The translations under genes were made by a program, and so were the position numbers. A stretch of DNA of 64,000 bases from Escherichia coli (GTDB lineage: Bacteria; Pseudomonadota; Gammaproteobacteria; Enterobacterales; Enterobacteriaceae): assembly GCF_048403405.1 (NCBI RefSeq), contig NZ_CP183129.1; one strand, given 5' to 3'. Positions 1 through 64,000 of the stretch are shown piece after piece (positions within the stretch are counted from its first letter, which is position 1; each line of letters begins with the position of its first letter). Under the pieces are notes generated by a model. The model ran no database searches. It saw nothing but the letters and a program-made list of their open reading frames with translations, and had not been told where the DNA came from.

Positions 1-209
1 GTGAAGTGGTCCACGTTGACGGCGGTTTCAGCATCGCTGCAATGAACGAACTCGAATTGAAATAATCATTCTGTTGGTAAATATTGGGCGGCGTTCTGCC
101 GCCCGTTATCTCTGTTATACCTTTCTGATATTTGTTATCGCCGATCCGTCTTTCTCCCCTTCCCGCCTTGCGTCAGGATAACGATTTCCTTTACGACCAA
201 GGAGCGCCC

Positions 210-1337
210 ATGGAACAACGCCACATCACCGGCAAAAGCCACTGGTATCATGAAACGCAATCCAGTACTGCGGAGTATGACGTTCTGCCTCTGGTCCCGG
301 AAGCCGCAAAGGTCAGCGATCCCTTTCTGCTCGACGTGATCCTTGATGAAGAAACGCTGGCTCCCTTCCTTTCATGGCTGGTCCCTGCGCGCGTTCTTGC
401 AGTGGAATTGTTCCCTGACCAGCTTACCGTGACCCGTTCACAGACCTTCACCGCTTATGAACGCTTGTCTACGGCCCTGACGGTTGCTCAGGTTTGCGGC
501 GTCCAGCGGTTATGTAACTACTATTCGGCGCGACTTACGCCGCTCCCCGGGCCTGATTCCTCCAGGGAAAGCAATCATAGGTTGGCACAAATCACGCAAT
601 ATGCCCGCCAACTGGCTAGCTCGCCTTCTATTATCGACAACCGATCGCGCCAGCATCTGATTGACGTCGGTCTTACTGCCGGGGACTGTGTGATCATTAA
701 CCAAATCATTGGTTTTATTGGCTTTCAGGCGCGGACCATTGCGACATTTCAGGCTTATCTCGGGCACCCGGTACGCTGGTTACCCGGTCTGGAAATACAA
801 AACTACGCCGACGCGTCACTGTTTGCTGATGAATCAATACGCTGGCGAAGCAGCTATGAGGTGGAAAAACTACCTGAAGAGTACACAAAAAGTTCAACTG
901 CAGAACTTTGCCAACTGGCCGAAACACTCTCTCTCCACCCTATTTCACTTTCCCTTCTCGAAAGGTTGTTAAACAGTACACGGGTTAATACACAGCCGGA
1001 TAATAAGCTTGCGGCGTTGTTATGCGCGCGGATAAATGGCAGTCCTGCTTGTTTTGCCGCCTGTATGGATTCATCAAATGAATATAAAAAAATCAGCGCC
1101 CTTGTGCGCAAGGGCGAAAATGAAATTAACCAATGGGCTGACCGTCATTCTGTTGAGCACGCTACCGTTCAGGCGATACAATGGCTGACCCGAGCACCCG
1201 ATCGCTTTAGCGCCGCCCAGTTCAGCCCTTTACTCGAACACGAAAAATCATCAACGCAGATTATTAATCTGCTGGTATGGAGCGGGCTGTGTGGCTGGAT
1301 AAATCGCTTAAAAATCGCGTTGGGTGAGACATATTAA
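210..1337 (+). CDS. yciW: YciW, CMD/AhpD-like domain protein
   Basis: ORF 132..1337; product from [15 protein letters not shown] recognised as YciW; likely true start near 210; sits immediately upstream of rnb. Confidence 0.75.
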
Positions 1338-1404
1338 CCTTGCCGCGTCAGACAGATTCGCGTAAAACTGTCAGCCGCTCTAATGGCCACCAAAATAGAC
1401 AATT

Positions 1405-3339
1405 ATGTTTCAGGACAACCCGCTGCTAGCGCAGCTTAAACAGCAACTGCATTCCCAGACGCCACGCGCTGAAGGGGTGGTAAAAGCCACAGAAAAAGGC
1501 TTTGGCTTCCTGGAAGTCGACGCGCAAAAAAGTTATTTCATTCCGCCGCCGCAGATGAAAAAAGTCATGCATGGCGACCGAATTATCGCGGTGATCCACA
1601 GTGAAAAAGAACGTGAATCCGCAGAGCCAGAAGAACTGGTTGAACCGTTCCTGACTCGTTTCGTGGGTAAAGTTCAGGGCAAAAATGACCGTCTGGCCAT
1701 CGTTCCTGATCATCCACTCTTAAAAGACGCCATTCCTTGCCGCGCAGCCCGTGGCCTGAACCACGAGTTTAAAGAAGGCGACTGGGCGGTTGCCGAAATG
1801 CGCCGTCATCCGCTGAAAGGCGATCGTTCTTTCTATGCTGAACTGACACAATACATCACTTTTGGTGACGACCACTTTGTACCGTGGTGGGTTACACTTG
1901 CGCGCCATAATCTGGAAAAAGAAGCACCAGACGGCGTCGCTACCGAAATGCTCGATGAAGGTCTGGTTCGTGAAGATCTGACCGCGCTGGATTTTGTCAC
2001 CATCGACAGTGCCAGCACAGAAGATATGGATGACGCCCTTTTCGCTAAGGCGTTGCCGGATGACAAACTTCAGCTGATTGTGGCGATTGCCGATCCAACC
2101 GCGTGGATTGCAGAAGGCAGCAAGCTGGACAAAGCCGCGAAAATTCGCGCATTCACCAACTATCTGCCTGGCTTCAACATCCCTATGCTGCCTCGCGAGC
2201 TTTCTGACGATCTCTGCTCACTGCGCGCCAATGAAGTCCGCCCGGTACTGGCATGCCGCATGACGCTCTCCGCTGATGGCACCATTGAAGATAATATCGA
2301 ATTCTTTGCCGCCACCATCGAATCCAAAGCGAAGCTGGTGTATGACCAGGTTTCTGACTGGCTGGAAAATACCGGTGACTGGCAGCCTGAAAGTGAAGCA
2401 ATTGCCGAACAAGTCCGTTTGTTAGCGCAAATTTGCCAACGCCGCGGCGAGTGGCGTCATAACCACGCACTGGTGTTTAAAGATCGCCCGGATTACCGCT
2501 TTATTCTCGGTGAAAAAGGTGAAGTGCTGGATATCGTCGCCGAGCCCCGTCGCATTGCCAACCGTATCGTCGAAGAAGCGATGATTGCCGCTAACATTTG
2601 TGCGGCCCGCGTACTGCGCGATAAGCTCGGTTTTGGCATCTATAACGTGCATATGGGCTTTGATCCGGCAAATGCCGACGCGCTGGCAGCGTTGCTGAAA
2701 ACGCACGGTCTGCATGTCGATGCCGAAGAAGTGCTCACGCTGGACGGTTTCTGCAAACTGCGTCGTGAACTGGACGCGCAACCAACTGGTTTCCTCGACA
2801 GCCGCATTCGTCGCTTCCAGTCATTTGCTGAAATTAGCACTGAACCCGGTCCTCACTTTGGCCTCGGTCTGGAAGCATACGCCACCTGGACTTCGCCGAT
2901 CCGTAAATATGGCGACATGATCAACCACCGTCTGCTGAAAGCGGTTATCAAAGGCGAAACTGCGACGCGTCCGCAGGATGAAATCACTGTCCAAATGGCC
3001 GAGCGTCGCCGTCTCAACCGAATGGCAGAACGTGATGTTGGCGACTGGTTATACGCACGCTTCCTGAAAGACAAAGCCGGGACTGACACCCGTTTCGCGG
3101 CGGAAATTGTCGATATCAGCCGTGGCGGCATGCGTGTGCGTTTGGTTGATAACGGCGCTATTGCCTTTATTCCGGCACCTTTCTTACACGCTGTGCGCGA
3201 TGAACTGGTTTGCAGCCAGGAAAACGGCACTGTACAAATTAAAGGTGAAACGGCTTACAAAGTGACTGACGTTATTGACGTCACCATTGCCGAAGTCCGC
3301 ATGGAAACCCGCAGCATTATTGCGCGCCCGGTCGCGTAA
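1405..3339 (+). CDS. rnb: exoribonuclease II (RNase II)
   Basis: 644-aa ORF, N-terminus [15 protein letters not shown] and RNB-domain sequence; conserved neighbourhood. Confidence 0.95.
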
Positions 3340-3348
3340 TCTCCTTTC

Positions 3349-3382
3349 ACGGCCCATTCCTCATGAATGGGCCATTTATTTC
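3349..3382 (+). terminator. rho-independent terminator downstream of rnb
   Basis: GC hairpin ggcccattc/aatgggcc followed by T-rich tract directly after rnb stop. Confidence 0.55.
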
Positions 3383-3573
3383 CCCGCTCCACCTTCGTCA
3401 TATCCCGGCAGATTTTTAACTGACTTTCGTTTGAAAACTGGCGTTTTTCCAAAACTGGATTACAAATAAATATATAAAAAAAACAATGCGTTTAGCCGCC
3501 GTTAATTTCATGTAAGTCATGTTGTTCCTTTTATTTAACCGCGGACTCCGCTGTTAACCGGAGGATATGCATC

Positions 3574-5559
3574 ATGAAAACCGTTAGGGAGTCCACAACG
3601 TTGTACAACTTTCTCGGATCGCACAATCCATACTGGCGGTTAACGGAAAGCAGCGATGTTTTGCGCTTTTCTACCACCGAAACCACAGAACCTGAACGTA
3701 CGTTGCAGTTATCTGCCGAACAGGCTGCTCGCATCAGGGAAATGACAGTCATCACTTCCAGTCTGATGATGAGTCTGACCGTCGATGAAAGCGATCTTTC
3801 TGTGCATCTGGTAGGACGAAAAATCAATAAACGGGAATGGGCTGGCAACGCGTCGGCATGGCATGACACACCGGCGGTTGCTCGTGATTTATCACACGGG
3901 CTTTCCTTTGCTGAGCAGGTAGTTTCTGAAGCACATTCCGCAATAGTGATTCTCGACAGTCGGGGGAATATCCAGCGCTTCAATCGGTTATGTGAAGATT
4001 ACACAGGGTTGAAAGAACACGACGTCATTGGGCAAAGCGTGTTTAAACTGTTTATGAGCCGTCGTGAAGCTGCGGCATCCAGGCGCAATAACCGTGTATT
4101 TTTTCGAAGCGGCAATGCATATGAAGTCGAACTGTGGATACCAACACGTAAAGGCCAGCGGCTGTTTCTGTTTCGCAATAAATTTGTCCACAGCGGTAGT
4201 GGCAAAAACGAGATTTTTTTAATCTGTTCCGGCACCGACATTACCGAAGAGCGCCGCGCTCAGGAGCGACTGCGCATTCTGGCAAATACCGACAGTATCA
4301 CCGGACTGCCGAATCGTAACGCAATGCAGGAGTTAATCGATCACGCTATTAATCAGGCAGATAACAATAAAGTTGGGGTTGTGTATCTTGATTTGGATAA
4401 TTTTAAAAAGGTCAACGACGCCTATGGGCATTTGTTTGGTGACCAGCTATTACGCGACGTGTCATTGGCTATTTTAAGCTGTCTCGAACATGACCAGGTG
4501 TTGGCGCGTCCAGGTGGCGATGAGTTTCTGGTACTGGCATCCAACACCTCACAAAGCGCGCTGGAAGCAATGGCATCACGAATTTTGACCCGCTTACGGC
4601 TCCCCTTTCGCATTGGTTTAATTGAAGTTTATACCAGCTGTTCAGTAGGTATTGCACTCTCTCCCGAACATGGTTCAGACAGCACGGCTATTATTCGTCA
4701 CGCCGACACAGCAATGTACACAGCGAAGGAAGGCGGACGAGGACAATTTTGCGTTTTTACCCCAGAAATGAATCAACGGGTATTTGAATATCTCTGGCTG
4801 GATACCAACTTGCGTAAAGCACTGGAAAACGATCAGTTGGTTATTCACTATCAACCGAAAATCACCTGGCGTGGCGAAGTGCGCAGTCTGGAAGCACTAG
4901 TACGTTGGCAGTCACCTGAACGTGGGTTGATTCCACCGTTGGACTTCATTTCCTACGCCGAAGAGTCAGGGCTAATTGTGCCTTTAGGCCGTTGGGTGAT
5001 TCTCGATGTCGTACGCCAGGTGGCGAAGTGGCGGGATAAAGGTATTAACCTGCGAGTGGCGGTAAATATTTCTGCACGTCAGCTCGCCGATCAAACCATT
5101 TTCACCGCCCTGAAACAGGTTCTCCAGGAACTCAATTTTGAATACTGCCCTATAGATGTTGAACTGACAGAGAGTTGTCTGATTGAGAATGATGAACTGG
5201 CACTGTCTGTTATTCAACAATTTAGCCAACTAGGTGCGCAAGTGCATCTGGATGATTTTGGTACCGGCTACTCTTCACTTTCGCAACTGGCGCGCTTTCC
5301 GATCGATGCCATCAAACTTGACCAGGTTTTTGTTCGAGATATTCACAAACAACCTGTCTCGCAGTCACTGGTCCGGGCGATCGTCGCTGTGGCCCAGGCA
5401 TTGAATCTTCAGGTGATCGCCGAAGGTGTAGAGAGTGCAAAGGAAGATGCTTTTTTAACCAAGAACGGGATCAATGAGCGGCAAGGATTTTTGTTTGCCA
5501 AACCGATGCCCGCCGTCGCCTTCGAACGCTGGTATAAACGCTATCTGAAGCGCGCATAA
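3574..5559 (+). CDS. pdeR: c-di-GMP phosphodiesterase PdeR (YciR/Gmr), PAS-GGDEF-EAL
   Basis: 661-aa ORF with GGDEF-like and EAL regions; position between rnb and yciT. Confidence 0.9.
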   Translation: MKTVRESTTLYNFLGSHNPYWRLTESSDVLRFSTTETTEPERTLQLSAEQAARIREMTVITSSLMMSLTVDESDLSVHLVGRKINKREWAGNASAWHDTPAVARDLSHGLSFAEQVVSEAHSAIVILDSRGNIQRFNRLCEDYTGLKEHDVIGQSVFKLFMSRREAAASRRNNRVFFRSGNAYEVELWIPTRKGQRLFLFRNKFVHSGSGKNEIFLICSGTDITEERRAQERLRILANTDSITGLPNRNAMQELIDHAINQADNNKVGVVYLDLDNFKKVNDAYGHLFGDQLLRDVSLAILSCLEHDQVLARPGGDEFLVLASNTSQSALEAMASRILTRLRLPFRIGLIEVYTSCSVGIALSPEHGSDSTAIIRHADTAMYTAKEGGRGQFCVFTPEMNQRVFEYLWLDTNLRKALENDQLVIHYQPKITWRGEVRSLEALVRWQSPERGLIPPLDFISYAEESGLIVPLGRWVILDVVRQVAKWRDKGINLRVAVNISARQLADQTIFTALKQVLQELNFEYCPIDVELTESCLIENDELALSVIQQFSQLGAQVHLDDFGTGYSSLSQLARFPIDAIKLDQVFVRDIHKQPVSQSLVRAIVAVAQALNLQVIAEGVESAKEDAFLTKNGINERQGFLFAKPMPAVAFERWYKRYLKRA

Positions 5560-5705
5560 GTAGATGAATATATATACTTAGCGCTATATCCCGTCATTAT
5601 ATATCGTATTCCTGGATGATAATTAGCCGTTGCTGTTAAACACTTCTCTTTTAGCGGCAATTTTTGCATTATTCATTTTCCACTTTTACTATAAGGATGT
5701 CCTTG

Positions 5706-5879
5706 ATGTCTGAATTTGATGCCCAGCGCGTTGCCGAACGTATTGATATTGTGTTAGATATCCTTGTGGCAGGCGATTACCACTCTGCGATCCATAATCT
5801 CGAGATACTTAAAGCAGAACTCTTGCGCCAGGTTGCTGAATCTACGCCAGACATCCCGAAGGCACCGTGGGAGATTTAA
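5706..5879 (+). CDS. yciZ: small protein YciZ (UPF0509)
   Basis: 57-codon ORF from [18 protein letters not shown] inside listed ORF 5664..5879; conserved position. Confidence 0.7.
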
Positions 5880-5968
5880 CAATCGTGCCTTCAGGTTTTC
5901 CTATTTGAGGATGCCCGGCGCGTCAGTATTTTTTTATTTAGTATTATAACGTTATAAGAATTACAGCG

Positions 5969-6718
5969 ATGAATTCCCGACAACAAACTATTCTACAGAT
6001 GGTCATTGACCAGGGTCAGGTTAGCGTAACCGATCTGGCAAAAGCCACTGGAGTTTCTGAAGTTACCATTCGCCAGGATCTCAACACCCTCGAAAAACTG
6101 AGTTACCTCCGCCGTGCACATGGCTTTGCAGTTTCGCTTGATAGTGATGACGTCGAAACCCGTATGATGAGCAACTATACGCTGAAGCGTGAACTCGCCG
6201 AGTTTGCCGCGTCTCTGGTTCAACCGGGCGAAACCATCTTTATCGAAAATGGTAGCAGCAATGCCCTGCTCGCCCGGACTCTGGGCGAACAGAAGAAAAA
6301 TGTCACTATCATCACAGTCAGCAGCTACATTGCGCATTTGCTGAAAGACGCGCCTTGTGAAGTCATTTTGCTCGGTGGCGTGTACCAGAAAAAAAGCGAA
6401 AGTATGGTTGGCCCTTTGACACGCCAGTGCATCCAGCAGGTACATTTCAGCAAAGCATTTATTGGTATTGATGGCTGGCAACCTGAAACTGGATTCACCG
6501 GTCGCGATATGATGCGTACCGATGTGGTCAATGCCGTGCTGGAAAAAGAGTGCGAAGCGATAGTCCTGACTGACAGCTCGAAATTTGGTGCTGTACATTC
6601 ATACTCCATCGGTCCCGTTGAGCGATTCAATCGCGTGATTACCGATTCGAAAATACGCGCCAGCGATCTGATGCATCTTGAGCACAGTAAACTCACCGTT
6701 CACGTCGTTGACATTTAA
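5969..6718 (+). CDS. yciT: DeoR-family transcriptional regulator YciT
   Basis: 249-aa ORF with N-terminal HTH and DeoR C-terminal sugar-binding-like region. Confidence 0.9.
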
Positions 6719-6986
6719 CCATTTCCCTTCTCTACGGATGATTTGCAGTTTGGCAAATCATCCGCTCTAAGATGATTCCTGGTTGATAATTAAGACTATT
6801 TACCTGTTATTAACACTCTCAAGATATAAAATTATTATCAGCGATATAACAGGAAGTCATTATCACCTGCGTGATATAACCCTGCGCGCGAGCAGATTTC
6901 ACGGAATAATTTCACCAGGCTTATTCTTAGCTATTATAGTTATAGAGAGCTTACTTCCGTGAATCATAAATTCAGGAGAGAGTATT

Positions 6987-7205
6987 ATGTTTGTAACGAG
7001 CAAAAAAATGACCGCGGCTGTTCTGGCAATTACCCTGGCAATGTCTCTGAGTGCCTGTTCTAACTGGTCTAAACGGGACCGCAACACCGCAATCGGCGCG
7101 GGTGCAGGGGCATTAGGCGGTGCAGTACTGACCGATGGCAGTACGTTGGGTACATTAGGTGGTGCAGCTGTCGGTGGTGTTATTGGTCACCAGGTCGGTA
7201 AATAA
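6987..7205 (+). CDS. osmB: osmotically inducible lipoprotein OsmB
   Basis: 72-aa ORF, signal peptide ending LSAC lipobox, Gly-rich mature part. Confidence 0.9.
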   Translation: MFVTSKKMTAAVLAITLAMSLSACSNWSKRDRNTAIGAGAGALGGAVLTDGSTLGTLGGAAVGGVIGHQVGK

Positions 7206-7298
7206 TCGTAAATAAATGTCGATTATCGACTCGCAATTATAATACGCTTGATTCTGTTCAGTACGAAATAACTGAATAATACACACAGTAAAATATTC

Positions 7299-7329
7299 GA
7301 AAGCCACGGATATATCCGTGGCTTTTTAT
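7299..7329. terminator. bidirectional terminator between convergent osmB and yciH
   Basis: hairpin agccacgga-tata-tccgtggct followed by T run. Confidence 0.6.
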
Positions 7330-7330
7330 G

Positions 7331-7660
7331 TTAACCACCTGCGAGTTTTACCTTCATCCCTTTCGCTTCAAGTAGTGATTTTAATAAATCACGCTTATCG
7401 CCCTGGATTTCAATAACTCCATCTTTAACTGCTCCGCCGCAGCCGCATTTTTTCTTCAGTTCCGCTGCAAGTTTTGTCAGTTCGGCATCATCGAGATCGA
7501 CACCGGTAATCAGGCAAACGCCCTTACCTTTACGTCCACTGGTCTGACGCTGAATACGCACCACACCGTCGCCTTTAGGGCGTACAGGGGCCGCTTTGGG
7601 CTCATCAATACGTCCGGTTTCCGTTGAGTAGACCAGACGGCTGTTGGAATCACTCATCAT
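7331..7660 (-). CDS. yciH: SUI1/eIF1-like translation factor YciH
   Basis: 109-aa ORF; start overlaps pyrF stop (ATGA), operon with pyrF. Confidence 0.9.
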
Positions 7661-8394
7661 GCACTCCGCTGTAAAGAGGCGTTGATCGCTTTCAGCGTCT
7701 GCGCTGGATCTACCGATTGCGTTACCGGGCGACCAATCACCATATAATCAACACCAGCCGACAACGCCTGTTCTGGCGTCATAATGCGGCGCTGGTCACC
7801 AGCTTCACTCCCCTGCGGACGAATGCCCGGCGTAACCAGTTTGAACTCCTGACCGAATACCTGTTTAAAGCGCACAGCTTCCTGAGCAGAACACACCACA
7901 CCATCAAGGCCACATTTTTGCGTCAGTGCCGCCAGACGTTCTGCATAATCTGCAGGTGACAGTGTCATGCCAAGATCGACCAGGTCGCTGGCTTCCATGC
8001 TGGTCAACACTGTCACAGCAATCAAAAGCGGTGCATCTTTGCCAAACGGAACCAGTGCCTCACGCGCTGCGGTCATCATACGCGCCCCACCAGAGGCATG
8101 AACATTCACCATCCACACGCCTAAGTCAGCTGCAGCAGCGACAGCGTGCGCAGCAGTGTTAGGAATATCGTGGAATTTCAGGTCAAGAAAGATATCAAAA
8201 CCACGCTGTTGAAGTTCGCGCACAAACTGTGGCCCAAACAATGTAAACATCTCTTTGCCGACCTTCAGACGACAATCGCGTGGGTCGATCTTGTCGACAA
8301 AGGACAGCGCGTCATCACGATTATGATAATCAAGGGCAACAACCACAGGAGAATTCGTAACAGCGCGGGAAGAAGATGAAGCAGTTAACGTCAT
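7657..8394 (-). CDS. pyrF: orotidine-5'-phosphate decarboxylase
   Basis: ORF 7657..8454; PyrF sequence begins [23 protein letters not shown] so start placed at 8394. Confidence 0.9.
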
Positions 8395-8586
8395 GACCAG
8401 ACCTTCTTGATGATGGGCACCGGAAGTGGCGCGAAACAGGTAAACGGCGAGCATTCTACCCGTGGAAATAAAAAATTAACAGTTGCGATTTTTCCCCTGG
8501 CAGGCTTTTTCTGCGCCGTCGTTGCCGGAGCACAATGGAACATCAATAACTAGTATGTTGTAACTAAAGTCGGATTTTTTTAAAAA

Positions 8587-9756
8587 TTACAGGCCATCAA
8601 GACCGCGAATCGGTTTAATGGTTGACCAGGCCCGACAAGACGGACAATGCCAGTAGAGGGTGTATGCGGTAAAACCACATTTCTGGCAGCGATAACGAGG
8701 CTTACTACGCACCTTCTCGCCAACCATGTCACGCAGCACCATCAGACTCTCTTTGGCACGCCCTTCTTCCGCTTCATTTAAGTGGTAATCCATTAGCTTA
8801 TGGAACACACGCATGGTCGGATGACGCTGAAGCTGACGCGTAATATAGACCTGTGCGGCCTCACTACCGTCGCGCGCTTCGATAATATCCGCAAGCATCA
8901 ATTCAGCATCGGCACCGGTGTTCTCTTCCACCGCGCGCTGCAGGAATTCTGCCCATTCGGCAGTTTTACCCAACTGCTGATAGCAGGTTTGCAACATTTC
9001 CAGCGTTTCGCTGACCAGTTCTCTGTCCTGGGATATCACGCGTTGCAAACTTTCGACGGCTTTGGCGTATTCTCCTTTCGCCATAAACACGCGTCCCATC
9101 ATGATGGATACGCGGGCGCTGTTTTTATCTGCCGCAGCCCCTTTTTTTAGCAAGGTCATGGCACGATCGAGATCGTCGCTGGCCATATGCTGCAGGGCTA
9201 ACTCACAGTAGAAATGGGCAATTTCGACGCGCTGTTTATCTTTACCCAGCTTCACCAGGCGTTCGGCAACATCAATTGCTTTCTGCCACTCGCTGGTAGC
9301 CTGGTAGATTTGTAGCAACTGTTGCAGCGCGCCAATGCGGAAGTCAGTTTCATCGGTCAGCTGATTGAACATGTCTTCCGCGCGGTCGTATAACCCGGCG
9401 GCCATGTAATCACGCCCCAGTTGTTGAATCGCCAACAGACGCTGTTCATAGGTCAGCGAGGCGCTTTCCATTAGGGTCTGATGGATGCGAATAGCGCGAT
9501 CAACTTCGCCACGCGAACGGAACAGGTTTCCGAGCGTAAGGTGGGCTTCAACGGTACCCGTATCCTCTTTAAGCATATCGAGAAACAGGTCTACCGCTTT
9601 ATCCTGTTGATTACTAAGCAGAAAGTTAACCCCCGCTACGTAATCACGCGACAAGCGGTTGGCTTCATCTTGCTTGTTTTGTTGCGCACTTCTGCGGCCC
9701 ATATACCAGCCATAGGCAGCGGCTACAGGCAAAAGCAGAAACAACAACTCCAGCAT
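8587..9756 (-). CDS. lapB: LPS assembly protein LapB (YciM), TPR repeats plus C-terminal rubredoxin-like Cys motifs
   Basis: 389-aa ORF; N-terminal TM, TPR region, C-terminal CxxC...CxxC. Confidence 0.9.
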   Translation of the reverse strand: MLELLFLLLPVAAAYGWYMGRRSAQQNKQDEANRLSRDYVAGVNFLLSNQQDKAVDLFLDMLKEDTGTVEAHLTLGNLFRSRGEVDRAIRIHQTLMESASLTYEQRLLAIQQLGRDYMAAGLYDRAEDMFNQLTDETDFRIGALQQLLQIYQATSEWQKAIDVAERLVKLGKDKQRVEIAHFYCELALQHMASDDLDRAMTLLKKGAAADKNSARVSIMMGRVFMAKGEYAKAVESLQRVISQDRELVSETLEMLQTCYQQLGKTAEWAEFLQRAVEENTGADAELMLADIIEARDGSEAAQVYITRQLQRHPTMRVFHKLMDYHLNEAEEGRAKESLMVLRDMVGEKVRSKPRYRCQKCGFTAYTLYWHCPSCRAWSTIKPIRGLDGL

Positions 9757-9762
9757 AGAAAG

Positions 9763-10071
9763 TTATTCCTTCGCCGCTGACGAATGCGGCGCTACAGCCA
9801 CGTCAGTCGCGGGTGAAAGCTGGTTTTCCAGTCGCTTTATTTTACGTTCAGCGCGCGCCAGGGAAACACGAACTCGCAGCCAGAACAGACCGCAAATCAG
9901 CCAACCGATAGCAAACCCCGCAGCAAACAATACCGCCAGCAATGTGGAAATACGGTACTCCCCTTGCGCTAACAGATAATTAAACGTCACCTGTTGATCG
10001 TTCTGCGCACCTAACGTGACCGAAATCACGAAGATCGCTAACACCAGTAAGAAAATGAGTAAATATTTCAC
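9763..10071 (-). CDS. lapA: LPS assembly protein LapA (YciS)
   Basis: 102-aa membrane protein immediately upstream of lapB. Confidence 0.85.
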   Translation of the reverse strand: MKYLLIFLLVLAIFVISVTLGAQNDQQVTFNYLLAQGEYRISTLLAVLFAAGFAIGWLICGLFWLRVRVSLARAERKIKRLENQLSPATDVAVAPHSSAAKE

Positions 10072-10219
10072 ATTACTTCCCGTTATGTGGTTAGAGCGAA
10101 TAAATTATGGTCAACTTACCGCAATAGCCCTTTAAAGTACCATTTTCGCGCCGTCTGCGAAATGGCATCCACGCGCATTGTTGATGATTTAAGGGCTAAA
10201 TTCGGAAAATCAACCAGCG

Positions 10220-10984
10220 TTAACTTTCTTGTTCTCGTTGTGCAATTTCGCGATTTTCTTCCGCAGGTGGTGTTAATGGCCCACAAATTCGTTGCGCAAG
10301 CCACGTTGCCACCGCCACCAGCGCCCACGAAATCAACGTAGCTACCACCAGATCGCGTGGCCAATGCATCCCGAGCAGCAGGCGGCTTCCCATGACTCCC
10401 GTTGCCCAGACCAACAAGATAGCAATGGTTAACGTTCGCCGACGCGGCCATAGCAAACCAACGGCCAGCAGCGCCCAACTGGCAGCAAACATCGTGTGAC
10501 CGGAAGGAAAGGCAAACCCCGTCTCTTTCTGCCAGTGTGAACGCAAATATTGTGGGATATTTTTCTCTTCAGCCAACTGTTCTTTCACTAGATTTCCGCG
10601 TTCTGCTCGCTTTAAAGTGTAGAACTCATCAACCGGAATATGATGTGTTTTTTCCAGCCAGATAACAAAAGGTCGTGGTTCCTGGACTTTGTCTTTGATC
10701 CAGGATTTAACGCCTTGTCCCACAAGAATTGCCGCCGCCAGAATGGCAAATAACATAATGGCAGCCTTAATGCGAAAACGCAGACACCAGAGAAACCAAC
10801 CGAATAAAATCAAATGTGTAATGACGCCCCAGGGCTGGGTAACAGTTTCAGTAACCCAAAAAGCCGCTTTTAGTAGCCAACTTTGTTCTCCAGGTTGCCA
10901 ACGCCAGCCAGAAATCCATACGGCTACTGGCATAACAAGCAATAGTGCAGCTCCCACTGCGGTACGTCTGGCAATCGAACGCAT
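10220..10984 (-). CDS. pgpB: phosphatidylglycerophosphatase B (PAP2 family)
   Basis: 254-aa polytopic membrane ORF with PAP2 motifs (PSGH...). Confidence 0.9.
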   Translation of the reverse strand: MRSIARRTAVGAALLLVMPVAVWISGWRWQPGEQSWLLKAAFWVTETVTQPWGVITHLILFGWFLWCLRFRIKAAIMLFAILAAAILVGQGVKSWIKDKVQEPRPFVIWLEKTHHIPVDEFYTLKRAERGNLVKEQLAEEKNIPQYLRSHWQKETGFAFPSGHTMFAASWALLAVGLLWPRRRTLTIAILLVWATGVMGSRLLLGMHWPRDLVVATLISWALVAVATWLAQRICGPLTPPAEENREIAQREQES

Positions 10985-11153
10985 GGCCTCTCCTTTTTGA
11001 TAAGTCCCACAATCATAACTGAAAATGCCAGTTCCAGGAAAAATTGACAGATTTGTGCCATTCCGTGAACGATCGACGCGTCGTGATTAGGTGAACCCCT
11101 TCTCGTTATGGCAAAATAAGCCAATACAGAACCAGCATTATCTGGAGAATTTC

Positions 11154-11744
11154 ATGCAGCTTAAACGTGTGGCAGAAGCCAAACTGCCAACCCCATGGGG
11201 CGATTTCCTGATGGTGGGATTTGAAGAACTGGCAACCGGACACGATCATGTCGCGCTAGTCTATGGCGATATTTCCGGGCATACCCCGGTACTTGCGCGC
11301 GTCCATTCCGAATGTCTGACCGGTGACGCCCTGTTCAGCTTGCGCTGCGATTGTGGCTTCCAGCTCGAAGCGGCACTGACGCAAATTGCCGAAGAAGGCC
11401 GTGGTATTTTGCTGTATCACCGTCAGGAAGGTCGTAACATTGGTCTGCTGAATAAAATCCGCGCTTATGCACTGCAGGATCAAGGTTACGATACCGTAGA
11501 GGCTAACCACCAGTTAGGCTTCGCCGCTGATGAGCGCGACTTCACTCTTTGCGCTGATATGTTCAAACTCCTTGGCGTCAATGAAGTCCGCTTGTTAACC
11601 AATAACCCGAAAAAAGTCGAAATTCTGACCGAAGCAGGGATTAATATTGTTGAACGCGTACCGTTGATTGTAGGTCGTAACCCCAATAACGAACATTATC
11701 TTGATACCAAAGCCGAGAAAATGGGTCATTTGCTGAACAAATAA
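11154..11744 (+). CDS. ribA: GTP cyclohydrolase II
   Basis: ORF 11091..11744; RibA begins [18 protein letters not shown]; zinc motif CxCxxC present. Confidence 0.9.
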
Positions 11745-11766
11745 CCCTCTTGCATTGTGTAATTCA

Positions 11767-11802
11767 TTTGCTTGCCGGAAGCAAAATAACCGGCAAGCAA
11801 AT
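11767..11802. terminator. bidirectional terminator between convergent ribA and acnA
   Basis: hairpin ttgcttgccgg/ccggcaagcaa. Confidence 0.55.
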
Positions 11803-11807
11803 ACTCG

Positions 11808-14483
11808 TTACTTCAACATATTACGAATGACATAATGCAAAATGCCGTCGTTCTGGTAGTAGGTCAACTCCGTCGCGGTGTCGATACGACAACGGCAGGG
11901 TACGACTTCCTGGCTACCATCCGCGCGCGTAAACGTCACCGGAACCGTCGCGCCGGGTTGTAGACTTTGCAGATCGCCAATATCAATCTTCTCTTCCCCG
12001 ATTAGCCCTAACGTTTTACGCATCACGCCTTGCGGAAATTCTAGCGGCAGGATGCCCATGCCAATTAAATTCGAGCGGTGAATTCGTTCAAACGATTCGG
12101 CAATCACAACACGAATACCAAGTAGACGCGGACCTTTTGCCGCCCAGTCACGGCTGGAGCCTGATCCATACTCTTTCCCGGCAATCACCGCCAGCGGCGT
12201 TTGCGCCTGCTTATAGCGCATCGCGGCATCATAAATAGAGATGACCTCGCTGTCAGGTAAATGCCGCGTCATCCCCCCTTCAACGCCAGGCACCATTTCA
12301 TTACGGATGCGAATATTGGCGAAGGTGCCGCGCATCATCACTTCATGGTTACCACGCCGCGAACCGTAGGAGTTAAAGTCTTTTCGCTCAACACCCCGAC
12401 CTTGTAGATATCGACCCGCTGGGCTGTCGGGCTTAATACTGCCCGCCGGAGAGATATGGTCAGTGGTGACTGAATCCCCCAGCATTGCGAGGATCCGCGC
12501 ACCGTGAATATCTTCCACAGGTTCTGGTGTTGCCTGCATTTCATCAAAGAAAGGCGATAAGCGAATATAGGTTGAATCTTCCTGCCAACCGTAGGTATCG
12601 GATCGTGTGACGTTAATTTCCTTCCACTCTGCTGTGCCTTCAAAAACTTCTGCGTACTCTTTGCGGAACATTTCTGTGGAGACTTGTTCTACCGCACGGG
12701 CAATTTCTTGTGCCGATGGCCAGATATCTTTCAGATATACCGGATCGCCTTTGCGATCATGGCCGATAGGCTCAGATGCGAGGTTGATATTCATATTTCC
12801 CGCCAGCGCATAGGCAACCACCAGCGGCGGCGAGGCCAGCCAGTTGGTTTTAACCAGCGGATGGATACGGCCTTCAAAGTTACGGTTGCCGGACAGCACT
12901 GCACCGACGGTTAAATCGCCTTTTTTGATTGCCGTTTCGATAGGGTCGGGCAGCGGCCCAGAGTTACCAATACAGGTGGTACAACCGTATCCCACAAGGT
13001 TAAACCCCAGTTCGTCGAGATACGGTGTCAATTTCGCTTTTGCCAGATAGTCAGAAACAACTTTCGAGCCTGGTGCCAGCGACGCTTTGACCCACGGTTG
13101 CCGCTTGAGGCCCAGAGTTACGGCTTTTTTCGCCAGCAAGCCTGCGGCCATCAGCACACTTGGGTTAGAGGTATTGGTGCACGACGTTATCGCAGCAATG
13201 ACCACCGCGCCATCAGGTAACTGATACTGATGTCCGTTCATAACATAATCGACCGGCTGGCGATCTTTATGCGTGGCATTTACTTCCAGTTCGTTACTGG
13301 CGGCAAATGCTTTTGGTACATCGGGCAGTGCAACGCGATCCTGTGGGCGTTTTGGCCCTGCCAGGCTCGCTTCAACGTCATTCATATCCAGTTCTAACGT
13401 ACTGGTAAAAATCGGTTCATCGCCCGGATTACGCCACATGCCCTGCGCTTTGGCGTATTTTTCGACCAACTCGACCTGATCTTCACTGCGCCCGCTTAAA
13501 CGCATGTAATCGAGGGTGACAGCATCGATTGGGAAGAAGCCACAGGTGGCACCATATTCTGGCGACATATTGGCAATGGTGGCGCGATCCGCCAGCGGTA
13601 GTGAATCCAGCCCATCACCATAAAATTCGACGAATTTCCCCACCACGCCATGTTTGCGCAGCATTTGGGTAACGGTGAGAACCAGGTCTGTGGCGGTAAT
13701 ACCTTCACGTAATTTTCCGGTAAGTTTAAAGCCTACTACGTCCGGGATAAGCATGGAAACCGGCTGGCCTAACATTGCGGCTTCTGCTTCGATGCCACCA
13801 ACGCCCCACCCCAGCACGCCAAGGCCGTTGATCATGGTGGTGTGCGAGTCAGTACCAACGAGTGTATCCGGATAAGCAATCCATTCACCGTCCTGCAATT
13901 CGCTCCACACTGCTTTGCCGAGATATTCGAGGTTAACCTGATGGCAAATGCCTGTGCCTGGCGGCACGACGCTAAACCGACTGAACGCTTGCTTTCCCCA
14001 TTTCAGGAACACATAACGTTCGTGGTTGCGCTCCATTTCCAGGCGTACGTTTTCTTCAAATGCCTCATCATCACCAAAACGATCGACGGTCACCGAGTGG
14101 TCAATAACCAGGTCGACCGGTGAGAGCGGGTTAACCTTTGCAGTATCGCCGCCGAGGCGTTTAACCGCTTCGCGCATTGCCGCCAGATCAACAACGGCAG
14201 GTACGCCGGTAAAGTCCTGCATCAGCACCCTTGCCGGGCGGTAGGCAATTTCACGGTCAGCATGGGCATTTTTCAGCCATCCCGCCAGCGCGTAGATATC
14301 CTCTTCGGTAACCGAGTTACCATCCTGCCAGCGCAGCAGGTTTTCGAGCAAAACTTTGAGTGACTTAGGCAAACGGGTGATATCGCCCAGTGATTTGGCA
14401 GCAAGCGGCAGGCTGTAGTAGTGGTAAGTTTTATCTTTGGCCTGCAACGTGTCCTTACTGGCTTCTCGTAGGGTTGACGACAT
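11808..14483 (-). CDS. acnA: aconitate hydratase A
   Basis: 891-aa ORF with aconitase family sequence. Confidence 0.95.
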
Positions 14484-14646
14484 AGCTCCTCCTTAATGAC
14501 AGGGTTGCGAAGCCCTGATTCTCTTCAGGGTGAATATTAAAGATAACACAAACATCGCGTAACGATTTGATAACAACCCAAATTGATAAAAGAGGAGAAA
14601 GCTTGTGGCAAAACAAATGAAAACCCCGCCGCAGCGGGGTCAGGGA

Positions 14647-14742
14647 TCAGTGAGTAATGATCCAGAGGAGTTCGGCCCAGAAGAGCATCGACAGAGAAAA
14701 TGCGCCCATCCAGGACCAATATTTCATATTTGTGTTGATCAT
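14647..14742 (-). CDS. putative 31-aa hydrophobic small protein (MINTNMKYWSWMGAFSLSMLFWAELLWIITH)
   Basis: short ORF with upstream purine-rich stretch and downstream GC hairpin plus U tract; below the 60-aa ORF-track cutoff. Confidence 0.35.
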   Translation of the reverse strand: MINTNMKYWSWMGAFSLSMLFWAELLWIITH

Positions 14743-14855
14743 AGGCTACACCTTTAACGGTTATTACTTTGTGTTGAGATAACTCAACCTGTTATTGCTG
14801 CGGTGTATTAAAAGCCCTGTAATTCATTAAAAATGGGTAATAAGAATGATGATAA

Positions 14856-15023
14856 TTATTGTTTCGGCTGATCATCTTCAGCAAACAGTTCTATAAAGGC
14901 TTGCTGCTGCGATGTTAGTTGCCAGTCGTCTGGAATAACGACGGAACATTCCCGTTTCGTTTCTGTTTCATTGTCACTATGCTGGCATAATGGTGACGAC
15001 TCCAGTTGCTCCTGACCGACCAT
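14856..15023 (-). CDS. yciX: small protein YciX
   Basis: 55-codon ORF from MVGQEQLESSPLCQ within listed ORF 14856..15044; overlaps stop of upstream small ORF (taactATG). Confidence 0.6.
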   Translation of the reverse strand: MVGQEQLESSPLCQHSDNETETKRECSVVIPDDWQLTSQQQAFIELFAEDDQPKQ

Positions 15024-15025
15024 AG

Positions 15026-15166
15026 TTATCCCCACACTTTCCAAATCAGCAGTGCGACAACCACCCAGAAAAGTGCAGAACCAAGAAAAACCGCCAGCCA
15101 GGCTTTACGTTTTAATTCAGGATCGCGGCGGGGTTCCTGATTTCCAGAAGGCATTGCTAACCTCAT
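15026..15166 (-). CDS. ymiA: small membrane protein, YmiA-like
   Basis: 42-46 codon ORF with one TM helix (AWLAVFLGSALFWVVVALLIW), translationally coupled to yciX. Confidence 0.45.
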   Translation of the reverse strand: MRLAMPSGNQEPRRDPELKRKAWLAVFLGSALFWVVVALLIWKVWG

Positions 15167-15484
15167 ATAATCGCCATCACTTATCAGCAAGACGTTGAAC
15201 GATTGGTGTAATTAATCATACGATGAGACAAATCCTAAAGAAACTTTAGTCAAAAATCCAGCGAATTTACGAATCGTCTCCAGTGAATAATTCAATCTTT
15301 TGACCTGAAATAGATATTTGAAAACTCGAGTTTGCGAGGCGGGTAATTAGACACTACTTTACAGGTAATTTACCCTATAAATATGAGGGATAAAAATATT
15401 GTGCACGGTATACAAATAAGCAACAAAAGAGAATATATTCCGGCACCTTCGCTACATAAAAGGTGCCGAAAATAACGCAAGAAA

Positions 15485-16483
<999 letters not shown>

Positions 16484-16668
16484 TCAGAACATCGTTTTTT
16501 CGTCACACCTGGCGGGTGACTAATACGATTTAATAATAAAAAAGGTGCTAACTATAACCACTATATCATTTATAGCCTTAGTGTATAGGTGTGAAGAAAA
16601 AATAATATGCAATAAAAAAGGGCCGCTTTCGCGACCCTTTGTTTATAAAAACCTGACAGAATTAAAGG

Positions 16669-19265
16669 TTATTTTTTCCCTTCAACCCATTTGCCATCAA
16701 CATAAAATGCTGACCAGCCAGTCGCCTTTCCGTCTTTTTCCGAAGAGACATATTGCTGTTTGGTTTTACGGCTAAAGCGAACCATGGTCTTATTACCTTC
16801 CGGATCCTGCTGTGGCGCATCGGCCAGATAACGCAGTTTTTCCGGCAGACGGTCGCGGAAGCGATAAAGCTCTTCCACCAATGGCGCGCGTGTTTCACGC
16901 GATTTCGGGAAGGTATTGGCCGCCAGGAACACACCGGCAGCACCGTCACGCAGCACGAAATAGGCATCTGATTTTTCGCACGGCAGCTCCGGTAATGGCA
17001 CCGGATCTTCCTTCGGTGGTGCCACTTCGCCGTTACGTAAAATCTTACGTGTGTTTTTACACTCTTCGTTAGTGCAGGCCATGTATTTACCGAAACGTCC
17101 CATTTTCAGGTGCATTTCAGAGCCACATTTTTCACACTCAACGATCGGGCCGTCATAACCTTTAATGCGGAATTCGCCCTCTTCGATCTCGTAACCGTCG
17201 CAGGTTGGGTTATTACCACAGACATGCAACTTACGTTTCGGATCGATGAGATAGCTGTCCATCGCCGTGCCGCATTTCGGGCAACGACGTTTTGCGCGCA
17301 GCGCGTTGGTTTCAGCGTCTTCACCTTCCAGCACGTTCAGCACTTCGTTTTCCGGCACCAGGTTGATGGTGGTTTTGCAACGCTCTTTCGGTGGCAGAGC
17401 GTAGCCGGAACAGCCAAGGAATACCCCGGTGCTCGCTGTGCGAATACCCATTTTGCGACCACAGGTCGGGCAGTCGATGCTGGTCAGAACCATCTGGTTC
17501 GGGCGCATCCCCCCTCTTCCGGATCTTTTTCAGCTTTATCTAACTGCTGGGTGAAATCCGAGAAGAAGTGATCCAGTACAGCTTTCCACTCTGCTTCGTG
17601 ATTTGCCACCTGGTCGAGGCTGTTTTCCATCTGTGCGGTGAAGTCGTAGTTCATTAACTCACGGAAATTCTCTTCCAGGCGATCGGTGACGATTTCGCCC
17701 ATTTTTTCCGCATAGAAACGACGATTTTCTACTCGCACATAGCCACGATCCTGAATGGTCGAAATGATCGACGCATAGGTAGACGGACGACCGATACCGC
17801 GTTTTTCCAGCTCTTTAACCAGCGATGCTTCACTAAAACGGGCTGGCGGCTTGGTAAAGTGCTGGGCTGGTGTCAGTTCAACGAGCGTCAGAGCATCGCC
17901 TTTATCGACTGCCGGTAATATACGATCTTCATCGCCTTTACGCAGTGCAGGCATCACTTTTGTCCAGCCATCAAAGCGCAAAATACGACCGCGTGCTTTC
18001 AGGCGGAAATCGCCCGCACCAACGGTCAGCGTCGTGGAGTCATATTTCGCTGGGGTCATCTGGCAGGCAACGAACTGACGCCAGATTAACTGGTACAATT
18101 TTTGCGCATCTGCTTCCATATCCTTCAACGATTCCGCCATCACATTGACGTCAGAAGGACGAATCGCTTCGTGCGCTTCCTGTGAGTTTTCTTTGCTGGC
18201 GTACTGATTCGGACTTTCCGGCAGATATTTCTTACCAAAATTATCGCTGATATAACCGCGAACCATATTTACCGCGTCCTGACTCAGGTTGGTGGAGTCG
18301 GTACGCATGTAAGTGATATAGCCTGCTTCATACAAACGCTGCGCCATCATCATGGTTTTTTTCACGCCAAAACCAAGACGGGTGCTGGCAGCTTGTTGCA
18401 GCGTAGAGGTAATAAAAGGAGCGCCAGGTTTACTGGTTGTCGGTTTGTCTTCACGTTCCAGCACGCTGTAGCGCGCTTTTTCCAGCAGACTTACCGCAGC
18501 CTGTGTTTGTTCTTTGTTGACCGGGCGGAACGGTTTGTCGTTCTGATGAGTCACCTGCAACGCCAACGCATCACCAGATGGCGTGGTCGTGCTGGCATCG
18601 ACTTCCCAGAACTCTTCCGGTACGAACGCTTTAATTTCACGCTCACGCTCGACCACCAGGCGGACCGCCACCGACTGCACACGACCTGCAGACAGACCAC
18701 GAGCGATCTTTTTCCACAGCAGCGGCGAAACCATATATCCCACCACGCGGTCCATAAAGCGACGCGCCTGCTGGGCATTAACACGATCAATATTCAGCTC
18801 ACCTGGTTTGTTAAATGCCTGGCGGATCGCGTTTTTAGTAATTTCGTTAAACACCACTCGGCTATAGCGCGCATCATCACCACCAATCACTTCCCGCAGG
18901 TGCCATGCAATGGCTTCCCCTTCGCGGTCAAGGTCGGTTGCGAGATAGATGTGGTCGGCTTTTTCAGCCAGTTGTTTCAGTTCAGAGACGACCTTCTCTT
19001 TACCAGGCAACACTTCATAGTGCGCCTCCCAATTGTGCCACGGGTCAACCCCCATACGGTTGACGAGAGCGCCACGTTCATCCTTTTTAGGCTTTTTAGC
19101 CGTCTTGGTGGAGGTAGAGTCGGCACTCTTTTTGGCAGCTGAGCCACTGGTCGGCAAATCGCGGATGTGACCGACGCTGGATTTCACCACGTAGTCACTA
19201 CCCAGATACTTGTTGATCGTTTTGGCTTTTGCCGGGGACTCAACGATGACAAGAGCTTTACCCAT
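16669..19265 (-). pseudogene. topA: DNA topoisomerase I, reading frame broken by 1-nt deletion in a C6/G6 run at 17509-17514
   Basis: N-terminal 593 codons (from [20 protein letters not shown] at 19265) end at ..KDPEEGG then out of frame; C-terminal zinc-ribbon part continues in another frame from [20 protein letters not shown] (ORF 16669..17508). Confidence 0.85.
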
Positions 19266-19644
19266 ATTCACCTTACCTAATTTGATTCTTCCAGGAATGC
19301 GTCGCACGTTGATAAACCTTCCACTGGCAACGAGTTACCGATATGGACTCGCTCTCTGCGGATATCAACCCCTTGTCGTGACTCTGTTCACGAAAATTCA
19401 GGTGACTGAGTTAACAGGTCTTGGCCTACAGGCGCTATAGCACGACGGAATTTTGGTCGAATGTCAAGCAAATCTATTGCCAGATTGACGAAAGCGTCAC
19501 ACTGTACCTGATAAAATCCGATACGCAACTTTATTAGCATGCAAAATCCAAAGTTGCCAGTAAGGCGCTCTTGCCACCAGCGTGGTATATTTGTCTGCAA
19601 GCCATGCCTGGCGTAGACTAATGTCCTTGTTTAAGGAGTAAATA

Positions 19645-19896
19645 ATGAACAAAGAGACACAACCCATCGACCGCGAGACGCTGTTGAAAGAGGCCAACAA
19701 AATCATTCGTGAGCATGAGGATACGCTCGCAGGGATTGAAGCCACCGGCGTCACGCAGCGTAATGGCGTGCTGGTATTTACCGGCGACTACTTTTTAGAT
19801 GAACAAGGATTGCCAACAGCCAAAAGCACCGCGGTGTTTAATATGTTCAAACACCTGGCCCATGTGCTTTCAGAAAAATATCATCTGGTTGATTAA
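19645..19896 (+). CDS. yciN: small protein YciN
   Basis: 83-aa [33 protein letters not shown]; followed by hairpin terminator at 19903-19929. Confidence 0.85.
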
Positions 19897-19929
19897 ATAA
19901 ATATCCTCCGGCATAGCCGGAGGTTTTTC

Positions 19930-20600
19930 AAATGCGCCTATAAGGCTCTCTTACCAGCCGCGCCCTAACAGGCGCACACGATCTGACATTTGCATCCAAC
20001 TTCGTTACTTACGGCCCGTAAACGGGCTGCCCGGATAGGGAATCGATAACTGCTCTCCCATTTTATCCTCTTCAAGCTGGTGCTTTATGTAATCCTGTAT
20101 CTTCGCCGTGTTCTTACCCACCGTATCGACGTAGTACCCTCTGCACCAGAACTCCCTGTTCCTGTATTTGAATTTCAAATCACCAAACTGCTCGTAAAGC
20201 ATCAGACTGCTTTTCCCTTTCAGATATCCCATAAAGCCGGATACGCTCATTTTGGGCGGGATCTCCACAAGCATATGGATATGATCTGCACAGCATTCAG
20301 CTTCCAGAATCCGTACACTTTTCCACTCACACAGCTTTCTCAAAATACTGCCTATTGCTCTACGCTTCTCTCTGTAGAACACCTGTCTTCGGTATTTTGG
20401 CGCAAAAACTATGTGATATTTACAGTTCCATCGGGTGTGCGCTAAGCTCTTTTCGTTCCCCATTGGGACCCCCTTTTGATTTCTTGTTTGACACTTGCAG
20501 TTGCCAGACCGCAAGGTGTTTTAACAAATCAAAAGGGGTTTTAATAACTGGCTTAAAGCTGAAAGCTTTCCGGAACCCCCAGCCTAGCTGGGGGTTTTCT
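19930..20600 (-). mobile_element. IS200-family insertion sequence (IS200/IS605 family); boundaries approximate
   Basis: contains Y1 HUH transposase gene and, upstream of it, the palindrome aacccccagc-ctag-gctgggggtt (20572-20597) plus an RBS-sequestering stem-loop (20464-20530); inserted between yciN and sohB terminators. Confidence 0.7.
20005..20463 (-). CDS. tnpA: IS200 transposase TnpA (Y1 HUH)
   Basis: 152-aa product MGNEKSLAHTRWNCKYHIVFAPKYRR...HIHMLVEIPPK, near-identical to Salmonella IS200 TnpA as I recall it. Confidence 0.9.
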   Translation of the reverse strand: MGNEKSLAHTRWNCKYHIVFAPKYRRQVFYREKRRAIGSILRKLCEWKSVRILEAECCADHIHMLVEIPPKMSVSGFMGYLKGKSSLMLYEQFGDLKFKYRNREFWCRGYYVDTVGKNTAKIQDYIKHQLEEDKMGEQLSIPYPGSPFTGRK

Positions 20601-20605
20601 GTGCA

Positions 20606-20640
20606 CAAACAAAACGCGAGGTCTTAGCCTCGCGTTTGTC
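20606..20640 (-). terminator. rho-independent terminator of sohB
   Basis: hairpin aaacgcgagg-tctta-cctcgcgttt immediately 3' of sohB stop. Confidence 0.55.
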
Positions 20641-20642
20641 TT

Positions 20643-21692
20643 TTACATCAATGGTTTTTGCCCCCGCTGCCACCAGCGTAACAACAATCGATCGGCGCTC
20701 TCTGCCGCGCTGCCGGTGAATCGGTCAATGAGTCGTTTACGCTGCATATAGCGTACATTGACCACTTCACGGCCTTCCATCAGGCTAAGAATAACTTCAT
20801 CACTGGTGTTGATTTCATCAACCAGGCCTTTCTCTACCGCCTGTTGTCCGTACCAGTGTTCACCCGTTGCCACCTGATCAATATTCAGAGACGGACGCAT
20901 ACGCTTCACAAAATCTTTAAATAACTGATGCGTTTCGTTCAGCTCTTCGCGGAATTTCTCCCGCCCTTCTTCGGTGTTTTCACCCAGCAAAGTCAGCGTG
21001 CGCTTATACTGCCCGGCGGTGTGCAGTTCGATATCAATATCTTTGCTTTTCAGGAAGCGGTTAAAGTTGGGCATTTGTGCCACCACGCCAATGGAACCCA
21101 CAATAGCAAACGGTGCGGAAACAATTTTGTCCGCCACACAGGCCATCATGTAACCGCCACTGGCAGCAACTTTGTCTACCGTAACAGTTAAAGGAATGTT
21201 TTTATCACGCAGACGCTGCAGCTGCGAAGCCGCCAGCCCGTAACCATGCACCATGCCACCAGGGCTTTCCAGACGTAGCACAACCTGATCCTGCGGTTTG
21301 AATGCTGCGAGTACCGCCGTTATCTCTTCACGTAGCGAGTTCACTTCATGGGCGTCCATGCTGCCTTTAAAATCCAGCACCCAGACGCGAGGTTTACTGT
21401 CAGTTGCCACCTCGCCCAGTTTGGCTTTCGCTTTTGCTGCTTTCGCTTCTTGCTTGTGCTTTTTCTTCTGCGCTTTGTGCCACTGTTTTTGCTGATGTGA
21501 GTCCATCAGCGCCGCGGCCAGTTCTTCTTTCATCTCCTTATACTGTTCGCTGAGATTGTTGACCCGTAACTCGCCACGCTGGCGTTTATTACGTTGAGCA
21601 ACATTGACAATAATGGCGGCAATCGCCGCAATCGCTAGCACAACGGTAACGATTTTCGCCAAAAACAAACCATATTCAGACAACAATTCCAC
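20643..21692 (-). CDS. sohB: S49-family inner-membrane peptidase SohB
   Basis: 349-aa ORF, N-terminal TM, S49/SppA-like core. Confidence 0.9.
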   Translation of the reverse strand: MELLSEYGLFLAKIVTVVLAIAAIAAIIVNVAQRNKRQRGELRVNNLSEQYKEMKEELAAALMDSHQQKQWHKAQKKKHKQEAKAAKAKAKLGEVATDSKPRVWVLDFKGSMDAHEVNSLREEITAVLAAFKPQDQVVLRLESPGGMVHGYGLAASQLQRLRDKNIPLTVTVDKVAASGGYMMACVADKIVSAPFAIVGSIGVVAQMPNFNRFLKSKDIDIELHTAGQYKRTLTLLGENTEEGREKFREELNETHQLFKDFVKRMRPSLNIDQVATGEHWYGQQAVEKGLVDEINTSDEVILSLMEGREVVNVRYMQRKRLIDRFTGSAAESADRLLLRWWQRGQKPLM

Positions 21693-21911
21693 GAGTCCCC
21701 ACCTTGGTTAAACAACGCTTTGGCTCACAGTTTACAACAGGCATGTTAAGCCGTCTCGCAGAGATGTTATTGCAGCGAAAGTATGACAAAGTATCCATTT
21801 TGCGGTGTTATCGCCCCAGGCTGATTGAAATGCCCTTCTGTTTCAGGCATAAAGCCCCAAAGTCATAAAGTACACTGGCAGCGCGACAGACAACGTCGTT
21901 GAGGAGTAGCC

Positions 21912-22670
21912 ATGCATTACCAGCCAAAACAAGATTTACTCAATGATCGCATTATCCTGGTGACGGGAGCCAGCGATGGTATTGGCCGTGAAGCCGCGAT
22001 GACGTATGCACGCTATGGTGCGACAGTGATTCTGTTGGGCCGTAATGAAGAAAAATTACGTCAGGTAGCCAGCCACATAAACGAAGAAACTGGACGTCAG
22101 CCACAGTGGTTTATTCTCGATTTGCTGACCTGCACGTCCGAAGATTGCCAACAACTGGCACAGCGCATTGCCGTTAATTATCCGCGTCTGGATGGTGTTT
22201 TGCATAATGCCGGATTGCTCGGCGATGTTTGCCCAATGAGCGAACAAAATCCGCAGGTCTGGCAGGACGTCATGCAGGTCAACGTTAATGCCACCTTTAT
22301 GCTCACCCAGGCACTGCTTCCTTTATTACTCAAATCGGACGCCGGTTCACTGGTCTTTACTTCATCAAGCGTTGGACGTCAGGGACGAGCCAACTGGGGC
22401 GCATATGCAGCGTCGAAATTTGCCACCGAAGGGATGATGCAGGTACTGGCCGATGAATATCAGCAGCGCCTGCGCGTCAACTGCATTAACCCAGGCGGTA
22501 CGCGCACCGCAATGCGGGCCAGCGCCTTCCCGACCGAAGATCCACAGAAACTTAAAACACCCGCTGATATCATGCCGCTCTACCTCTGGCTGATGGGCGA
22601 TGACAGCCGCCGTAAAACCGGCATGACCTTTGACGCCCAACCGGGCCGTAAACCAGGAATTTCCCAATGA
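21912..22670 (+). CDS. yciK: SDR-family oxidoreductase YciK
   Basis: 252-aa ORF with TGASDGIG Rossmann motif and YxxxK. Confidence 0.9.
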   Translation: MHYQPKQDLLNDRIILVTGASDGIGREAAMTYARYGATVILLGRNEEKLRQVASHINEETGRQPQWFILDLLTCTSEDCQQLAQRIAVNYPRLDGVLHNAGLLGDVCPMSEQNPQVWQDVMQVNVNATFMLTQALLPLLLKSDAGSLVFTSSSVGRQGRANWGAYAASKFATEGMMQVLADEYQQRLRVNCINPGGTRTAMRASAFPTEDPQKLKTPADIMPLYLWLMGDDSRRKTGMTFDAQPGRKPGISQ

Positions 22671-23257
22671 GTGATGAACGCTACCAACAGCGTCAGCAGC
22701 GAGTGAAAGAAAAAGTCGATGCTCGTGTGGCCCAGGCCCAGGATGAACGCGGTATTATCATCGTTTTTACCGGCAATGGAAAAGGCAAAACCACCGCGGC
22801 ATTTGGTACGGCAACTCGTGCAGTAGGCCATGGCAAAAAAGTGGGTATCGTGCAGTTTATTAAAGGCACCTGGCCTAATGGCGAGCGCAATCTACTGGAG
22901 CCACATGGCGTTGAGTTTCAGGTGATGGCAACGGGCTTTACCTGGGATACACAAAATCGCGAATCTGATACCGCGGCCTGCCGTGAAGTCTGGCAACATG
23001 CCAAACGAATGCTGGCCGATCCTTCACTGGATATGGTTTTGCTCGATGAGCTGACTTATATGGTGGCGTATGATTATTTGCCACTGGAAGAAGTGGTGAA
23101 GGCGTTAAATGAACGTCCACATCAGCAAACCGTCATTATTACGGGTCGTGGTTGTCATCGGGATATACTTGAACTGGCGGATACGGTAAGTGAATTACGC
23201 CCCGTGAAACATGCGTTTGATGCCGGTGTAAAAGCGCAGATAGGGATTGACTACTAA
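22667..23257 (+). CDS. btuR: cob(I)yrinic acid a,c-diamide adenosyltransferase (BtuR/CobO)
   Basis: 196-aa ORF with P-loop GNGKGKTTAAFG; start overlaps yciK stop. Confidence 0.9.
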   Translation: MSDERYQQRQQRVKEKVDARVAQAQDERGIIIVFTGNGKGKTTAAFGTATRAVGHGKKVGIVQFIKGTWPNGERNLLEPHGVEFQVMATGFTWDTQNRESDTAACREVWQHAKRMLADPSLDMVLLDELTYMVAYDYLPLEEVVKALNERPHQQTVIITGRGCHRDILELADTVSELRPVKHAFDAGVKAQIGIDY

Positions 23258-23260
23258 GTG

Positions 23261-23296
23261 AAAGCACCTCAAAAGAAGCCTCTTGAGGTGCTTTAA
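23261..23296. terminator. bidirectional terminator after btuR
   Basis: hairpin aagcacctcaa/ttgaggtgctt. Confidence 0.55.
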
Positions 23297-23308
23297 TCAT
23301 GATTATAT

Positions 23309-23617
23309 TCAAGCGGCAATAGCGAAATTCAGAATACGTGTAATCTCATTCAAATGTCCCGGATATGCTTCATGATTCTCAGCGTCAACATCTTCAATAA
23401 ATAATATCAGTTCAGTAATTAACGCATTAGCATCGTCATAATTTATCCCGGCTAACTCTGGCGAAGTTTCAGTACCATAGTTAATCGTCAGGTTGTTCAT
23501 AACTGTGAGGATATGGATAAAATATTTATGACAAACATTACATGTGGTTTTATTACCCAAAGTATTATACAGCATATCAAGTAATGCCAATATTCTACGG
23601 TTTTGCACATCGTTCAT
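23309..23617 (-). CDS. hypothetical small acidic protein (102 aa), second gene of AT-rich islet
   Basis: ORF in AT-rich DNA directly downstream of lipoprotein gene; no recognisable family. Confidence 0.5.
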   Translation of the reverse strand: MNDVQNRRILALLDMLYNTLGNKTTCNVCHKYFIHILTVMNNLTINYGTETSPELAGINYDDANALITELILFIEDVDAENHEAYPGHLNEITRILNFAIAA

Positions 23618-23627
23618 AAAAAGCCTC

Positions 23628-24629
23628 CTATAACATTATTCCGCTGGCAATAAGTAATTTTGCCAGCCCCTCAGACGCCTTTAACCCACTAATGACCTGT
23701 GCGCGTAATATTTCATTTAATCTTTTTTGTTCAGCTGCCGTGCGTGTTTTATTAACGTATAAGCTTTTTAGATAATCACCCTTATCTATAAAGGCATTTA
23801 AAGCCTCAATCGCAGGCATGGCAGGTGCCGATGCCTGTAGTCTGGTTTCATTCACATTGATTACTGAACTTAGAAACTCCTTCCTGTTTTTCAGAGTGTT
23901 AAACTCTGTATTCTTAGAGTTTTTAGATGCTGTATTATAATAAAACATATTATCATGCACATTCGCAAAGGTATAATTTTCAATCTTATTGCTTTTTGTA
24001 TAAATATCATTGCGCAAAACCGCCATGTTCTTTATAAGTCTTACCCAGTTTTCATCTGCCGTTTTGCCTATTTTTCCAGAATTGACTTTAATTATATATA
24101 ACTCATTGAAATAATTTACCAAATCTTTAACCGCTGCTGCAGATTGAGCTAAATCTTTGCTATGTGAAACACCAAGTAGTGTTTGTGCGTTGTTTGCGTG
24201 ATCCAGAGCCTGTTTAAGTAATGCCACTTGCTGACTTTCCGTAGTTGCCATATCCTTTGTCAGAAGTTCCACATAAGCGCTCATGCTATTAATGACTTCC
24301 ATTGAAGCCAGTAATTTTTCTTTCTCGAAAGGGACTAATTGTACTTGTTTTGTATTTGGCCCTGAACGCTGGCATAATTTTCCGCCATTCCCATCACCGC
24401 CTATATCAATGGTATAATCAGGTCGCAATGCACAATCCGGATTAGTCGCGTAGAAATTAACAAGGAAGTTTTCACGAGAAGCATAGTATTGTTTAAAGAA
24501 ACTTGCATTCGCCGCTACTGCTTTGTTACCCGCAGTAATAACAGTTTCAGCTTGTTCGTTTTTCAATGCTTCAGTTGCACAACCTGAAAGCATTAACAGC
24601 GATAGAAATATTCCACTATATCTAATCAT
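23628..24629 (-). CDS. hypothetical lipoprotein (333 aa), AT-rich islet
   Basis: signal peptide with lipobox LSGC (MIRYSGIFLSLLMLSGC), strong SD GAGGTGGG upstream, AT-rich codon usage. Confidence 0.7.
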   Translation of the reverse strand: MIRYSGIFLSLLMLSGCATEALKNEQAETVITAGNKAVAANASFFKQYYASRENFLVNFYATNPDCALRPDYTIDIGGDGNGGKLCQRSGPNTKQVQLVPFEKEKLLASMEVINSMSAYVELLTKDMATTESQQVALLKQALDHANNAQTLLGVSHSKDLAQSAAAVKDLVNYFNELYIIKVNSGKIGKTADENWVRLIKNMAVLRNDIYTKSNKIENYTFANVHDNMFYYNTASKNSKNTEFNTLKNRKEFLSSVINVNETRLQASAPAMPAIEALNAFIDKGDYLKSLYVNKTRTAAEQKRLNEILRAQVISGLKASEGLAKLLIASGIML

Positions 24630-24751
24630 AACCCACCTCTTGACGTTGAGTTTATCTCAGATAATTAAATAGTAATGTGGCTATTTCCGGGTATTATTCA
24701 TAAGCAAGTATGAAATTAAATTAAAATACTGCGACTATTTATCATGCTTCA

Positions 24752-24779
24752 AATGAAGAAAAGGCCCCGCAGGGCCTTT
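24752..24779 (-). terminator. rho-independent terminator of rluB
   Basis: hairpin aaggccccgcaggggcctt with U tract on minus strand. Confidence 0.6.
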
Positions 24780-24798
24780 ATTTTATACTTATCTTAAA

Positions 24799-25674
24799 TT
24801 AACCGTTATTATTACGTCCGCCAGAACGACGACCGCCGCTCACCTGACTGTGACGCTTAACCGCTCGACGAATCTGATTCGCCTTCATACGACGACGGTC
24901 TTTTTCTACAGCGACTTTAGAGCTGGTTTCTGGCGGTAGCTCCACCAGTTCGCGCAGATAGTTAGTCTGGGCGAGGTCCAGCTCCGTCCAGCCACCGCGT
25001 GGCAGACCTTTCGGCAGTGGGATATCACCGTAACGAACACGGATCAGGCGGCTTACCTGCACACCAACCGCTTCCCAAAGACGACGAACTTCACGGTTAC
25101 GGCCTTCGGTCAGAGTTACGTTGTACCACTGGTTGATCCCTTCGCCGCCGCTGAACTTGATGGTTTTAAAGGCTGCCGGACCATCTTCCAGCTGCACGCC
25201 ACGACTCAAATCACGCAGTTTCGCGTCGTCAACCTGACCAAATACACGCACGGCATATTCACGTTCAACTTCACGGCTTGGATGCATTAAACGGTTTGCC
25301 AGTTCACCGTCGGTGGTGAACAGCAGCAGACCACAGGTGTTAACGTCCAGACGACCTACGGCAATCCAGCGTGCGCCACGCAGCTTTGGCAGACGGTCAA
25401 ACACCGTTGGACGCCCTTCCGGATCGTTACGGGTACACAACTCACCTTCCGGTTTGTAATAGGCCAGAACGCGACAAATTTGTTCAGCGGACTCACGTAC
25501 CGAAATCAGGTGACCATCGATACGGATTTTCAATCCAGGTGTAACTTCAACGCGATCGCCGAGTTTAGCAATTTTGCCATCAACACTCACACGACCGGCT
25601 TCAATAATAGATTCGATTTCACGGCGAGAACCGTGGCCGGCACGCGCCAGCACTTTCTGTAGCTTTTCGCTCAT
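24799..25674 (-). CDS. rluB: 23S rRNA pseudouridine synthase RluB
   Basis: 291-aa ORF with S4 domain and RsuA/RluB catalytic region, Arg/Gly-rich C-terminal tail. Confidence 0.9.
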
Positions 25675-25884
25675 AGAGCTTCCTTTTGGTGTCGCCTTCC
25701 CAGGCGTCTGATATGCTTTTGTGCAACAGTGAGTCAGAACTTACATCTGACTCACTGATAGTAAAGTCTGTTTGAACTCTTCAGGCCTTAAGTAAACGAC
25801 TCGACGTTTATCGGCCTGGCTTTGAGGCGCAACATACTACACTATCTTTATGGTTAAAGCTTGTTTCGATTAACATCAGCTTGA

Positions 25885-27789
25885 TTACCAGCCACCGCCG
25901 CCTCCGCCACCTGCACCGCCACCAGCACCACCACCGGAATAGCTACGCCCCAACAAACTGGTATAGGCCCCGCAACTCAGGTGCGTCTGTAATGAGAATA
26001 AAACGCCACTACGGGCAATTTCCGGGGCGCGAACAGCCGCTGTGAGTGATGGGGTGATACGTGCTGCCCATTCTCTGCCAAGGTTTGCCGAGACCGCCCA
26101 ACCTAACAACGCGTAATCCAGTTTCCGTGTTTCCCCTTTCCGCCGCCGCCCACTGTGTGTTGCTGCCTCTTTACGCGCAAGATAGTTAACGATAGCTTCA
26201 CCGTGGACATAACGTTGCTGCCCAGTTTGGGTAAACTTTGGCAGAAAAATATACCCCAAGCCAGTGAGATAACCGGTCAGGACAACAGCGCTAAAATAAC
26301 CCGCTGGCATATACCAGTAAAAGAATACATCTCCGACATTGATATAGAGAGAATAAAAGGCCACGCCTGAACAAATCAGCGGTAAAAACAAAGTGATGAT
26401 TACACGATTAACGCAAGGCTTGTCATCATCGCGGGCAAACACAAGCTCAAGGGAACAAAATAAAAAAGGAAGAAGCCAGCAGATCATAATAAACATATCG
26501 CCCACCAGACTCATTCCTGCCCAGCCTACGGGACTCAGGTTACCGTAGAGAATGACCGCTAATATCGCCATTCCCCCCCATTGCAAAAACGCATCAGGTC
26601 GGTAAAACGAAGACTTTTTACGCGGCAGATAAAATTTCTGCATCCGTAAAAATGCCCTGCGTAAGACTCTGTTGCGTCTCCCCGTAAGAACGACCTTATC
26701 GCCTTTACGAAATAACGCTTCCAGTAATAACTGCTCTGCGGGCAGTAATACCGCATTATTTCTGGTCGCGCCTTCATTAACACGAATCAGGATTTGCTGG
26801 TTCTTATCATACTGATCTTCCAGATGAATTTTGCCTTTCACAATCAGATTTACGATATCGGCACAAAAACCTTTATCGTCGTAAACCAGCTTCGCATCGA
26901 GACGTAACATGCCGGGCGTGTAATCTGGCGGAATGACATCGGTTTCAATCACATCTACCGGCGTAAATTGCGGCCTGCGCTTCCAGAGATATAACCATCC
27001 ACAAACCAGGAATAGACACGGAAACCAAATTAACAACGATGACGTGGAGGGTAAAAGAAGATGGCTGAAAATATTCGTCGTTTGTGGAGCCGGGGCATTG
27101 CTAAGTAAAGCGTGAGGCCAGCGGTAGAGTACCGTGAAATCTTCACGATAAAACGGATCGCGGGATTCAATTCTTCCGTCCTCAAGGATGCGGCCATTTC
27201 GATATGTGTCGCCCTCTTCTCCAGTAAAGAGATCGATTTCGCTAAATGGATTACCCGCGATATCAGGGAACTTGAGTGAAAATCGGGTCTTATAGATTTC
27301 AAACGGCCAGTGGTTACCGGTCACGTTCCAGATTAACAGATCTGAATCTCCCTCACGCAGGAAAGCATTTTTAACCTGATAATGAATTTGATAATGATAG
27401 TCGCCTTGAGGCAAGAAACGTTGTTTATCGCCCACGACGATACTCATTAAACCGATATGCCAGTCAAGATGCCAGGGTTCAGGAACACCATCACGGGTGA
27501 CGCCAACAATATGATAGTTCAGCAGTGCAGCGTCCCCATCAGGCTGCATCCAGAGTCGTGGTAAATCACGATAAAATCCGTGCTTAATCTGCTGATTTCG
27601 CGCCTGAAAATGAATATTTTCTTTGATGTCGAGCCCCCCATCCGGTTGCAGAGTGGCTTCAACATCAAAGAGCGAGATCCCTTCTTCATAAAAAGGGATC
27701 TCCGTGTTTTTCGGATAACTCAACGAAGAGAAAAAAGCCCAACTATCAACAGCAAAATGCAGCGATATATCCCTGCCATAGTCTTCCAT
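25885..27789 (-). CDS. yciQ: DUF2207-family membrane protein YciQ with C-terminal poly-Gly tail
   Basis: 634-aa ORF, several TM segments, ends GGGAGGGAGGGGGGGW. Confidence 0.8.
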   Translation of the reverse strand: MEDYGRDISLHFAVDSWAFFSSLSYPKNTEIPFYEEGISLFDVEATLQPDGGLDIKENIHFQARNQQIKHGFYRDLPRLWMQPDGDAALLNYHIVGVTRDGVPEPWHLDWHIGLMSIVVGDKQRFLPQGDYHYQIHYQVKNAFLREGDSDLLIWNVTGNHWPFEIYKTRFSLKFPDIAGNPFSEIDLFTGEEGDTYRNGRILEDGRIESRDPFYREDFTVLYRWPHALLSNAPAPQTTNIFSHLLLPSTSSLLIWFPCLFLVCGWLYLWKRRPQFTPVDVIETDVIPPDYTPGMLRLDAKLVYDDKGFCADIVNLIVKGKIHLEDQYDKNQQILIRVNEGATRNNAVLLPAEQLLLEALFRKGDKVVLTGRRNRVLRRAFLRMQKFYLPRKKSSFYRPDAFLQWGGMAILAVILYGNLSPVGWAGMSLVGDMFIMICWLLPFLFCSLELVFARDDDKPCVNRVIITLFLPLICSGVAFYSLYINVGDVFFYWYMPAGYFSAVVLTGYLTGLGYIFLPKFTQTGQQRYVHGEAIVNYLARKEAATHSGRRRKGETRKLDYALLGWAVSANLGREWAARITPSLTAAVRAPEIARSGVLFSLQTHLSCGAYTSLLGRSYSGGGAGGGAGGGGGGGW

Positions 27790-27806
27790 CCGTGGAACGC
27801 AATTTG

Positions 27807-28427
27807 TTATAAGAAAGGCTTCACATCACCTACGCCTTCACGCACCACGACCGGCGTATCATCAGTAAGATCAATAACCGTTGTTGGTTTCTGCCCGAGA
27901 TAGCCGCCGTGAATAATCAAGTCCACCTGTTTTTCCAGACGGTCTTTAATTTCTTCCGGATCGGATTCGGTAAATTCGCTGCCTGGCAGCATTAGCGAAG
28001 TGGAAAGCATCGGTTCGCCCAGTGCTTCAAGCAACGCCTGCGCAATCGGGTTAGAAGGCACACGCATACCGATGGTTTTGCGTTTTTCCTGCAACAGACG
28101 GCGTGGCACCTCCTTCGTCCCTTTCAGGATGAAGGTGTAGTTGCCCGGCGTGTTGTTTTTCATCAAACGAAACGCAACGTTATCCACGAATGAATAGGTC
28201 GAGAGCTCAGAAAGATCGCGACACATCAGGGTAAAGTTGTGACCGTCCGGCAGCTGGCGAATTCGACAAATACGCTCCATGGCGTTTTTATCTTCAATTT
28301 TACAGCCGAGCGCATAGCCGGAATCGGTTGGATAAACAATCACCCCGCCTTTACGCACGATCTCCACCGCCTGGTTGATCAGACGTTGCTGCGGATTATC
28401 AGGATGAATATAAAAAAACTGGCTCAT
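27807..28427 (-). CDS. yciO: Sua5/YciO/YrdC-family protein YciO
   Basis: ORF 27807..28463; product from MSQFFYIHPDNPQQRLINQAVEIVRKGG. Confidence 0.85.
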   Translation of the reverse strand: MSQFFYIHPDNPQQRLINQAVEIVRKGGVIVYPTDSGYALGCKIEDKNAMERICRIRQLPDGHNFTLMCRDLSELSTYSFVDNVAFRLMKNNTPGNYTFILKGTKEVPRRLLQEKRKTIGMRVPSNPIAQALLEALGEPMLSTSLMLPGSEFTESDPEEIKDRLEKQVDLIIHGGYLGQKPTTVIDLTDDTPVVVREGVGDVKPFL

Positions 28428-29305
28428 AATTCCCTCTCTGTGGTGTTCTGCGGCTGTTCCCATAGCTGCCAGACGCCTTCAACGCCTGCGGGCAGCCAGA
28501 GTTTACGACCCAGTTCGATCCACGGGCATGGCTGATGAAAATCAGATCCTTGTGATGCCCATAAATGATGCTGACGCGCAAGTGTCGCCAGCTGGGTGCG
28601 TTCATTGGGCGATTGCTGGCACTGCGCGACTTCCATCGCGTCGCCGTGGTGTTCGGCAAAATGCGCAACCAATCTTTTCAGCCATTTAGCACTAAGATTG
28701 TACCGCCCAGGATGAGCTAGCACCGCCTTACCGCCAGAATGATGAATGACATCAATAGCTTGTTCTATTGTACACCACTGTGGCGGAACGTATCCGGTTT
28801 TCCCGCGCGCCAGATATTTTTTAAAGACATCCGCCATTGAACTGGCTTTGCCGCACTCCACAAGGAAACGCGCAAAATGACCGCGCGTCACCGCACCGCC
28901 CTGCGCCAGTCGTTGCGCGCCTTCCAGTGCCCCAGGTATTTGCGCTTTTTCAAGTCTTTCGGCAATCAGCTGCGCCCGCTGATTGCGCCGTTCTGTCTGC
29001 TGCGCGAGGAACTCACACATTAGCGGATGAGTAATATCAATATTCAGCCCGACAATATGAATTTCATGATTTTCCCAGACCGTGGAGATTTCCACGCCGG
29101 GAATAAGATTCAGCGCCAGTCCCGAACGTGAAATTTCCTCTCTTGCTGGTGAGATTGCAGCTGTGGTGTCATGGTCGGTGATCGCCAGGGTGCCGACGCG
29201 CATCTCGACTGCACGGTGCACCAATGCTTCTGGCGTCAGGCAGCCATCGGAAGCTGTGGTATGGCTGTGCAGGTCGTAAATCACTGCGTAATTCGTGTCG
29301 CTCAA
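28424..29305 (-). CDS. trpH: PHP-domain protein TrpH/YciV (Rnm)
   Basis: 293-aa ORF with PHP motifs (DLHSHTTASDG); divergent from trp operon. Confidence 0.85.
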   Translation of the reverse strand: MSDTNYAVIYDLHSHTTASDGCLTPEALVHRAVEMRVGTLAITDHDTTAAISPAREEISRSGLALNLIPGVEISTVWENHEIHIVGLNIDITHPLMCEFLAQQTERRNQRAQLIAERLEKAQIPGALEGAQRLAQGGAVTRGHFARFLVECGKASSMADVFKKYLARGKTGYVPPQWCTIEQAIDVIHHSGGKAVLAHPGRYNLSAKWLKRLVAHFAEHHGDAMEVAQCQQSPNERTQLATLARQHHLWASQGSDFHQPCPWIELGRKLWLPAGVEGVWQLWEQPQNTTEREL

Positions 29306-29380
29306 GGCGCACTCCCGTTCTGGATAATGTTTTTTGCGCCGACATCATAACGGTTCTGGCAAATATTCTGAAATGAGCTG

Positions 29381-29416
29381 TTGACAATTAATCATCGAAC
29401 TAGTTAACTAGTACGC
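29381..29416 (+). promoter_or_regulatory. trp promoter with TrpR operator
   Basis: -35 TTGACA (29381-29386), -10 TTAACT (29404-29409), palindromic operator CGAACTAGTTAACTAGTACG (29396-29415); matches canonical E. coli trp promoter. Confidence 0.9.
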
Positions 29417-29442
29417 AAGTTCACGTAAAAAGGGTATCGACA

Positions 29443-29487
29443 ATGAAAGCAATTTTCGTACTGAAAGGTTGGTGGCGCACTTCCTGA
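29443..29487 (+). CDS. trpL: trp leader peptide
   Basis: 14-codon [17 protein letters not shown] with tandem Trp codons. Confidence 0.9.
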
Positions 29488-29529
29488 AACGGGCAGTGTA
29501 TTCACCATGCGTAAAGCAATCAGATACCC

Positions 29530-29557
29530 AGCCCGCCTAATGAGCGGGCTTTTTTTT
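29530..29557 (+). terminator. trp attenuator (3:4 terminator hairpin)
   Basis: agcccgcc-taatga-gcgggc followed by T8. Confidence 0.9.
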
Positions 29558-29578
29558 GAACAAAATTAGAGAATAACA

Positions 29579-31141
29579 ATGCAAACACAAAAACCGACTC
29601 TCGAACTGCTAACCTGCGAAGGCGCTTATCGCGACAACCCGACTGCGCTTTTTCACCAGTTGTGTGGGCATCGTCCAGCAACGCTGCTGCTGGAATCCGC
29701 AGATATCGACAGCAAAGATGATTTAAAAAGTCTGCTGCTGATAGACAGTGCGCTGCGCATTACAGCATTAGGTGACACTGTCACAATTCAGGCACTTTCC
29801 GGCAATGGCGAAGCCCTGCTGGCACTACTGGATAACGCCCTGCCTGCGGGTGTGGAAAGTGAACAATCACCAAACTGCCGTGTGCTGCGCTTCCCCCCTG
29901 TCAGTCCACTGCTGGATGAAGACGCCCGCTTATGCTCCCTTTCGGTTTTTGACGCTTTCCGCTTATTGCAGAATCTGTTGAATGTACCGAGGGAAGAGCG
30001 AGAAGCAATGTTCTTCGGCGGCCTGTTCTCTTATGACCTTGTGGCGGGATTTGAAGATTTACCACAACTGGCAGCGGAAAATAACTGTCCTGATTTCTGT
30101 TTTTATCTCGCTGAAACGCTGATGGTGATTGACCATCAGAAAAAAAGCACCCGCATTCAGGCCAGTCTTTTTGCTCCGAATGAAGAAGAAAAACAACGTC
30201 TCACTGCTCGCCTGAACGATCTTCGCCAGCAACTGACTGAAACCGCGCCACCGCTGCCGGTGGTTTCCGTGCCGCATATGCGTTGTGAATGTAACCAGAG
30301 CGATGAAGAGTTCGGTGGCGTAGTGCGTTTGTTGCAAAAAGCGATTCGCGCCGGAGAAATTTTCCAGGTCGTACCATCTCGCCGTTTCTCTCTGCCCTGC
30401 CCGTCACCGCTGGCGGCCTATTACGTGCTGAAAAAGAGTAATCCCAGCCCGTACATGTTTTTTATGCAGGATAATGATTTCACCCTGTTTGGCGCGTCGC
30501 CGGAAAGTTCGCTCAAGTATGACGCCACCAGCCGCCAGATTGAGATCTACCCCATTGCCGGAACACGTCCACGCGGTCGTCGTGCCGATGGTTCACTGGA
30601 CAGAGACCTCGACAGCCGCATCGAACTGGAAATGCGTACCGATCATAAAGAGCTTTCTGAACATCTGATGCTGGTGGATCTCGCCCGTAATGATCTGGCA
30701 CGCATTTGCACCCCCGGTAGTCGCTACGTCGCCGATCTCACCAAAGTTGACCGTTATTCTTATGTGATGCACCTCGTCTCCCGCGTGGTCGGTGAGCTGC
30801 GCCACGATCTCGACGCCCTGCACGCTTACCGCGCCTGTATGAATATGGGCACGTTAAGCGGCGCGCCGAAAGTGCGCGCCATGCAGTTAATTGCCGAGGC
30901 GGAAGGTCGTCGCCGCGGCAGCTACGGCGGCGCAGTAGGTTATTTCACCGCGCATGGCGATCTCGACACCTGCATTGTGATCCGCTCGGCGCTGGTGGAA
31001 AACGGTATCGCCACCGTGCAAGCCGGTGCTGGCGTGGTACTTGATTCTGTTCCGCAGTCGGAAGCCGACGAAACCCGTAATAAAGCCCGCGCTGTACTGC
31101 GCGCTATTGCCACCGCGCATCATGCACAGGAGACGTTCTGA
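29579..31141 (+). CDS. trpE: anthranilate synthase component I
   Basis: 520-aa ORF; operon position. Confidence 0.95.
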
Positions 31142-32736
31142 TGGCTGACATTCTGCTGCTCGATAATATCGACTCTTTTACTTACAACCTGGCAGATCAG
31201 TTGCGCAGCAATGGTCATAACGTGGTGATTTACCGCAACCATATTCCGGCGCAGACCTTAATTGAACGCCTGGCGACAATGAGCAATCCGGTGCTGATGC
31301 TTTCTCCTGGCCCCGGTGTGCCAAGCGAAGCCGGTTGTATGCCAGAACTCCTCACCCGCCTGCGCGGCAAGCTGCCAATTATTGGCATTTGCCTCGGTCA
31401 TCAGGCGATTGTCGAAGCTTATGGGGGGTATGTCGGTCAGGCGGGCGAAATTCTTCACGGTAAAGCGTCGAGTATTGAACATGACGGTCAGGCGATGTTT
31501 GCCGGATTAACAAACCCATTGCCAGTGGCGCGTTATCACTCGCTGGTTGGCAGTAACATTCCGGCCGGTTTAACCATCAACGCCCATTTTAATGGCATGG
31601 TGATGGCGGTGCGTCACGATGCAGATCGCGTTTGTGGATTCCAGTTCCATCCGGAATCCATTCTTACTACCCAGGGTGCTCGCCTGCTGGAACAAACGCT
31701 GGCCTGGGCGCAGCAGAAACTGGAACCGACCAACACGCTGCAACCGATTCTGGAAAAACTGTATCAGGCGCAGACCCTTAGCCAGCAGGAAAGTCACCAG
31801 CTGTTTTCAGCGGTGGTACGTGGCGAACTGAAACCGGAACAACTGGCGGCGGCGCTGGTGAGCATGAAAATTCGCGGCGAGCACCCGAACGAGATCGCCG
31901 GAGCAGCAACCGCGCTACTGGAAAACGCCGCGCCGTTCCCGCGCCCGGATTATCTGTTTGCTGATATCGTCGGTACTGGCGGTGACGGCAGTAACAGCAT
32001 CAATATTTCTACCGCCAGTGCGTTTGTCGCCGCGGCCTGTGGGCTGAAAGTGGCGAAACACGGCAACCGTAGCGTCTCCAGTAAATCCGGCTCGTCGGAT
32101 CTGCTGGCGGCGTTCGGTATTAATCTTGATATGAACGCCGATAAATCGCGCCAGGCGCTGGATGAGTTAGGCGTCTGTTTCCTCTTTGCGCCGAAATATC
32201 ACACCGGATTCCGCCACGCGATGCCGGTTCGCCAACAACTGAAAACCCGCACCCTGTTCAATGTGCTGGGGCCATTGATTAACCCGGCGCATCCGCCGCT
32301 GGCGCTAATTGGTGTTTATAGTCCGGAACTGGTGCTGCCGATTGCCGAAACCTTGCGCGTGCTGGGGTATCAACGCGCTGCGGTAGTGCACAGCGGCGGG
32401 ATGGATGAAGTTTCATTACACGCTCCGACAATCGTTGCCGAACTGCATGACGGTGAAATTAAGAGCTATCAGCTAACTGCAGAAGATTTTGGCCTGACAC
32501 CCTACCACCAGGAGCAACTGGCAGGCGGAACACCGGAAGAAAACCGTGACATTTTAACACGCTTGTTACAAGGTAAAGGCGACGCCGCCCATGAAGCAGC
32601 CGTCGCGGCGAACGTCGCCATGTTAATGCGCCTGCATGGCCATGAAGATCTGCAAGCCAATGCGCAAACCGTTCTTGAGGTACTGCGCAGTGGTTCCGCT
32701 TACGACAGAGTCACCGCACTGGCGGCACGAGGGTAA
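31141..32736 (+). CDS. trpD: anthranilate synthase component II / anthranilate phosphoribosyltransferase (bifunctional)
   Basis: 531-aa ORF, start overlaps trpE stop (TGATG). Confidence 0.95.
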
Positions 32737-34098
32737 ATGATGCAAACCGTTTTAGCGAAAATCGTCGCAGACAAGGCGATTTGGGTAGAAACCCGCAAAC
32801 AGCAGCAACCGCTGGCCAGTTTTCAGAATGAGGTTCAGCCGAGCACGCGACATTTTTATGATGCACTTCAGGGCGCACGCACGGCGTTTATTCTGGAGTG
32901 TAAAAAAGCGTCGCCGTCAAAAGGCGTGATCCGTGATGATTTCGATCCGGCACGCATTGCCGCCATTTATAAACATTACGCTTCGGCAATTTCGGTGCTG
33001 ACTGATGAGAAATATTTTCAGGGGAGCTTTGATTTCCTCCCCATCGTCAGCCAAATCGCCCCGCAGCCGATTTTATGTAAAGACTTCATTATCGATCCTT
33101 ACCAGATCTATCTGGCGCGCTATTACCAGGCCGATGCCTGCTTATTAATGCTTTCAGTACTGGATGACGAACAATATCGCCAGCTTGCTGCCGTCGCCCA
33201 CAGTCTGGAGATGGGTGTGCTGACCGAAGTCAGTAATGAAGAGGAACTGGAGCGTGCCATTGCATTGGGGGCAAAGGTCGTTGGCATCAACAACCGCGAT
33301 CTGCGTGATTTGTCGATTGATCTCAACCGTACCCGCGAGCTTGCGCCGAAACTGGGGCACAACGTGACGGTAATCAGCGAATCCGGCATCAATACTTACG
33401 CTCAGGTGCGCGAGTTAAGCCACTTCGCTAACGGTTTTCTGATTGGTTCGGCGTTGATGGCCCATGACGATTTGAACGCCGCCGTGCGCCGGGTGTTGCT
33501 TGGTGAGAATAAAGTGTGTGGCCTGACGCGTGGGCAAGATGCTAAAGCAGCTTATGACGCGGGCGCGATTTACGGTGGGTTGATTTTTGTTACAACGTCA
33601 CCGCGTTGCGTCAGCGTTGAACAGGCGCAGGAAGTGATGGCTGCGGCACCGTTGCAATACGTTGGCGTATTCCGCAATCACGATATTGCCGATGTGGTGG
33701 ACAAAGCTAACGCGTTATCGCTGGCAGCAGTGCAACTGCATGGTAATGAAGATCAGCAATATATCGACGCACTGCGTGACGTGCTGCCCGCAAACGTTGC
33801 CATCTGGAAAGCATTGAGCGTCGGTGAAACTCTTCCCGCACGCGATTTTCAGCACGTCGATAAATATGTTTTCGACAACGGCCAGGGTGGTAGCGGGCAA
33901 CGTTTCGACTGGTCACTGTTAAACGGTCAATCGCTTGGCAACGTTCTGCTGGCGGGGGGCTTAGGCGCAGATAACTGCGTGGAAGCGGCACAAACCGGCT
34001 GCGCCGGACTTGATTTTAATTCTGCTGTAGAGTCGCAACCGGGCATCAAAGACGCACGTCTTTTGGCCTCGGTTTTCCAGACGCTGCGCGCATATTAA
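32737..34098 (+). CDS. trpC: indole-3-glycerol phosphate synthase / PRA isomerase (bifunctional)
   Basis: 453-aa ORF. Confidence 0.95.
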
Positions 34099-34109
34099 GG
34101 AAAGGAACA

Positions 34110-35303
34110 ATGACAACATTACTTAACCCCTATTTTGGTGAGTTTGGCGGCATGTACGTGCCACAAATCCTGATGCCTGCTCTGCGCCAGCTGGAAGAAG
34201 CTTTTGTCAGCGCGCAAAAAGATCCTGAATTTCAGGCCCAGTTCAACGACCTGCTGAAAAACTATGCCGGGCGTCCAACCGCACTCACCAAATGCCAGAA
34301 CATTACGGCTGGCACTAACACCACGCTGTATCTCAAGCGCGAAGATTTGCTGCACGGCGGCGCGCATAAAACCAACCAGGTGCTCGGTCAGGCTTTACTG
34401 GCGAAGCGGATGGGTAAAACCGAAATCATCGCCGAAACCGGTGCCGGTCAGCATGGCGTGGCGTCGGCCCTTGCCAGCGCCCTGCTCGGCCTGAAATGCC
34501 GTATTTATATGGGTGCCAAAGACGTTGAACGCCAGTCGCCTAACGTTTTTCGTATGCGTTTAATGGGCGCGGAAGTGATCCCGGTGCATAGCGGTTCCGC
34601 GACGCTGAAAGATGCCTGTAATGAGGCGCTGCGCGACTGGTCCGGCAGTTATGAAACCGCGCACTATATGCTGGGCACCGCAGCTGGCCCACATCCTTAT
34701 CCGACCATTGTCCGTGAGTTCCAGCGGATGATTGGCGAAGAAACCAAAGCACAGATTCTGGAAAGAGAAGGTCGCCTGCCGGATGCGGTTATCGCCTGTG
34801 TTGGCGGCGGTTCGAATGCCATCGGCATGTTTGCTGATTTTATCAACGAAACCGACGTCGGCCTGATTGGTGTCGAACCAGGCGGTCACGGTATCGAAAC
34901 TGGCGAGCACGGCGCACCGTTAAAACACGGTCGCGTGGGCATCTATTTCGGTATGAAAGCGCCGATGATGCAAACCGAAGACGGACAGATTGAAGAATCT
35001 TACTCCATCTCCGCCGGACTGGATTTCCCGTCTGTCGGCCCACAACACGCGTATCTTAACAGCACTGGACGCGCTGATTACGTGTCAATTACCGATGATG
35101 AAGCACTGGAAGCCTTCAAAACGCTGTGCCTGCACGAAGGGATCATCCCGGCGCTAGAATCCTCCCACGCCCTGGCCCATGCGCTGAAAATGATGCGCGA
35201 AAACCCGGAAAAAGAGCAGCTACTGGTGGTTAACCTTTCCGGTCGCGGCGATAAAGACATCTTCACCGTTCACGATATTTTGAAAGCACGAGGGGAAATC
35301 TGA
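34110..35303 (+). CDS. trpB: tryptophan synthase beta subunit
   Basis: 397-aa ORF with PLP-binding region. Confidence 0.95.
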
Positions 35304-44056: not shown

Positions 44057-47000
44057 TCAGCTGATACTGATGCCTGCGGTGGCTTTCTTCATCACCACAA
44101 CCAGCAAATCGCTGATACTTGCTGTGGGATACCAGTTATTCACCAGCCATGCTGACACCGAAAACTCCAGCGTCATGTGGCCGCGACCAGCTGGCATATC
44201 AATAACACCACTGTAAATCAGCGTATTATCCAGCGCGGTACGGTTATAAATTTCAGCACCGTTTTTCCGTACTATCAGGCGGCATGACGAATAAATATCG
44301 TTATTCTCCCGCTCATGTTTAGCGCCGCTGAATGCCACCGCCGGAATAACAATTTGCCTGTCAAAAGGCTGATCGTCATAAATCCTGACGGTAATGGTCC
44401 CTGATGGCCACCGCTCCGGTGCCCGGGAGTCCCGCGGAAAAGCCTTACCCACTGTTTTGACTATATCGCCTTCAATCTGGTTGGCTGACAGTTTCCCCTT
44501 AATCTGACAGTTCTCATTAATTGTGACATTGTTGAGCGTCCCGGCGTTCGCATTCACACTGCCACTGATATCTGCATTTTTAGCGGTCAGTTTTCCGTCC
44601 GGTGTCAGGGAAAATGCCGGAGGATTACCGCCGCTGGTAATGGTGGGAGCCGTCAGGCGTTTCAGGAACACGTCGTTCATGAATATCTGATCGCCCTGAC
44701 CAACAAACATCGGCTTTGTGTTGCCATTCGCAGGATTAATCATCGCAATCCTGTCTGCCGCCAGCAGCACCTGACTCTGCATTCCTGCTGGCGTATTCTC
44801 AATACCGGCACCGATACCCGCAATATAAAGGCGTCCGTCCTGCATCTGCTGCAGCTTCACAGCCCACATGCTGTTCAGATTATTATTTGTATCAACCTGA
44901 ACCTTCTGTATCTGCTGGATTGCCGCACTCTGATTTTCCAGTTTTTTATTGACGGTCTGCGTGATTTCATTGCTGACATCCGTAATGGACGTCCTGATTT
45001 CAGCCAGGTCAGGCGCAAGCTGACCGTTATCAATCTGCGTCCACAACTCCTGAGCCAGATGGGTTTTCCCTATCTCTCCTTTGAAAAAATTCAGATAGCC
45101 GGATGCATCATCACTCGGCTGGCCAACAGCCTCCACAAATGCCGATTTGCCAACGGTGTTCACACTGCGGATGTAAAAATAATAATCATGGCCCGGTTTG
45201 ATATTGATACTGGCAGCTATCCAGTACAGCGCCGAGCCAAGATAGCGGGCTGCGGTTTCAACCTGCCTGATATCCGCAATCCGCTTTTCCGAGAACCAGA
45301 ACTCAAACTGTACCGTCGGGTCATACACCGCAAGACGCGGGACCGCCGTTATCTGAAAATAGCCCGGCGTCAGCTCAATCCGCGACGGTGCTGCCGGTGC
45401 GGCAATCCGGAATGTGGTGGTGGCAGGTTCACCCTGCTGGCCATAGCTGTTTATCGCCCGCACCGTCAGGGTGTATTCCCCCAGCGGCAGGCCGCTGAAA
45501 CGGTGCTCCGTGTCTGCGGTGATGGCGGTGGTCACCAGTCTGGCATCCGTTCCCTTACCACTGGTCAGGCGCAGACTGAAGCGCACACCCTTCACCACCC
45601 GCGGCGTGTCCCATTTCGCCTGCGCCAGATACTGTCCGTCAGCTGCGCTCACCTCCACCGTCAGGTGCTGCACTGCCGGTGGGATGACGCTGTTCAGGGA
45701 ACCTGACTGCGGCTCAAAGCGGGCACCGTTATCCACGATGGCTTCTTTTTCCGGTACGTGCTGCACCGCCGTGATGGCAAAGGTGCCGTCCGTGTTTTCC
45801 CGGACGGAGACACAGCGGAACAGGCGACGGCGCAGTGACGGCAGGGAGAGTCCCCACACCCCGTATGTCTCCACACCATCAGGCAGGGTACTGACCTGTA
45901 TCCGGTCCGGCGCGGGGTGTTCGGTGATGTCCACACTCACCGGCTTACCGCTGCCGTTAATCAGGTTCACCGTGGCGGCACCGGTCTCCGGAAGTGTCAC
46001 TTCACGGTCCAGCGTCAGGGTGCGGGTGGCAGCATCAATGGACAGGACACGTCCGCCGGTCAGGGTCCCGGCATAGTCGTTATCACAGATTTCAATGATG
46101 TCACCGGGTGTGTGCCGCAGCCCCTGAGACCCGAGCGTGAAATCCACCGTCTGCGTTTCCAGCAGTTCGGTCTTTATCACCCACAGTCCGGCACGGTGGG
46201 CCTGACCGCGGCTGGTACAGCCGAACGCGTCCATCTTCAGCAGGTTGCGTCCGTAGCGCAGTATGGCTTCCGGGTCTTCCACCAGTTCCGTGGAGGTCTG
46301 CCAGCCGTTCTGCGGGTCGGTGTAATTCACCTCCACCGCCGTGTGCCGGTCCTTCAGGGCACTGAAGCTGTAGCGGAATCCCACGCCGTTATCATCCACC
46401 ACCACATCGCTGTTGGTGTACGGCCACACCACATCCGACGGGCGGTCCTGAACGAACGTCAGCGTCTGACCGTTCCATACCGGCATACAGCGCATCGCAG
46501 AGCAGAAATCACTGAGAACGTCCCACGCCTTACGCTGTTGTGCCAGGTACGCATTAAAGGTCATCCGCGGCTCGGTCCCCCCGAAACCATCCGGGACCGT
46601 CTGGTCGCAGTACTGCCCGATGGCATACAGCGCCCACTTGTCCACATCCGCCGCCCCCAGACGTTTTCCCATGCCGTAGCGCGGGTGAGTCAGCATGTCC
46701 CACAGGCACCAGGCCGGGTTGTTGCTGTATGCCGGTTTCAGACTGCCGTCCCAGATACCACTGTACGTGCGTTTTTCCGGGTCATAGTTTGACGGCACCT
46801 GGATGATGCGACCGCGGATATGGTAGTTCACCGTCATCTGCTGGCCGCCGAACTGCTCCGCATCCACCTGCAGCCCCACAATGGCCGTGTTCGGGTAGCA
46901 CTGTTTCACATCGATGATTTCGGTGTATGACGACCACAGCGTCTTATTCTGCAGCTGGTCCGTGGTGCTGTCCGCCGTCTCCCTGACCATCCGGATGTTA

Positions 47001-47530
47001 AAGGGCCGGGGAGGCAGATTATCCAGAATCACCGAGGCCAGGAACTGCGAGGTGGTCTTGCCGTTAATGGTGACATCCTTTTCCGTCACCCAGCGGCCAT
47101 TACGCTGTAACTGAATCAGAATCCGGACAGAGGAAGGATTACGGTCGCCCTTTGACGTGGTCTGCACCAGTGACTGCACCCCGAAGGTAACCCGCAGGCG
47201 GTCAATGTTCGCGGACGTAATGGTGCGCGTCACCGGTTTTGCCTTCGTCACTTCCACGCCCAGTCCGGTTTCAGCACCGGAGGACTCAAAGCCTTCCGGT
47301 GGTGTCTGCTCCTGCTCCCCGGCGCGCCAGACCGCCGTCACACCGTGTATCACGGGATTACCGTCCGTGTCCGTCAGCGGGGTTTTGTTCACCAGGATAC
47401 TCTGCAGTCCCTTCACCGGACCTTCTATCGGTCCCTCACCAATCGCATCAATCACGCTCATCATCTGCGTGGATTTGAGATTATCCTTCGCCTCACGAGG
47501 CGTGTGTGCCTTACCGCCACCTTTTCCCAT
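44057..47530 (-). CDS. J: tail tip host-specificity protein J
   Basis: 1157-aa ORF; N-terminus [38 protein letters not shown] and long collinear similarity to lambda gpJ. Confidence 0.95.
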
Positions 47531-47769
47531 ACAGCCTTCCCCTGAATAAATTAACCGCCACTTGCCATTCCGTACAGAAGTCGGATATCCTTCGCCCGAA
47601 AAGCATGAAACACATTTCTGCCATGCTAAAGAGAAACCCCGGTATCAGCAGATACCGGGGTTTTCTTTCATGCCCACCGATAATCCTGTTGGTTAAAACC
47701 GGTAATGGCATAAAAATTCTGAATATCTTCACATTTTCACAAACTGACTGTGGCGCGTATAATTTCTCT

Positions 47770-47866
47770 GCGTTAATTTTTTTGTCGTGATATAAGAATA
47801 ATTCCTTACACTTAATCTTCGTAACTCTCCCGCAGTTCCTGTCCGCGATCACTGCGGGATTTTTTT
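47770..47866 (+). ncRNA. candidate small RNA in I-J intergenic insert (prediction only)
   Basis: sigma70-like promoter TTCACA-16 nt-TATAAT (47736-47763) followed about 65 nt later by hairpin cccgcagt...actgcggg plus T7 (47828-47866); no plausible ORF. Confidence 0.3.
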
Positions 47867-47873
47867 ATTCTTT

Positions 47874-48554
47874 TTACCCCTGCCGCCCGATAACCACGAC
47901 CTTTCCGCCCCCGCCTTCATCACGGGTGCTGATGTCCTGGGATATACGGCGGGAGCCAACCAGCATTTCCCCGTAAGGCACCGGCATCGGGTTCCCCTGG
48001 GCAATCATGTTATCCAGTGAGGAAAAGTACGTGTTCTGTCTGCCGTTATCCGTTGCGCGGTAATCCGGTGTTTTTGCCTTCGGGGCCAGCATCTGGGCCA
48101 CACCGCCCAGAATCATGCTGGCTCCAAGTGAAAACAGCATCGTGGTGGCAGAAAAACCACCGGCTGCCAGGGCTGAACCCCATAACGCCATTGATGCCCC
48201 GGCAGTGAAGAAAGAGCCCACGATGGCTGCCGCCCCCAGCACAATCTGCAGTCCACCCTTTCCGGCCCCGGCCAGTCGCGGCACAATGTGGATGACCGTT
48301 CCCTCACCCAGCTGTTCGTGAAGACGGGCGTACACCGCCTCCGGTGCCGTGTCATAACCGGCAATACGTATCTGGTACCAGCCTTCGTTCATCTGACGGC
48401 GAAAGCCCGGCATCTGCATCGACAGGGCGCGAATGGCTTCCGCTGCCGTGTTCACATACAGGCTGAGGCGGCGGCCAAATCGTTGTAAATCCCCGTGAAG
48501 GCAGATGCGTGCCAGTGGCGGTGACGCCAGACTGAATGCGTTCGTCGTTGCCAT
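47874..48554 (-). CDS. I: tail assembly protein I
   Basis: 226-aa ORF MATTNAFSLASPPLARICLHGDLQRFGRR, lambda gpI-like. Confidence 0.9.
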   Translation of the reverse strand: MATTNAFSLASPPLARICLHGDLQRFGRRLSLYVNTAAEAIRALSMQMPGFRRQMNEGWYQIRIAGYDTAPEAVYARLHEQLGEGTVIHIVPRLAGAGKGGLQIVLGAAAIVGSFFTAGASMALWGSALAAGGFSATTMLFSLGASMILGGVAQMLAPKAKTPDYRATDNGRQNTYFSSLDNMIAQGNPMPVPYGEMLVGSRRISQDISTRDEGGGGKVVVIGRQG

Positions 48555-49185
48555 TTTTCGGAATACCTCTCCCGTTTACTCAGTTGTTCAGGCAGATGGT
48601 GAAGCAGCTCACCGTTGCCGCAGTAAATGGCGGCATGGTTCGGTACCAGCAGCACAGCAGAATATCGCCCGCCTGTGCAGAGGACAGGGGCACCCGGTAA
48701 AAGCCGGTGACCGCCATATTGTCCAGGTAAAGGTTCTGACCGTTGCGCCACCAGTCATCCTCGCGATGAAAATCCGGCATCTCAGTCCCCGCCAGATGAT
48801 AAGCATCCCGGAACAGCGTGTAACAGTCCGTCACCCCGTGCTCAAAGCGCCGTCCTGTCAGATGTGGCACACAGCGGAATTTGTGAATGTCACCCCGGCA
48901 GACCAGCCACCAGGGCAGTGCGCTTTTTATCTGCAGCCGCCGGTCAGCCTCGCTCAGCCAGGGCAGCCCACCGGGATGACTGTGGACCAGTGCCACAATC
49001 TCCCCCTGCATCTCTGCCCGCAGCCAGTCTTCCGGTGCGATACGAAAATACGCCTCCGGCTCTGCAGAAATATTCACACAAGGGATATACCACTCCCCCT
49101 CCGGCGTGCTTATCACGAAGCCGCACGACTCCGCAGGCGCACACCGCCGGGCATGCGCCAGAATCGCTGATTCAGTCTGTGTCAT
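48452..49185 (-). pseudogene. K: tail assembly protein K (JAB/MPN plus NlpC/P60), frame broken by 1-nt deletion near 48632-48645
   Basis: N-terminal part (MTQTESAILAHARR...HSHPGG...TDCYTLFRDAY...DILLCC) in one frame ends at 48580; NlpC/P60 His motif (VPNHAAIYCGNGELLHH) continues in another frame (ORF 48452..48751). Confidence 0.75.
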
Positions 49186-49195
49186 AAACCGGGAT

Positions 49196-49894
49196 TTACT
49201 GCGAAAGTTTATTAATGGAAAGGAAACCGCCAAAATTGCCGACATTCCTGCGCAGTTCACACCCGCGCATGCACTTGCTGCATCTGTCCTTACGGATATC
49301 CGTGGTGGGGTTGTCGAACTCATCCGCCACCGCAGGACCGTTATACCCACATTCATCTCCCCGGTAATCCCACATACAGGTGTTCGCCAGCATGATGCGA
49401 CCGGGAAACAGCGCCCCGTCCGTCTCGGTCGGTGTAGCCAGCACAAACGAGGCCGTCATGGCTGTCAGCTGCGACATCTGCTCCACCACCCAGCGGTCAC
49501 TCAGCTCCTGCTCCGGGTCCGCCTCCGGATTGCCCGCAACGAAATTCACCGCATCCAGAAAACGGGCATACACCCGGCGGCGGACCACCGTGGCCCCCAC
49601 CAGACTCTGCAGGTCTTCCGCCATCCCGGTGACCAGACCGAACAGATTGGACACCGTCAGCGACGGTCTGGCACTGCTGCCCCGGCCGTTCATCTCAAAG
49701 CCGCTGCCGTCAATCGGGTATGCCTCATACTTACGCCCCTGCCAGGTGACCGGCTCCCCTTTTTCATTCAGCTCATTACAGAAAAAATACCGCTCACCAC
49801 CCTGTACCGTCAGGTCGATTTCCCAGAGTACCACCCGCGGTGACTGCTCTGACTTAACCGACTCGTTCAGACTTTCTTCGCGAATATCCTGCAT
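49196..49894 (-). CDS. L: minor tail protein L
   Basis: 232-aa ORF MQDIREESLNE...GNFGGFLSINKLSQ, lambda gpL-like. Confidence 0.9.
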   Translation of the reverse strand: MQDIREESLNESVKSEQSPRVVLWEIDLTVQGGERYFFCNELNEKGEPVTWQGRKYEAYPIDGSGFEMNGRGSSARPSLTVSNLFGLVTGMAEDLQSLVGATVVRRRVYARFLDAVNFVAGNPEADPEQELSDRWVVEQMSQLTAMTASFVLATPTETDGALFPGRIMLANTCMWDYRGDECGYNGPAVADEFDNPTTDIRKDRCSKCMRGCELRRNVGNFGGFLSINKLSQ

Positions 49895-50223
49895 CAGTTC
49901 ACCACCTGCTTAAACTCCGCGCTGAACTCAACGCGCAACATCCCGACCCGTGCAGACCACCCGGCACAGGTCACCTTTATCTGCCGGTATGCATAGGGTG
50001 GCTTCCACAAAAATGCCTTCCAGCCACCGTGCTCTGCCAGGAACGCTTCCAGATGCCGGGCCTCCTCCCGGGTCACGGAAAGCGTCACCCTGTATGTTTT
50101 CAGGTCAGCATTCAGCCCTGCCGCCATACGCTGTGAGTACCCGTCACCAAAACGCACTTCACGCACCGATGGCTGCGAGTTCACCTCCATATCCGGCTTC
50201 ACTTTCCAGCGAAAGGTTTTCAT
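49894..50223 (-). CDS. M: minor tail protein M
   Basis: 109-aa ORF in lambda M position. Confidence 0.85.
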   Translation of the reverse strand: MKTFRWKVKPDMEVNSQPSVREVRFGDGYSQRMAAGLNADLKTYRVTLSVTREEARHLEAFLAEHGGWKAFLWKPPYAYRQIKVTCAGWSARVGMLRVEFSAEFKQVVN

Positions 50224-52793
50224 CGACCGCTCCCTGATAACAGACCGCCATCACGCAACTGCAGCCGGAGTTCATCCTGTGCCCCCTTGCGGGCCATGTC
50301 ATACACCGCCTTCATCAGCTGCGACCCCGCCTGTCCGTTGATACCGTCGTTCTGAATCACCACGTGATTGTTCTGATTAAAATTAATACCTTCGGCCCGC
50401 CGCATCTGCGCCGGACTTCCGGCACCGCCGACATAACCACCTTCCGCATACCCGCGCATCAGACGATACAGGTTGCCGACACCAATCCGGCTGGTTGCCT
50501 CCTTCGTGAAGACAAATTCACCACGGTGAACAATCCCCGCTGGCTCATATTTGCCGCCGGTTCCCGTAAATCCTCCGGTCGCAAAATGGAAGTTCGCCGC
50601 CGCAGCCTGAATGGCTGTACCGCCTGACGCGGATGCGCCACCACCAACAGCCCCGCCAATGGCGCTGCCGATACTTCCGACAATCCCCACCATTGCCTGC
50701 TTCAGAAAAATCTCTGTCAGCATGGACAGCACAGAACGGGTGAAACCACGCCAGTTCTGCTCACTGCCGGTCAGCATCGCCGCCATATTCTGTGCAATAC
50801 CGTCAAAGGTCTGCGTGGCCGCGTTTTTAACCTGCGAAAAACTGTCCGTCGCACTTTCCGCCCACTCGCCCCAGCCGGACTTCATCCCGGCCATCCAGCT
50901 TCCACGAAGCTGCTCCTCCGCAGACCAGGTGTTCTTCAGTGCCGATGTGGCCTTCGCCAGCGCAGCCGGATTATCACCGTACACCTCACGAAGGCGCTGC
51001 TCTTCCGACTCCCGCTGCGCCTGACGGTCAGTGAGGCCGCGGGCTTTTGCGCTGATTGCCGCCTGCTTCGCGCTCTGCTGCTGTTCAAACCGCGCCGCCT
51101 GCTGTGCCAGCTCATTCAGCCGCTTCTGGTGTTCTATCTTGTCGCCCAGCTCAGCCAGCTGGCGTTTGTACTCCAGCGTTTCTTTCTCATGGGCCAGCAG
51201 GGATTTTTCCTGCTCAGATAACTGCCGTTTCGTGGCGGCCTCTTTCAGGATCACATACTGATTTTCCGCTTCCCATAAATCCCGGCGCTGCTGGCTGATT
51301 TTCTCATTCACACCGCTGTGTTTTTCCAGCGTCCTGAGCTCGGTTTCAAGCGCCAGCATGGCTGCATGCGCCCGGTCTTCCTGGCGCTCACCGGCAGACA
51401 CCTTCACACCTGACGGCTTTTTCAGCGTCGATTCATAATCCTTTTTTGCCGACGCCATCAGCGTGTTGTAATCCGCCTGCAGGATTTTTCCGTCTTTCAG
51501 GGCCTTATTCAGCTCTTTCTGACGGGCGGTATATTTATCCAGCGGCGTCTGCAGGCGCTCATACGCCTTCTGCGCCTCTCCGGTATACTTCAGCTGTGAC
51601 GCCTCACGCTCAGCCCGGTCCCTTGCCGCCAGTTCACCGGCTTTTTCCATATCCGACTGCAGCGTGGCCGCTGCCAGACCCAGACGGGCATTTTCCCGGT
51701 CATCCCATGCCCCCTGAAGGTTCGCACGAAAAGAGGAGGTCTTTCCCCGGCGCTGGCTCCGGCTCTGGTACCACTGCCATTTTTTATCCGCCTCATCAAA
51801 TGCCTTCTGCGCACTGGCGAGCATATCCGCTGAGGATTCAGGACGACCGATATCCAGAATGGCATCCCACATCGATTTGAATGCCTTCCCTGTTTTATCC
51901 GCCCAGGTCTCCAGTGTTCCCATGTTTTCTTTCAGGCGACGGGTCTGCTCATCAAAGCCTTTCGTGGCGATATCGTTCGCCGCCTGCAATGCCCCGGCCT
52001 CGTCTCCGGAACGCTGCAGCTGTGCAACATACGCAATCTGCTCTGCCGTCACGTTACGGAACTGGCGCGCCATCGCCATCAGTCCCGACGTCGGGTCAGT
52101 GGTCAGCTTCCCGAAGGCTTCAGCGACTTTATCCACCTCCACACCGGATGCAGACGCAAAACGCGCGACACTCTGGTTGATGGCATCAAACTGTTCACCA
52201 CCACGCACACCGGCATTCATCAGGGCTGCCAGTGACTCTCTCGCCTGGTTAAACGTCAGCCCTGCTGCCTGCCCGGCTCTTGAGAGAGTCAGCATACGAT
52301 CGGCAGTCAGTCCGGACTGATTACCGGAAAGAACCAGGGTTTTATTAAACGCTGAAAGCGTGGAATCTCCCTGGTACCAGGCGTACACCAGCGCACCTGT
52401 CGCCACCGCCAGCGAGGTGACCCCGACCATCGGCAGGGTGATCGCACCGGCGAGCCCCCTGAACATGGGGATCATCCCGCCGAAGGAGTCCTTCACCTGA
52501 CCGCCCTGTTGCAGCAGGATCAGCCAGGGATTCTGACCACCGGCAAGCTGCGTGGCGATATCCGTAAACTGTGCGGGCAGGGTTCGCATGGCCGCTTTAT
52601 ACTGCCCGACGGAAATCCCGGCTTTTTGTGCAGCCAGCGCCTGGCGGCTCAGGCCCTGTTCAACAGCACTGGCGGTTTTTCTGGCGTCGGTATCCAGACC
52701 TGAAAAATGACGCCTTACCCGGCTCATCTGCTCATCGAAACGGACAGCATCCAGACTCAGGTCAATAACAAGATCACCAACCGGCTGGGACAT
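50220..52793 (-). CDS. H: tail tape measure protein H
   Basis: 857-aa ORF MSQPVGDLVIDLSLDAVRFDEQ..., lambda gpH-like. Confidence 0.9.
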   Translation of the reverse strand: MSQPVGDLVIDLSLDAVRFDEQMSRVRRHFSGLDTDARKTASAVEQGLSRQALAAQKAGISVGQYKAAMRTLPAQFTDIATQLAGGQNPWLILLQQGGQVKDSFGGMIPMFRGLAGAITLPMVGVTSLAVATGALVYAWYQGDSTLSAFNKTLVLSGNQSGLTADRMLTLSRAGQAAGLTFNQARESLAALMNAGVRGGEQFDAINQSVARFASASGVEVDKVAEAFGKLTTDPTSGLMAMARQFRNVTAEQIAYVAQLQRSGDEAGALQAANDIATKGFDEQTRRLKENMGTLETWADKTGKAFKSMWDAILDIGRPESSADMLASAQKAFDEADKKWQWYQSRSQRRGKTSSFRANLQGAWDDRENARLGLAAATLQSDMEKAGELAARDRAEREASQLKYTGEAQKAYERLQTPLDKYTARQKELNKALKDGKILQADYNTLMASAKKDYESTLKKPSGVKVSAGERQEDRAHAAMLALETELRTLEKHSGVNEKISQQRRDLWEAENQYVILKEAATKRQLSEQEKSLLAHEKETLEYKRQLAELGDKIEHQKRLNELAQQAARFEQQQSAKQAAISAKARGLTDRQAQRESEEQRLREVYGDNPAALAKATSALKNTWSAEEQLRGSWMAGMKSGWGEWAESATDSFSQVKNAATQTFDGIAQNMAAMLTGSEQNWRGFTRSVLSMLTEIFLKQAMVGIVGSIGSAIGGAVGGGASASGGTAIQAAAANFHFATGGFTGTGGKYEPAGIVHRGEFVFTKEATSRIGVGNLYRLMRGYAEGGYVGGAGSPAQMRRAEGINFNQNNHVVIQNDGINGQAGSQLMKAVYDMARKGAQDELRLQLRDGGLLSGSGR

Positions 52794-53187
52794 ATCTCAC
52801 ACCTCCCGGAATCCCCGCTGAAGCCATCATTAATGCGGCATCATCCACCATGACATCCGCCACATCCGCAGACGATAAAATATCGCGCCCTCCGTCCCCA
52901 CCGAACCGGACGCCTCCGGCAAGTCCTGCCGCTTTCTGCATCAGCATTTTGTCCTCATCCGGCCTCTCCACCTGCTCTTCCTCATGCCGGGGGACAAGCA
53001 GACTGAAATCAGAGGGATGCATATCCGGATCGCAAAAAAACAGGCTGAGTACAGCGTACGTCAGCCCGGAAAAATGCATATCCAGCTGGGTATCCTGAAA
53101 ATAATGCGTGCGGTAAAAACGGTGCCAGTCGGCATATTCGGTGGATGTCATCCCGGCAAGCATGGCGCGCCAGTCGGGTCTCCCCAT
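52774..53187 (-). CDS. T: tail assembly chaperone T frame (expressed as G-T fusion)
   Basis: 137-aa ORF in -1 frame relative to G; joins G through slippery site at 53232-53238. Confidence 0.8.
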   Translation of the reverse strand: MGRPDWRAMLAGMTSTEYADWHRFYRTHYFQDTQLDMHFSGLTYAVLSLFFCDPDMHPSDFSLLVPRHEEEQVERPDEDKMLMQKAAGLAGGVRFGGDGGRDILSSADVADVMVDDAALMMASAGIPGGVRYVPAGW

Positions 53188-53213
53188 CTCACGCGCCAGT
53201 CTGAGGGCAAAGT

Positions 53214-53645
53214 TCAGCTCGCCGTCAAAGACTTTCCCGCAGAAAAATCATCATCAGTCAGCGTGTTATTTTTCGCCACTTCAGTAATATCAGTATCCGG
53301 ACGAACAGCTTCGATCATCCCGGACAGGCACAACACCACGTCTTCCGCCCGGGCAATGGCATCGGCAGGCCAGGTGGTGAGCACTTCCTGCTCTATCTTC
53401 ATCACGGCCTCATTCATTGACGGTGACTGCGTTTTCTGTGGATGGTTATGCCACAGGGACATCGCCACCAGAAACGCGCCGGTTCTGACGAGATCTTCCA
53501 CGCTTACCTGCAGGTTGCCGCAGGATTCTGCCTGTTCTGCACGCCGTTTCAGGAGGGCAAGATGCTCGATACGCTGCAGCGCAGACAATTCGGAAAGCGT
53601 GACAGACACACCGTTATATTCAAATTGTTCTGTTTTCAGAAACAT
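53214..53645 (-). CDS. G: tail assembly chaperone G
   Basis: 143-aa ORF MFLKTEQFEYNGVSVTLSELSALQRIEHLAL. Confidence 0.9.
   Translation of the reverse strand: MFLKTEQFEYNGVSVTLSELSALQRIEHLALLKRRAEQAESCGNLQVSVEDLVRTGAFLVAMSLWHNHPQKTQSPSMNEAVMKIEQEVLTTWPADAIARAEDVVLCLSGMIEAVRPDTDITEVAKNNTLTDDDFSAGKSLTAS
53232..53238 (-). promoter_or_regulatory. programmed -1 ribosomal frameshift site (GGGAAAG) for gpG-T
   Basis: heptamer G GGA AAG near 3' end of G in zero frame; -1 frame continues into T ORF. Confidence 0.8.
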
Positions 53646-53658
53646 GTATTACCTCCGT

Positions 53659-54411
53659 TTACCCTGCAGCGCCCGCTTCAGTAACGGTGACTTCAGCCAC
53701 TGCGGCGAACTGACCATTTCCGCTCACCACAGGGATCTGCACCTTACCTGTCGCCACGCCGTTTACCGTAATTGTCATATCTTTCACACTAATGGTGGCT
53801 TTCGACGGATCGGCGGAAACCGCTCTGAACGTCTTGTCGGTTGCACTTTCCGGCTCAAAAGAAACCGTCAGGGTGGTTGTTTTCCCTTTTGCCACCGTAC
53901 CGGATGTCGGCGTCACCTTAATCGCACTGACCGGCGTAATTTTGCTGCGTTCTTCCGCTACAGAAGGTTTACCCACGTTAGTGACTTTCACCGTGCGGGT
54001 GATCACTTCTTTCGCCGTCACGGCCTTACCGATACTGCTGACCCAGCCACGAAACACATCCACCGTGCCATTCGGAAAACGGATTTTATAGGCCCGGACA
54101 TCGCCGCTTTCAAACCAGCCTATAAGCCCTTTCTGGCCTTCCTCTCCCGGTTTCCAGGCCAGCGTAAAACTGGTATCACCTGCAGATTTCTGCCCCTGCC
54201 CGGTCGCGGTCCAGTCCGCGTCTTCATCATCCAGGTAGTTATCATCGTAGGATTCTGCCGTCATCTCGCCCGGCGTCAGATCCTTCACCTTAGCCAGTCG
54301 CTGCCAGTCATCGTCTGACAACGGGTTTGCATAAGCATCACCCTTGCCGTTGTAAACCCACAGAGTGGTACCGGCACCTTTTACCGGCTCAAGGGGATTT
54401 GGTGTTGCCAT
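53659..54411 (-). CDS. V: major tail tube protein V
   Basis: 250-aa ORF with lambda gpV-like sequence and C-terminal Ig-like region. Confidence 0.9.
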
Positions 54412-54418
54412 ATCGTCC

Positions 54419-54814
54419 TCACATCTCGTATGTAATGGAATAAGTCAGATCTGCAGAACTCCATAACGCCATATCGTCATCACGACGATACTCATAGCCC
54501 TGCGTAACCATCGTGGTAATCAGTCCTGCCAGTGCCGGGATCGCGGTCATCGCCGGGTAAATCCGGCTTTCCATCCACTGATCAAGCTCTGAATCCGGTA
54601 CCTGTGCCGGTAAAAACACCTCAATATGCAGCGTGGCCCGCCAGGTATCTGCATCCAGCTCTTCACCGGTATACTCTGCATCCGTCAGATAAACCGCGAT
54701 CGCAGGAAAATCCTCTTCGTCAAAAACAACGGGGCGACCATCAAACAGCGTCGCCCCGTGTTCATGCTGCTCGAGTGCATCCAGCACTGCGGCACGAATG
54801 TCAGTGTGTTTCAT
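54419..54814 (-). CDS. U: tail terminator protein U
   Basis: 131-aa ORF in lambda U position. Confidence 0.85.
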
Positions 54815-55386
54815 CGTTTTATCGCAATCCTCAGTTGTTGTTTCAGCGCGTATGCCAGTTCTTTAGGCAGGCGTTCACGCCGGATACGGTCAACATTCTC
54901 ATCAAATGCCTGTTTCAGTGGGGCCGCCATCGGGATTTTCACCACCTGAATGGGAAGGCGATTACGCTTTTTCCTTCCCTTGTCGTCATTGCCCTCCTCA
55001 TATCTGGCCTGAGGAAGACGTTGCATAACATGCCAGCGCCCATTATTTAATCGCTGGATAAATGCCCGCTGATAACGATGCTGACCGGCTTTGAGTATGC
55101 TGTCCGGACGACGCCCCAGCATTCTGATCCCCAGCTTAATCACAGGGAGATCACCGCGGTTAACGATAATTCTGGCATTCGGATTTCTGACCGTCGCCCG
55201 TTTCAGTCTGGACCGTTCCTTAACCAGTTTCCGGCGAACCTTTGTCTCCCGGGCAACCTGTGATGAAGACTGATTAATCGCCGTTGTGGCCACGCGGTTA
55301 ATGGCCATTGCTGAAGCCGCCGGAATGGCGTTTTTACGAACCCGGCTCAGATTGTCAATCGCCTGATCAAGCCCTTTTATCGCCAT
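54811..55386 (-). CDS. Z: tail completion protein Z
   Basis: 191-aa ORF in lambda Z position. Confidence 0.85.
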   Translation of the reverse strand: MAIKGLDQAIDNLSRVRKNAIPAASAMAINRVATTAINQSSSQVARETKVRRKLVKERSRLKRATVRNPNARIIVNRGDLPVIKLGIRMLGRRPDSILKAGQHRYQRAFIQRLNNGRWHVMQRLPQARYEEGNDDKGRKKRNRLPIQVVKIPMAAPLKQAFDENVDRIRRERLPKELAYALKQQLRIAIKR

Positions 55387-55401
55387 AATTTCACCCTGCG
55401 T

Positions 55402-55755
55402 TTATCGTCGCCGGTTAACTGCGGGTGGTTGACCACGGTTGAGCCAGAGATAACAGCTGCCCCCGTCATCCGGAGAAACACGATCCACCCAGAATATCTC
55501 ACCATTAATGGTCAGCGTGTCACCACGCCGCACGGCACGCACCGTATCCGTCCGCACAAATAATGACGGGCTGCTTCCTTCAATACGGACCCCGCCACCG
55601 GCAAACCCCAGCGACTCCGGATCGTCAAAAACCCCCTGAACTTCGCTGCCACACTGTGCCCCCGAGGTGAACTGCGCACAGAGCCCCATCACTTCAACGA
55701 TCGTACTGTCTACCCCGGCGAGGGCAGCATCAAAGGCATTCTGAAAATCACGCAT
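55402..55755 (-). CDS. FII: head-tail joining protein FII
   Basis: 117-aa ORF in lambda FII position. Confidence 0.85.
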   Translation of the reverse strand: MRDFQNAFDAALAGVDSTIVEVMGLCAQFTSGAQCGSEVQGVFDDPESLGFAGGGVRIEGSSPSLFVRTDTVRAVRRGDTLTINGEIFWVDRVSPDDGGSCYLWLNRGQPPAVNRRR

Positions 55756-56179
55756 ATTCAGCCGTTCCGTGCTGTATCATGGCCGTTGCCAGTGATGATG
55801 GCACCAGAACACGCATACCCCGTAACGCCAGCTCAACGGGACGACCTGTCTCCGGGCAATACCCCATTACTTGCAGGCACTTCCGTACCCGGACGGCTTT
55901 AACATCATCCGGAGCATCCGTGTTGTTCAACTGCTCACCATCGTCTGTGTGATTTTGATCAGCCCCGCTCTCATCAGAGTGCATAATGCCCTCCGGGGAA
56001 ACAGCAAGCTCCTCTTCCCACTCAGACACACGTTGAGCAATATCCGCAGCACTCCCCGACATATCCGCCTCGCGCCCCAGCAGGCCAGCCAGTTGACGAA
56101 GACGATTCAGATTTTCTTCTTTTGTTGCCATCTCAGCCTCCTGTGAAAAAAGACACGGGGGCATTTCGCCCCCGCTCAC
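55748..56179 (-). CDS. FI: DNA packaging protein FI
   Basis: 143-aa ORF in lambda FI position. Confidence 0.8.
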   Translation of the reverse strand: MSGGEMPPCLFSQEAEMATKEENLNRLRQLAGLLGREADMSGSAADIAQRVSEWEEELAVSPEGIMHSDESGADQNHTDDGEQLNNTDAPDDVKAVRVRKCLQVMGYCPETGRPVELALRGMRVLVPSSLATAMIQHGTAEYA

Positions 56180-56182
56180 GGA

Positions 56183-57211
56183 TTATTTCACCTGTACCAC
56201 CACAAACTCATCCGGATCCGGCAGCACCATCAGCGGAGCGGACTGCGTCATGGTGAATTCACAGGACGGATCGCCCACGGTCAGCCAGTGTTTCGGGTAA
56301 CGGGAAGAAGCCACCACTCCTTCAGACAACGCCTGTGCATCCTTAATGGCACCATAGCAACGAATCCCCTCTGCCGCCGTATTCCCCAGCACCAGCATGC
56401 CCTCCGGCAGATAACGTTTTTCGGTACCGTCCTCTGCCACATAAGACGTTTTCGCCACCACAATGGCCAGATCGCCGTAATACCCCTTGAAGGACACCAC
56501 CGCCCCCAGGTCTTTCACTGCCGTTTCGAGTTGTGAATTTGAGCCGCGACGGGTATCCAGTTTTTCGCGGAACAGCTTAAAGCCATTCAGCAGACGCCAG
56601 ACCGTACCGTCCATAATGGCGATATTCACAAGGCCGCTGGCCTGATCGCAGTAGAGGTCAATATCATGCGTCGGATCAAACGTATCACGGTCCTGCTCAG
56701 ACCATTTTTTACCGTCAGCCTGCTCAATGTTATTTCCTTCAGAGCGCCCAAAATCCACCTCGACAGTATCAAACTGATCCCCTTCCATGGTGTATTTGCC
56801 ATACAGCACGGCATTCACCGCCTGCATTTCTTCCACCTGGACAATGGCGTGCTCTTCCTGTTTGAGGTTATCGGTAATGATACGCAGACGACGGTAGGCC
56901 GGGTCGTTCAGCTGAGCCGGATCTTCACCAGGAAGGCGCTCAACCGCCTGCTGGTAATTAAATTCGTGTTTGGGCTTGACGTAGCCCGGACGTAACACGC
57001 GGGTTTCACCACCGCGATGGCGAAGCACTTTTCCTTCAACGATCGGGGAGACATAGGCCGCCACCGGCGTTTTTCCGGTAATTTTGTCCAGCATCACCTC
57101 TTCGGTGTGGAAATTCACCGTACGGCGGAAAAACAGCTCCAGAAACAGCGCACGGAATTTAACTTTTTGTTCGGTATAACCGAGTAACTGGCGGGTCGTA
57201 AACAATCCCAT
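56183..57211 (-). CDS. E: major capsid protein E
   Basis: 342-aa ORF, lambda gpE-like (..TMTQSAPLMVLPDPDEFVVVQVK). Confidence 0.95.
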   Translation of the reverse strand: MGLFTTRQLLGYTEQKVKFRALFLELFFRRTVNFHTEEVMLDKITGKTPVAAYVSPIVEGKVLRHRGGETRVLRPGYVKPKHEFNYQQAVERLPGEDPAQLNDPAYRRLRIITDNLKQEEHAIVQVEEMQAVNAVLYGKYTMEGDQFDTVEVDFGRSEGNNIEQADGKKWSEQDRDTFDPTHDIDLYCDQASGLVNIAIMDGTVWRLLNGFKLFREKLDTRRGSNSQLETAVKDLGAVVSFKGYYGDLAIVVAKTSYVAEDGTEKRYLPEGMLVLGNTAAEGIRCYGAIKDAQALSEGVVASSRYPKHWLTVGDPSCEFTMTQSAPLMVLPDPDEFVVVQVK

Positions 57212-57268
57212 AAATCAGTTCCTTTCATTAAGAAATCAGTCAGGCCAACGCGGTGGCCTGATAACGTG

Positions 57269-57616
57269 TTACGGCAGCGCCGCGTGACTCAGGGCACTGC
57301 CGGTAAAGGCGTTGGCCTTTTTGTGTTCATCCACACTTTCAGGCCAGCGGATTGCCTCCGTCGCAAAGGTCCCCGACTTGTAATAGGTCAGCACCTCCTC
57401 TGTGCCTTCAAGCGGCAGTACCAGTATGCCAACCGCACTACCGGCTTTCTGTCCGTCCCAGACCACCAGTTTCCCGGTGGCCCCATCCAGCATCAGGGGT
57501 GTCAGTGCCGGTGTTGCCGAGGAAATCCCGCTGCTGCCTGTGGCGGTGTGAGCCGGATCATTACCGGCAAAAATACGTACTTCCGCACGCTGTTCAGTGA
57601 TGGTTTTCGTCACCAT
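57269..57616 (-). CDS. D: capsid decoration protein D
   Basis: 115-aa ORF, lambda gpD-like. Confidence 0.9.
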   Translation of the reverse strand: MVTKTITEQRAEVRIFAGNDPAHTATGSSGISSATPALTPLMLDGATGKLVVWDGQKAGSAVGILVLPLEGTEEVLTYYKSGTFATEAIRWPESVDEHKKANAFTGSALSHAALP

Positions 57617-57652
57617 ATTGTTAAAACCTCGTATTGATGTTCAGCACTGACT

Positions 57653-59157
57653 TCATGGCATGGCCATGAGCATTTTCACGCCCGCATCACCGTCTTCTGA
57701 CGCCTGTGACACGCCCCCCTGGACCGCAGCCGGTGAATGGTTCGCCATGAAATGTTCAAACAGGGCGGTTGTGGATGCAGAGACCGGTTCTGCCTTACCT
57801 GATCCCGCAGCCAGCACAGCCCGGGCGCTCTCCACAGTCATTCCCGGGCAGGCAGCCAGCTGTTCAGCCTGCGCCTCAGCCCCTTTTGCCTCATCCAGTG
57901 CCATGATCTGATCACGGAGTGATGGTCCGGCATTCGCCTGCGGTGAAGCAGCCAGGATCGGGCGGGCTTTTTCCACCGTCATCTCCGGCATCGCCGCCAG
58001 CGTTGCCGCCAGTTGTTCACGACCGTTCGCTTCTTCACACGCCATAATGCGATCGGCTTCACTCTGTGCGGATGCCACCGGCTGCTGCGGTGCCGCCGCG
58101 GCCAGAATCGCCCGGGCCTGTTCAACGCTCATGCCCTGTTGCCCTGCCAGCATCGTGGCAAGCTGTTCACGTCCTTTCGCTTCCTGGCATGTCAGGATCC
58201 CCATCACTCGCTGGTTCTCCTGCACGGCGGCTTCCGTTGCAGTTAATTGCGGCATAGTGCCTCCTCTGACATTACTGTTCAGCGCCGTGGCCATCACACT
58301 GATGGCATCCGACGCATTGATTAATTCATCCGCCAGCCCGGCCTCAATGCCGGACTGACCTTCAAAAACGGCAGCCTCTGTTCCCGTGACCGCATCAACA
58401 GACAGACCGGTATACATCGCCACTTTTTCGGCAAACATCCGGCGCGCCACATCAATCCGCTGCTGCATGTCCTGGCGAACCTCTGCCGGCAACGCTTCAA
58501 ACTGATTGCCATCCACCTTGTGCGCTCCTGAGTAAATCAGCGTGATATCCACACCGGCCTGCGCCAGATGACCGGCATAGCTGACATGGCTCATCATCAC
58601 GCCAATGGAGCCGATACGGGATGTCTGGGTAACCAGCCGTCGGGAGCAGGCCGACGCCAGCAGCATGGCTGCAGAACAGGCCGTGTCATTACACAGTGCC
58701 CAGACCGGCTTCTGCTGCCGGAGGCGGTAAATCATGTCAGCGCAGTCAAACGCGCCGGCGGCCTGCCCGCCCGGACTGTCAATGTCCAGCAGTATGCCCC
58801 GCACCTGGCTATCTGCCATTGCCTGCTGAAGACAGGCGACAATGCCGTCATAGCCAGTCATTCCGGAAAATGGCCGCATCCCCCCAGCCGGTGCACCAGC
58901 GTGCCGGTCACCGGCAGTACCGCAATACCGTTCACCACCCGGTAAACACGGGCCGGTCGTTTACCTCCGGCCATGTACTCGTCCGTTTCAGCCAGCATCC
59001 CGGGAGCATCAAGCTGTACCTGCTGTTGCGGTACCGAAAGACTTGCTGCCCCCATCTCGCGCCCGAGCGCGCAAAAGAAAACCCGCGCATAGGCGGGCTC
59101 CAGAAGCAGCGGTTCATTGAATGCTGCGGCAATAATGTGTGAAAGATTACGTCTCAC
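57653..59157 (-). pseudogene. C: head protease/scaffold C-Nu3 (S49 family), frame broken by 1-nt deletion in a C6/G6 run at 58880-58885
   Basis: N-terminal ORF 58858..59157 (MRRNLSHIIAAAFNEPLLLEPAYARVFF...GIAVLPVTGTLV) ends just after the homopolymer; remainder (MRPFSGMTGYDGIV...) continues in another frame. Confidence 0.8.
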
Positions 59158-60739
59158 GTGGTGTTGTCTCCTCTTCCGGCCTGCGACTCTCCGCTATCTG
59201 CTGCTGATACGCCTGCGCTATCCACACCGGACGTGAGAGTCCGGCTTTTTCCCGCTCTGCAGATTCCCTGACCTGCTGGCGGAAAATGTCCTGATAATCC
59301 TCGCCCATCAGCGCCAGCTCTTTCTCATACGTGCTCAGTCCGGCCTCAATGCGCATCACTGATTCCTGAACCTCCTTGAGCCCGTCAATGGCCATTCTTC
59401 CGGCTCCAATCCACTCAGCCCGTGACCAGGCTGATCGCGCCTGATAAAAATCAAAACGCGCCCGTGGCGGACGAATAATCCCCCGAAGAAGTGCCTCTTC
59501 CAGCCAGCAGGAAAACATCTGCGTGGCCAGCCGGGACGCAATAAATTTTCGCCGCCCCATAAAATAGCGCCACGACTCATTGGCGGATGCGCGGGCACTT
59601 GAATAACTGACCTTCGAGTAATCACGGGACAACTGTTCGTAGGAAACGCCAAGACCGGCGGCGATATACCGCAGCAGCGCCTGTTCAAGCGCCGAAAATC
59701 CATTGTCTGAATCCTGCGCGGTCTGAAGTTTCAGATCATCACCGGGGAAAAGGTGCGGAATTTTGACACCGCCCAGCGTCACGCTATTCGTGTCATACCA
59801 GGTGGAGAACTTCTCCAGAATATTAATAAGCGGATTATCCTTCTGCCCCTGCGGCGCACCGGCGATATATTCAAAGGCCTTTTCGGTATCAAGTTCACTT
59901 TCAATCGTCGCTGCATACATCGCCTTCACTATGGCCGACTGAAGCTGTGTTGCCTGCAGGGAATCGAGCATCTTCAGCCGTTCCATTACGCTGTAAAACT
60001 GATTGGCCCCACGGGTCTGCCCGTCCTCCACCGGCTCGAAAATATGCAGCATGGCCGGACGCCCGGTGGGAAGTTCACGCGGGATCCGTTCCCATCGTCC
60101 ACTCCCGGAGCGAGGAAAATCATCCTCACAGATATGGTACGCAACGGCACGACCATATCGATCGACCTCCACACCGGCCCGCAGAAAACGGTTCCCCATA
60201 CCGTGTCCTGGCGTGTCCACCCGTTTCGGACTCACGGCTTTAAAACGCGTACGAAACAGTTGCGTGCTCTCCGTATCCCAGACCGGCTGCACAAAGATTT
60301 CGCCGTTAAACGCATGAACGCCCACACCTTCACGGATAAATTCCGTGAACGTGCGTTTCCCTTCCATGTCGATCTCGCCAAACATCCCTTCGGCGTATTC
60401 CGACCAGGCCGCCTCCACCTCATCGACAAAACTTTTTGCCGCAGTCTCCCGCATCCCCAGCCAGCGCCAGTTCGGACGGTAGCTGATCAGAAACATATGC
60501 CCGACAATATGATCCTTATGCAGGGCCACCGCATTAGCCGCTATCCCGTTATTGCGCACCAGATCATCTGCCCGGGCATTCCCCAGACGCAACGCAGGCA
60601 GCAGGGCTGCATCGGCACTCTGCGCCGGTGGCAACCACTCCGCCATTTGCCCGCCAAATCCTGCGCCGCCCCCGTTGTAGCTGAGACTCTCACGAAGCGG
60701 AACGCCGTTCACATCAATCAGGACAGGCGTTCGTTTCAT
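59147..60739 (-). CDS. B: portal protein B
   Basis: 530-aa ORF, lambda gpB-like. Confidence 0.95.
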   Translation of the reverse strand: MKRTPVLIDVNGVPLRESLSYNGGGAGFGGQMAEWLPPAQSADAALLPALRLGNARADDLVRNNGIAANAVALHKDHIVGHMFLISYRPNWRWLGMRETAAKSFVDEVEAAWSEYAEGMFGEIDMEGKRTFTEFIREGVGVHAFNGEIFVQPVWDTESTQLFRTRFKAVSPKRVDTPGHGMGNRFLRAGVEVDRYGRAVAYHICEDDFPRSGSGRWERIPRELPTGRPAMLHIFEPVEDGQTRGANQFYSVMERLKMLDSLQATQLQSAIVKAMYAATIESELDTEKAFEYIAGAPQGQKDNPLINILEKFSTWYDTNSVTLGGVKIPHLFPGDDLKLQTAQDSDNGFSALEQALLRYIAAGLGVSYEQLSRDYSKVSYSSARASANESWRYFMGRRKFIASRLATQMFSCWLEEALLRGIIRPPRARFDFYQARSAWSRAEWIGAGRMAIDGLKEVQESVMRIEAGLSTYEKELALMGEDYQDIFRQQVRESAEREKAGLSRPVWIAQAYQQQIAESRRPEEETTPRET

Positions 60740-60942
60740 AACCTCACTCCCAGCGGACGACGGCGACGTCGGGTTGTCCCCAGTACCGACTCCGCATCAT
60801 TGATCGCCCGGTTAAGCTCATCCAGAGAAGCCGCCGTATATTCAATTCTGCGACCATCTTTCTGGACAGACACCACCCGTTTACCGGTTAATAAATCAAG
60901 GCGCGCCTGACGCAGCGCCTGCAGTTCAGCGACTGTAACCAT
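60736..60942 (-). CDS. W: head-tail joining protein W
   Basis: 68-aa ORF in lambda W position. Confidence 0.85.
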   Translation of the reverse strand: MVTVAELQALRQARLDLLTGKRVVSVQKDGRRIEYTAASLDELNRAINDAESVLGTTRRRRRPLGVRL

Positions 60943-62854
60943 TCACTCCTCCGGACAGCTTCGCTGCCAGTTCTTTAAGGGTTGGCCGGGTCGTCTCTTC
61001 TTCCCGGGATTTTGCCAGTACAGCCAGATCAAGCTGCCAGCGTTGCACGGACACACGTAATGCCGCATAGGCATACACCAGGCAGTCCAGCGCTTCGTTA
61101 CGCCGCTTTTTGTTATCCCACAGCAGACGCATCTTTCCTTTTTCCCACTTCTCCACAAGCTCTTCCGCGACCAGTTGCTGCGCCTCTGTCTGCGAAAAAA
61201 TCTCCGGATCATCAGGAAAACGGATGGCATACGACGTGGCTTCATCCGCAGGAGTGGGATCGGCTTTCATACGGGCATAGAGAATTTCTTTTGCGGTGTC
61301 CGTCCCCACTTCACACAGATACACGCCCCGCTGATTGCGGGTTTTCGGCATGGTGATCACCGGCTTGCCATAGACAGATGCGCCTTTTACCGGCAGCACC
61401 CGGAAAACACCGTGTTTTTTTGACCTCTGATAGACAATTTCACCATCGATCCCCCCGGTGTCCCAGCAGACACGGGAAATGGTCATTTCGGTGCCATCTG
61501 CATGGCAGTATTTTTTGTTGATCGCCGCATCCACACGTAACAGCGTCTCTTCCTCATCGGGACGGCCCATAATGATGATTTTATCCACCAGAAAAGCTTC
61601 CTCTCCCGGTGCCCATCCCCAGACATACATCTCAAAACGGTTTCGCTGCGAGTCAATGCCCGCCGTCAGATAAACCACCCGGGCTGGCACCGCCGCCGTG
61701 TAATGCACGACCTTATCCATCAGTACCTGGTGATCGAGTTTTTCGCCCACGGCCTCTTCCCAGGTCTCGCCCAGCGTGGTGTTCACAAAGGTTTTCAGGC
61801 CGTTGGGATCTTTCAGTGCATCCAGCCAGTCATAGACTATCTGTACCCAGGTGGTGAACGGACTGTACGCCGTCCAGATATGGAACGTGATGGAGCGCGG
61901 CGGCGGAATTTCATTATCCGCGGCGCTGAAAAACGTCAGACCGTCACGGGTCCACATCCCCGTGTTTTCACAGATCCACCGCCCGTTGCTCTGGTCAAGC
62001 TCAGACTGATGGATCACGCAGCCATGATGTTCACAGAGGTAGAAAACGCTTTCGGGGCTGTCCTTCTCCCATTTAAGGCCAAAAGGCGTGGATTCATCGC
62101 CAAATTTCAGATACTGCTCCTCCCCACAGTGTGGGCAGGGCACATAAAAACGCATGAAATGCGCCGACTCGTTGGCCGCTTTTTCGATCTGGCAGGTGCC
62201 TTTGATTTTAGGCGTCGAGCCGCGAATGGATTTGGGCCATACAGAGCCCTCAATACGTTTATCCCCAAGCAGGGTTGGCGACCCCTCTTTTTCGACATCC
62301 GGTTCGAACGAGGAAAGTTCGTCATAGCAGACCACGTCCACGGATTTTTCACGGTAGTTTTTAGCGGCAGCCCCGCCCAGGCACCAGAAGCCCACGCCCG
62401 ATGAAAAACGTTTCAGCGTGAGGGTATTATCACGATGTTTACGCCCAAACCACGGTGCAAGATCGAGTAAAACCGGCACATCCCTGATCGTGGGTTCCAC
62501 ATGAGATTTCATAAAATCTTCAGCAGCAGAATCCGTGGGCTGGAAAAGAAGGCTGTTGCGTGATTTATGCTCAATAAAATAAGCCTCCACTCCCAGCAAC
62601 ATCTTTGTATAACCAACACGGGCAGATTTAATCAGATTAACAGTGCGGATCCGGTCATTCCCCATGCTGTTCATGATGGCAACCTGAAACGGCAGTGTTT
62701 CCCACCGCCCCGGGGTGTAAGATGACTCTTTCGGAAGGTAATAATGTCGATCTGCCCACTGAACTGTCGTCAGAGGGACAGGAATTTTTAGCGCAAGGAG
62801 GCCGGTTGCTATCGCTCCTGCAGAATTAGCCGCCCTCAGTTCGTCTGAAATCAT
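60926..62854 (-). CDS. A: terminase large subunit A
   Basis: ORF 60926..62896; lambda gpA-like (..[14 protein letters not shown]..); start probably the internal Met at about 62854, overlapping Nu1. Confidence 0.9.
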
Positions 62855-63374
62855 CAATCCACCTGCGCACATTCTCACCGGCTTCAGAAGCCACATCGGA
62901 TGCTTTCGCGATTTCAGTTTTCACAGCATCAAGATGTACGGGTGATATATCAGGGTATTTACGCTGCAGTGTCTGAGGGACACGGACAAGGATCCCTGAT
63001 ATATTCTGTGCCACTCGCTGAAAGATGTAGGTAAATAACTCCGTCTCGAGGACAAGGCCTTCCTCACGAGCATTTTTCAGCTCCTGTGCATCGGCCTGTG
63101 CCTTCGTCAGTCGGTAACGTTCGTAATCAATGGTGCAGGGCTGAAGGTCTGATTCGCTGGCAGCCCTCAAATCCTCGATCTCTTTACGGAGTTTTTCGTT
63201 TTCAATATCAGCTTCCCTCTGCGCATACCACTGAATGGCAGCAGTTGTATCAAAAACTGATTCAGTCCCTTTCCCTCCACCAGAAACTAGTGGTAACCCC
63301 TGACTCTGCCAGGCGGTGATGGTCCTGACATCAACGCCAAAAATATCGGCCAGTTTTTTCTTATTGACGTTCAT
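62826..63374 (-). CDS. nu1: terminase small subunit Nu1
   Basis: 182-aa [31 protein letters not shown] (HTH), lambda Nu1-like. Confidence 0.9.
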
Positions 63375-63543
63375 ACACTCCCCCGGGAACCAGAAAGGAT
63401 CTGAAAATGGCGTTTTCTAACAAAAACAGCCTTTGTCAGATCCTTTTATATTTTTAAAATTCTATTGATAATCAATCAGTTAAAAAGAAGAAGAACGGAT
63501 CTGATTTTTCCCTAAAAATTTTCATAAATAGCGAAAACCCGCG

Positions 63544-63555
63544 AGGTCGCCGCCC
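63544..63555 (-). other. cosN cohesive-end site (12-nt GGGCGGCGACCT); cosB presumed between here and Nu1
   Basis: minus-strand sequence TTACGGGGCGGCGACCTCGCGGGTTTTCGCTATTTATG matches lambda cos as I recall it. Confidence 0.8.
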
Positions 63556-63761
63556 CGTAACCGGTCGGATCGCCGGAAAGGACCCACGAAATGATAATTA
63601 TTATCATCTATATAAGGTTTATCACAACATGTGTGTACGCCATCAAACCACGAGAAATAATCAATTATGACGCAGGTATCGTATTAATTGATCTGCGTCA
63701 AATTAACGTAAAAGCAACTTCAGATAATACAAATCAGCAACACTGAATATGGGGAAACATT

Positions 63762-63947
63762 ATGTCATCAAAGAACAGAACCCGCAGAACAACAACCCGC
63801 AACATCCGATTTCCAAACCAGATGATTGAACAAATTAACATCGCTCTTGATCTGAAAGGTTCAGGAAACTTTTCAGCGTGGGTTATTGAAGCCTGCAGAA
63901 GAAGGCTGTCAACAGAGAGTTCGGGTATGAATTACATAATTAAGTAA
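63762..63947 (+). CDS. small prophage protein, YlcI-like (uncertain)
   Basis: 61-aa ORF near cos; family assignment from memory only. Confidence 0.4.
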   Translation: MSSKNRTRRTTTRNIRFPNQMIEQINIALDLKGSGNFSAWVIEACRRRLSTESSGMNYIIK

Positions 63948-64000
63948 CATGGTGTTCACAGAACACGCAGTTACCGGACACATCAGTTTTCCATTCGCTC

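What the first reader, a model, noticed from the sequence alone, without database searches (positions are those of the whole stretch)
14647..15166. Cluster of three very small ORFs between acnA and cysB
Besides YciX (55 aa) there is a translationally coupled upstream 42-46-aa single-TM ORF and a separate 31-aa hydrophobic ORF with its own terminator hairpin. All are below typical annotation cutoffs; they are candidate small membrane proteins.
Basis: partly seen in the sequence, partly recalled or inferred. Interest (0 to 1): 0.3.

Follow-up and report, generated by a model that had tools for sequence, protein, structure and literature searches.

The report
Known E. coli ymiA–yciX–ymiC small-protein operon
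The three tiny ORFs between cysB and acnA are real, but they are the already annotated and experimentally detected E. coli genes ymiA, yciX and ymiC, a low-magnesium-induced small-protein operon, so the finding is correct and not new.

Summary
On the minus strand lie ymiA (15166..15026, 46 aa; alternative ATG at 15154 gives 42 aa), yciX (15023..14856, 55 aa), ymiC (14742..14647, 31 aa) and an intrinsic terminator (14641..14622 plus a U-run). All three are annotated in K-12 (b4522, b4523, b4741) and in most of 5,421 matching E. coli genomes. YmiA and YmiC have curated HMM families.

Published work shows:
- YmiA translation: start-site ribosome profiling, a tryptic peptide and targeted mass spectrometry.
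- YmiC translation: SPA tagging and ribosome profiling.
- Membrane localisation of both.
- PhoQ-dependent low-Mg2+ induction of a ymiA-yciX-ymiC operon.

My comparison of 80 cysB-anchored loci adds:
- Codon-level purifying selection on all three ORFs.
- A conserved 2-nt ymiA/yciX junction with a Shine-Dalgarno sequence inside ymiA.
- A covarying terminator.

YciX is hydrophilic and acidic, not a membrane protein.

Minor new points:
- The Rfam "sRNA" STnc180 is the ymiC coding region plus its terminator.
- YmiA and YmiC share a transmembrane motif (hhalign probability 91%).
- The 4 to 11 codons before ATG 15154 evolve like leader sequence, not coding sequence.

Biochemical function remains unknown. 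Novelty: already known. Interest: low.

The parts
15167..15396 (-). Strongly conserved region upstream of ymiA (promoter, operator and leader). It includes the palindrome CTAAAG-TTT-CTTTAG (15249-15235), a -10-like TATGAT (15219-15214) and the block ATGATAAGTGAT.TCGATTGTATGAGG.
   Evidence: Alignment of 31 genera. No sigma-70 consensus promoter on this strand. No conserved RNA structure. Only 3-mismatch PhoP-box matches. [quoted passage not shown]
15026..15166 (-). ymiA (b4522). The annotated product is 46 aa (MRLAMPSG...): a single-pass inner-membrane protein with a basic N-terminal tail and a transmembrane segment at residues 23-42. An alternative start at ATG 15154, preceded by GAGG (15163-15160), gives a 42-aa form.
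   Evidence: RefSeq annotation. NCBIfam NF000536 at 96.8 bits and Pfam PF22868 at 125.9 bits. TetRP start and peptide LAMPSGNQEPR. PRM mass spectrometry at about 1000-3000 copies per cell. GFP-YmiA at the membrane. Found in 73 of 80 loci. Codon-position diversity .31/.23/.54. Start-codon analysis.
15029..15033 (-). GGGGA, the last two sense codons of ymiA, acting as the Shine-Dalgarno sequence for yciX. The junction reads TAA-CT-ATG.
   Evidence: Read directly from the sequence. The gap is -4 to +4 nt in 57 of 63 distinct orthologous junctions, and GGGG(A/G/T) is retained. Coupling itself is inferred, not shown.
14856..15023 (-). yciX (b4523), 55 aa. It is soluble and acidic (net charge -9). 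The N-terminal half is variable and predicted disordered. The C-terminal motif IPxSWxL(T/N)xxQxxFI(D/E)xF is conserved and predicted helical at residues 38-50.
   Evidence: RefSeq annotation. No Pfam or NCBIfam family. 55-sequence alignment A3. AlphaFold2 pLDDT 63.7 with one helix. Codon-position diversity .48/.43/.62. Found in 67 of 80 loci, always immediately after ymiA.
14792..14811 (-). Conserved block TTAATACACCGCAGCAATAA in the yciX-ymiC spacer. Its role is unknown. It is the 5' part of the Rfam STnc180 model.
   Evidence: Alignments. It contains 1- and 3-nt indels, so it is not coding.
14773..14788 (-). Small hairpin GTTGAG-TTAT-CTCAAC about 30 nt upstream of the ymiC start. It is conserved through compensatory changes.
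   Evidence: RNAalifold: 4 of 5 pairs keep pairing after changes on both sides.
14647..14742 (-). ymiC (b4741), 31 aa, a single-pass membrane protein. Its Shine-Dalgarno sequence AGGTG is at 14753-14749.
   Evidence: RefSeq annotation. NCBIfam NF041484 at 66.3 bits and Pfam PF23694 at 87.5 bits. SPA-tag detection and TetRP signal (PMC6001520). Ribo-RET signal and GFP-YmiC at the membrane. Found in 50 of 80 loci. Codon-position diversity .41/.27/.55.
14608..14641 (-). Rho-independent terminator of the operon: stem GACCCCGC/GCGGGGUU, loop UGCG, then UUUUCAUUUGUUUU. It lies upstream of the proximal acnA promoter region.
   Evidence: -16.4 kcal/mol. Conserved with compensatory changes across genera.
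14613..14815 (-). Match to Rfam RF02079 'Enterobacterial sRNA STnc180'. It is the same stretch as the spacer hairpin, the ymiC ORF and the terminator.
   Evidence: 201.6 bits against a gathering score of 50. Hits in 9 of 9 Enterobacteriaceae loci with ymiC and 0 of 5 loci without it. Northern blots in Salmonella gave 500-2000 nt species, 'likely processed mRNA' (PMC2515195).

Best explanation
The region is the known ymiA-yciX-ymiC operon of Escherichia coli.

Transcription. Transcription starts in the conserved region downstream of the cysB terminator. That promoter has no good sigma-70 consensus, and published reporter fusions show it is induced by Mg2+ limitation in a PhoQ-dependent way. This step is shown in the literature.

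Translation of YmiA. Ribosomes translate YmiA, a 42- to 46-aa single-pass inner-membrane protein with its N terminus inside the cell. Translation and localisation are shown.

Translation of YciX. Ribosomes finishing ymiA terminate 2 nt before the yciX ATG, just after a GGGGA Shine-Dalgarno sequence formed by the last ymiA codons. YciX is therefore most likely made by termination-reinitiation coupling. This step is inferred from an arrangement conserved across Enterobacteriaceae and Erwiniaceae.

YciX itself. It is a soluble, acidic, largely disordered 55-aa protein whose only conserved part is a short C-terminal helix. That suggests a docking motif (inferred).

YmiC and termination. After a 113-nt spacer, YmiC is translated from its own Shine-Dalgarno sequence on the same transcript. 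YmiC is a 31-aa membrane protein with its N terminus inside. A reporter fusion of the region immediately upstream of ymiC had negligible activity (literature). A strong intrinsic terminator then ends the transcript before the proximal acnA promoter.

Function. The biochemical function is not known. My committed guess, at roughly 0.3, is as follows. YmiA and YmiC share a K-x3-W-x3-F-x2-S-x-LFW transmembrane motif. They would act like other PhoP-controlled small membrane proteins (MgrB, MgtS) by binding and modulating a larger inner-membrane protein during Mg2+ limitation. YciX would act as a cytoplasmic accessory.
For: Identity:
- 100% DNA match with all three genes annotated in RefSeq; 5,382 of 5,426 complete E. 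coli genomes hold at least 80% of the region.
- K-12 b4522, b4523 and b4741, with protein sequences identical to the window.
- Curated HMMs far above their cut-offs for YmiA and YmiC.

Expression and localisation, from papers:
- TetRP start site MRLAMPSG and tryptic peptide LAMPSGNQEPR (PMC4909307 supplement).
- YmiA quantified by PRM (PMC12529367).
- YmiC detected by SPA tag and in TetRP data (PMC6001520).

- Presence: all three ORFs in 49 loci, ymiA plus yciX in 18, ymiA alone in 5.
- Third-codon-position excess and pooled pN/pS of 0.39, 0.60 and 0.48 with saturated dS.
- Window against K-12: 12 differences in 1001 nt, of which 11 are intergenic and 1 is synonymous.
- Conserved coupling junction.
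- Covarying terminator.
- YmiA/YmiC profile-profile match: probability 91%, E = 1.1e-6, score 28.6 against a maximum of 19.1 in 200 column shuffles, plus reciprocal weak Pfam cross-hits.
Against: - Nothing contradicts the identity.
- Single deletions of ymiA or ymiC had no phenotype in low Mg2+, and YmiC overexpression had none. No partner is known.
- I found no canonical PhoP box, only 3-mismatch matches that are no better than background. PhoQ dependence may therefore be indirect.
- Translational coupling and YciX function are untested.
- The YmiA/YmiC similarity covers only 26 columns of a transmembrane helix. Other transmembrane families give E-values of similar size in Pfam scans, so common descent is suggested, not proven.
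- ymiC is missing from 23 of the 73 loci that have ymiA. E. albertii lacks the whole operon. The module is therefore dispensable.
Confidence: 0.95

Rival explanations
1. The 14613-14815 segment is a noncoding Hfq-associated small RNA (STnc180, as filed in Rfam), and the 31-codon ORF inside it is incidental.
For: A strong Rfam match at 201.6 bits. cDNA reads from this locus were recovered in the Salmonella Hfq study (PMC2515195). The model carries a proposed secondary structure.
Against: - The ORF is kept open with a nearly constant length (28-33 codons) in 50 distinct nucleotide sequences at saturated synonymous divergence.
- Codon-position diversity is .41/.27/.55.
- RNAalifold supports only the upstream hairpin and the terminator, and no helix inside the ORF.
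- The protein was detected by SPA tag and by start-site ribosome profiling, and a GFP fusion is at the membrane.
- The original Northern blot showed 500-2000 nt species that the authors called processed mRNA, not a roughly 200-nt sRNA.
- A dual-function RNA is not excluded.
Confidence: 0.04
2. The conserved DNA is regulatory sequence for acnA (distal promoter and long 5' UTR), and the ORFs are by-products of that conservation.
For: From memory (Cunningham, Gruer and Guest 1997; not held in the library, so not checked here): a distal acnA promoter was mapped about 400 nt upstream of the start codon. That would lie near the end of yciX and would place ymiC in a long acnA leader. A Fur-site cluster was predicted at -371 from acnA, which is about window 14854 (PMC2189734). 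The cysB-ymiA-acnA gene order is conserved.
Against: - Codon-periodic substitution and ORF retention show selection on the proteins.
- The proteins are detected experimentally.
- The Fur-like sequence is conserved only in Escherichia and some Citrobacter.
- A strong, conserved terminator separates ymiC from acnA.
- The two roles are not exclusive. Part of the region could still serve acnA.
Confidence: 0.03
3. The conserved YmiA protein is the 42-aa form that starts at ATG 15154. The annotated 46-aa start at 15166 would be a lineage-specific or minor initiation site.
For: - GAGG-N6-ATG(15154) is present in 52 loci (48 distinct sequences).
- The 11 codons downstream of 15154 show wobble-position excess (.20/.15/.43). 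The 11 codons upstream do not (.16/.19/.12).
- The codon equivalent to 15166 is ATG in only 33 of 48 sequences. Elsewhere it is ACG, GTG, AAG, GCG or GAG.
- The NCBIfam model has 42 positions and matches residues 5-46.
Against: - In E. coli, TetRP places the main initiation signal at MRLAMPSG. The tryptic peptide LAMPSGNQEPR proves translation upstream of Met5.
- The PRM study treats YmiA as 46 aa.
- Many genera also carry a further in-frame ATG (MISDVDC..., 38 of 48). Longer forms may therefore exist.
- Both starts may be used.
Confidence: 0.4

Closest known systems
E. coli K-12 ymiA (b4522), yciX (b4523) and ymiC (b4741)
   Same: The protein sequences are identical to the window, and so are the order, spacing and flanking genes cysB and acnA. 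DNA is 98.8% identical over the 1001-nt interval.
   Different: Nothing of substance. There are 12 nucleotide differences, 11 intergenic and 1 synonymous.
MgrB (47 aa) and MgtS (31 aa), PhoP-activated small inner-membrane proteins of E. coli
   Same: They match in size, single-pass membrane topology, induction by low Mg2+ through PhoQ/PhoP, and a prolonged lag phase on overexpression, which is also seen for YmiA (PMC11429745).
   Different: MgrB and MgtS have defined partners (from general knowledge: PhoQ; MgtA and PitA). No partner or deletion phenotype is known for YmiA or YmiC. There is no sequence similarity, and no canonical PhoP box was found here. So this is a resemblance in how they may work, not family membership.
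Rfam RF02079 STnc180 (Enterobacterial sRNA candidate from the Salmonella Hfq co-IP study)
   Same: It is the same locus. The covariance model matches full length at 201.6 bits and tracks the presence of ymiC across genera.
   Different: The stretch evolves as a protein-coding gene plus a terminator and encodes a detected protein. The original authors saw only long transcripts. The 'sRNA' label is therefore misleading.
Translationally coupled small-ORF pairs, such as mgtS-mgtT and yriA-yriB in the same low-Mg2+ stimulon
   Same: Stop and start codons are adjacent or overlapping within one operon (for those pairs, for ymiA/yciX).
   Different: ymiA and yciX are separated by 2 nt rather than overlapping out of frame, and the downstream product is a soluble 55-aa protein.

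Membership tests
YmiA family (NCBIfam NF000536, Pfam PF22868) | HMM score above the curated cut-off | tested here: met
   NF000536 at 96.8 bits (cut-off 30). PF22868 at 125.9 bits (cut-off 27).
YmiA family (NCBIfam NF000536, Pfam PF22868) | Single transmembrane helix preceded by a basic tail (KRKAW), and a membrane location | tested here: met
   Hydropathy window 2.54 at residues 24-42 and net charge +4. Invariant W23, F33 and W34. Membrane localisation is from PMC11429745 and was not tested here.
YmiC family (NCBIfam NF041484, Pfam PF23694) | HMM score above the curated cut-off | tested here: met
   NF041484 at 66.3 bits (cut-off 42). PF23694 at 87.5 bits (cut-off 27).
YciX (RefSeq 'protein YciX' / 'YciX family protein') | Sequence identity to K-12 b4523, and a position immediately downstream of ymiA | tested here: met
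   100% over 55 aa. The RefSeq product name lies under the match. No Pfam or NCBIfam model matched YciX.
Rfam RF02079 STnc180 sRNA | Covariance-model score above the gathering threshold | tested here: met
   201.6 bits against 50.
Rfam RF02079 STnc180 sRNA | Acts as a discrete noncoding RNA with a conserved structure | tested here: not met
   There is no covariation-supported helix inside the ORF. The substitution pattern is that of coding sequence. The published Northern blot shows only 500-2000 nt species. An RNA function was not directly testable.
PhoP/PhoQ regulon | PhoQ/PhoP-dependent transcription in low Mg2+ | not testable with these tools
   Reported from reporter fusions and RNA-seq in PMC11429745.
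PhoP/PhoQ regulon | A PhoP box, (T/G)GTTTA-N5-(T/G)GTTTA (consensus quoted from memory), next to the -10 element | tested here: inconclusive
   Only 3-mismatch matches at 15225-15252. The window holds 178 such matches against 126 expected by chance. Phased half-site-like hexamers TGACTA, TCTTTA and TGTCTC are present but degenerate.
Translationally coupled gene pair | Stop and start codons within a few nucleotides, with a Shine-Dalgarno sequence inside the upstream ORF, conserved across species | tested here: met
   TAA-CT-ATG with GGGGA upstream. The gap is -4 to +4 nt in 57 of 63 junctions. Dependence of yciX translation on ymiA translation is not testable here.
Intrinsic (Rho-independent) terminator | GC-rich hairpin followed by a U tract, conserved through compensatory change | tested here: met
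   (2 pairs keep pairing after changes on both sides).

The most novel reading that the evidence does not exclude
YmiA and YmiC may be ancient paralogues, or convergent ligands of one partner. Their transmembrane helices share the register-specific motif K-x3-W-x3-F-x2-S-x-L-F-W. On this reading the operon encodes two related membrane 'keys' plus a disordered acidic adaptor (YciX), which together tune one inner-membrane target under PhoQ control. Separately, the ymiC mRNA segment filed in Rfam as sRNA STnc180 could have a second, RNA-level role. A further possibility is that it sits in a long acnA leader, which would link Mg2+ status to aconitase A expression.
Probability: 0.25. Interest if true: 0.35.

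Novelty: already known. Interest (0 to 1): 0.1.

Why it matters
As a discovery it matters little. The three genes are in the reference annotation, have curated families and have been studied experimentally.

It does show that a reader working from raw sequence recovered genuine small-protein genes. It also tidies three loose ends:
- It flags an Rfam "sRNA" family that is really a small-protein gene.
- It documents that the ymiA/yciX coupling junction and the operon terminator are conserved from Escherichia to Erwinia.
- It raises a testable link between YmiA and YmiC that could guide the search for their still unknown membrane target in the Mg2+-limitation response.

Tried and rejected
1. PhoP-box scan. 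Matches near ymiA are no better than the window background, so no direct PhoP site is claimed.
2. Sigma-70 promoter scan. Nothing on the minus strand, so the promoter position stays unassigned.
3. RNAalifold on the ymiA leader. No conserved structure, so a riboswitch-like leader is not supported.
4. RNAalifold on the STnc180 region. Only the spacer hairpin and the terminator are supported.
5. PDB sequence searches.
   - The YmiA profile found nothing.
   - The YciX profile gave weak matches to the protein A helix LNEEQRNAFIQSLKDD, with no single stretch significant on its own. I treat this as a chance similarity between short helices.
6. PADLOC defence models: no match.
7. AlphaFold2 on YciX. 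The model is mostly disordered (pLDDT 63.7), so I ran no fold search.
8. Single-sequence homologue search with YciX. It found only Escherichia and Shigella sequences and some fused or truncated gene calls, so it was uninformative.
9. Checking the distal acnA promoter in the literature. The original paper is not held, so that point rests on memory.
10. A correction. An interim note implied that some genera have TAA in place of the 15166-equivalent start codon.

Full report
**What is in the sequence.** Read on the minus strand, the interval between cysB (16459..15485) and acnA (14483..11808) contains the following features:
- The cysB terminator, 15471..15438.
- About 270 nt of noncoding DNA.
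- An ORF that starts at ATG 15166, with a second in-frame ATG at 15154, and ends at TAA 15028-15026. It encodes 46 or 42 aa.
- Two nucleotides later, a 55-aa ORF at 15023..14856.
- A 113-nt spacer.
- A 31-aa ORF at 14742..14647.
- Five nucleotides later, an 8-bp GC-rich hairpin with a U-run at 14641..14608.

The hairpin folds at -16.4 kcal/mol, and only 1 of 200 shuffles folds as well. The finding's coordinates are therefore exact. ORFs of this size are common by chance: 31 ORFs of at least 20 aa overlap this 1.3-kb stretch. The case for these three rests on other evidence.

**Identity.**
- The 1001-nt interval matches 5,421 of 5,426 complete E. coli genomes. In the RefSeq records listed, the features under the match are ymiA, yciX and ymiC.
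- A 100%-identical strain and K-12 MG1655 both annotate the three genes. The K-12 locus tags are b4522, b4523 and b4741.
- The window's protein sequences are identical to those of K-12.
- YmiA matches NCBIfam NF000536 and Pfam PF22868. YmiC matches NF041484 and PF23694. All four scores are far above the curated cut-offs.
- YciX has no model in either library.

**Published experiments.**
- *Nakahigashi et al. 2016 (PMC4909307).* The supplementary table maps the tetracycline-arrested initiation signal for ymiA to MRLAMPSG... It also cites the tryptic peptide LAMPSGNQEPR.
- *VanOrsdel et al. 2018 (PMC6001520).* They named YmiC after detecting a chromosomal SPA fusion, and noted that it was already positive in the TetRP data.
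- *A 2025 proteomics paper (PMC12529367).* It quantified YmiA by PRM at roughly 1000-3000 copies per cell.
- *PMC11429745.*
  - YmiA and YmiC are among 17 small proteins whose start-site ribosome footprints rise at least 3-fold in low Mg2+.
  - The region upstream of ymiA drives a PhoQ-dependent reporter, while the region just upstream of ymiC has negligible activity.
  - The authors call the unit the ymiA-yciX-ymiC operon.
  - GFP-YmiA and GFP-YmiC are at the cell periphery.
  - Single deletions have no phenotype.
  - YmiA overexpression gives a long lag and longer cells, and a start-codon mutation abolishes the growth defect.

**Comparative test done here.** I used CysB as an anchor and fetched 80 loci from different species of Enterobacteriaceae and Erwiniaceae. 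I then located the three ORFs by tblastn and by HMMs built from the first hits.

| ORFs present between cysB and acnA | Loci |
|---|---|
| ymiA, yciX and ymiC | 49 |
| ymiA and yciX | 18 |
| ymiA only (Klebsiella and a few others) | 5 |
| ymiA and ymiC | 1 |
| none | 7 |

The seven empty loci include Escherichia albertii, where only 259 nt separate cysB from acnA, and three truncated or rearranged contigs.

Across 50-74 distinct nucleotide sequences the ORFs stay open and keep nearly constant lengths. Synonymous sites are saturated.

| Gene | Mean pairwise difference at codon positions 1/2/3 | Pooled pN/pS |
|---|---|---|
| ymiA | .31/.23/.54 | 0.39 |
| yciX | .48/.43/.62 | 0.60 |
| ymiC | .41/.27/.55 | 0.48 |

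Within E. coli, the window differs from K-12 at 12 of 1001 positions. Eleven are intergenic and one is a synonymous third-position change in ymiC.

**Anatomy and likely mechanism.**
- *Coupling junction.* The gap between the ymiA stop and the yciX ATG is -4 to +4 nt in 57 of 63 distinct junctions, and most often 2 nt. The last two ymiA codons (W-G, TGG GGN) always supply a GGGG(A/G/T) Shine-Dalgarno sequence. This is the classic arrangement for termination-reinitiation coupling. The coupling is inferred, not demonstrated.
- *YmiA.* It has a basic tail (KRKAW) followed by one hydrophobic helix.
- *YmiC.* It has a lysine followed by one helix.
- *YciX.* GRAVY is -0.94 and net charge is -9. AlphaFold2 predicts disorder for residues 1-30 and a single helix at 38-50 (pLDDT 63.7). 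That helix coincides with the only conserved motif, IPxSWxL(T/N)xxQxxFI(D/E)xF. YciX is therefore not a membrane protein.
- *Terminator.* The hairpin after ymiC is conserved with compensatory changes.
- *Upstream region.* About 230 nt upstream of ymiA are strongly conserved but show no conserved RNA fold, no sigma-70 consensus and no convincing PhoP box. The promoter is probably activator-dependent. Whether PhoP acts directly remains open.

**The 42- versus 46-aa question.**
- *For 46 aa.* In E. coli the experimental data favour the 46-aa form.
- *For a conserved start at 15154.* GAGG-N6-ATG(15154) is found in 52 loci. The 11 codons after that ATG show the coding signature (.20/.15/.43), while the 11 codons before it do not (.16/.19/.12). 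The 15166-equivalent codon is ATG in only 33 of 48 distinct sequences.
- *A possible longer form.* Many genera carry a further in-frame ATG, giving MISDVDC...
- *My reading.* The conserved core protein starts at 15154, and E. coli also initiates 4 codons upstream, perhaps mainly there. This needs start-codon mutants.
- *Correction.* An interim note implied that some genera carry TAA at the 15166-equivalent start position. Re-reading in frame shows the codon is AAG (corrected).

**STnc180.**
- Rfam RF02079, 'Enterobacterial sRNA STnc180', matches 14815..14613 at 201.6 bits. That stretch is the spacer hairpin, the whole ymiC ORF and the terminator.
- The model hits all 9 Enterobacteriaceae loci tested that have ymiC, and none of the 5 that lack it.
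- RNAalifold supports only the 5-bp spacer hairpin (14788..14773) and the terminator, and nothing inside the ORF.
- The authors who named STnc180 saw only 500-2000 nt bands and called it a probable processed mRNA.
- The family is therefore best read as a small-protein gene. A second, RNA-level role is not excluded.

**A possible YmiA-YmiC relationship.**
- The YmiC HMM repeatedly picked up YmiA frames.
- A profile-profile comparison of the two alignments gives probability 91% and E = 1.1e-6 over 26 columns. The aligned motif is K...W...F..S.LFW.
- The real score is 28.6. In 200 column-shuffled controls the mean was 9.1, the SD 2.1 and the maximum 19.1. The reversed profile scored 11.4.
- Pfam scans give reciprocal weak cross-hits: 9 of 48 YmiA sequences hit PF23694, and 4 of 44 YmiC sequences hit PF22868. 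Another transmembrane family, Ost4, scores at a similar level.
- This suggests shared ancestry or a shared binding surface. It does not prove either.

**Relation to acnA.**
- A Fur-site cluster predicted at -371 from acnA (PMC2189734) falls at about window 14854, just after the yciX stop. It is conserved only in Escherichia and some Citrobacter.
- From memory, a distal acnA promoter lies about 400 nt upstream of acnA, which would place ymiC in a long acnA leader. I could not check the source.
- The conserved terminator argues that most operon transcripts stop before acnA.

**Verdict.** Novelty: already known. Interest: about 0.1. The open question is the biochemical role of the three proteins.

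Noticed in passing
window 14613-14815 (-): The Rfam family RF02079 'sRNA STnc180' coincides with the ymiC coding sequence plus its terminator. It tracks the presence or absence of ymiC across genera, so the sRNA label looks like a misclassification of a small-protein gene.
   Followed up: yes
window 15026-15166 and 14647-14742 (-); alignments A1 and A2: The YmiA and YmiC transmembrane helices share the motif K-x3-W-x3-F-x2-S-x-LFW. hhalign gives probability 91%, and the real score of 28.6 exceeds all 200 column shuffles (maximum 19.1). They may be paralogues.
   Followed up: partly
window 15154-15190 (-); 52 orthologous loci: The 11 codons upstream of ATG 15154 are conserved at the nucleotide level with no third-position excess. 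The annotated start codon at 15166 is not ATG in 15 of 48 distinct sequences. Most non-Escherichia genera have a further in-frame ATG (MISDVDC...).
   Followed up: yes
window 15167-15396 (-): The roughly 230 nt upstream of ymiA are unusually well conserved across more than 25 genera. They include a CTAAAG-TTT-CTTTAG palindrome (15249-15235) and a direct repeat of CGATTGT-like sequence. There is no conserved RNA fold and no clear PhoP box, so the binding factors are unknown.
   Followed up: partly
window 14792-14811 and 14773-14788 (-): A conserved block TTAATACACCGCAGCAATAA, followed by a small covarying hairpin, lies in the yciX-ymiC spacer. Its function is unknown. It could be a processing site, a protein-binding site or a translation-control element for ymiC.
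   Followed up: partly
window ~14835-14875 (-): A Fur-box-like AT-rich sequence (AATAATTATCATCATTCTTATT) sits right after the yciX stop. It corresponds to a published predicted Fur cluster at -371 from acnA. It is conserved only in Escherichia and some Citrobacter.
   Followed up: partly
L005 (Escherichia albertii), 4973-5234: E. albertii has only 259 nt between cysB and acnA, so the whole ymiA-yciX-ymiC operon is absent. Pluralibacter gergoviae (L027), L038 and L059 also lack it.
   Followed up: partly
L048, L073, L077 (Klebsiella and relatives): Klebsiella keeps only a divergent YmiA (40-49% identity) with a different C terminus (...CNVWIVS). It has no yciX and no ymiC.
   Followed up: no
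proteins P0003, P0004, P0038, P0039: Some metagenome and genome gene calls fuse the N-terminal part of YmiA to full-length YciX through deletions or frameshifts inside the segment that encodes the transmembrane helix. P0004 stands for 37 member sequences. They could be natural variants or assembly errors.
   Followed up: no
alignment A3 (YciX), profile positions 36-54: The conserved YciX helix, L(T/N)xxQxxFIxSF/M, resembles LNEEQRNAFIQSLKDD in the IgG-binding domains of staphylococcal protein A. The whole-sequence E-value is 7e-5 only on multi-domain constructs, and no single stretch is significant. This is probably chance.
   Followed up: partly
window 14500-14600 (-): The proximal acnA promoter and leader (TTTATCAATTTGGGTTGTTATCAAA...TGTGTTATCTTTAAT, then a small hairpin ACCCTGA...TCAGGG) is almost invariant across all the genera aligned.
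   Followed up: no

Follow-up and report, generated by a model that had tools for sequence, protein, structure and literature searches.

A one-base contraction in a G7 run of Escherichia coli topA is probably a homopolymer under-count

Introduction

DNA topoisomerase I of Escherichia coli (EcTOP1), the product of topA, is a type IA enzyme that has been divided in the laboratory into two constructs. TOP67, the 67-kDa N-terminal core made of domains D1-D4, cleaves and rejoins DNA and does not relax supercoils, and the C-terminal domains D5-D9 (TOP30C) are essential for relaxation; D5 starts at Q591 and has few contacts with D4 (PMC4678816). E. coli without topoisomerase I cannot be cultured unless compensatory mutations are present (PMC3313902), and the usual compensators are substitutions in gyrA or gyrB and amplification of parC/parE (PMC6160223).

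Two other kinds of system resemble a topA that is interrupted at a homopolymer. First, in slipped-strand (phase-variable) switches a G/C run lies inside a coding sequence, and its length toggles the reading frame. Second, there are artefacts of homopolymer under-calling, since deletion errors in long G/C runs are typical of long-read and flow-based sequencing platforms. Most of the errors that persist in long-read assemblies are bases falsely deleted from homopolymers (PMC12007338), and many of the pseudogenes annotated in bacteria are artefacts of assembly whose occurrence depends on platform, assembler and coverage (PMC11017572).

Here we examine topA in a stretch of E. coli DNA of 64,000 nucleotides (the window), in which the gene is read in two frames. 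With a probability of about 0.8, we attribute the split to an under-count of a homopolymer in sequencing or consensus building, in an organism with a normal topA, and the split gene most likely does not reflect the biology of the organism. An earlier note on this DNA, made from the sequence alone, had considered a sequencing error at least as likely as a mutation; the assembly series and the homopolymer census described below make the artefact the stronger reading.

Results and Discussion

The topA locus and its two reading frames

The window extends from fabI to a prophage in ompW, and the genes for gyrase and topoisomerase IV lie outside it. Its topA is found in the order yciN-topA-cysB, as is the allele of strain TUM14771, and from start to stop codon it has a length that leaves a remainder of 2 on division by three (Table 1). 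The first ORF encodes native residues 1-586, up to KDPEEGG, followed by seven out-of-frame residues (CARTRWF), and spans domains D1-D4, the catalytic core of TOP67. The second ORF overlaps it by 25 nt, begins at native Met587 and reads through to the native stop; it spans domains D5-D9 (TOP30C), with three four-cysteine zinc ribbons followed by C-terminal zinc-ribbon-like domains. Between them lies a run that is exactly CCCCCC on the plus strand, with T on either side, and that on the coding strand reads GAA GAG GGG GG followed directly by ATG CGC. In the native gene the corresponding G7 run forms codons 585-586 (Gly585-Gly586) within the D4/D5 linker, and the reading frame of the window gene is lost after G586. 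The earlier note had given the same layout (a 593-codon core ending at KDPEEGG, a second frame from MRPNQ and the six C), and both the ORF listing and the sequence agree with it.

Table 1. Positions of the features discussed, numbered from the first letter of the window.
Feature	Position	Strand	Remarks
topA (type IA DNA topoisomerase I)	16669..19265	minus	2597 nt, against 2598 nt in the native gene; ATG at 19265-19263, stop at 16671-16669
ORF1	17484..19265	minus	593 codons and TGA (17486-17484)
ORF2	16669..17508	minus	279 codons and stop; first residues MRPNQ
Missing-base site, C6 run (G6 on the coding strand)	17509..17514	plus-strand C	seven in relatives
Substitutions relative to TUM14771	23590 and 26442		
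Third G/C 7-mer, in yciQ	26573..26579		intact control run; coding context GGGGGGGAATGG
yciQ, T7 to T6	27737		
yciF, two 1-nt deletions	36781 and 37109		compared with other lineages
Lambdoid prophage inserted in ompW	37984..64000		
Gene K (C40 peptidase), 10-bp deletion	48647		
Prophage gene C (S49 head protease), C7 to C6 contraction	58880..58885	minus	GGGGGGGATGCG context

The window carries a topA allele that is ordinary for E. coli, and all the family features that we tested are present except a continuous frame. The first ORF alone scores 858 bits against the NCBIfam profile TIGR01051 (topA_bact), for which the cut-off is 456.4, and the repaired protein, as in TUM14771, scores 915 bits against the same cut-off. 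The acidic Toprim residues and the catalytic tyrosine are all found in the first ORF (E9, D111, D113, Y319 and R321; their roles, as well as the domain boundaries, were taken from PMC4678816). Pfam Toprim and Topoisom_bac are on record for a product identical to this ORF, and Zn_ribbon_Top1, Zn_ribbon_bTOP1 and Zn_Ribbon_Topo for one identical to the second ORF, in which CxxC pairs that open zinc ribbons are located at 599/602, 662/665 and 711/714, with more cysteines downstream. As sequenced, the gene is one base short of joining the core and the zinc ribbons in a single polypeptide.

Native length of the run

Of 5426 RefSeq complete E. coli genomes that were searched, 5422 yielded a topA match, and none of them is identical to the window over the topA region. 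In the ten genomes with the closest topA region (TUM14771, GN02461, 4621, MS 69-1, OX030728, TUM1226, three ST2747 records and KE55; 99.9-100% identity), the aligned span is 2802 nt each, compared with 2801 nt in the window, which means that each of the ten has G7. For example, GAAGAGGGGGGGATG in TUM14771 corresponds to GAAGAGGGGGGATG in the window. A 90-nt probe over the site matched exactly, with G6, in 3 of 5420 RefSeq complete E. coli genomes, and the remaining 5417 carry G7, each having one base more than the probe. Because both the close relatives and these 5417 genomes carry the extra base, G7 is the native state and the window is one G short. Among the 5420 genomes, no native topA combines G6 with an intact frame, and the comparison with close relatives, which the earlier note had suggested, bears out its view that one nucleotide of a G/C run is missing relative to the native gene. 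Its expectation that one more base would restore a single ORF of 865 codons proved to be exact: when one G is added, the window gene encodes 865 amino acids and is identical in both nucleotide and protein sequence to topA of TUM14771 (WP_001309471.1). Compared with this allele, which is also that of GN02461, 4621 and MS 69-1, the window is identical at all nucleotides and differs only in run length, having one G fewer in the run of codons 585-586 and a frame that is broken after G586.

The missing base in the G7 run is unique to the window within its lineage. Over positions 1-37983, the window differs from TUM14771 (37,983 nt) by two substitutions and a single gap, and this gap is the one in topA. 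The prophage was compared with the same prophage of strain ECO_1_S (about 26 kb), from which it differs by two gaps and no substitution. In total, the window has three private indels, each interrupting a gene, and at most two private substitutions.

The distribution of run lengths also bears on readings in which the shortened run would serve a function. A phase-variable switch was considered and rejected, as 99.9% of genomes have one and the same run length. The topA run shares with such switches its position inside a coding sequence; unlike them, it belongs to a near-essential housekeeping gene and is no contingency locus, with G7 in 5417 of 5420 genomes.

A related reading is that the deletion is real and that topA nevertheless functions, with the halves cooperating as separate chains and/or with ribosomes slipping by -1. 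Along the first route, a 593-aa TOP67-like core and a translationally coupled 279-aa TOP30C would be made separately, cut in the D4/D5 linker, and would act in trans. The window ORFs do correspond almost exactly to the 67-kDa core and the C-terminal D5-D9 of EcTOP1 (PMC4678816). The ATG of the second ORF (native Met587) stands directly after GAAGAGGGGGG, overlapping the first ORF and starting 25 nt ahead of its stop codon, and is preceded by a Shine-Dalgarno-like GAGGGGGG. Ahumada and Tse-Dinh (2002, BMC Biochem 3:13) reportedly found that the zinc domain supplied in trans to Top67 partly restored relaxation. Along the second route, a -1 shift on G_GGG_GGA, which has the form of an X_XXY_YYZ heptamer, would read the native Glu-Gly-Gly-Met, and some rounds of translation could then yield the wild-type 865-aa protein.

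However, both routes presuppose a real deletion. TOP67 and TOP30C are laboratory constructs, and the window matches them only because the G7 run is in the linker; this run has a fixed position in all E. coli, so that a break at a domain boundary reflects the location of the run by chance and is no evidence of design. Unlike TOP67, the first ORF also carries a seven-residue out-of-frame tail. The Shine-Dalgarno-like element abuts the ATG, which is a poor spacing, and G_GGG_GGA is not known as an efficient slippery site in E. coli. As for a programmed frameshift or a split gene, the shifted state is unconserved, with 5417 of 5420 genomes in frame. We regard a functional topA with a real deletion as very improbable, and a natural two-piece topoisomerase I, translationally coupled and/or aided by -1 slippage, is an equally remote prospect. 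If G6 were real and the split functional, the locus would represent a natural two-piece type IA topoisomerase or a supercoiling set-point switched by a homopolymer, and even a real deletion as such would test in vivo, by a split in the D4/D5 linker, whether the core and the zinc-ribbon region work as separate chains.

Homopolymer census in the window

The under-count that we prefer as an explanation can be compared with the state of the other runs in the window. A total of 326 homopolymers of at least 5 nt in the reference sequences were scored for shortening. Shortening is confined to G/C 7-mers, two of the three being affected, whereas none of the nine G/C 6-mers, none of the 36 G/C 5-mers and none of the 278 A/T runs of 5-8 nt is shortened (0/22 for A/T runs of at least 7 nt). 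The second shortened run is in prophage gene C, and this contraction is the sole single-base private indel in the 64 kb besides that in topA. On the coding strand, both shortened runs lie in the 12-mer GGGGGGGATGCG, which encodes Gly-Gly-Met-Arg in topA and gene C alike, and the third G/C 7-mer, in yciQ, is intact in a context of its own (Table 1). As there are only three G/C 7-mers in the 64 kb, the argument from context rests on very few sites.

These observations suggest the following course of events. The topA of the organism would have G7 and encode an uninterrupted topoisomerase I of 865 aa, and its run would have been counted one base short; the identical miscount would have occurred in the same 12-nt context of prophage gene C. 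That the assembly of the window itself made an error of this kind is a step that we infer rather than observe. The topA contraction has the features of homopolymer under-calling in several respects. First, it is a -1 change within a long homopolymer (C7 to C6 relative to the closest relative), it falls in the longest class of G/C runs, and it hits a conserved core gene. Second, it is private to this assembly and not clade-coherent, with G7 in 10/10 closest genomes, and the same site recurs in unrelated assemblies of certain series, the three other G6 genomes belonging to an unrelated lineage. Third, the class of error is recurrent and indels are in excess (2/3 of the G/C 7-mers; three private indels against at most two substitutions), although the sample of 64 kb is small.

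The window is also very clean apart from the two 7-mers, unlike the noisy B1.H1.18 and UID assemblies described below; its errors would be in 7-mers only, with none in shorter or A/T runs. This cleanness is an observation that counts against an artefact.

Contracted topA in other public assemblies

The three genomes with an exact G6 match to the probe are B1.H1.18 and B1.H1.1, both from hospital wastewater in Poland, and UID2309220031, from blood in Thailand. Their topA haplotype is only 99.4% identical to that of the window, so they represent a different lineage. We inspected B1.H1.18 and UID2309220031, B1.H1.1 being a sibling of the former from the same series. PGAP flags topA as frameshifted in both, and within 40 kb each contains two or three further core genes that are frameshifted by 1-nt deletions: trpE (G6 to G5) and yciQ (G7 to G6) in B1.H1.18, and trpE (G6 to G5), trpB (two 1-nt deletions) and pdeR (CCC to CC) in UID2309220031. 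The other public assemblies with the topA contraction are thus members of error-laden submission series.

It was also considered whether B1.H1.18 and UID2309220031 are one real clone that carries topA-G6 together with trpE-G5. This was rejected, as 151 substitutions over 38 kb separate the two, about six of them scattered outside recombinant blocks. The one-clone reading is further contradicted by the private 1-nt deletions in each genome and by the presence of trpE-G5 with a normal topA in UID2309220041 and Ch1.

When the exact 593-aa TopA product was looked up in a large assembly collection, it was found in 106 blocks, and among the matches listed the contigs are of the B1.H1.18/UID haplotype. 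Because the TopA protein is identical in the lineages of the window and of B1.H1.18/UID, this look-up is blind to lineage. One Logan contig of the B1.H1.18/UID haplotype also shows T7 to T5 in cobO.

Two further runs were followed across genomes in the same manner. The G5 form of trpE occurs in five genomes (B1.H1.18, B1.H1.1, UID2309220031, UID2309220041 and Ch1), and phage gene C with C6 in ten scattered genomes, including UID2404240036, UID2309220026 and C25. The accessions of C25 (CP127314) and Ch1 (CP127316) adjoin, and the series that recur across topA G6, trpE G5 and phage gene C C6 are four UID23/24 strains, the B1.H1.x strains and CP127314/CP127316. Rare G-run contractions at three unrelated loci follow submission series, not clades. 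Since the same few series recur at all three loci, and in different strains, the pattern fits a technology-linked artefact and not descent. It is also in keeping with the published error profiles of bacterial assemblies (PMC12007338; PMC11017572).

If the topA contraction is an artefact, the G7 run in GGGGGGGATGCG is repeatedly miscalled and lies behind annotations of a frameshifted topA, in 3 of 5420 complete genomes. Because the contractions track submission series, the topA G7, trpE G6, yciQ G7 and phage gene C G7 runs can be used together as quick flags of unpolished E. coli assemblies.

Weighing a genuine deletion

The main competitor of an under-count is a genuine and very recent slippage mutation, and all such readings taken together are improbable. 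Within them, the one that deserves most attention, though we still consider it unlikely, is a G7 to G6 slippage in the isolate or in a laboratory stock that inactivated full-length topoisomerase I, with survival through gyrA/gyrB alleles, parC/parE amplification or residual activity. A G7 run is a true slippage hotspot, as the rate of indels grows exponentially with the length of a run (PMC8510543), and in a mismatch-repair-deficient (mutator) background two G7 contractions in 64 kb would be plausible. Quantitative per-run indel rates for mismatch-repair-deficient E. coli were sought in the literature, and only the qualitative exponential dependence was found (PMC8510543). The clean state of the remaining runs (0/9 G/C 6-mers and 0/22 A/T runs of at least 7 nt affected) is also in favor of slippage, and topA mutants with compensators are known to arise and persist (PMC3313902; PMC6160223). 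However, a mutator would gather transitions as well, and the window has at most two private substitutions against three private indels. G6 is absent from all ten closest genomes, and all other inspected public cases of G6 come from error-laden assembly series. In addition, the occurrence of a second contraction in an identical 12-mer is better explained by a context-dependent base-calling error than by independent slippage.

Selection provides another argument against a genuine deletion. Selection against loss of topA is strong (PMC3313902). Because relaxation needs the C-terminal domains and loss of topA needs compensation, a real frameshift after G586 would be strongly selected against. If it were real all the same, the occurrence of a disrupted topA in a natural isolate of E. 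coli would be noteworthy, and compensatory changes in gyrase or topoisomerase IV would be needed. As a separate observation that counts against an artefact, G7 to G6 slippage is the commonest class of genuine spontaneous frameshift.

Other frameshifted genes in the window

The earlier note had supported the possibility of sequencing error with a recurrence of the same single-base deletion in yciF, K and C. This stands for C (C7 to C6) and fails for the other two, as K has lost 10 bp and the yciF allele is clade-coherent, being shared by nine genomes. The deletion in gene K lies at neither a homopolymer nor a microhomology and is present in 0 of the 1576 genomes that carry this region, and an exact look-up of the truncated K product returned no record. 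It is unlike a typical consensus error, so that at least one private indel of the isolate may be real, which lends some weight to a genuine deletion in topA. A change that is not of the homopolymer type is, as a further observation, one that counts against an artefact.

The two 1-nt deletions in yciF are both outside long runs, and nine genomes in all, each belonging to the lineage of the window, have exactly this allele. The T7 to T6 change in yciQ, a gene that the earlier note had not named, is found in six genomes that are nested within these nine. Because both distributions are clade-coherent, the frameshifts in yciF and yciQ are probably real, inherited pseudogenes, and being inherited, they are uninformative on how error-prone the window's assembly is. 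The annotation of TUM14771 likewise flags both genes as frameshifted.

Apparent frameshifts in topA, gene C and gene K

Using the coding strand as reference, the two G7-to-G6 contractions of the window, in topA and in the prophage gene C, were found to fall within the same 12-mer, GGGGGGGATGCG, which codes for Gly-Gly-Met-Arg in both genes, and the only other G7 run of the window is intact and lies in the context GGGGGGGAATGG (see table). With three sites only, this shared sequence hints at a base-calling error specific to sequence context. Core genes with G runs shortened by one base in this way also occur repeatedly in a few submission series of RefSeq 'complete' E. coli genomes (UID23../UID24.., B1.H1.x and CP127314/CP127316; for example, B1.H1.18, NZ_CP146564, and UID2309220031, NZ_CM142673), where topA, trpE, yciQ, trpB and pdeR are affected and are labeled by PGAP as frameshifted pseudogenes.

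Gene K lacks 10 bp that are present in relatives as GAAGCACCAA, and its product is cut to 201 aa. The deletion site has neither a homopolymer nor flanking microhomology, the deletion was found in 0 of the 1576 RefSeq complete genomes carrying that region, and the 201-aa product has no exact match on record. The loss may be genuine and private to this genome, or it may be an assembly error of an unusual kind.

Features of the window
Feature	Window position	Strand	Gene or context
G7-to-G6 contraction	17509-17514		topA
G7-to-G6 contraction	58880-58885		gene C, S49 head protease
Intact G7, sole other G7	26573-26579		yciQ, GGGGGGGAATGG
T7-to-T6 frameshift	27732-27737		yciQ
Two 1-nt deletions	36781 and 37109		yciF
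10-bp deletion	48647 (gene from 49185)	minus	gene K, C40 peptidase
Lambdoid prophage	37984-64000		inserted in ompW

Probable inherited pseudogenes and lineage history

Both yciF deletions are common to exactly 9 genomes of the lineage, and the yciQ frameshift is common to 6 genomes nested within these 9. Both genes look like true pseudogenes passed on by descent, and they mark out a clade of TUM14771, GN02461, 4621, MS 69-1, TUM1226 and OX030728; for yciQ, the outgroup is ST2747.

In this lineage, sohB and yciN are separated by a copy of IS200C (about 19900-20500), and rluB and cobO by two hypothetical genes that span about 1.3 kb (about 23300-24700), positions estimated through the TUM14771 alignment. 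Both features are absent from B1.H1.18 and UID2309220031 and are annotated in TUM14771.

The prophage, beside which a 3' remnant of ompW is left, carries genes for tail fibre, J, K, L, M, tape measure, capsid, protease C, portal and terminase. It shows 0 substitutions against the ompW prophage of ECO_1_S (NZ_CP065821), despite 56 in the flanking yciE-trpA backbone, and TUM14771, the nearest relative by backbone, does not have it. Compared with ECO_1_S and B1.H1.18, substitutions are densely clustered at 35850-37270, from the 3' end of trpA to yciF. Dozens of them fall within this segment of about 1.4 kb and almost none in the adjoining prophage, a pattern which suggests that the lineage of the window has a block of recombined sequence around yciG and yciF.

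What the first reader, a model, noticed from the sequence alone, without database searches (positions are those of the whole stretch)
19930..20640. IS200-family element inserted beside the sohB terminator hairpin
A complete IS200-type unit (152-aa Y1 transposase plus upstream palindrome and RBS-sequestering stem-loop) lies between convergent yciN and sohB, with its hairpin end within about 10 bp of the sohB terminator. IS200/IS605 elements favour hairpin/REP-like targets and are typically very quiescent; useful as a strain marker.
Basis: partly seen in the sequence, partly recalled or inferred. Interest (0 to 1): 0.35.

Follow-up and report, generated by a model that had tools for sequence, protein, structure and literature searches.

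The report
Ordinary IS200 insertion at a terminator

Summary
The window is E. coli, and a complete IS200C element lies between the convergent genes yciN and sohB.

- **What is there:** a 152-aa Y1/HUH transposase, the left-end hairpin, the stem-loop that hides the ribosome-binding site, and the STnc490/art200 region.
- **Coordinates are wrong.** The element is 711 bp, at 19896-20606 on the minus strand. Deleting that interval gives a 130/130 match to empty sites in four E. coli genomes.
- **Hairpin at 19905-19923:** this is the element's own right-end hairpin, not a yciN terminator.
- **Hairpin at 20612-20637:** this is the native terminator that yciN and sohB share in empty sites. It lies outside the element.
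- **Frequency:** the site is filled in 118 of 5,426 complete E. coli genomes and empty in 5,303. It is filled on at least two different flank haplotypes, so it is not a clean single-origin marker.
- **Target choice:** across 124 independent insertions in several taxa, 96% sit directly after a stable hairpin plus T-tract (TTTNTT^), against 11% of control TTTNTT sites. This target resembles the element's own right end (hairpin plus TTTATT^).

The element is ordinary and of low interest. The terminator targeting is a tidy side result, and part of it has already been reported.

The parts
19896..20606 (-). Complete IS200C element, 711 bp. The left end is at the high coordinate. The boundary can slide by up to 2 nt because of identical T/A bases at both junctions.
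   Evidence: Removing 19896-20606 gives a 130/130 match to empty sites in KE55 and ST2747, confirmed over 1330 nt. Other copies match from 19895/19896 to about 20608-20617. The ahpF-uspG filled/empty pair gives the same 711-bp unit, GTGCAC...ATATTTATT. The tandem-copy junction reads ATATTTATT|GTGCC.
19896..19904 (-). Right-end terminal nonamer ATATTTATT. The inferred right-end cleavage site is TTTATT^.
   Evidence: Eight of the nine positions are invariant in 52 of 52 independent copies and the seventh in 51 of 52. The sequence becomes variable immediately after.
19905..19923 (-). Right-end subterminal hairpin CCTCCGGC-TAT-GCCGGAGG. It is preceded by GAAAAA on the element's strand. On the + strand it reads as hairpin plus TTTTT, 8 nt after the yciN stop codon.
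   Evidence: Present in every copy examined. DNA fold dG -10 kcal/mol. Scored as terminator-like on the + strand. RNA fold dG -16.5. It shares 14 of 19 bases with the left-end hairpin, and both stem differences are compensatory (read directly from the sequence).
20005..20463 (-). tnpA, a 152-aa Y1/HUH transposase with HIH at residues 61-63 and catalytic Tyr125.
   Evidence: Pfam PF01797 E=3.8e-38. Sequence relatives with solved structures: 2EC2 (4e-23), IS608 TnpA 2A6M (4e-19), ISDra2 TnpA 2XM3. Motif positions. RefSeq protein WP_000526135.1. Y125F is catalytically dead in PMC4513863.
20468..20475 (-). Shine-Dalgarno sequence AAGGGGGU of tnpA.
   Evidence: Read from the sequence. It matches the sequence given in PMC4513863 and lies inside the 3' arm of the stem-loop.
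20470..20538 (-). [quoted passage not shown] It corresponds to published IS200 nt 69-138 if nt 1 is 20607.
   Evidence: RNA fold dG -40 kcal/mol, z=-4.4. Rfam STnc490 structure. Published description in PMC4513863.
20455..20544 (+). [quoted passage not shown]
   Evidence: Placed from the published description (PMC4513863). The + strand folds into a stem-loop followed by UUUU (dG -35.4, z=-5.0). Expression was not tested, and the Rfam match itself is on the tnpA-sense strand.
20574..20596 (-). Left-end subterminal perfect palindrome AACCCCCAGC-TAG-GCTGGGGGTT. In IS200 this is the published bidirectional terminator (nt 12-34) and the inferred TnpA binding hairpin.
   Evidence: Unique in the window, with 0 expected by chance. 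DNA fold. Rfam model positions 1-23. Published role in PMC4513863.
20597..20606 (-). Left-end tip GTGCACAGAA. The A-rich stretch GAAAA next to the hairpin is the inferred guide sequence.
   Evidence: Identical in 6 of 6 independent E. coli copies. It differs by lineage in other taxa. The guide role is inferred by analogy with IS608 and was not tested.
20607..20612 (-). Target T-tract TTGTTT^ of the host terminator. This is flank, not element. Position 20609 is A here but G in the filled sites of CFT073 and strain 7/2.
   Evidence: Position-specific counts over 124 flanks give TTTNTT^. Allele comparison.
20612..20637 (.). Native bidirectional intrinsic terminator shared by sohB and yciN in empty sites. 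It lies outside the element and still serves sohB.
   Evidence: In K-12 it is the only hairpin in the 35-bp yciN-sohB spacer. It scores as terminator-like on both strands.

Best explanation
A single, intact, autonomous IS200-group insertion sequence (isoform IS200C, IS200/IS605 family) occupies 19896-20606 on the minus strand.

**Shown here**
- It encodes only TnpA, a Y1/HUH single-strand DNA transposase.
- It has no terminal inverted repeats. Instead it has two related subterminal hairpins, one at each end.
- It made no target duplication.
- It sits immediately 3' of the T-tract of the sohB terminator, co-oriented with sohB.
- Its active (top) strand lies on the G-rich strand, which is the lagging-strand template.

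**Inferred from the IS608/ISDra2 paradigm**
- TnpA binds the two hairpins on the top strand.
- A-rich guide bases 5' of each hairpin (GAAAA) pair with the T-rich cleavage sites. These are the target TTTNTT^ at the left flank and TTTATT^ at the right end.
- The element leaves as a single-strand circle and pastes in 3' of a T-tract that follows a hairpin, a target that mimics its own right end.

**Known for IS200, and conserved in sequence and structure here**
- Expression is held down by the left-end terminator hairpin, a weak promoter, the stem-loop that hides the Shine-Dalgarno sequence, and the antisense RNA art200.

**Consequence at this locus (inferred)**
- sohB keeps its terminator.
- yciN is cut off from it by 711 bp and now meets the right-end hairpin plus TTTTT 8 nt after its stop codon. 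This probably acts as a replacement terminator.
For: - **Identity:** 100% match to RefSeq loci annotated as IS200C tnpA between yciN and sohB. Pfam Y1_Tnp 3.8e-38. Rfam STnc490 146 bits. HUH and Y125 present. Related to solved IS200-family and IS608/ISDra2 TnpA structures.
- **Ends and absence of duplication:** exact 130/130 empty site after deleting 19896-20606. Over 1330 nt, the only differences from KE55 are 7 SNPs at least 270 nt away. K-12 has a 35-bp spacer with one hairpin. The ahpF-uspG filled/empty pair gives the same unit. The right end is conserved through ATATTTATT in 52 copies, and the tandem junction reads ATATTTATT|GTG.
- **Structures:**
- **Target rule:** in 6 of 6 E. coli sites and 124 unique sites overall, the left end follows hairpin plus T-tract. 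The 40-nt upstream MFE is <= -10 in 96%, against 18% of random positions and 11% of control TTTNTT sites. Mann-Whitney p=2e-69.
- **Strand:** the window's + strand has negative GC skew throughout. K-12 has sohB on the + strand at 1.329 Mb.
- **Mechanism and regulation literature:** PMC4513863, PMC5027513, PMC2806898, PMC6006769.
Against: - No activity, expression or termination was measured. The mechanism is transferred from IS608/ISDra2.
- The guide-to-cleavage-site pairing is inferred only from A-rich and T-rich complementarity.
- The exact cleavage position cannot be fixed to better than 2 nt from sequence alone.
- The flank at -13 differs between this copy (T) and most empty sites (C), so only 4 genomes give a perfect empty site.
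- The 124-site sample is dominated by Y. pestis IS1541, and part of it comes from MAG contig ends.
- Survival bias, in which insertions after terminators are harmless, could add to the enrichment.
Confidence: 0.95

Rival explanations
1. The element has the ends the first reader gave (19930-20640). On that reading the hairpin at 19905-19923 is the host's yciN terminator, and the hairpin at 20612-20637 lies within the reader's span for the element.
For: Both hairpins look like terminators in the pattern scan. The one at 19905 sits 8 nt after the yciN stop codon.
Against: Empty sites contain only the 20612-20637 hairpin and lack 19905-19923. Every IS200 copy at unrelated loci carries the 19905-19923 hairpin and ATATTTATT. 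None carries the 20612-20637 sequence.
Confidence: 0.01
2. The copy is an immobile, domesticated relic. It would be kept as a source of regulatory RNAs (5'tnpA and art200) and would not behave as a transposon.
For: The literature describes IS200 as almost never transposing and as an ancestral genome component with sRNA functions in Salmonella (PMC12594629; PMC4513863). The STnc490 region is fully conserved here.
Against: The site is polymorphic, filled in 118 genomes and empty in 5,303 of 5,426. The same TnpA protein (WP_000526135.1) sits at different loci in other strains. Strains identical across this locus carry 11-20 IS200-like places. The ORF, the catalytic residues and both ends are intact. 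An sRNA role in E. coli is not excluded and is compatible with mobility.
Confidence: 0.1
3. The association with terminators comes only from selection. On this view insertion is random at T-rich sites, and only copies that land harmlessly after terminators, shielded from read-through, persist.
For: Sites downstream of terminators are neutral. A preprint reads upstream terminators as limiting transposase expression (10.1101/2025.07.22.666184).
Against: The junction sits in a fixed register, hairpin-TTTNTT^GTG, at 96% of sites, against 11% of TTTNTT control sites. Tandem copies use the previous copy's own right end (hairpin plus TTTATT) as the target. Neutral intergenic positions that are not terminators are almost never used. 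Selection probably contributes but does not explain nucleotide-level precision.
Confidence: 0.15
4. The gene is a REP-associated tyrosine transposase (RAYT/TnpA_REP) or an IS605/IS1341-type element with TnpB, not an IS200-group element.
For: They share the Y1/HUH fold family (PMC6006769).
Against: The element is 711 bp with a single ORF and no tnpB. It is not flanked by inverted REP copies; its ends are the IS200 left-end and right-end hairpins. It is multi-copy with identical ends at unrelated loci.
Confidence: 0.01

Closest known systems
IS200 of Salmonella enterica / IS200C of E. coli (IS200 group, IS200/IS605 family)
   Same: Same architecture and near-identical sequence. It has the 152-aa TnpA with Y125 and the left-end hairpin at nt 12-34. 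It also has the Shine-Dalgarno-sequestering stem-loop at nt 69-138 and the STnc490/art200 region. RefSeq names the protein an IS200C family transposase.
   Different: It is 711 bp here, against 707 bp quoted for the Salmonella copy. No other difference was found. This is a member, not a variant.
IS1541 of Yersinia pestis / Y. pseudotuberculosis
   Same: Identical 23-nt left-end hairpin, identical right-end hairpin and ATATTTATT terminus, and the same hairpin-plus-T-tract target.
   Different: The left-end tip is GTGCCCAGAA rather than GTGCACAGAA. The spacing from left-end to right-end hairpin is 691 rather than 692 nt. It has a much higher copy number, and tandem copies occur.
IS608 (Helicobacter pylori) and ISDra2 (Deinococcus radiodurans)
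   Same: Homologous TnpA (2A6M 4e-19, 2XM3 2e-16). Both have subterminal hairpins instead of inverted repeats, make no target duplication, and insert 3' of a short specific sequence. Orientation here is consistent with the lagging-strand template.
   Different: Those elements also carry tnpB and target TTAC or TTGAT without a known need for a neighbouring hairpin. Here there is no tnpB, and the target is a T-tract that follows a stable hairpin.

Membership tests
IS200/IS605 family, IS200 group | Encodes a Y1 HUH transposase (TnpA) with the HUH motif and a catalytic tyrosine | tested here: met
   Pfam PF01797 E=3.8e-38 over profile positions 2-121 of 121. HIH at residues 61-63 and Y125. Aligns to solved TnpA structures 2EC2, 2A6M and 2XM3.
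IS200/IS605 family, IS200 group | No terminal inverted repeats; subterminal hairpins at both ends | tested here: met
   Left-end hairpin 20574-20596 and right-end hairpin 19905-19923. The two share 14 of 19 bases with compensatory stem changes. The tips GTGCAC... and ...ATATTTATT are not inverted repeats.
IS200/IS605 family, IS200 group | Insertion without target-site duplication, 3' of a preferred short sequence | tested here: met
   Exact empty site after removing 711 bp. The ahpF-uspG pair agrees. The flank consensus TTTNTT^ is always on the left-end side.
IS200/IS605 family, IS200 group | tnpA alone with no tnpB; length about 0.7 kb | tested here: met
   711 bp with one ORF that has a family match.
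IS200/IS605 family, IS200 group | Left-end terminator hairpin, Shine-Dalgarno-sequestering 5'UTR stem-loop and the antisense art200/STnc490 locus | tested here: met
   Rfam RF01405, 146 bits, full length 1-124. Folds. Coordinates match the published nt 12-34 and 69-138. Expression and function were not tested.
IS200/IS605 family, IS200 group | Strand-specific single-strand excision and integration by TnpA | not testable with these tools
   Only the orientation is consistent: the top strand lies on the G-rich strand, which is the lagging-strand template.
IS200C isoform (ISfinder name) | Near-identity to the ISfinder IS200C reference sequence | not testable with these tools
   ISfinder is not available here. 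As a proxy, NCBI's PGAP pipeline names the identical protein WP_000526135.1 'IS200/IS605-like element IS200C family transposase'.
RAYT / TnpA_REP | Usually a single-copy gene flanked by REP sequences in inverted orientation, without IS200-type left and right ends | tested here: not met
   Multi-copy with IS200 left and right ends at unrelated loci. The flanks are a host terminator and the yciN stop codon.
Intrinsic (Rho-independent) terminator, for 20612-20637 | GC-rich hairpin followed by a T-tract at the 3' end of a gene | tested here: met
   Pattern match on both strands. It is the sole hairpin between the stop codons of yciN and sohB in K-12. Termination activity is not testable here.

The most novel reading that the evidence does not exclude
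IS200-group elements (IS200, IS1541 and relatives in Vibrio, Desulfovibrionaceae and Bacillota) may target intrinsic transcription terminators specifically. On this reading TnpA integrates 3' of a T-tract (TTTNTT^) only when a stable hairpin precedes it, because that structure mimics the element's own right end (hairpin plus TTTATT^). The inserted element then supplies a replacement terminator on the opposite strand through its right-end hairpin plus T5. Such a rule would explain the element's harmlessness, its low expression, and repeated hits at one nucleotide, as seen here on two yciN-sohB haplotypes. The probability given is for the rule being both true as a mechanism and not yet explicitly described. 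A 2025-26 preprint already reports the aggregate enrichment of terminators upstream of IS200/IS605 elements.
Probability: 0.25. Interest if true: 0.45.

Novelty: already known. Interest (0 to 1): 0.15.

Why it matters
The element itself adds nothing new. It is a routinely annotated IS200C copy found in about 2% of complete E. coli genomes.

Three practical points follow:
1. The correct ends are 19896-20606. Hairpins next to IS200 copies are easily mis-assigned between host and element.
2. The site is filled on two different flank haplotypes, and one of those also exists empty. Presence or absence here is therefore not a safe single-origin lineage marker.
3. The very strong preference for hairpin plus T-tract explains where such copies land. 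If it is mechanistic, it would be a natural example of structure-dependent target choice by a Y1 transposase.

Tried and rejected
- **Three-way alignment.** Aligning the two window flanks with K-12 was not clean enough to set the ends. I replaced it with direct string comparison and a synthetic empty-site search.
- **Strict terminator rule.** A perfect-stem rule called only 76 of 124 flanks and under-counted imperfect stems. I replaced it with the 40-nt MFE and two controls.
- **Rfam Ysr202 at 19870-19928.** It scores 27.9 bits against a gathering score of 315 and aligns only to the model's terminal hairpin. I rejected it as a generic terminator match.
- **Promoter scan.** It found no sigma-70-like site in 19600-20900. 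That is uninformative, and it agrees with the published statement that tnpA promoter elements are undefined.
- **Literature.** The He et al. 2015 review and Beuzon et al. 1999 are not held. I therefore could not confirm whether terminator targeting by IS200/IS1541 has been stated explicitly. Only the aggregate observation in a preprint was found.
- **Other ORFs.** The + strand ORFs antisense to tnpA (121 aa and 90 aa) and the upstream-extended TTG start at 20514 were treated as spurious. The annotated 152-aa ORF is the one that matches the family.
- **Other element types.** RAYT and IS605-type readings were rejected on anatomy.

Full report
**Organism and context.** The window is an Escherichia coli chromosome. 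Region 19600-20950 matches six complete genomes at 100% (TUM14771, GN02461, 4621, MS 69-1, TUM1226 and OX030728). In all six, RefSeq annotates yciN, then a tnpA described as 'IS200/IS605-like element IS200C family transposase', then sohB. The same six genomes are 100% identical over window 4000-9000. The surroundings are ordinary core genome: topA, yciN, sohB, yciK, cobO, rluB and the trp operon.

**Checking the observation.**
- The minus-strand ORF 20005-20463 encodes 152 aa and matches Pfam Y1_Tnp (PF01797) at E=3.8e-38 over the whole profile.
- It carries the HUH motif (HIH, residues 61-63) and Tyr125. Y125F is the catalytically dead mutant used for IS200 in PMC4513863.
- It aligns to solved IS200-family transposases: 2EC2 at 4e-23, IS608 TnpA 2A6M at 4e-19, and ISDra2 TnpA 2XM3 at 2e-16.
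- Upstream of the gene, Rfam STnc490 (RF01405) matches 20473-20596 full-length at 146 bits, against a gathering score of 56.
- The perfect palindrome AACCCCCAGC-TAG-GCTGGGGGTT lies at 20574-20596. It is unique in the window, with none expected by chance.
- The 5'UTR RNA folds into a long stem-loop at 20470-20538. Its 3' arm contains the Shine-Dalgarno sequence AAGGGGGU (dG -40 kcal/mol, z=-4.4).
- If nt 1 is placed at 20607, these positions reproduce the published IS200 coordinates: terminator hairpin nt 12-34 and stem-loop nt 69-138.

The described features are therefore real and not due to chance.

**Where the element really starts and stops.** In K-12 the stop codons of sohB and yciN are 35 bp apart. 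The only hairpin between them is CAAAACGCGAGGTCTTAGCCTCGCGTTTG, so it is a terminator shared by both genes. Other IS200C copies elsewhere in E. coli match the window only from 19895/19896 to about 20608-20617.

Six independent E. coli insertions share GTGCACAGAA followed by the left-end hairpin on one side. These lie after sohB, icd, ahpF, a lom-like gene, gnd, and at one locus with no annotated neighbouring gene. On the other side five of them share the hairpin CCTCCGGC-TAT-GCCGGAGG followed by ATATTTATT; the sixth has ATATTTTTT. Unrelated sequence lies beyond both ends.

The ahpF-uspG pair shows this cleanly. K-12 reads ggcggcTTTTTTatggca. The filled strain reads ggcggcTTTTTT[GTGCAC...ATATTTATT]atggca, a 711-bp insert with no duplication. 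Across 52 copies the right end is conserved through ATATTTATT (one copy differs at one position) and variable straight after. In tandem IS1541 dimers the junction reads ATATTTATT|GTGCC.

Applying the same unit to the window gives 19896-20606, which is 711 bp. Deleting it predicts a 130-nt empty site. That site is found at 130/130 in four genomes (ST2747 in three assemblies, and KE55), and 5,303 genomes hold an empty site overall. Over 1,330 nt, KE55 differs from the window minus the element by only 7 SNPs, all at least 270 nt from the junction. The boundary can slide by up to 2 nt because T/A bases repeat at both junctions.

It also wrongly includes the host terminator (20612-20637).

**How it most likely works.** The following anatomy is shown here:
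- A single tnpA gene.
- No terminal inverted repeats.
- Two related subterminal hairpins. The left-end and right-end stem-loops share 14 of 19 bases, and both stem differences are compensatory: C-G becomes T-A, and A-T becomes G-C.
- The sequence GAAAA directly 5' of the stem at each end.
- No target duplication.

The mechanism is transferred from the characterised relatives IS608 and ISDra2 (PMC5027513; PMC2806898; PMC6006769). TnpA binds the hairpins on the top strand and cuts at sites recognised through pairing with bases 5' of the hairpins. It releases a single-strand circle, then integrates it 3' of a short specific sequence in single-stranded DNA, preferentially on the lagging-strand template.

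The T-rich left flank (TTTNTT^) and right end (TTTATT^) fit pairing with the A-rich GAAAA. That pairing is inference only.

The orientation fits the lagging-strand preference. The window's + strand has negative GC skew throughout, and sohB is on the + strand of K-12 at 1.329 Mb. The element's top strand is therefore the G-rich strand, which is the lagging-strand template. The assignment of the K-12 replichores comes from my own knowledge.

Regulation is known from Salmonella and E. coli work (PMC4513863). It involves a weak promoter, a left-end bidirectional terminator, a Shine-Dalgarno-sequestering stem-loop, the antisense RNA art200, and Hfq. All the sequence elements are conserved here. The promoter scan found nothing, in line with the published statement that the promoter is undefined.

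**Target choice.** I collected every locus with the exact 23-nt left-end hairpin from one genome per species and added the E. coli copies. This gave 124 unique left flanks from E. coli, Y. pestis (IS1541), Vibrio ruber, Mailhella/Desulfovibrio, a Bacillota MAG, Brenneria, Dickeya and others.

Positions -16 to -11 relative to the left-end hairpin read T(101) T(119) T(103) N T(122) T(111) out of 124. They are preceded by G/C-rich sequence.

| Site class | 40-nt upstream MFE <= -10 kcal/mol | Mean MFE |
|---|---|---|
| Left flanks of the element (124) | 96% | -18.3 |
| Random positions in the same loci | 18% | about -7 |
| Control TTTNTT sites in the same loci (1,500 sampled) | 11% | -5.4 |

The Mann-Whitney test against the TTTNTT controls gives p=2e-69.

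The hairpins differ in sequence at every site, so they are host DNA and not part of the element. In five of the six E. coli cases the hairpin lies at the 3' end of a co-oriented gene: sohB, icd, ahpF, a lom-like gene and gnd.

The preferred target is therefore an intrinsic terminator, which resembles the element's own right end. [quoted passage not shown] I could not obtain the family review to check whether the rule has been stated explicitly for IS200 or IS1541.

**Local consequences (inferred).** sohB keeps its hairpin and a T-tract: TTTTGTTT, against TTTTGCTTT in most empty sites. yciN is separated from the shared terminator by the element. It now meets the right-end hairpin followed by TTTTT 8 nt after its stop codon. 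This scores as terminator-like on the + strand and folds at -16.5 kcal/mol as RNA.

**Population picture.** The site is filled in 118 of 5,426 complete genomes and empty in 5,303. Strains identical to the window at this locus carry 11-20 IS200-like places per chromosome. The same TnpA protein accession sits at different loci in other strains. The element has therefore moved in these lineages, despite its reputation for being quiescent.

The filled site exists on at least two flank haplotypes.
- The window type has T/A/T/C/A at 19884, 20609, 20655, 20661 and 20681. Strain 7/2 has C/G/C/A/G at these five positions; CFT073 matches it at 19884, 20609 and 20655.
- Two of these differences lie only 12 nt and 3 nt from the element's ends.
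- The 711-bp element is identical between the window and strain 7/2: 0 differences, against 12 in 1,240 flanking nt.
- The window-type haplotype also exists empty, in KE55 and ST2747.

Independent insertion at the same nucleotide is the simplest reading. Precise excision, or homogenisation of copies by gene conversion, is not excluded.

**Comparison and verdict.** This is a member of the IS200 group of the IS200/IS605 family, isoform IS200C by RefSeq naming. Every defining feature that could be tested was met, and only the biochemical activity and the ISfinder reference comparison could not be tested. It is not a RAYT and not an IS605- or IS1341-type element.

The element is already known, so novelty and interest are low. 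The one finding with some wider value is the precise terminator-mimic target rule, which has probably been at least partly noted by others.

Noticed in passing
window 23309-24629 (-): Two adjacent ORFs (333 aa at 23628-24629 and 102 aa at 23309-23617) lie between cobO/btuR and rluB. They are annotated 'hypothetical protein' in the identical genome TUM14771 and have no Pfam or PADLOC match. They look like a small strain-variable islet of unknown function.
   Followed up: partly
loci L013-L132: The exact 23-nt IS200 left-end hairpin occurs in very distant taxa: Oxalobacter, Mailhella/Desulfovibrio, Bacillota, Peptococcaceae, Saccharibacteria and Elusimicrobiaceae MAGs, Vibrio ruber and Y. pestis. 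Most hits are at contig ends. The roughly 10-nt tip between the junction and the hairpin is lineage-specific (GTGCACAGAA, GTGCCCAGAA, GTATAGAGAA, GTGAAACGAA, GGTTAAAAGAA). This suggests wide horizontal spread, or in some MAGs contamination.
   Followed up: partly
L079 2661-3393 and L081 12605-13337 (Yersinia pestis NCTC5923): Head-to-tail tandem IS1541 copies have left-end hairpins 710 nt apart and the junction ...ATATTTATT|GTGCCCAG. One copy's right end has apparently served as the target for the next, or the junction is a retained circle junction.
   Followed up: partly
window 19884, 20609, 20655, 20661, 20681; loci L133, L134, L135: The yciN-sohB site is filled on two different flank haplotypes, and the window's haplotype also exists empty (KE55, ST2747). 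This points to recurrent insertion at one nucleotide, or to precise excision.
   Followed up: partly
window 20473-20596: The Rfam STnc490 model matches the tnpA-sense strand and includes the left-end hairpin. The published STnc490/art200 RNA is antisense to the tnpA 5'UTR. The Rfam model orientation may not correspond to art200.
   Followed up: no
L136 26748-27246 (yciF) and 36222-38116 (yciQ); about window 36561-37059 and 25691-27585: yciF and yciQ are annotated as frameshifted pseudogenes in the identical genome TUM14771.
   Followed up: no

Follow-up and report, generated by a model that had tools for sequence, protein, structure and literature searches.

Lipoproteins that block entry at the bacterial envelope are encoded by phage T5 (Llp), phages phi80 and N15 (Cor), the Streptococcus phage TP-J34 (Ltp) and the F plasmid (TraT), with Ltp providing a precedent for an exclusion lipoprotein that is all-alpha. 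Small, acidic helical helper proteins are exemplified by the flagellar export chaperones FliS and FliT. Old polymorphism with several alleles at one fixed site is usual at loci that face phages, competitors or host immunity, such as those for O-antigen, restriction specificity and bacteriocin immunity. In P2-like phages, cargo ('moron') genes lie in the TO region (old, tin), at Z/fun and at orf30, a cargo hot spot positioned between gpS and gpV (PMC3091744, PMC6823313). Here we describe an islet between rluB and btuR in a 64,000-nucleotide stretch of Escherichia coli DNA (hereafter, the window). The two genes of the islet form an operon that belongs to a rare, previously undescribed family in which the pair travels as a unit, and the locus ranks among the clearer examples of an old polymorphism with multiple alleles at a fixed position in the chromosome.

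The islet occupies positions 23258-24798 and has a GC content of 36.5% (GC3 0.32); the window as a whole has 51.3% GC, and the genes flanking the islet have 50-54% GC with GC3 values of 0.46-0.54. In K-12 MG1655, just 39 bp containing a different hairpin run from rluB to btuR, and in the islet this entire intergenic hairpin is replaced. A GC-rich hairpin just downstream of rluB (24760-24779, AAAGGCCCCGCAGGGCCTTT; -14.4 kcal/mol, z -3.1) terminates rluB and bounds the islet on the upstream side, and it is kept in those Citrobacter loci that carry the islet. At the downstream boundary, a hairpin at 23261-23294 (-19.3 kcal/mol, z -4.9 on the plus strand; -22.3 kcal/mol, z -5.9 on the minus strand) is a bidirectional terminator that serves both btuR and the convergent islet operon. 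Composition and folding therefore bear out the sequence-only reading of this region as an AT-rich segment of ~1.5 kb with a hairpin at either end, the K-12 sequence confirms that it is an insertion relative to that strain, and checking of the open reading frames upheld the two proteins it had described: a 333-residue LSGC lipoprotein with two mature Cys residues and a strong Shine-Dalgarno sequence, and, 10 nt on, an acidic protein of 102 residues. These are the only two ORFs within the islet, which has no mobility genes and gave no match in an Rfam search. Neither direct repeats flanking the islet nor terminal inverted repeats were found, and a transposon or MITE origin was ruled out for this reason. 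The 5' control region of the operon (24630-24759, minus strand) is ~97% identical between the two major E. coli alleles, A and B, and includes a block that Escherichia and Citrobacter both conserve (24742-24729, ATAAATAGTCGCAG). The same region has an imperfect palindrome (24714-24697, TTCATACTTGCTTATGAA) of the form TTCATAC-N4-TCATGAA, which is a candidate operator; a consensus scan of the minus strand there yielded no convincing promoter.

The lipoprotein gene (23628-24629, minus strand) is preceded by the Shine-Dalgarno sequence AGAGGTGGG (24640-24632), and the N-terminus of its product (MIRYSGIFLSLLMLSGC) carries the lipobox L-S-G-C. The signal peptide ends in the pattern [LVI][ASTVI][GAS]C, and a Cys in a lipobox-like context is present in all 44 aligned family members. 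The lipobox predicts Cys17 as the lipidated residue, with Ala at +2 (CATE). According to the E. coli Lol sorting rule, lipoproteins without Asp at +2 go to the outer membrane, so Ala at this position predicts a protein that is exported, lipid-anchored and of the outer-membrane type. The mature protein contains Cys66 and Cys86, both invariant, which flank a variable beta-hairpin, an arrangement implying that the lipoprotein folds in an oxidizing compartment. Its AlphaFold model, of moderate confidence (pLDDT 71), is an eight-helix bundle plus a hairpin bearing these two Cys residues. Residues 17-62, 103-153 and 298-333 are conserved, and variability is concentrated in residues 71-100 (the hairpin) and 181-240 (helix 5). 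Across the family, only C17, C66, C86 and Y119 are invariant. We found no conserved catalytic motif, no HxxE or other ligand motif conserved in the family and, when the window protein and family members were compared with Pfam, no toxin domain.

The partner gene (23309-23617, minus strand) begins 10 nt past the lipoprotein stop codon, has its own AGGAGG Shine-Dalgarno sequence and encodes a protein with a pI of 4.62 and, as the sequence-only reading had stated, no signal peptide. It is modeled confidently (pLDDT 93) as a four-helix bundle in which helices 2 and 3 are separated by a short additional helix. The N-terminus has an RR pair, and Cys is found at position 26; a Tat signal or lipobox was rejected, because RR is absent from distant partners and the segment forms a confident helix of the bundle. 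Cys26, Cys29, His30 and His88 do not vary in Escherichia and Citrobacter, and a Zn site at these residues was rejected as a family feature because the invariance is confined to those genera. The sole Pfam match of the partner is zf-FCS, at an E-value of 0.14, and neither Colicin_Pyocin (PF01320) nor any other Pfam immunity family matched.

That neither protein resembles a recognized family, as first noted from the DNA, agrees with searches of the window pair and up to 20 relatives against Pfam, NCBIfam, PADLOC and PHROGs, which found no family, and with PDB sequence searches using three profiles, which returned nothing significant. Both proteins, WP_000622024 and WP_001000715, are annotated everywhere as hypothetical, and a literature search by protein accession and gene neighbors found nothing on the rluB-btuR islet. 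A deep HMM search revealed a rare family of ~330-residue lipoproteins with an invariant lipobox Cys, two more Cys residues and one Tyr. Co-occurrence of the pair, which had been proposed as a check, was found in every context examined: in all 13, which are independent, an ORF of ~100 codons lies directly downstream of the lipoprotein gene, indicating a conserved two-gene module, and the linkage was also recovered in reverse, starting from a Pseudomonas partner. Across relatives, the partner ORFs encode 96-108 residues, lack Pfam matches and start 3-45 nt after the lipoprotein gene or overlap it. The pair is present in Escherichia, Citrobacter, Buttiauxella, Klebsiella/Raoultella, Pantoea, Methylomonas, Chlorobiaceae and metagenomic relatives. 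In hhalign, the Buttiauxella and E. coli lipoproteins align with 99.5% probability (E 8e-23) and the partners with 87% (E 4e-6); homology between the partners of enteric and distant groups is statistically not demonstrable. No conserved third gene is common to the neighborhoods of distant members.

Among 5426 complete E. coli genomes, the site is empty in 4183, 776 carry allele B, 424 carry allele A (the allele of the window) and ~37 carry a mosaic, allele C. The islet is present in 23% of these genomes, including those of the pandemic lineage ST131 and of ST648, and both ORFs are intact in ~1,200. Identity among islet alleles is ~65%, and dS is saturated. Comparison of A with B gives a dS of ~1-1.7 in the islet and of 0.07-0.09 in rluB and yciK; the breakpoint, at codon 72, is sharp, and through btuR the divergence decays. 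For allele A in E. coli and E. whittamii, dS equals that of the flanks and dN/dS is 0.05; allele B is common to E. coli and E. albertii. Within lineages, dN/dS ranges from 0.05 to 0.26, and each allelic lineage is under purifying selection. Because the rate within allele lineages is ordinary, we rejected the idea that the islet genes evolve fast; instead, the alleles are old. At the same site in Citrobacter, further lineages are 52-57% identical and the flanking proteins 88-98% identical, and in both genera the pair always lies between rluB and btuR. E. coli maintains an empty state alongside allelic lineages, three or more in number, that predate the genus. In allele C, the partner is 91% A-like and the lipoprotein only 67% A-like, its variable middle being non-A. 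The islet occasionally contains IS1 insertions or deletions, and one E. albertii copy is frameshifted.

A P2-like prophage of Buttiauxella carries the pair as AT-rich DNA inserted between gpS and gpV. Other copies adjoin IS elements, VapBC, Fic, TacA or colicin DNase/immunity fragments; several relatives sit among ordinary metabolic genes. The phage link of the family comes from this one Buttiauxella prophage, as neither tblastn of the pair against 50,697 phage genomes nor scans of IMG/VR contigs gave a match. The single match in a plasmid collection was the islet itself, on an E. coli chromosome that the collection lists as a plasmid, and all PHROG matches had E-values of at least 0.019. In PADLOC-DB 2.0, which includes the PD-T4, PD-T7 and PD-Lambda systems, the window pair had no match at E<=1, and ten distant lipoproteins and ten partners gave chance-level matches only (E of at least 0.003). 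The presence/absence polymorphism, ancient alleles at one locus, low GC content, the copy carried as prophage cargo and the copies next to IS elements, TA systems or bacteriocin fragments fit a conflict-type module. To this extent, the evolutionary signature is in keeping with the toxin/immunity, exclusion or defense module suggested by the sequence-only reading, but no homology to such families and no conserved catalytic motif emerged.

Our best guess, which we offer tentatively, is that the pair acts at the level of the envelope, as a module for exclusion or recognition that has a helper in the cytoplasm. The lipoprotein would be the working part, a specificity-bearing factor that blocks or recognizes a phage, bacteriocin or other envelope-directed attacker through an interaction surface formed by the variable hairpin (71-100) and helix 5 (181-240), and frequency-dependent selection would keep several types as well as the null state. 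The partner would be a dedicated cytoplasmic helper, for example a pre-export chaperone/holdase or an expression partner, that acts on the conserved lipoprotein termini and is not a matched antidote. The combination in allele C of an A-like partner with a less A-like lipoprotein is consistent with a helper that recognizes the conserved C-terminus and not the variable surface. This role is a guess, because once the lipoprotein has been exported to the outer membrane, a protein in the cytoplasm can no longer make contact with it. Moreover, to our knowledge, exclusion lipoproteins need no cytoplasmic partner, and the lack of any sequence or specific fold link to exclusion, defense, toxin or immunity families disfavors the exclusion reading, as do the negative phage searches and the placement of several relatives among metabolic genes. 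The old alleles could also stem from selection by host immunity, or other species may have supplied them repeatedly.

Such selection on old alleles is part of a possible but less likely explanation in which the pair is an envelope or niche factor outside conflict: a periplasmic ligand-binding, sensing or stress lipoprotein with a DUF3829/imelysin-like or 4HB-sensor-like fold, a chaperone or regulator as its partner, and alleles that are imports or are kept by host-immune or habitat selection. A Foldseek comparison of the lipoprotein model (pLDDT 71) with an AlphaFold-database model labeled DUF3829, a family with no solved structure, gave a TM-score of 0.75 (E 1e-10). At the sequence level, however, the DUF3829 Pfam profile matches neither the window lipoprotein at E<=10 nor any of 44 family members at E<=0.1, none of the 44 matches Peptidase_M75 in Pfam or supports a conserved HxxE metal motif, and hhalign against K-12 YiiG gave a probability of 4.5% with the signal peptide alone aligned. 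The invariants, three Cys residues and one Tyr, include no ligand motif, the islet is absent from 77% of E. coli, and a simple binding protein would not usually have so deep a series of alleles. In another reading, the lipoprotein would be an exported toxin that the cytoplasmic partner neutralizes in the producer, as in colicin E/Im or Myxococcus SitA/SitI, and producer/resistant/sensitive dynamics would keep distinct specificity types. We consider this unlikely: the lipoprotein has neither a toxin domain nor conserved catalytic residues, it varies in the middle of one fold and not in a swappable C-terminal domain, Pfam puts the partner in no immunity family, and we know of no delivery route for an E. 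coli outer-membrane lipoprotein. Allele C, with its A-type partner and non-A middle, further argues against tightly matched toxin/immunity specificity in the variable region.

The partner model also matches the four-helix domains of MLKL, HeLo and plant CC-NLR proteins, which brings in abortive infection, with the partner as a membrane-disrupting executioner of this type and the lipoprotein or its unexported precursor as a sensor of envelope or secretion integrity that restrains it. De novo designed helical bundles score equally, however, and the match may be generic four-helix geometry; as far as the models show, the fold matches of both islet proteins appear generic. The partner has no sequence similarity to executioners and no PADLOC match, is acidic without an obvious membrane-inserting segment, and is joined to the lipoprotein by no transmembrane link, making abortive infection very improbable. 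Decidedly unlikely, too, is an envelope-coupled immunity or self/non-self system under long-term balancing selection, in which the lipoprotein would be the specificity determinant and a four-helix effector, MLKL/HeLo/CC-NLR-like or previously unseen, would be released once a phage or competitor disturbs lipoprotein export or integrity. Finally, it is extremely improbable that the islet has no function and is a remnant, in which two ORFs left over on DNA of horizontal origin have been silenced and are drifting. The AT-richness, absence from most strains, uniformly hypothetical annotation, IS1 insertions and deletions and frameshifted E. albertii copy are what such a remnant might show, but the intact ORFs and low within-lineage dN/dS described above, the invariant Cys and Tyr residues, the maintenance of the pair across phyla, and the conservation of Shine-Dalgarno sequences and the upstream region between genera all speak against it.

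The allele pattern of the islet is of the kind usual at loci that face phages, competitors or host immunity, and establishing its function would probably reveal a new envelope-level interaction and give a name to a family that extends to Pseudomonas, methanotrophs and green sulfur bacteria. Compared with known systems, the lipoprotein resembles DUF3829/YiiG (PF12889) as an all-alpha proteobacterial lipoprotein of ~330-350 residues, and DUF3829-labeled AlphaFold-database models rank among its best structural neighbors. K-12 yiiG differs in having no co-oriented small partner gene downstream, and a literature search on DUF3829/YiiG found no function and no mention of the rluB-btuR islet. Imelysin-like proteins (Peptidase_M75, EfeO/IrpA) and 4HB sensors (TorS, NarX/PilJ, chemoreceptors) are likewise periplasmic helix bundles and give weak fold matches, but these are no better than matches to designed helix bundles, no sequence match links them to the islet lipoprotein, and they differ from it in size and topology. 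Nuclease colicin/Im pairs and Myxococcus SitA/SitI match the islet in the order of the genes, in having a second protein that is small, acidic and helical, and in occurring as several long-lived types that resemble specificities, whereas the islet has no toxin domain, C-terminal domain swapping or known delivery system, and mosaic allele C breaks the matching expected of such pairs. Polymorphic toxins have a conserved N-terminal part and a swappable C-terminal toxin domain, with a cognate immunity gene downstream; the lipoprotein, in contrast, is conserved at both ends, and its variation falls in the middle of one fold. Unlike P2-like cargo loci, the E. coli islet is not in a prophage, and no sequence relation to a phage-protein family or phage genome was seen, but in Buttiauxella the pair sits at the orf30 position and shares its AT-richness with the horizontally acquired cargo known at such sites. 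Llp, Cor, Ltp and TraT have no homology to the islet lipoprotein, which is much larger than the first three, is always paired with a cytoplasmic protein, and mostly lies on chromosomes, not on phages or plasmids. Like them, however, it is an accessory, horizontally moved lipoprotein, with one relative carried as prophage cargo, and the role that we propose for it would likewise be played at the envelope.

Between rluB and btuR of the window, an AT-rich islet (23258-24798) carries an operon on the minus strand that we have firmly shown to be a two-gene unit from a family not described before. The upstream ORF (24629..23628, minus strand) encodes a 333-aa lipoprotein whose N terminus, MIRYSGIFLSLLMLSGC, has a textbook lipobox with Ala at +2 and whose mature part contains two Cys besides the lipobox Cys. 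After a gap of 10 nt, a second ORF (23617..23309, minus strand) encodes a 102-aa partner with a pI of 4.62 and no signal peptide; a strong Shine-Dalgarno sequence lies ahead of each ORF. The 1.54 kb from the btuR stop to the rluB stop has a GC content of 36.5% and a GC3 of 0.32, compared with 51.3% GC for the whole window and 50–54% for the genes adjoining the islet. Hairpins bound it at 23261-23294 (both strands; −19 and −22 kcal/mol) and 24760-24779 (−14.4 kcal/mol), both more stable than every dinucleotide shuffle. In K-12 MG1655, 39 bp separate rluB from btuR, with a single hairpin common to both genes that differs from those of the islet, and thus the entire spacer has been replaced. The sequence-only reading had named the two genes as near neighbours in K-12 and had described the hairpin-bounded AT-rich insert of about 1.5 kb, the lipoprotein with its two mature Cys and strong Shine-Dalgarno sequence, and the acidic ORF without signal peptide that follows it; it was right on all points.

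Among 5426 complete E. coli genomes, 4183 have a contiguous K-12-type empty site and 1237 carry the islet; no other cargo was found at the rluB-btuR site among these genomes. Allele B (340 + 102 aa; for example, ST131 JJ1886 and ST648) occurs in 776 complete genomes, allele A, that of the window, in 424, and allele C (for example, an O166:H15 strain) in ~37. Their lipoproteins are 65–67% identical in pairwise comparisons, and the partners of A and B share 74% identity. In the mosaic allele C, an A-like partner (91% identity) and an A-like lipoprotein C terminus accompany a lipoprotein middle that is distinct. A few islet copies have IS1 insertions or IS1-mediated deletions. Of NZ_CM192149.1 and NZ_CP029420.1, one has an islet apparently replaced by IS1, with the two ends alone matching, and the other has IS1 within an otherwise identical allele-B islet. 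Elsewhere in the window, yciQ (25885-27789, minus strand; also 5480-7374 of L002 and 5628-7522 of L003, loci from other genomes) encodes a DUF2207 protein with a C-terminal glycine run, GGGAGGGAGGGGGGGW, from a G/C-rich repeat that may be slippage-prone; yciQ is annotated in RefSeq as a pseudogene, owing to a frameshift, in at least two of the strains that carry the islet, and the window copy is an intact ORF (634 aa by ORF listing).

In an identity profile of the window (A) against one ST131 genome (B), the background is 96–100%, the btuR 3′ half 87–93% and the islet 51–77%, with a jump back to 94–97% at lipoprotein codon 72. Between A and B, dS is about 1–1.7 in the islet (saturated), 0.07–0.09 in rluB and yciK and 0.41 in btuR, and dN/dS is 0.15–0.35. 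The btuR 3′ half (22743-23257) is unusually diverged between A and B strains, with identity dropping toward the islet, a pattern that resembles linked divergence or a tract of recombination ending within btuR. For allele A, E. coli and E. whittamii differ by a dS of 0.19 (dN/dS 0.05), matching the flanks (0.24–0.37), and allele B is common to E. coli and E. albertii at 86% nucleotide identity, like the flanks. Because this within-lineage rate is ordinary and matches the flanks, the alleles are not fast-evolving but old, predating the genus. Two further lineages occupy exactly the same site in Citrobacter, with lipoproteins 52–57% identical to those of E. coli, compared with 88–98% for the proteins flanking the islet. 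It is firmly shown that Escherichia holds a null state and several ancient alleles at one site. The lipoprotein gene of E. albertii type strain NBRC 107761 (L026, 2898-3916) is of allele-B type and shifts frame near codon 243; it is a pseudogene, or the draft assembly contains an error. An intact 340-aa lipoprotein (P0015) is encoded by other strains of E. albertii. The islet lacks mobility genes, terminal repeats and flanking repeats, and presumably spreads via homologous recombination in the conserved flanks.

Among 100,044 species representatives, the close family is confined to E. whittamii and E. albertii, and a word-indexed search of 5.8 billion proteins returned no more than 26 clusters, each belonging to Escherichia, E. 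albertii or Citrobacter. When 1.84 billion representatives were searched with a profile, 56 matched, ~30 of them full-length (324–357 aa, 15–25% identity); the distant full-length lipoproteins belong to Buttiauxella, Raoultella/Klebsiella/Rahnella, Pantoea, Methylomonas, Chlorobiaceae and high-GC metagenomic organisms, and a Pseudomonas copy was reached separately, via the partner. The pairing of the two genes holds across genomes: in every readable context (E. coli alleles A, B and C; three Citrobacter loci; Buttiauxella; Klebsiella/Raoultella; Methylomonas; Chlorobiaceae; Pantoea; three metagenomic lineages), a 96–108-aa ORF without a Pfam match lies downstream of the lipoprotein gene, separated by 3–45 nt or overlapping it by 4 nt. 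In the reverse check, the gene upstream of the Pseudomonas small protein encodes 347 aa without a Pfam match. Partner homology reaches Buttiauxella (hhalign probability 87%, E 4e-6) and is weakly supported between the two distant groups (E 2e-4). Profile comparison could not demonstrate it between the enteric and distant groups, and hence what defines the partner family-wide is its position, size and helical character, not proven homology. The relatives share no third gene. In Methylomonas (L014/L015) and Chlorobiaceae (L016/L017), the pair is immediately preceded by another gene, one encoding a 413-aa unknown protein and the other a 348-aa TIG/IPT-domain protein, each with a hydrophobic segment and with weak local similarity only between them (E 0.15); these could be a third component in some lineages. 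In the metagenomic relative L027, a gene overlapping the end of the partner gene (1585-2865; at least 427 aa) encodes a GxSxG-like motif, VSHSLGT, as well as a hydrophobic stretch, which suggests a hydrolase component added in that lineage.

The lipoprotein, which has an invariant Cys pair, is predicted to be exported, anchored by lipid and helical, and its partner to be a cytoplasmic four-helix protein. Only the lipobox Cys17, Cys66, Cys86 and Tyr119 are invariant in the 44-sequence lipoprotein alignment. The model built from these sequences (pLDDT 70.8, pTM 0.67; low confidence for the last 20 residues) predicts a bundle of eight long helices, with a small β-hairpin between helices 1 and 2 (strands 73–77 and 93–97); Cys66 and Cys86 would flank strand 73–77. 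Variability is centred on residues 71–100 (the hairpin, with indels) and 181–240 (helix 5); helix 1, helices 2–3 and the C-terminal helix are conserved. In the partner (23309-23617, minus strand), a CxxCH at residues 26–30 and a His at 88 are invariant in Escherichia and Citrobacter and could form a metal site; the Buttiauxella partner has two differently spaced Cys, and more distant partners have one Cys only. The 130 bp upstream of the lipoprotein gene are kept between alleles. Between Escherichia and Citrobacter, whose coding regions have diverged, the Shine-Dalgarno sequence, a 14-bp block (24729-24742, minus strand; ATAAATAGTCGCAG) and an imperfect palindrome (24697-24714, minus strand; TTCATACTTGCTTATGAA, TTCATAC-N4-TCATGAA) are all kept, the latter two being candidate regulator-binding sites.

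What usually maintains a multi-allele-plus-null pattern of such age is frequency-dependent selection at surfaces exposed to phages, bacteriocins, competitors or host immunity. One relative's pair adjoins a DDE transposase, one adjoins VapBC, Fic and a Y1 transposase, and one adjoins a colicin DNase/immunity fragment, an IS3 element and TacA; some other copies are surrounded by ordinary metabolic genes. Neither IMG/VR nor a set of 50,697 phage genomes contained a match to the islet, and the one match in the plasmid collection was a mislabelled chromosome. Because of the allele-plus-null pattern, a copy carried as prophage cargo, the low GC content and the mobile- and TA-rich surroundings of several relatives, our best single guess, a tentative one, is a role in exclusion or recognition at the envelope. 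The variable hairpin and helix 5 of the lipoprotein would provide the contact surface, and the small protein would be a cytoplasmic helper working on the conserved lipoprotein ends.

A non-conflict periplasmic binding or sensor protein is a somewhat less probable alternative. The sequence-only reading had offered toxin/immunity, exclusion or envelope defence: exclusion survives within our best guess, and a strict pairing of lipoprotein toxin with cytoplasmic immunity protein now appears improbable, as the mosaic allele C weakens it, no toxin domain was found and the variation falls inside a single fold. An immunity or self-recognition system coupled to the envelope, with a cytoplasmic effector of a kind not seen before, would be a long shot, and we consider an abortive-infection system with an MLKL/HeLo-like executioner very improbable. 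The module is firmly shown to be a functional operon under purifying selection, and a functionless remnant is the least probable reading of all. Orphan accessory gene pairs are not rare in E. coli; this locus is common in clinically important strains and its evolutionary signature is striking. Since the K-12 site is empty, the locus is directly testable.

As the sequence-only reading had suspected, neither protein belongs to a recognised family. The lipoprotein had no Pfam match even at E ≤ 10, and the partner had just one chance match (zf-FCS, E 0.14); neither protein matched NCBIfam, PADLOC-DB or PHROGs, the family profiles matched no PDB sequence, and the islet matched nothing in Rfam. Public records call both proteins only 'hypothetical' or 'lipoprotein', and full-text literature searched by accession or gene neighbourhood held no paper on them. 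Tested against bacterial lipoproteins, DUF3829, imelysin, PADLOC defence systems, PHROGs, polymorphic toxins, colicin immunity proteins and mobile elements, the module gave a clear fit to 'bacterial lipoprotein' alone. DUF3829, itself without a characterised function, finds no support in sequence: PF12889 was matched by 0 of 44 family members, and hhalign against K-12 YiiG paired the signal peptide only. In its protein families and its gene-pair architecture, the module is new. A P2-like prophage of Buttiauxella agrestis contains a pair homologous to the islet in both genes, as an AT-rich insert of 1.7 kb between gpS and gpV. The same prophage has a second cargo gene, encoding a Peptidase_C92 domain on the opposite strand between baseplate gpI and tail-fibre gpH (L010, 10026-10613, minus strand). 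The gpS-gpV position, orf30, belongs to the three places in P2-like phages that are recognised as carrying horizontally acquired cargo (PMC3091744, PMC6823313), and it is this cargo position that the Buttiauxella pair occupies.

Follow-up and report, generated by a model that had tools for sequence, protein, structure and literature searches.

Two groups of Hfq-associated small RNAs (sRNAs) from pathogenic Escherichia coli are the described systems closest to the element reported here. PasB belongs to a set of five 'pathogenicity-associated' sRNAs that Hfq RIL-seq revealed in EPEC O127:H6 E2348/69 (Pearl Mizrahi et al. 2021, PMC8550237). Its gene was assigned to NC_011601 1466343→1466261, 83 nt on the minus strand within prophage PP6, and the northern probe was AATCCCGCAGTGATCGCGGAGCT (Table S6, PMC8550237). 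The RNA is northern-validated, depends on Hfq for its stability and enters into 37 RIL-seq interactions, in the chimeras of which it is always RNA2, i.e. the 3' partner (PMC8550237). Chimera partners include bfpB, bfpI, ftsZ, galE, ler, perB and rplX as well as yhhX, ydbJ, yhiD, yibT, ygeV, yfcM and smg-yrdD (PMC8550237). The RNA-seq base means of EPEC (482 and 1082 for pasB, 4.8 for I and 15 for J) show that pasB is abundant in the lysogen while its late-gene neighbours are nearly silent (PMC8550237). PasB was also surveyed by Zhu, Shabalina and Storz; their preprint places the gene inside an operon of phage structural genes and states that in non-EPEC strains PasB is often the sole Pas gene (bioRxiv 10.64898/2026.05.13.724894).

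The second group comprises the homologous Hfq-CRAC peaks EcOnc22, EcOnc23 and EcOnc24 in the prophages Sp15, Sp14 and Sp11 of EHEC O157:H7 Sakai (Tree et al. 2014, PMC4104026, Table S2). EcOnc22 migrates at about 85 nt on northern blots and is destabilised in a delta-hfq background (PMC4104026). For PasA and PasD EHEC homologues have been given, for PasB none (Table S6, PMC8550237), and EcOnc22 goes unmentioned in the two PasB papers (PMC8550237; bioRxiv 10.64898/2026.05.13.724894).

The I-J intergenic gap

The window, i.e. the whole stretch of 64 kb of E. coli DNA that was analysed, carries the tail genes J (44057-47530) and I (47874-48554, stop codon 47874-47876) on the minus strand; I matches PHROG tail assembly protein families. 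Both genes are separated by a gap of 343 bp (47531-47873) in which RefSeq annotates no feature. A preliminary description of this DNA, made from the letters only, had noted this width as larger than in lambda, and the comparison bears this out, as the lambda gap measures 60 bp (I end 15444, J start 15505).

The gap sequence is present in 1,661 of 5,426 complete E. coli genomes (about 30%), without annotation in every case, and is therefore neither a chance nor a private sequence. The gap is at least 99% identical in 632 records, including CFT073, S88, CE10 and ATCC 25922, and the identity to the window reaches 100% in CFT073, ATCC 25922, S88 and about 630 further records. Furthermore, 52 phage records carry the gap, the majority of them Stx-converting and PPompW phages.

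Promoter, terminator and extent of the predicted RNA

The plus strand of the gap, opposite to the tail genes, contains the near-consensus sigma-70 promoter TTCACA-16-TATAAT which had been proposed before. It lies at 47736-47763, with the −35 box TTCACA at 47736-47741, a spacer of 16 nt and the −10 box TATAAT at 47758-47763, and matches the consensus at 11 of 12 positions; its activity is predicted. It is the best of four promoter-like matches in 2.5 kb, compared with a mean of 1.6 in shuffled sequences. A CRP-like site (TCTGA-N6-TCACA) is found at 47718-47733; the window contains four sites of this kind, about two being expected, and this one deviates by 3 bp from the class II spacing to the −10 box.

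Downstream of the promoter a second hairpin followed by seven T residues had likewise been described, and stem, loop and T7 are all found at 47828-47866 (plus strand). The 8-bp GC-rich stem is formed by TCCCGCAG (47828-47835) and CTGCGGGA (47852-47859) around a loop of 16 nt, and the T7 tract occupies 47860-47866, its end being 7 nt away from the I stop codon. The structure is predicted to be a rho-independent terminator and at the same time an Hfq-binding module.

The sRNA gene bounded by these signals extends over 47770-47866 on the plus strand. The −10 box predicts a 5' end at 47770, the homologous 5' end of the EPEC RNA one at about 47783, and the 3' end lies inside the U7 tract, resulting in a predicted length of about 84-97 nt. 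In EPEC the coverage-based 5' end lies some 13-15 nt further downstream than the TATAAT box would predict; this mismatch could be due to processing of a U-rich leader or to imprecise mapping or prediction. Between leader and terminator a single-stranded core with the probable seed is located at 47802-47826 (plus strand; UUCCUUACACUUAAUCUUCGUAACU), which is unpaired in the consensus structure.

Relationship to PasB

On the plus strand of E2348/69, gene I extends to 1466255 and gene J begins at 1466496. Together with the coordinates in Table S6 (PMC8550237) this places PasB in the I-J gap as well, antisense to the tail operon and 5 nt from the I stop codon. The stretch 47770 (or about 47783)-47866 on the plus strand of the window is, with high probability, an allele of the sRNA family to which PasB of EPEC and EcOnc22/23/24 of EHEC belong, and whose members most likely act in trans via Hfq. 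It occupies the I-J gap on the strand opposite to the tail operon with its 3' end beside the I stop codon; it is homologous to validated members, has a sigma-70 promoter directly upstream and ends in a poly-U rho-independent terminator. Homology, position, promoter, terminator and structure can be read directly from the window.

A covariance-model search had been suggested by the preliminary description. A model built from PasB-type and Sakai alleles only, i.e. without window-type alleles, has a single match in the 64 kb, namely 47770-47866 on the plus strand (57.2 bits, E 1.5e-12). The alignment with E2348/69 PasB shows 73% identity overall and 63% in the RNA body, and the terminator loop of the window allele is 5 nt longer. 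Identity is 87% over the 76 nt that precede the mapped RNA start and include the homologous promoter. The longest exact run in common is one of 25 nt, which includes the 3' arm of the terminator as well as U7. At window positions 47840-47862, 20 of 23 nucleotides agree with the northern probe of PasB. The predicted architecture is the same, and so are the gap, the strand and the location of the 3' end a few nucleotides from the I stop codon. The register of the alignment is confirmed by position 27, where C or A separates PasB from PasB-2 according to Zhu et al. (bioRxiv 10.64898/2026.05.13.724894); the same difference separates the E2348/69 and the ASU11-type alleles. The flanks of the gap in the window carry an Rfam match to IS009, as the preprint reports for PasB (bioRxiv 10.64898/2026.05.13.724894). 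Beside the RNA body, window and E2348/69 differ in the module between promoter and J and in the seed flank, which is CGUAACU in the window allele and CAUUUGU in PasB.

A comparison with Rfam yielded no match in the I-J gap at E ≤ 1 and none for the Sakai gaps; with permissive thresholds there were only chance snoRNA-like matches inside J. Over the whole window the Rfam matches are IS009, STnc180, STnc490 and the Trp leader, all of them outside the gap. A full-text literature search with the RNA sequences gave no match. The element is not new: it is already described in the literature, though absent from Rfam and RefSeq, and in the window an experimentally validated family is represented by an allele that is diverged, common and unannotated.

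Relationship to EcOnc22, EcOnc23 and EcOnc24

In the current Sakai record the coordinates of EcOnc22/23/24 all fall into I-J gaps on the strand opposite to the tail genes. The three gaps are identical sequences of 240 bp containing a further PasB-like allele. Taken literally, the published coordinates, which refer to an older version of the record, lie 22-84 nt into the gap and thus upstream of the RNA. AgvB served for calibration: its Rfam match is at 1941920-1941981 in the current record, compared with a published peak at 1941783-1941835, which corresponds to a shift of +137 to +146. The EcOnc22/23/24 peaks shifted in this way are located about 160-230 nt into the gap, on the RNA body. Thus EcOnc22/23/24 likely belong to the same family as PasB, an assignment based on a shift calibrated at 1.94 Mb, away from the loci concerned.

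Like the window allele, EcOnc22/23/24 lie in the I-J gap on the opposite strand and possess an AAUCUUC core and the CCCGCAG/CUGCGGG-U7 terminator. Unlike the window allele, the Sakai allele has a diverged −35 region (TCCGGC) and AATAAT as −10 box, another 5' part and another seed flank (CAUCGUUCU), and its left module is of the short E2348 type.

Allele census

In IMG/VR, scanned with a 25-mer covering the −35 region, at least 120 loci were found; the conservation of the −35 region in this sample is biased because the loci were retrieved with that very stretch. Among the loci listed are at least 29 distinct RNA alleles, the window allele being the commonest with at least 41 copies. These alleles are mosaics that combine 5' segments, core variants and terminator loops in varying ways, and hybrids among the loci listed bridge the window type and the PasB type in a continuum.

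In the RNAalifold consensus a 5' hairpin and a 7-bp terminator stem followed by U7 are separated by a core of about 30 nt that is unpaired. In the 5' hairpin a U run pairs with an A-rich run; its outer pair changes from G-C to A-U in ten alleles, and this one pair is the sole compensatory support for the hairpin. The stem CCCGCAG/CUGCGGG and the U tail are invariant in all 29 alleles listed, with loops of 4-16 nt; since the stem never varies it provides no support by covariation. The AUCUU within the core is also invariant across the 29 alleles listed.

With megablast (word size 28) the E2348/69 PasB 83-mer was found in 956 of the 5,426 genomes, always with at least 90% identity and none of these genomes carrying the window allele, and the window 83-mer was found in 799 of the 5,426 complete E. 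coli genomes. The search of Zhu et al. used the same word size (bioRxiv 10.64898/2026.05.13.724894). With this setting a PasB query cannot seed on the window allele because the longest exact run in common has 25 nt. Since the text of the preprint moreover states that PasB variants differ by a few nucleotides only (bioRxiv 10.64898/2026.05.13.724894), we infer that the window allele class is absent from the published PasB census of Zhu et al., as far as this text describes it.

A scan with a loose terminator and core pattern over one genome per species (100,044 species) returned 39 stretches, 36 of which were chance matches in unrelated phyla. True matches were restricted to Escherichia albertii and a 460-bp contig of a Parendozoicomonas assembly; the latter is near-identical to the Sakai allele and probably a contamination. 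The reported distribution, limited to Escherichia and Shigella, fits this result.

Hairpin 1 and the left part of the gap

The strong hairpin with a U tract which had been noticed in the left part of the gap is present at 47637-47669. Its stems (47637-47646 and 47651-47660; 10 bp, GC-rich) enclose a loop of 4 nt and are followed by TTTTCTTTC at 47661-47669, and T-rich runs are found on both strands. The folding energy of the surrounding 81 nt is −32.2 kcal/mol for the plus strand (z −6.2) and −34.9 kcal/mol for the minus strand (z −5.6). A terminator scan of the gap region did not list hairpin 1, perhaps because its stem extends into the T tract.

Hairpin 1 precedes the −35 box by 76 nt; it is therefore excluded as terminator of the sRNA and does not form part of it. 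The picture of an sRNA moron antisense to the late operon, as originally drawn from both hairpins and the promoter, is supported for promoter and hairpin 2 by the PasB/EcOnc22 homology at the same I-J position; hairpin 1 has to be taken out of it.

Hairpin 1 is contained in a segment of 47 bp (47620-47666) which is flanked by the imperfect direct repeats TTTCTnnCATGC and is missing from two related loci. The whole stretch from the promoter to J exists in two unrelated versions, a long module in the window and a short module in E2348/69 and Sakai. The short module has a hairpin of its own, CAGGCAyC(C)/(G)GrTGCCTG, with a compensatory change from C-G to T-A and a T-rich run on the tail-operon strand only. 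In the 60-bp gap of lambda the tail-operon strand has the hairpin ACCGCC/GGCGGU and behind it UUUUGUCAUUU, directly before the J ribosome-binding site. Because hairpins occupy the corresponding position in lambda, E2348/69 and Sakai, each with a U tract on the strand of the tail operon, hairpin 1 is probably the ancestral intercistronic hairpin of the tail operon, with the minus strand as sense. It could be a terminator which is obeyed by non-antiterminated polymerase, our best guess, or alternatively a stabiliser of an mRNA end. A minus-strand promoter that would feed a sense transcript ending at hairpin 1 was not found in the gap at 9 of 12 matches or better.

Alternatively, hairpin 1 may terminate a second plus-strand sRNA of about 70 nt (47598-47669), transcribed from the weak promoter TTGCCA-18-TATCCT (47562-47591). 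The stretch folds as a 5' hairpin plus the strong hairpin, followed by UUUUCUUUC, and the promoter-like site upstream matches at 9 of 12 positions; such matches are, however, at chance level, with 1.6 sites per 2.5 kb in shuffled sequences. Against a second sRNA also speak the location of the hairpin on the 47-bp indel absent from some loci and the non-homologous hairpins of E2348/69, Sakai and lambda, whose U tract is on the tail-operon strand only. In addition, no second Hfq-bound RNA of the gap is listed in EPEC, a strain with the other type of left module. We regard this second sRNA as improbable and retain hairpin 1 as an element of the tail operon.

A match of the insert to a known inert repeat element had been named as an outcome that would speak against an sRNA. 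As a dispersed repeat or mobile mini-element hairpin 1 had to be rejected: in E. coli the 81-mer is found only inside I-J gaps, and of the 1,445 genomes containing it 1,444 also possess the full gap, with a median of one place per genome. Consensus motifs by themselves are weak evidence and the gap lacks an Rfam match, so that promoter and terminator might have arisen by chance in an inert spacer or decayed repeat. This explanation is highly improbable in view of homologues that are transcribed and Hfq-bound in two pathotypes, of a cassette at a single fixed site in about 30% of the complete E. coli genomes, of a hairpin 81-mer confined to I-J gaps and of the covariance-model match (E 1.5e-12).

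A small protein encoded on the minus strand can practically be dismissed. An open frame of 113 aa with a GTG start extends over 47511-47852, and phage ASU11 annotates a hypothetical protein of 66 aa, gp9c, in the gap. However, the frame has no PHROG match, is unannotated by RefSeq and has a Cys-, Phe- and Arg-rich, junk-like composition. Related loci show 1-nt and 47-nt indels inside it, by which the frame would be shifted; its left part is wholly absent from the E2348/69 and Sakai gaps, and its right part is the reverse complement of a validated RNA gene. The earlier remark that the insert has no convincing ORF thus applies also to this sole long frame.

Seed region and putative targets

A common motif of the PasB targets has not been reported by the original authors (PMC8550237). 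We scanned 12 of the published RIL-seq partner fragments of PasB for complementarity with sliding sRNA windows of 10-12 nt. With 10-nt windows of PasB the complementarity peaks sharply at AUCUUCAUUU with a z of −4.5, a value reached at no position of the RNA by any of 80 dinucleotide-shuffled target sets (12 fragments), and the 7-mers AAUGAAG and GAAGAUC recur in the partner fragments of ler, bfpI, smg, yhiD and ydbJ. These data suggest that the seed of PasB is GAUCUUCAUUU, the unpaired stretch directly 5' of the terminator, a position typical of Hfq-dependent sRNAs. Two other approaches were given up. Full-length RNAduplex comparisons of the sRNA body with the RIL-seq fragments yielded long meaningless duplexes with unremarkable z, and short windows were substituted; an anti-Shine-Dalgarno seed (CUCCUU/UUCCUU) gave a weak signal (z about −1.5 with 6 targets, about −2 with 12) and was dropped as main seed.

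The window counterpart of GAUCUUCAUUU is AAUCUUCGUAAC, in which AUCUUC is kept and the flank is changed. The AUCUU nucleus is thus embedded in allele-specific flanks, AAUCUUCGUAACU in the window and GAUCUUCAUUUG in PasB; the seed flanks themselves are CAUUUGUCUG in PasB, CGUAACUCU in the window allele and CAUCGUUCU in the Sakai allele. Compared with the EPEC partner fragments the window allele gives a weak signal (z about −2). Since AUCUUC is kept but the flank is changed, and since this z is only about −2, the targets probably differ, and the window allele would probably follow the same mechanism as PasB with a shifted target set. Sharing the PasB targets is not required for membership in the family.

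Proposed mode of action

The conserved terminator module suggests binding of Hfq by the window allele. Its expression and a different target set are likewise predicted; expression, size, Hfq dependence and partners have been shown for other alleles of the family. The locus would represent a self-contained sRNA cassette between the I stop codon and the hairpin preceding J. With its own near-consensus sigma-70 promoter it may be expressed independently, as in the EPEC lysogen, where expression occurs while the late operon is silent. Three parts are predicted for the RNA: a U run and an A run pair in a 5' hairpin, about 30 nt in the middle stay single-stranded as the core, and the 3' part is a GC-rich terminator hairpin ending in U7, which would form a classical Hfq-binding module. 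The window sRNA most likely acts in trans by Hfq-dependent base-pairing with mRNAs of the host and of mobile elements, and the seed would be the single-stranded stretch directly 5' of the terminator with its invariant AUCUU nucleus.

A mainly cis-acting role has to be considered as well. During lytic growth the sRNA might pair with the I-J intercistronic part of the late tail mRNA and, by RNase III cleavage or decay, lower or uncouple the expression of J, lom and the tail fibre. The gene lies wholly within the late operon on the opposite strand, so the complementarity is complete; its location is fixed in all alleles in spite of the variable body, and the architecture resembles that of lambda OOP (promoter, RNA of about 80 nt, terminator, convergent with a phage operon). 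On the other hand, neither the coding sequence of I nor the ribosome-binding site of J is touched by the sRNA; in the window the latter site is at a distance of more than 225 nt. In EPEC, PasB is abundant at a time when hardly any late-gene expression occurs, and it is joined in Hfq chimeras to numerous mRNAs of unlinked genes; the PasB RIL-seq table contains no I or J partner, and a purely cis-acting RNA leaves the invariant AUCUU core and the Hfq-type terminator unexplained. A main role in cis is therefore unlikely; cis activity could nevertheless exist in addition to the trans-acting role, which we prefer.

As a tentative extension, for which we claim rather less than an even chance, the I-J cassette may be a platform for swappable seeds. 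A fixed scaffold of promoter, Hfq-type terminator and AUCUU would be combined with recombining 5' and flank segments; EcOnc22-24, PasB and the window allele would form one family, the window allele with its own regulon, distinct from that of EPEC PasB. If this holds true, each lambdoid prophage lineage supplies its host with a differently targeted sRNA.

Significance and comparison with other phage-encoded RNAs

The candidate sRNA of the preliminary description can now be named as an allele of the PasB/EcOnc22 family, and EcOnc22-24 of EHEC and PasB of EPEC, which were discovered independently, appear to be one family. The window allele represents a third class, similar in frequency to PasB, which exists in strains including the extraintestinal CFT073 and S88 and is missed by high-stringency PasB BLAST searches. 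The family is absent from Rfam and RefSeq despite its presence in about 30% of the complete E. coli genomes, so that automated pipelines leave the locus blank. As the alleles differ precisely in the likely seed flank, they provide a convenient natural series for the retargeting of Hfq-dependent sRNAs by prophages. The accepted view of how such RNAs work is unchanged by these results, and their novelty is limited by the existence of a known, validated family.

AgvB and AsxR of EHEC (Rfam RF02702, RF02703) are likewise short Hfq-binding RNAs encoded as autonomous cassettes of lambdoid prophages, with a conserved 3' module and variable target-recognition sequences; for the window sRNA Hfq binding is predicted. 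In contrast, their sequences are unrelated to that of the window sRNA, whose gap has no Rfam match. They are located at the moron site downstream of PR', the window sRNA in the tail operon, and they act by sponging core sRNAs, whereas the window sRNA would base-pair with mRNAs.

Lambda OOP, another small RNA encoded by a phage, has a promoter and an intrinsic terminator of its own and is transcribed towards a phage operon to which it is complementary. OOP reaches into the 3' end of cII and works in cis by way of RNase III. The window sRNA, in contrast, shares no overlap with any coding sequence, and numerous trans partners have been recorded on Hfq for its relatives.

DicF of the Qin prophage shows no sequence relation to the window sRNA. 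With an odds ratio of 43.6, the translation-start region of ftsZ belongs to the PasB partners in RIL-seq, and the predicted pairing of PasB with ftsZ is poor. In its general features DicF is nevertheless comparable, as it is prophage-encoded, Hfq-dependent and trans-acting, properties which the window allele would share.

Genomic surroundings of the prophage

Rfam matches to STnc180 (14613-14815, minus strand), STnc490 (20473-20596, minus strand) and the Trp operon leader (29464-29557, plus strand) identify the window's first half as chromosomal backbone around trp, with the prophage adjoining it. A further Rfam match, IS009 (RF02111; 39671-39869, minus strand; 225 bits), lies directly past the tail-fibre genes, and IS009 is a typical structured-RNA match in the flanks of PasB (Zhu et al., bioRxiv 10.64898/2026.05.13.724894).

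The I-J gap and its variants

The gap between the tail genes I and J (47531-47873) is 100% identical to that of CFT073, whereas J comprises 1,157 aa in the window (44057-47530) and 1,230 aa in CFT073 (locus L002, 2308-6000). Relative to the gap, the tail genes on either side of it are thus mosaic. In phage ASU11 a hypothetical protein of 66 aa, gp9c, is annotated (locus L001, 2981-3181, corresponding to 47511-47711 of the window, minus strand), overlapping the start of J. This is probably a spurious call, since relatives carry frameshifting indels and a family match for gp9c was not found.

Hairpin 1 (47637-47669), upstream of the sRNA promoter, is affected by a 47-bp indel polymorphism. Two IMG/VR sequences (L033 and L070) lack the segment corresponding to 47620-47666 of the window, which removes exactly this hairpin, and the indel is bordered by the imperfect direct repeats TTTCTnnCATGC. 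Two other IMG/VR copies are rearranged: in L020 the region directly 5' of the sRNA promoter is joined to J-internal sequence, and in L019 the sequence is replaced downstream of the -35 box. Both look like prophage deletion remnants. A second copy from Escherichia albertii, on a contig of strain NBRC 107761 (L131), possesses a window-like RNA body, but the sequence upstream of it is unrelated and lacks the conserved promoter. A 460-bp contig in an assembly of Parendozoicomonas haliclonae (L166) is near-identical to the Sakai I-J gap allele, with two substitutions, and is most likely E. coli contamination.

A CRP-like site at the sRNA promoter

Immediately upstream of the -35 region of the sRNA promoter, and overlapping it, is a CRP-like site TCTGA-N6-TCACA (47718-47733, plus strand). 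Both half-sites are retained in the Sakai sRNA promoter, which has diverged in other respects. The distance between the site and the -10 box departs from class II geometry by about 3 bp, and the number of CRP-like sites across the window is not above chance. PasB is reported to reach a higher level in LB than in DMEM.

Comparison with lambda and Sakai

In lambda the I-J gap (L124, 1446-1505; lambda 15445-15504) contains on the late-operon strand a GC-rich hairpin followed by UUUUGUCAUUU, immediately 5' of the J ribosome-binding site, which looks like an intrinsic terminator within the late operon. The I-J gaps of the Sakai prophages Sp15 (L125, 3192-3431), Sp11 (L126, 773-1012) and Sp14 (L127, 723-962) are three identical sequences of 240 bp each. 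The published coordinates of EcOnc22, EcOnc23 and EcOnc24 refer to an older record version, relative to which NC_002695.2 is shifted by about +140, and the three gaps are likely the loci of EcOnc22 (Sp15), EcOnc24 (Sp11) and EcOnc23 (Sp14).

What the first reader, a model, noticed from the sequence alone, without database searches (positions are those of the whole stretch)
48452..49185. Prophage tail gene K has Cys and His catalytic motifs in different frames
The JAB/MPN motif and NlpC/P60 cysteine (TDCYTLFRDAY) lie in one frame ending at 48580; the NlpC/P60 histidine region (VPNHAAIYCGNG) lies in another. An intact K is needed for lambda-type tail assembly, so if real this renders the prophage tail-defective. 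The shift is near 48632-48645 (ctgctgg/taccg).
Basis: partly seen in the sequence, partly recalled or inferred. Interest (0 to 1): 0.4.

Follow-up and report, generated by a model that had tools for sequence, protein, structure and literature searches.

The report
Prophage tail gene K broken by 10-bp deletion
A lambda-type prophage inserted in the E. coli ompW gene has its tail-assembly gene K split into two reading frames by a 10-base deletion seen in no other genome. This is either ordinary prophage decay or an assembly error, and the same window contains two likely sequencing errors.

Summary
Gene K (window 48452-49185, minus strand) is 734 bp instead of 744 bp. It matches the intact K of E. 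coli ML35, 2D and others at every aligned base, except that 10 bases are missing between window 48647 and 48648 (coding strand TTGGTGCTTC). Codons 1-179 carry the complete JAB/MPN domain and the NlpC/P60 Cys121, then run into 22 frameshifted codons and a stop at 48580-48582. Codons 184-247, with His187 and His199, lie in another frame.

The deletion is private to this sequence. It is absent from all 5426 complete RefSeq E. coli genomes, IMG/VR, the metagenome contigs and the GTDB species genomes. The intact junction occurs in 90 IMG/VR contigs.

K is required for lambda tail assembly, so a real deletion would make the prophage tail-defective unless K comes from another prophage. But the window also has two C7-to-C6 homopolymer deletions in the same GCATCCCCCC context. 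One splits topA at a site where many public assemblies, long-read ones among them, show the same split. The other splits the prophage head protease gene. The assembly therefore carries indel errors.

I cannot tell whether the deletion is real (about 0.5) or an artefact (about 0.45). Either way it is an ordinary, low-interest finding.

The parts
48452..49185 (-). Gene K (tail tip assembly protein K, annotated 'C40 family peptidase'). It is 734 bp here against 744 bp in intact copies, and is frameshifted.
   Evidence: Apart from the 10-bp gap it is identical to WP_000194723.1-encoding genes.
48583..49185 (-). Upstream reading frame of 201 codons. Native residues 1-179 are followed by 22 frameshifted residues (WYRTMPPFTAATVSCFTICLNN). 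It holds the JAMM motif (E19, H68-x-H70-x7-S78-x2-D81) and the NlpC/P60 Cys121.
48580..48582 (-). Premature stop codon of the shifted frame.
48647..48648 (.). Deletion junction. Ten bases present in all relatives are missing between these two positions (coding strand TTGGTGCTTC, + strand GAAGCACCAA). The junction has no microhomology. The right breakpoint lies inside the 12-bp palindrome TTCGGTACCGAA of the intact allele. The deleted stretch spans two imperfect 8-mers, TGCTTTGG and TGCTTCGG.
48455..48646 (-). Native codons 184-247 of K (VPNHAAIYCGNGELLHH...), now out of frame with the start. They contain NlpC/P60 His187 and His199/200.
47874..48455 (-). Gene I (tail assembly protein). In intact copies its GTG start overlaps the K stop (GTGA), so early termination of K may also reduce I translation. 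This last point is an inference.
49196..49894 (-). Gene L (minor tail protein L), intact.
44057..47530 (-). Gene J (tail tip attachment protein), intact.
57653..59157 (-). Prophage gene C homologue (S49 head protease). It is split by a 1-base deletion in a C run: C6 at 58880-58885 here, C7 in strain 2D. This is the only other difference from the 2D prophage in 26 kb.
37984..64000 (-). Lambdoid prophage inserted in ompW (PPompW type). It runs from the tail-fibre end to the terminase genes and continues beyond the window. It has no substitutions against the prophage of E. coli strain 2D.

Best explanation
In this sequence, K is a frameshifted pseudogene created by a strain-private 10-bp deletion inside the NlpC/P60 domain, in a very recently acquired lambdoid prophage at ompW.

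Taken at face value, translation gives a 201-aa product. It has an intact JAB/MPN domain and a truncated NlpC/P60 domain that keeps Cys121 but lacks the catalytic histidines and the last 64 residues. A domain cut through its core should not fold, so K function would be lost (inference). Early termination 125 nt before the K/I overlap may also lower I expression (inference).

gpK is a required, non-structural factor for assembly of the lambda tail tip (J, I, L, K, then H and M). The prophage on its own would therefore make DNA-filled heads but no functional tails. It could produce infective particles only if another lambdoid prophage in the cell supplied K.

Shown: the deletion, its uniqueness and the domain split. 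Inferred: the loss of function and the phenotype.
For: - Frames and motifs.
- A 10-bp gap in an otherwise identical alignment.
- Domains split across the two frames.
- Intact K is 247 aa in relatives and in resequenced lambda.
- K is required for tail assembly: PMC12617516. It is absent from virions: PMC10721106.
- A 10-base loss outside any homopolymer is not the error type seen elsewhere in the window, where the other two indels are 1-base C-run deletions.
- Defective prophages are common. This is established knowledge, not tested here.
Against: - The deletion is found nowhere else: 0 of 5426 complete E. coli genomes, 0 in IMG/VR, 0 in metagenome contigs, 0 in GTDB species genomes. The 201-aa product is not on record.
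- The prophage has no substitutions against strain 2D over 26 kb but has two indels. The chromosomal flank has 1 substitution and 1 indel over 37 kb. An indel-heavy spectrum like this is unusual for real divergence.
- At least one of these indels, in topA, matches a split seen in many other public assemblies. The assembly is therefore not error-free.
- The junction shows no microhomology. The retained TGCT-GG is what the two imperfect 8-mers share, which could also result from a consensus collapse.
Confidence: 0.5

Rival explanations
1. The 10-bp gap is an assembly or consensus artefact, for example a long-read consensus collapse or mis-polishing at a site that differs between paralogous prophage K genes. 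The real prophage would then have an intact 247-aa K and may be fully functional.
For: - The window holds two 1-base C7-to-C6 deletions in the same GCATCCCCCC context.
- The topA deletion breaks a gene that is normally indispensable. The same 279-aa topA fragment is on record in 698 blocks of public assemblies, including NCTC assemblies in which topA and, in one, acnA are split into several fragments.
- All three indels are private to this sequence, while there is only one substitution in 63 kb.
- The K deletion is absent from every collection searched.
- K is a multi-copy repeat in E. coli genomes, which is a setting where polishing errors occur. That last point is general knowledge, not tested here.
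- There is a precedent in the same gene. The 1982 lambda reference J02459 lacks one G in K, and this produced the long-standing 199-aa annotation.
Against: - Typical residual long-read errors are 1-base homopolymer indels, not 10-base losses in mixed sequence.
- A8 and T8 runs and one C7 run in the window are called as in relatives, so the consensus is generally good.
- No reads are available to test this.
Confidence: 0.45
2. The split is functional. Either K is expressed by programmed ribosomal frameshifting, or it works as two separate useful polypeptides: a stand-alone JAB protein plus a C-terminal fragment.
For: The upstream product keeps a complete JAB/MPN domain. There is no other support.
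Against: - The arrangement is not conserved in any other genome or contig. A programmed frameshift would be conserved.
- The break falls inside the NlpC/P60 domain (profile position about 65 of 105), not between domains.
- The downstream piece has only 64 native codons.
Confidence: 0.02

Closest known systems
Bacteriophage lambda gpK (tail tip assembly protein K; Prok-JAB + NlpC/P60, annotated 'C40 family peptidase')
   Same: It is 87% identical in protein sequence to lambda K over 197 aa. The intact allele has the same 247-aa length as K of resequenced lambda. It has the same JAB + NlpC/P60 architecture and the same position between L and I in the tail operon.
   Different: Here the gene lacks 10 bp and is read in two frames. 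The catalytic Cys and His of the NlpC/P60 domain are separated, and the last 64 codons are unreachable from the start codon.
Intact K of PPompW-type prophages (WP_000194723.1 in E. coli ML35, 2D and VR50; PPompW_14040 and others)
   Same: It is identical to the ML35 copy at every aligned base, and the whole 26-kb prophage segment shows no substitutions against strain 2D. The insertion site in ompW is the same.
   Different: Two private deletions: 10 bp in K and 1 base in gene C.
The K frameshift in the lambda reference sequence J02459 / NC_001416
   Same: It is an apparent frameshift in the same gene, seen in a single record. K is annotated there as 199 aa because a G is missing after position 14266, relative to other lambda and lambda-derived phage records such as DE3 and HK629/630.
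   Different: It is a 1-base difference in the JAB region near the 5' end, not a 10-bp loss in the NlpC/P60 domain. I did not look for a published discussion of it.

Membership tests
Lambda gpK / tail tip assembly protein K family | N-terminal prokaryotic JAB/MPN domain with the JAMM motif (E...HxHx7Sx2D) | tested here: met
   Pfam PF14464, E = 3e-15, residues 3-105 of the window's upstream product. E19, H68, H70, S78 and D81 were read from the translation.
Lambda gpK / tail tip assembly protein K family | Complete C-terminal NlpC/P60 (C40) domain with Cys and His in one polypeptide | tested here: not met
   The intact relative has PF00877 at residues 111-224. In the window, the upstream product no longer scores for this family, and profile positions 65-105 appear only in another frame. 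By descent the gene belongs to this family, but it is a broken copy.
Lambda gpK / tail tip assembly protein K family | Sequence homology to lambda K | tested here: met
   BLASTP of the intact allele against lambda K: 171/197 identical, E = 3e-138.
Lambda gpK / tail tip assembly protein K family | Position in the tail operon between L and I, upstream of J | tested here: met
   The ORF order H-M-L-K-I-J on the minus strand matches the annotation of strain 2D and of lambda.
Lambda gpK / tail tip assembly protein K family | Required for tail assembly (function) | not testable with these tools
   Taken from the literature on lambda only (PMC12617516).
Genuine pseudogene (as opposed to a sequencing artefact) | The lesion is supported by independent reads or by a second independent genome | tested here: not met
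   No other genome or contig carries the junction. Raw reads are not available.

The most novel reading that the evidence does not exclude
The deletion is real and was selected. The host lineage disabled a newly acquired prophage by knocking out a non-structural tail assembly factor. This would keep an intact stand-alone JAB/MPN protein and the rest of the late operon, for example as a step towards domestication, or as a satellite-like dependence on K supplied by co-resident lambdoid prophages.
Probability: 0.04. Interest if true: 0.3.

Novelty: already known. Interest (0 to 1): 0.08.

Why it matters
It matters little beyond annotation of this strain. If the deletion is real, this ompW prophage cannot build tails by itself and should be scored as defective, unless another prophage supplies K.

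If it is an artefact, the prophage may be fully active, and the assembly needs polishing. The split topA and the split head protease gene point the same way.

The practical lesson is that a frameshift call from a single assembly should not be turned into a phenotype without reads.

Tried and rejected
- **Programmed frameshift or a functional split gene.** Rejected. The junction is in 0 of 5426 complete E. coli genomes and 0 IMG/VR contigs, against 90 contigs with the intact junction. It is also in 0 metagenome contigs and 0 GTDB species genomes.
- **Finding the source genome or an independent assembly by exact product look-up.** The 201-aa K fragment and the 408-aa C fragment are not on record.
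- **Searching the protein database with the frameshifted tail.** This returned only P0001, a 60-aa fragment from another E. coli with a different frameshift. It was not informative.
- **Slippage as the deletion mechanism.** The junction has no microhomology. The loss is 10 bp, not the 8 bp expected from the imperfect TGCTTTGG/TGCTTCGG repeat. The mechanism is left open.
- **DNA fold of the deletion site.** I gave the wrong coordinates for the intact allele, so I discarded the result. The palindrome TTCGGTACCGAA was read directly.
- **PDB sequence search for K.** It found only a distant JAB-domain match, 2kks.
- **Rfam search of the I-J spacer.** Nothing above chance.

Full report
**What is there**

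The tail genes lie on the minus strand in lambda order: H (50220-52793), M (49894-50223), L (49196-49894), K (48452-49185), I (47874-48455) and J (44057-47530).

Translation from the K start at 49185 gives MTQTES...HSHPGGLPWLSEAD...GVTDCYTLFRDAY...AQAGDILLCC. Twenty-two unrelated residues follow, then a stop at 48580-48582. The rest of K, VPNHAAIYCGNGELLHH...AAASACM, is in another frame and ends at the normal stop at 48452-48454.

Pfam confirms the split:
- The intact homologue has Prok-JAB at residues 3-105 and NLPC_P60 at 111-224.
- The window's upstream product scores only for JAB.
- NLPC_P60 profile positions 65-105 appear only in the downstream frame.

**Cause**

The best matches in the phage collection and in 5426 complete E. 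coli genomes all span 861 bases for my 851-base query. In the alignment, the window matches strain ML35 at every base except one 10-base gap. Coding-strand TTGGTGCTTC is missing between window 48647 and 48648.
- Intact sequence...CTG CTG TGC TGC TTT GGT GCT TCG GTA CCG AAC CAT..., reading LLCCFGASVPNH.
- Window sequence: ...TGC TGC T|GG TAC CG...

Native residues 1-179 are therefore kept, residues 184-247 are shifted out of frame, and Cys121 is separated from His187 and His199.

The junction has no microhomology. The right breakpoint sits inside the palindrome TTCGGTACCGAA. The lost bases span two imperfect 8-mers, TGCTTTGG and TGCTTCGG.

**Context**

Window 37984-64000 is a lambdoid prophage inserted in ompW, of the kind that phage records call PPompW.

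Against the prophage of E. coli strain 2D, the 26 kb in the window has no substitutions and only two indels:
- the 10 bp in K;
- one base in a C run at 58880-58885, which splits the S49 head protease gene, the lambda C homologue, at 57653-59157.

Three more complete genomes (ECO_2_R, ECO_1_S and MSB1_7C) match window 40000-60000 at 99.9% identity over spans 11 bases longer than the query. That is the length expected if they have both sites intact, although I did not align them.

The chromosomal flank, window 1001-37983, is nearly identical to strain 4621. That strain has an intact ompW and no prophage there. The flank differs by one substitution and one single-base deletion. The prophage is therefore a very recent arrival in this lineage.

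**Is the deletion real?**

It is private to this sequence:
- no complete RefSeq E. coli genome has the junction;
- no IMG/VR contig has it, while the intact junction is present in 90 IMG/VR contigs;
- no metagenome contig has it;
- no GTDB species genome has it;
- the 201-aa product is not on record.

The error profile of the assembly matters here. The single-base deletion in the chromosomal flank shortens a C7 run to C6 at 17509-17514 and splits topA into 607-aa and 279-aa ORFs. That exact 279-aa fragment is on record in 698 blocks of public assemblies. These come from different lineages (98.3-99.0% identical to the window). They include NCTC assemblies in which topA, and in one case acnA, is split into several fragments. 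This site is therefore a recurrent source of the same split in public assemblies, which points to sequencing error.

The deletion in the prophage protease gene has the same form and the same context, GCATCCCCCC. Of the three C7 runs expected from relatives, only one is called as C7, and it sits in a different context.

The assembly therefore contains indel errors. The overall count of three indels to one substitution in 63 kb is not what real divergence usually looks like.

Against an artefact, a 10-base loss in mixed sequence is not a homopolymer error. The consensus is otherwise clean: the window's A8 and T8 runs show no differences from relatives. I cannot separate the two readings without reads, and I put a real deletion at about 0.5 and an artefact at about 0.45.

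**Consequence if real**

Recent structural papers state that gpK is required for lambda tail assembly. They also report that it is not detected in the virion and was not resolved in tail structures (PMC12617516, PMC10721106). PMC7291167 notes its peptidase domain.

A product cut through the core of the NlpC/P60 domain should be inactive (inference). The I start (GTG) overlaps the normal K stop, so coupling to I may also be lost (inference).

However, K acts as an assembly factor, and E. coli genomes typically carry several close K homologues (median 2 matching places per genome that has any, up to 17). Supply of K in trans is plausible. If the protease frameshift were also real, the prophage would be head-defective too.

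**Comparison with known systems**

The gene is an ordinary member of the lambda K family by descent. It is 87% identical to lambda K, with the same synteny and the same domains. It is a broken copy. Nothing suggests a new system. A programmed frameshift is excluded in practice, because the arrangement is not conserved anywhere.

One related point came up in passing. The classical lambda reference J02459 / NC_001416 lacks a G after position 14266, compared with other lambda and lambda-derived phage records such as DE3 and HK629/630. That is why K is annotated there as 199 aa, with its first 46 codons in another frame. It is a precedent for an apparent K frameshift that exists in only one record.

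**Verdict**

The finding is an already known kind of thing, a prophage pseudogene or an assembly error, and is of low interest.

Noticed in passing
window 17509-17514 (topA, minus strand, about 16669-19270): topA is split into 607-aa and 279-aa ORFs by a C7-to-C6 change relative to strain 4621 and five other near-identical genomes. The same 279-aa fragment is on record in 698 blocks of public assemblies from other lineages, including NCTC assemblies with several other split genes. It is almost certainly a recurrent homopolymer sequencing error.
   Followed up: yes
window 58880-58885 (gene C homologue, S49 peptidase, 57653-59157, minus strand): The prophage head protease gene is split by a one-base deletion in a C run, in the same GCATCCCCCC context as the topA site. 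It is intact in strain 2D. Three other genomes have spans of the length expected if it is intact there too. It is probably the same kind of error.
   Followed up: partly
window 47531-47873 (between I and J): A 343-nt unannotated spacer, about 91% conserved in PPompW-type and some Stx prophages; lambda's I-J gap is only about 60 nt. It has a very stable hairpin at about 47625-47662 (z = -4.1). On the + strand, antisense to the tail genes, it has a promoter-like site at 47736-47763 (11 of 12 matches) and a terminator-like hairpin with a T7 tract at 47842-47868. This could be a small antisense RNA of about 100 nt. No Rfam family matches.
   Followed up: partly
L102 (lambda J02459, 14266/14267) compared with L103 (lambda PV340536): The lambda reference sequence lacks one G in K (GGAGGC-TATTTCC against GGAGGCGTATTTCC). 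This puts the first 46 codons, including the JAMM glutamate, in another frame and gives the classical 199-aa K annotation. Other lambda and lambda-derived phage records such as DE3 and HK629/630 have the extra base; PV340536 and HK629 were checked and encode, or are expected to encode, a 247-aa K.
   Followed up: yes
window about 27730 (yciQ) and about 36781 (yciF): These are single-base differences from strain 2D. The window shares them with strain 4621, where yciQ and yciF are annotated as frameshifted. They look like pseudogenes specific to this lineage rather than errors private to this assembly.
   Followed up: partly
window 39671-39869 (minus strand): A full-length Rfam match to IS009 (RF02111, 225 bits) lies inside the tail fibre assembly gene region of the prophage. 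Other Rfam hits are STnc180 at 14613-14815, STnc490 (in IS200) at 20473-20596, and the trp leader at 29464-29557.
   Followed up: no
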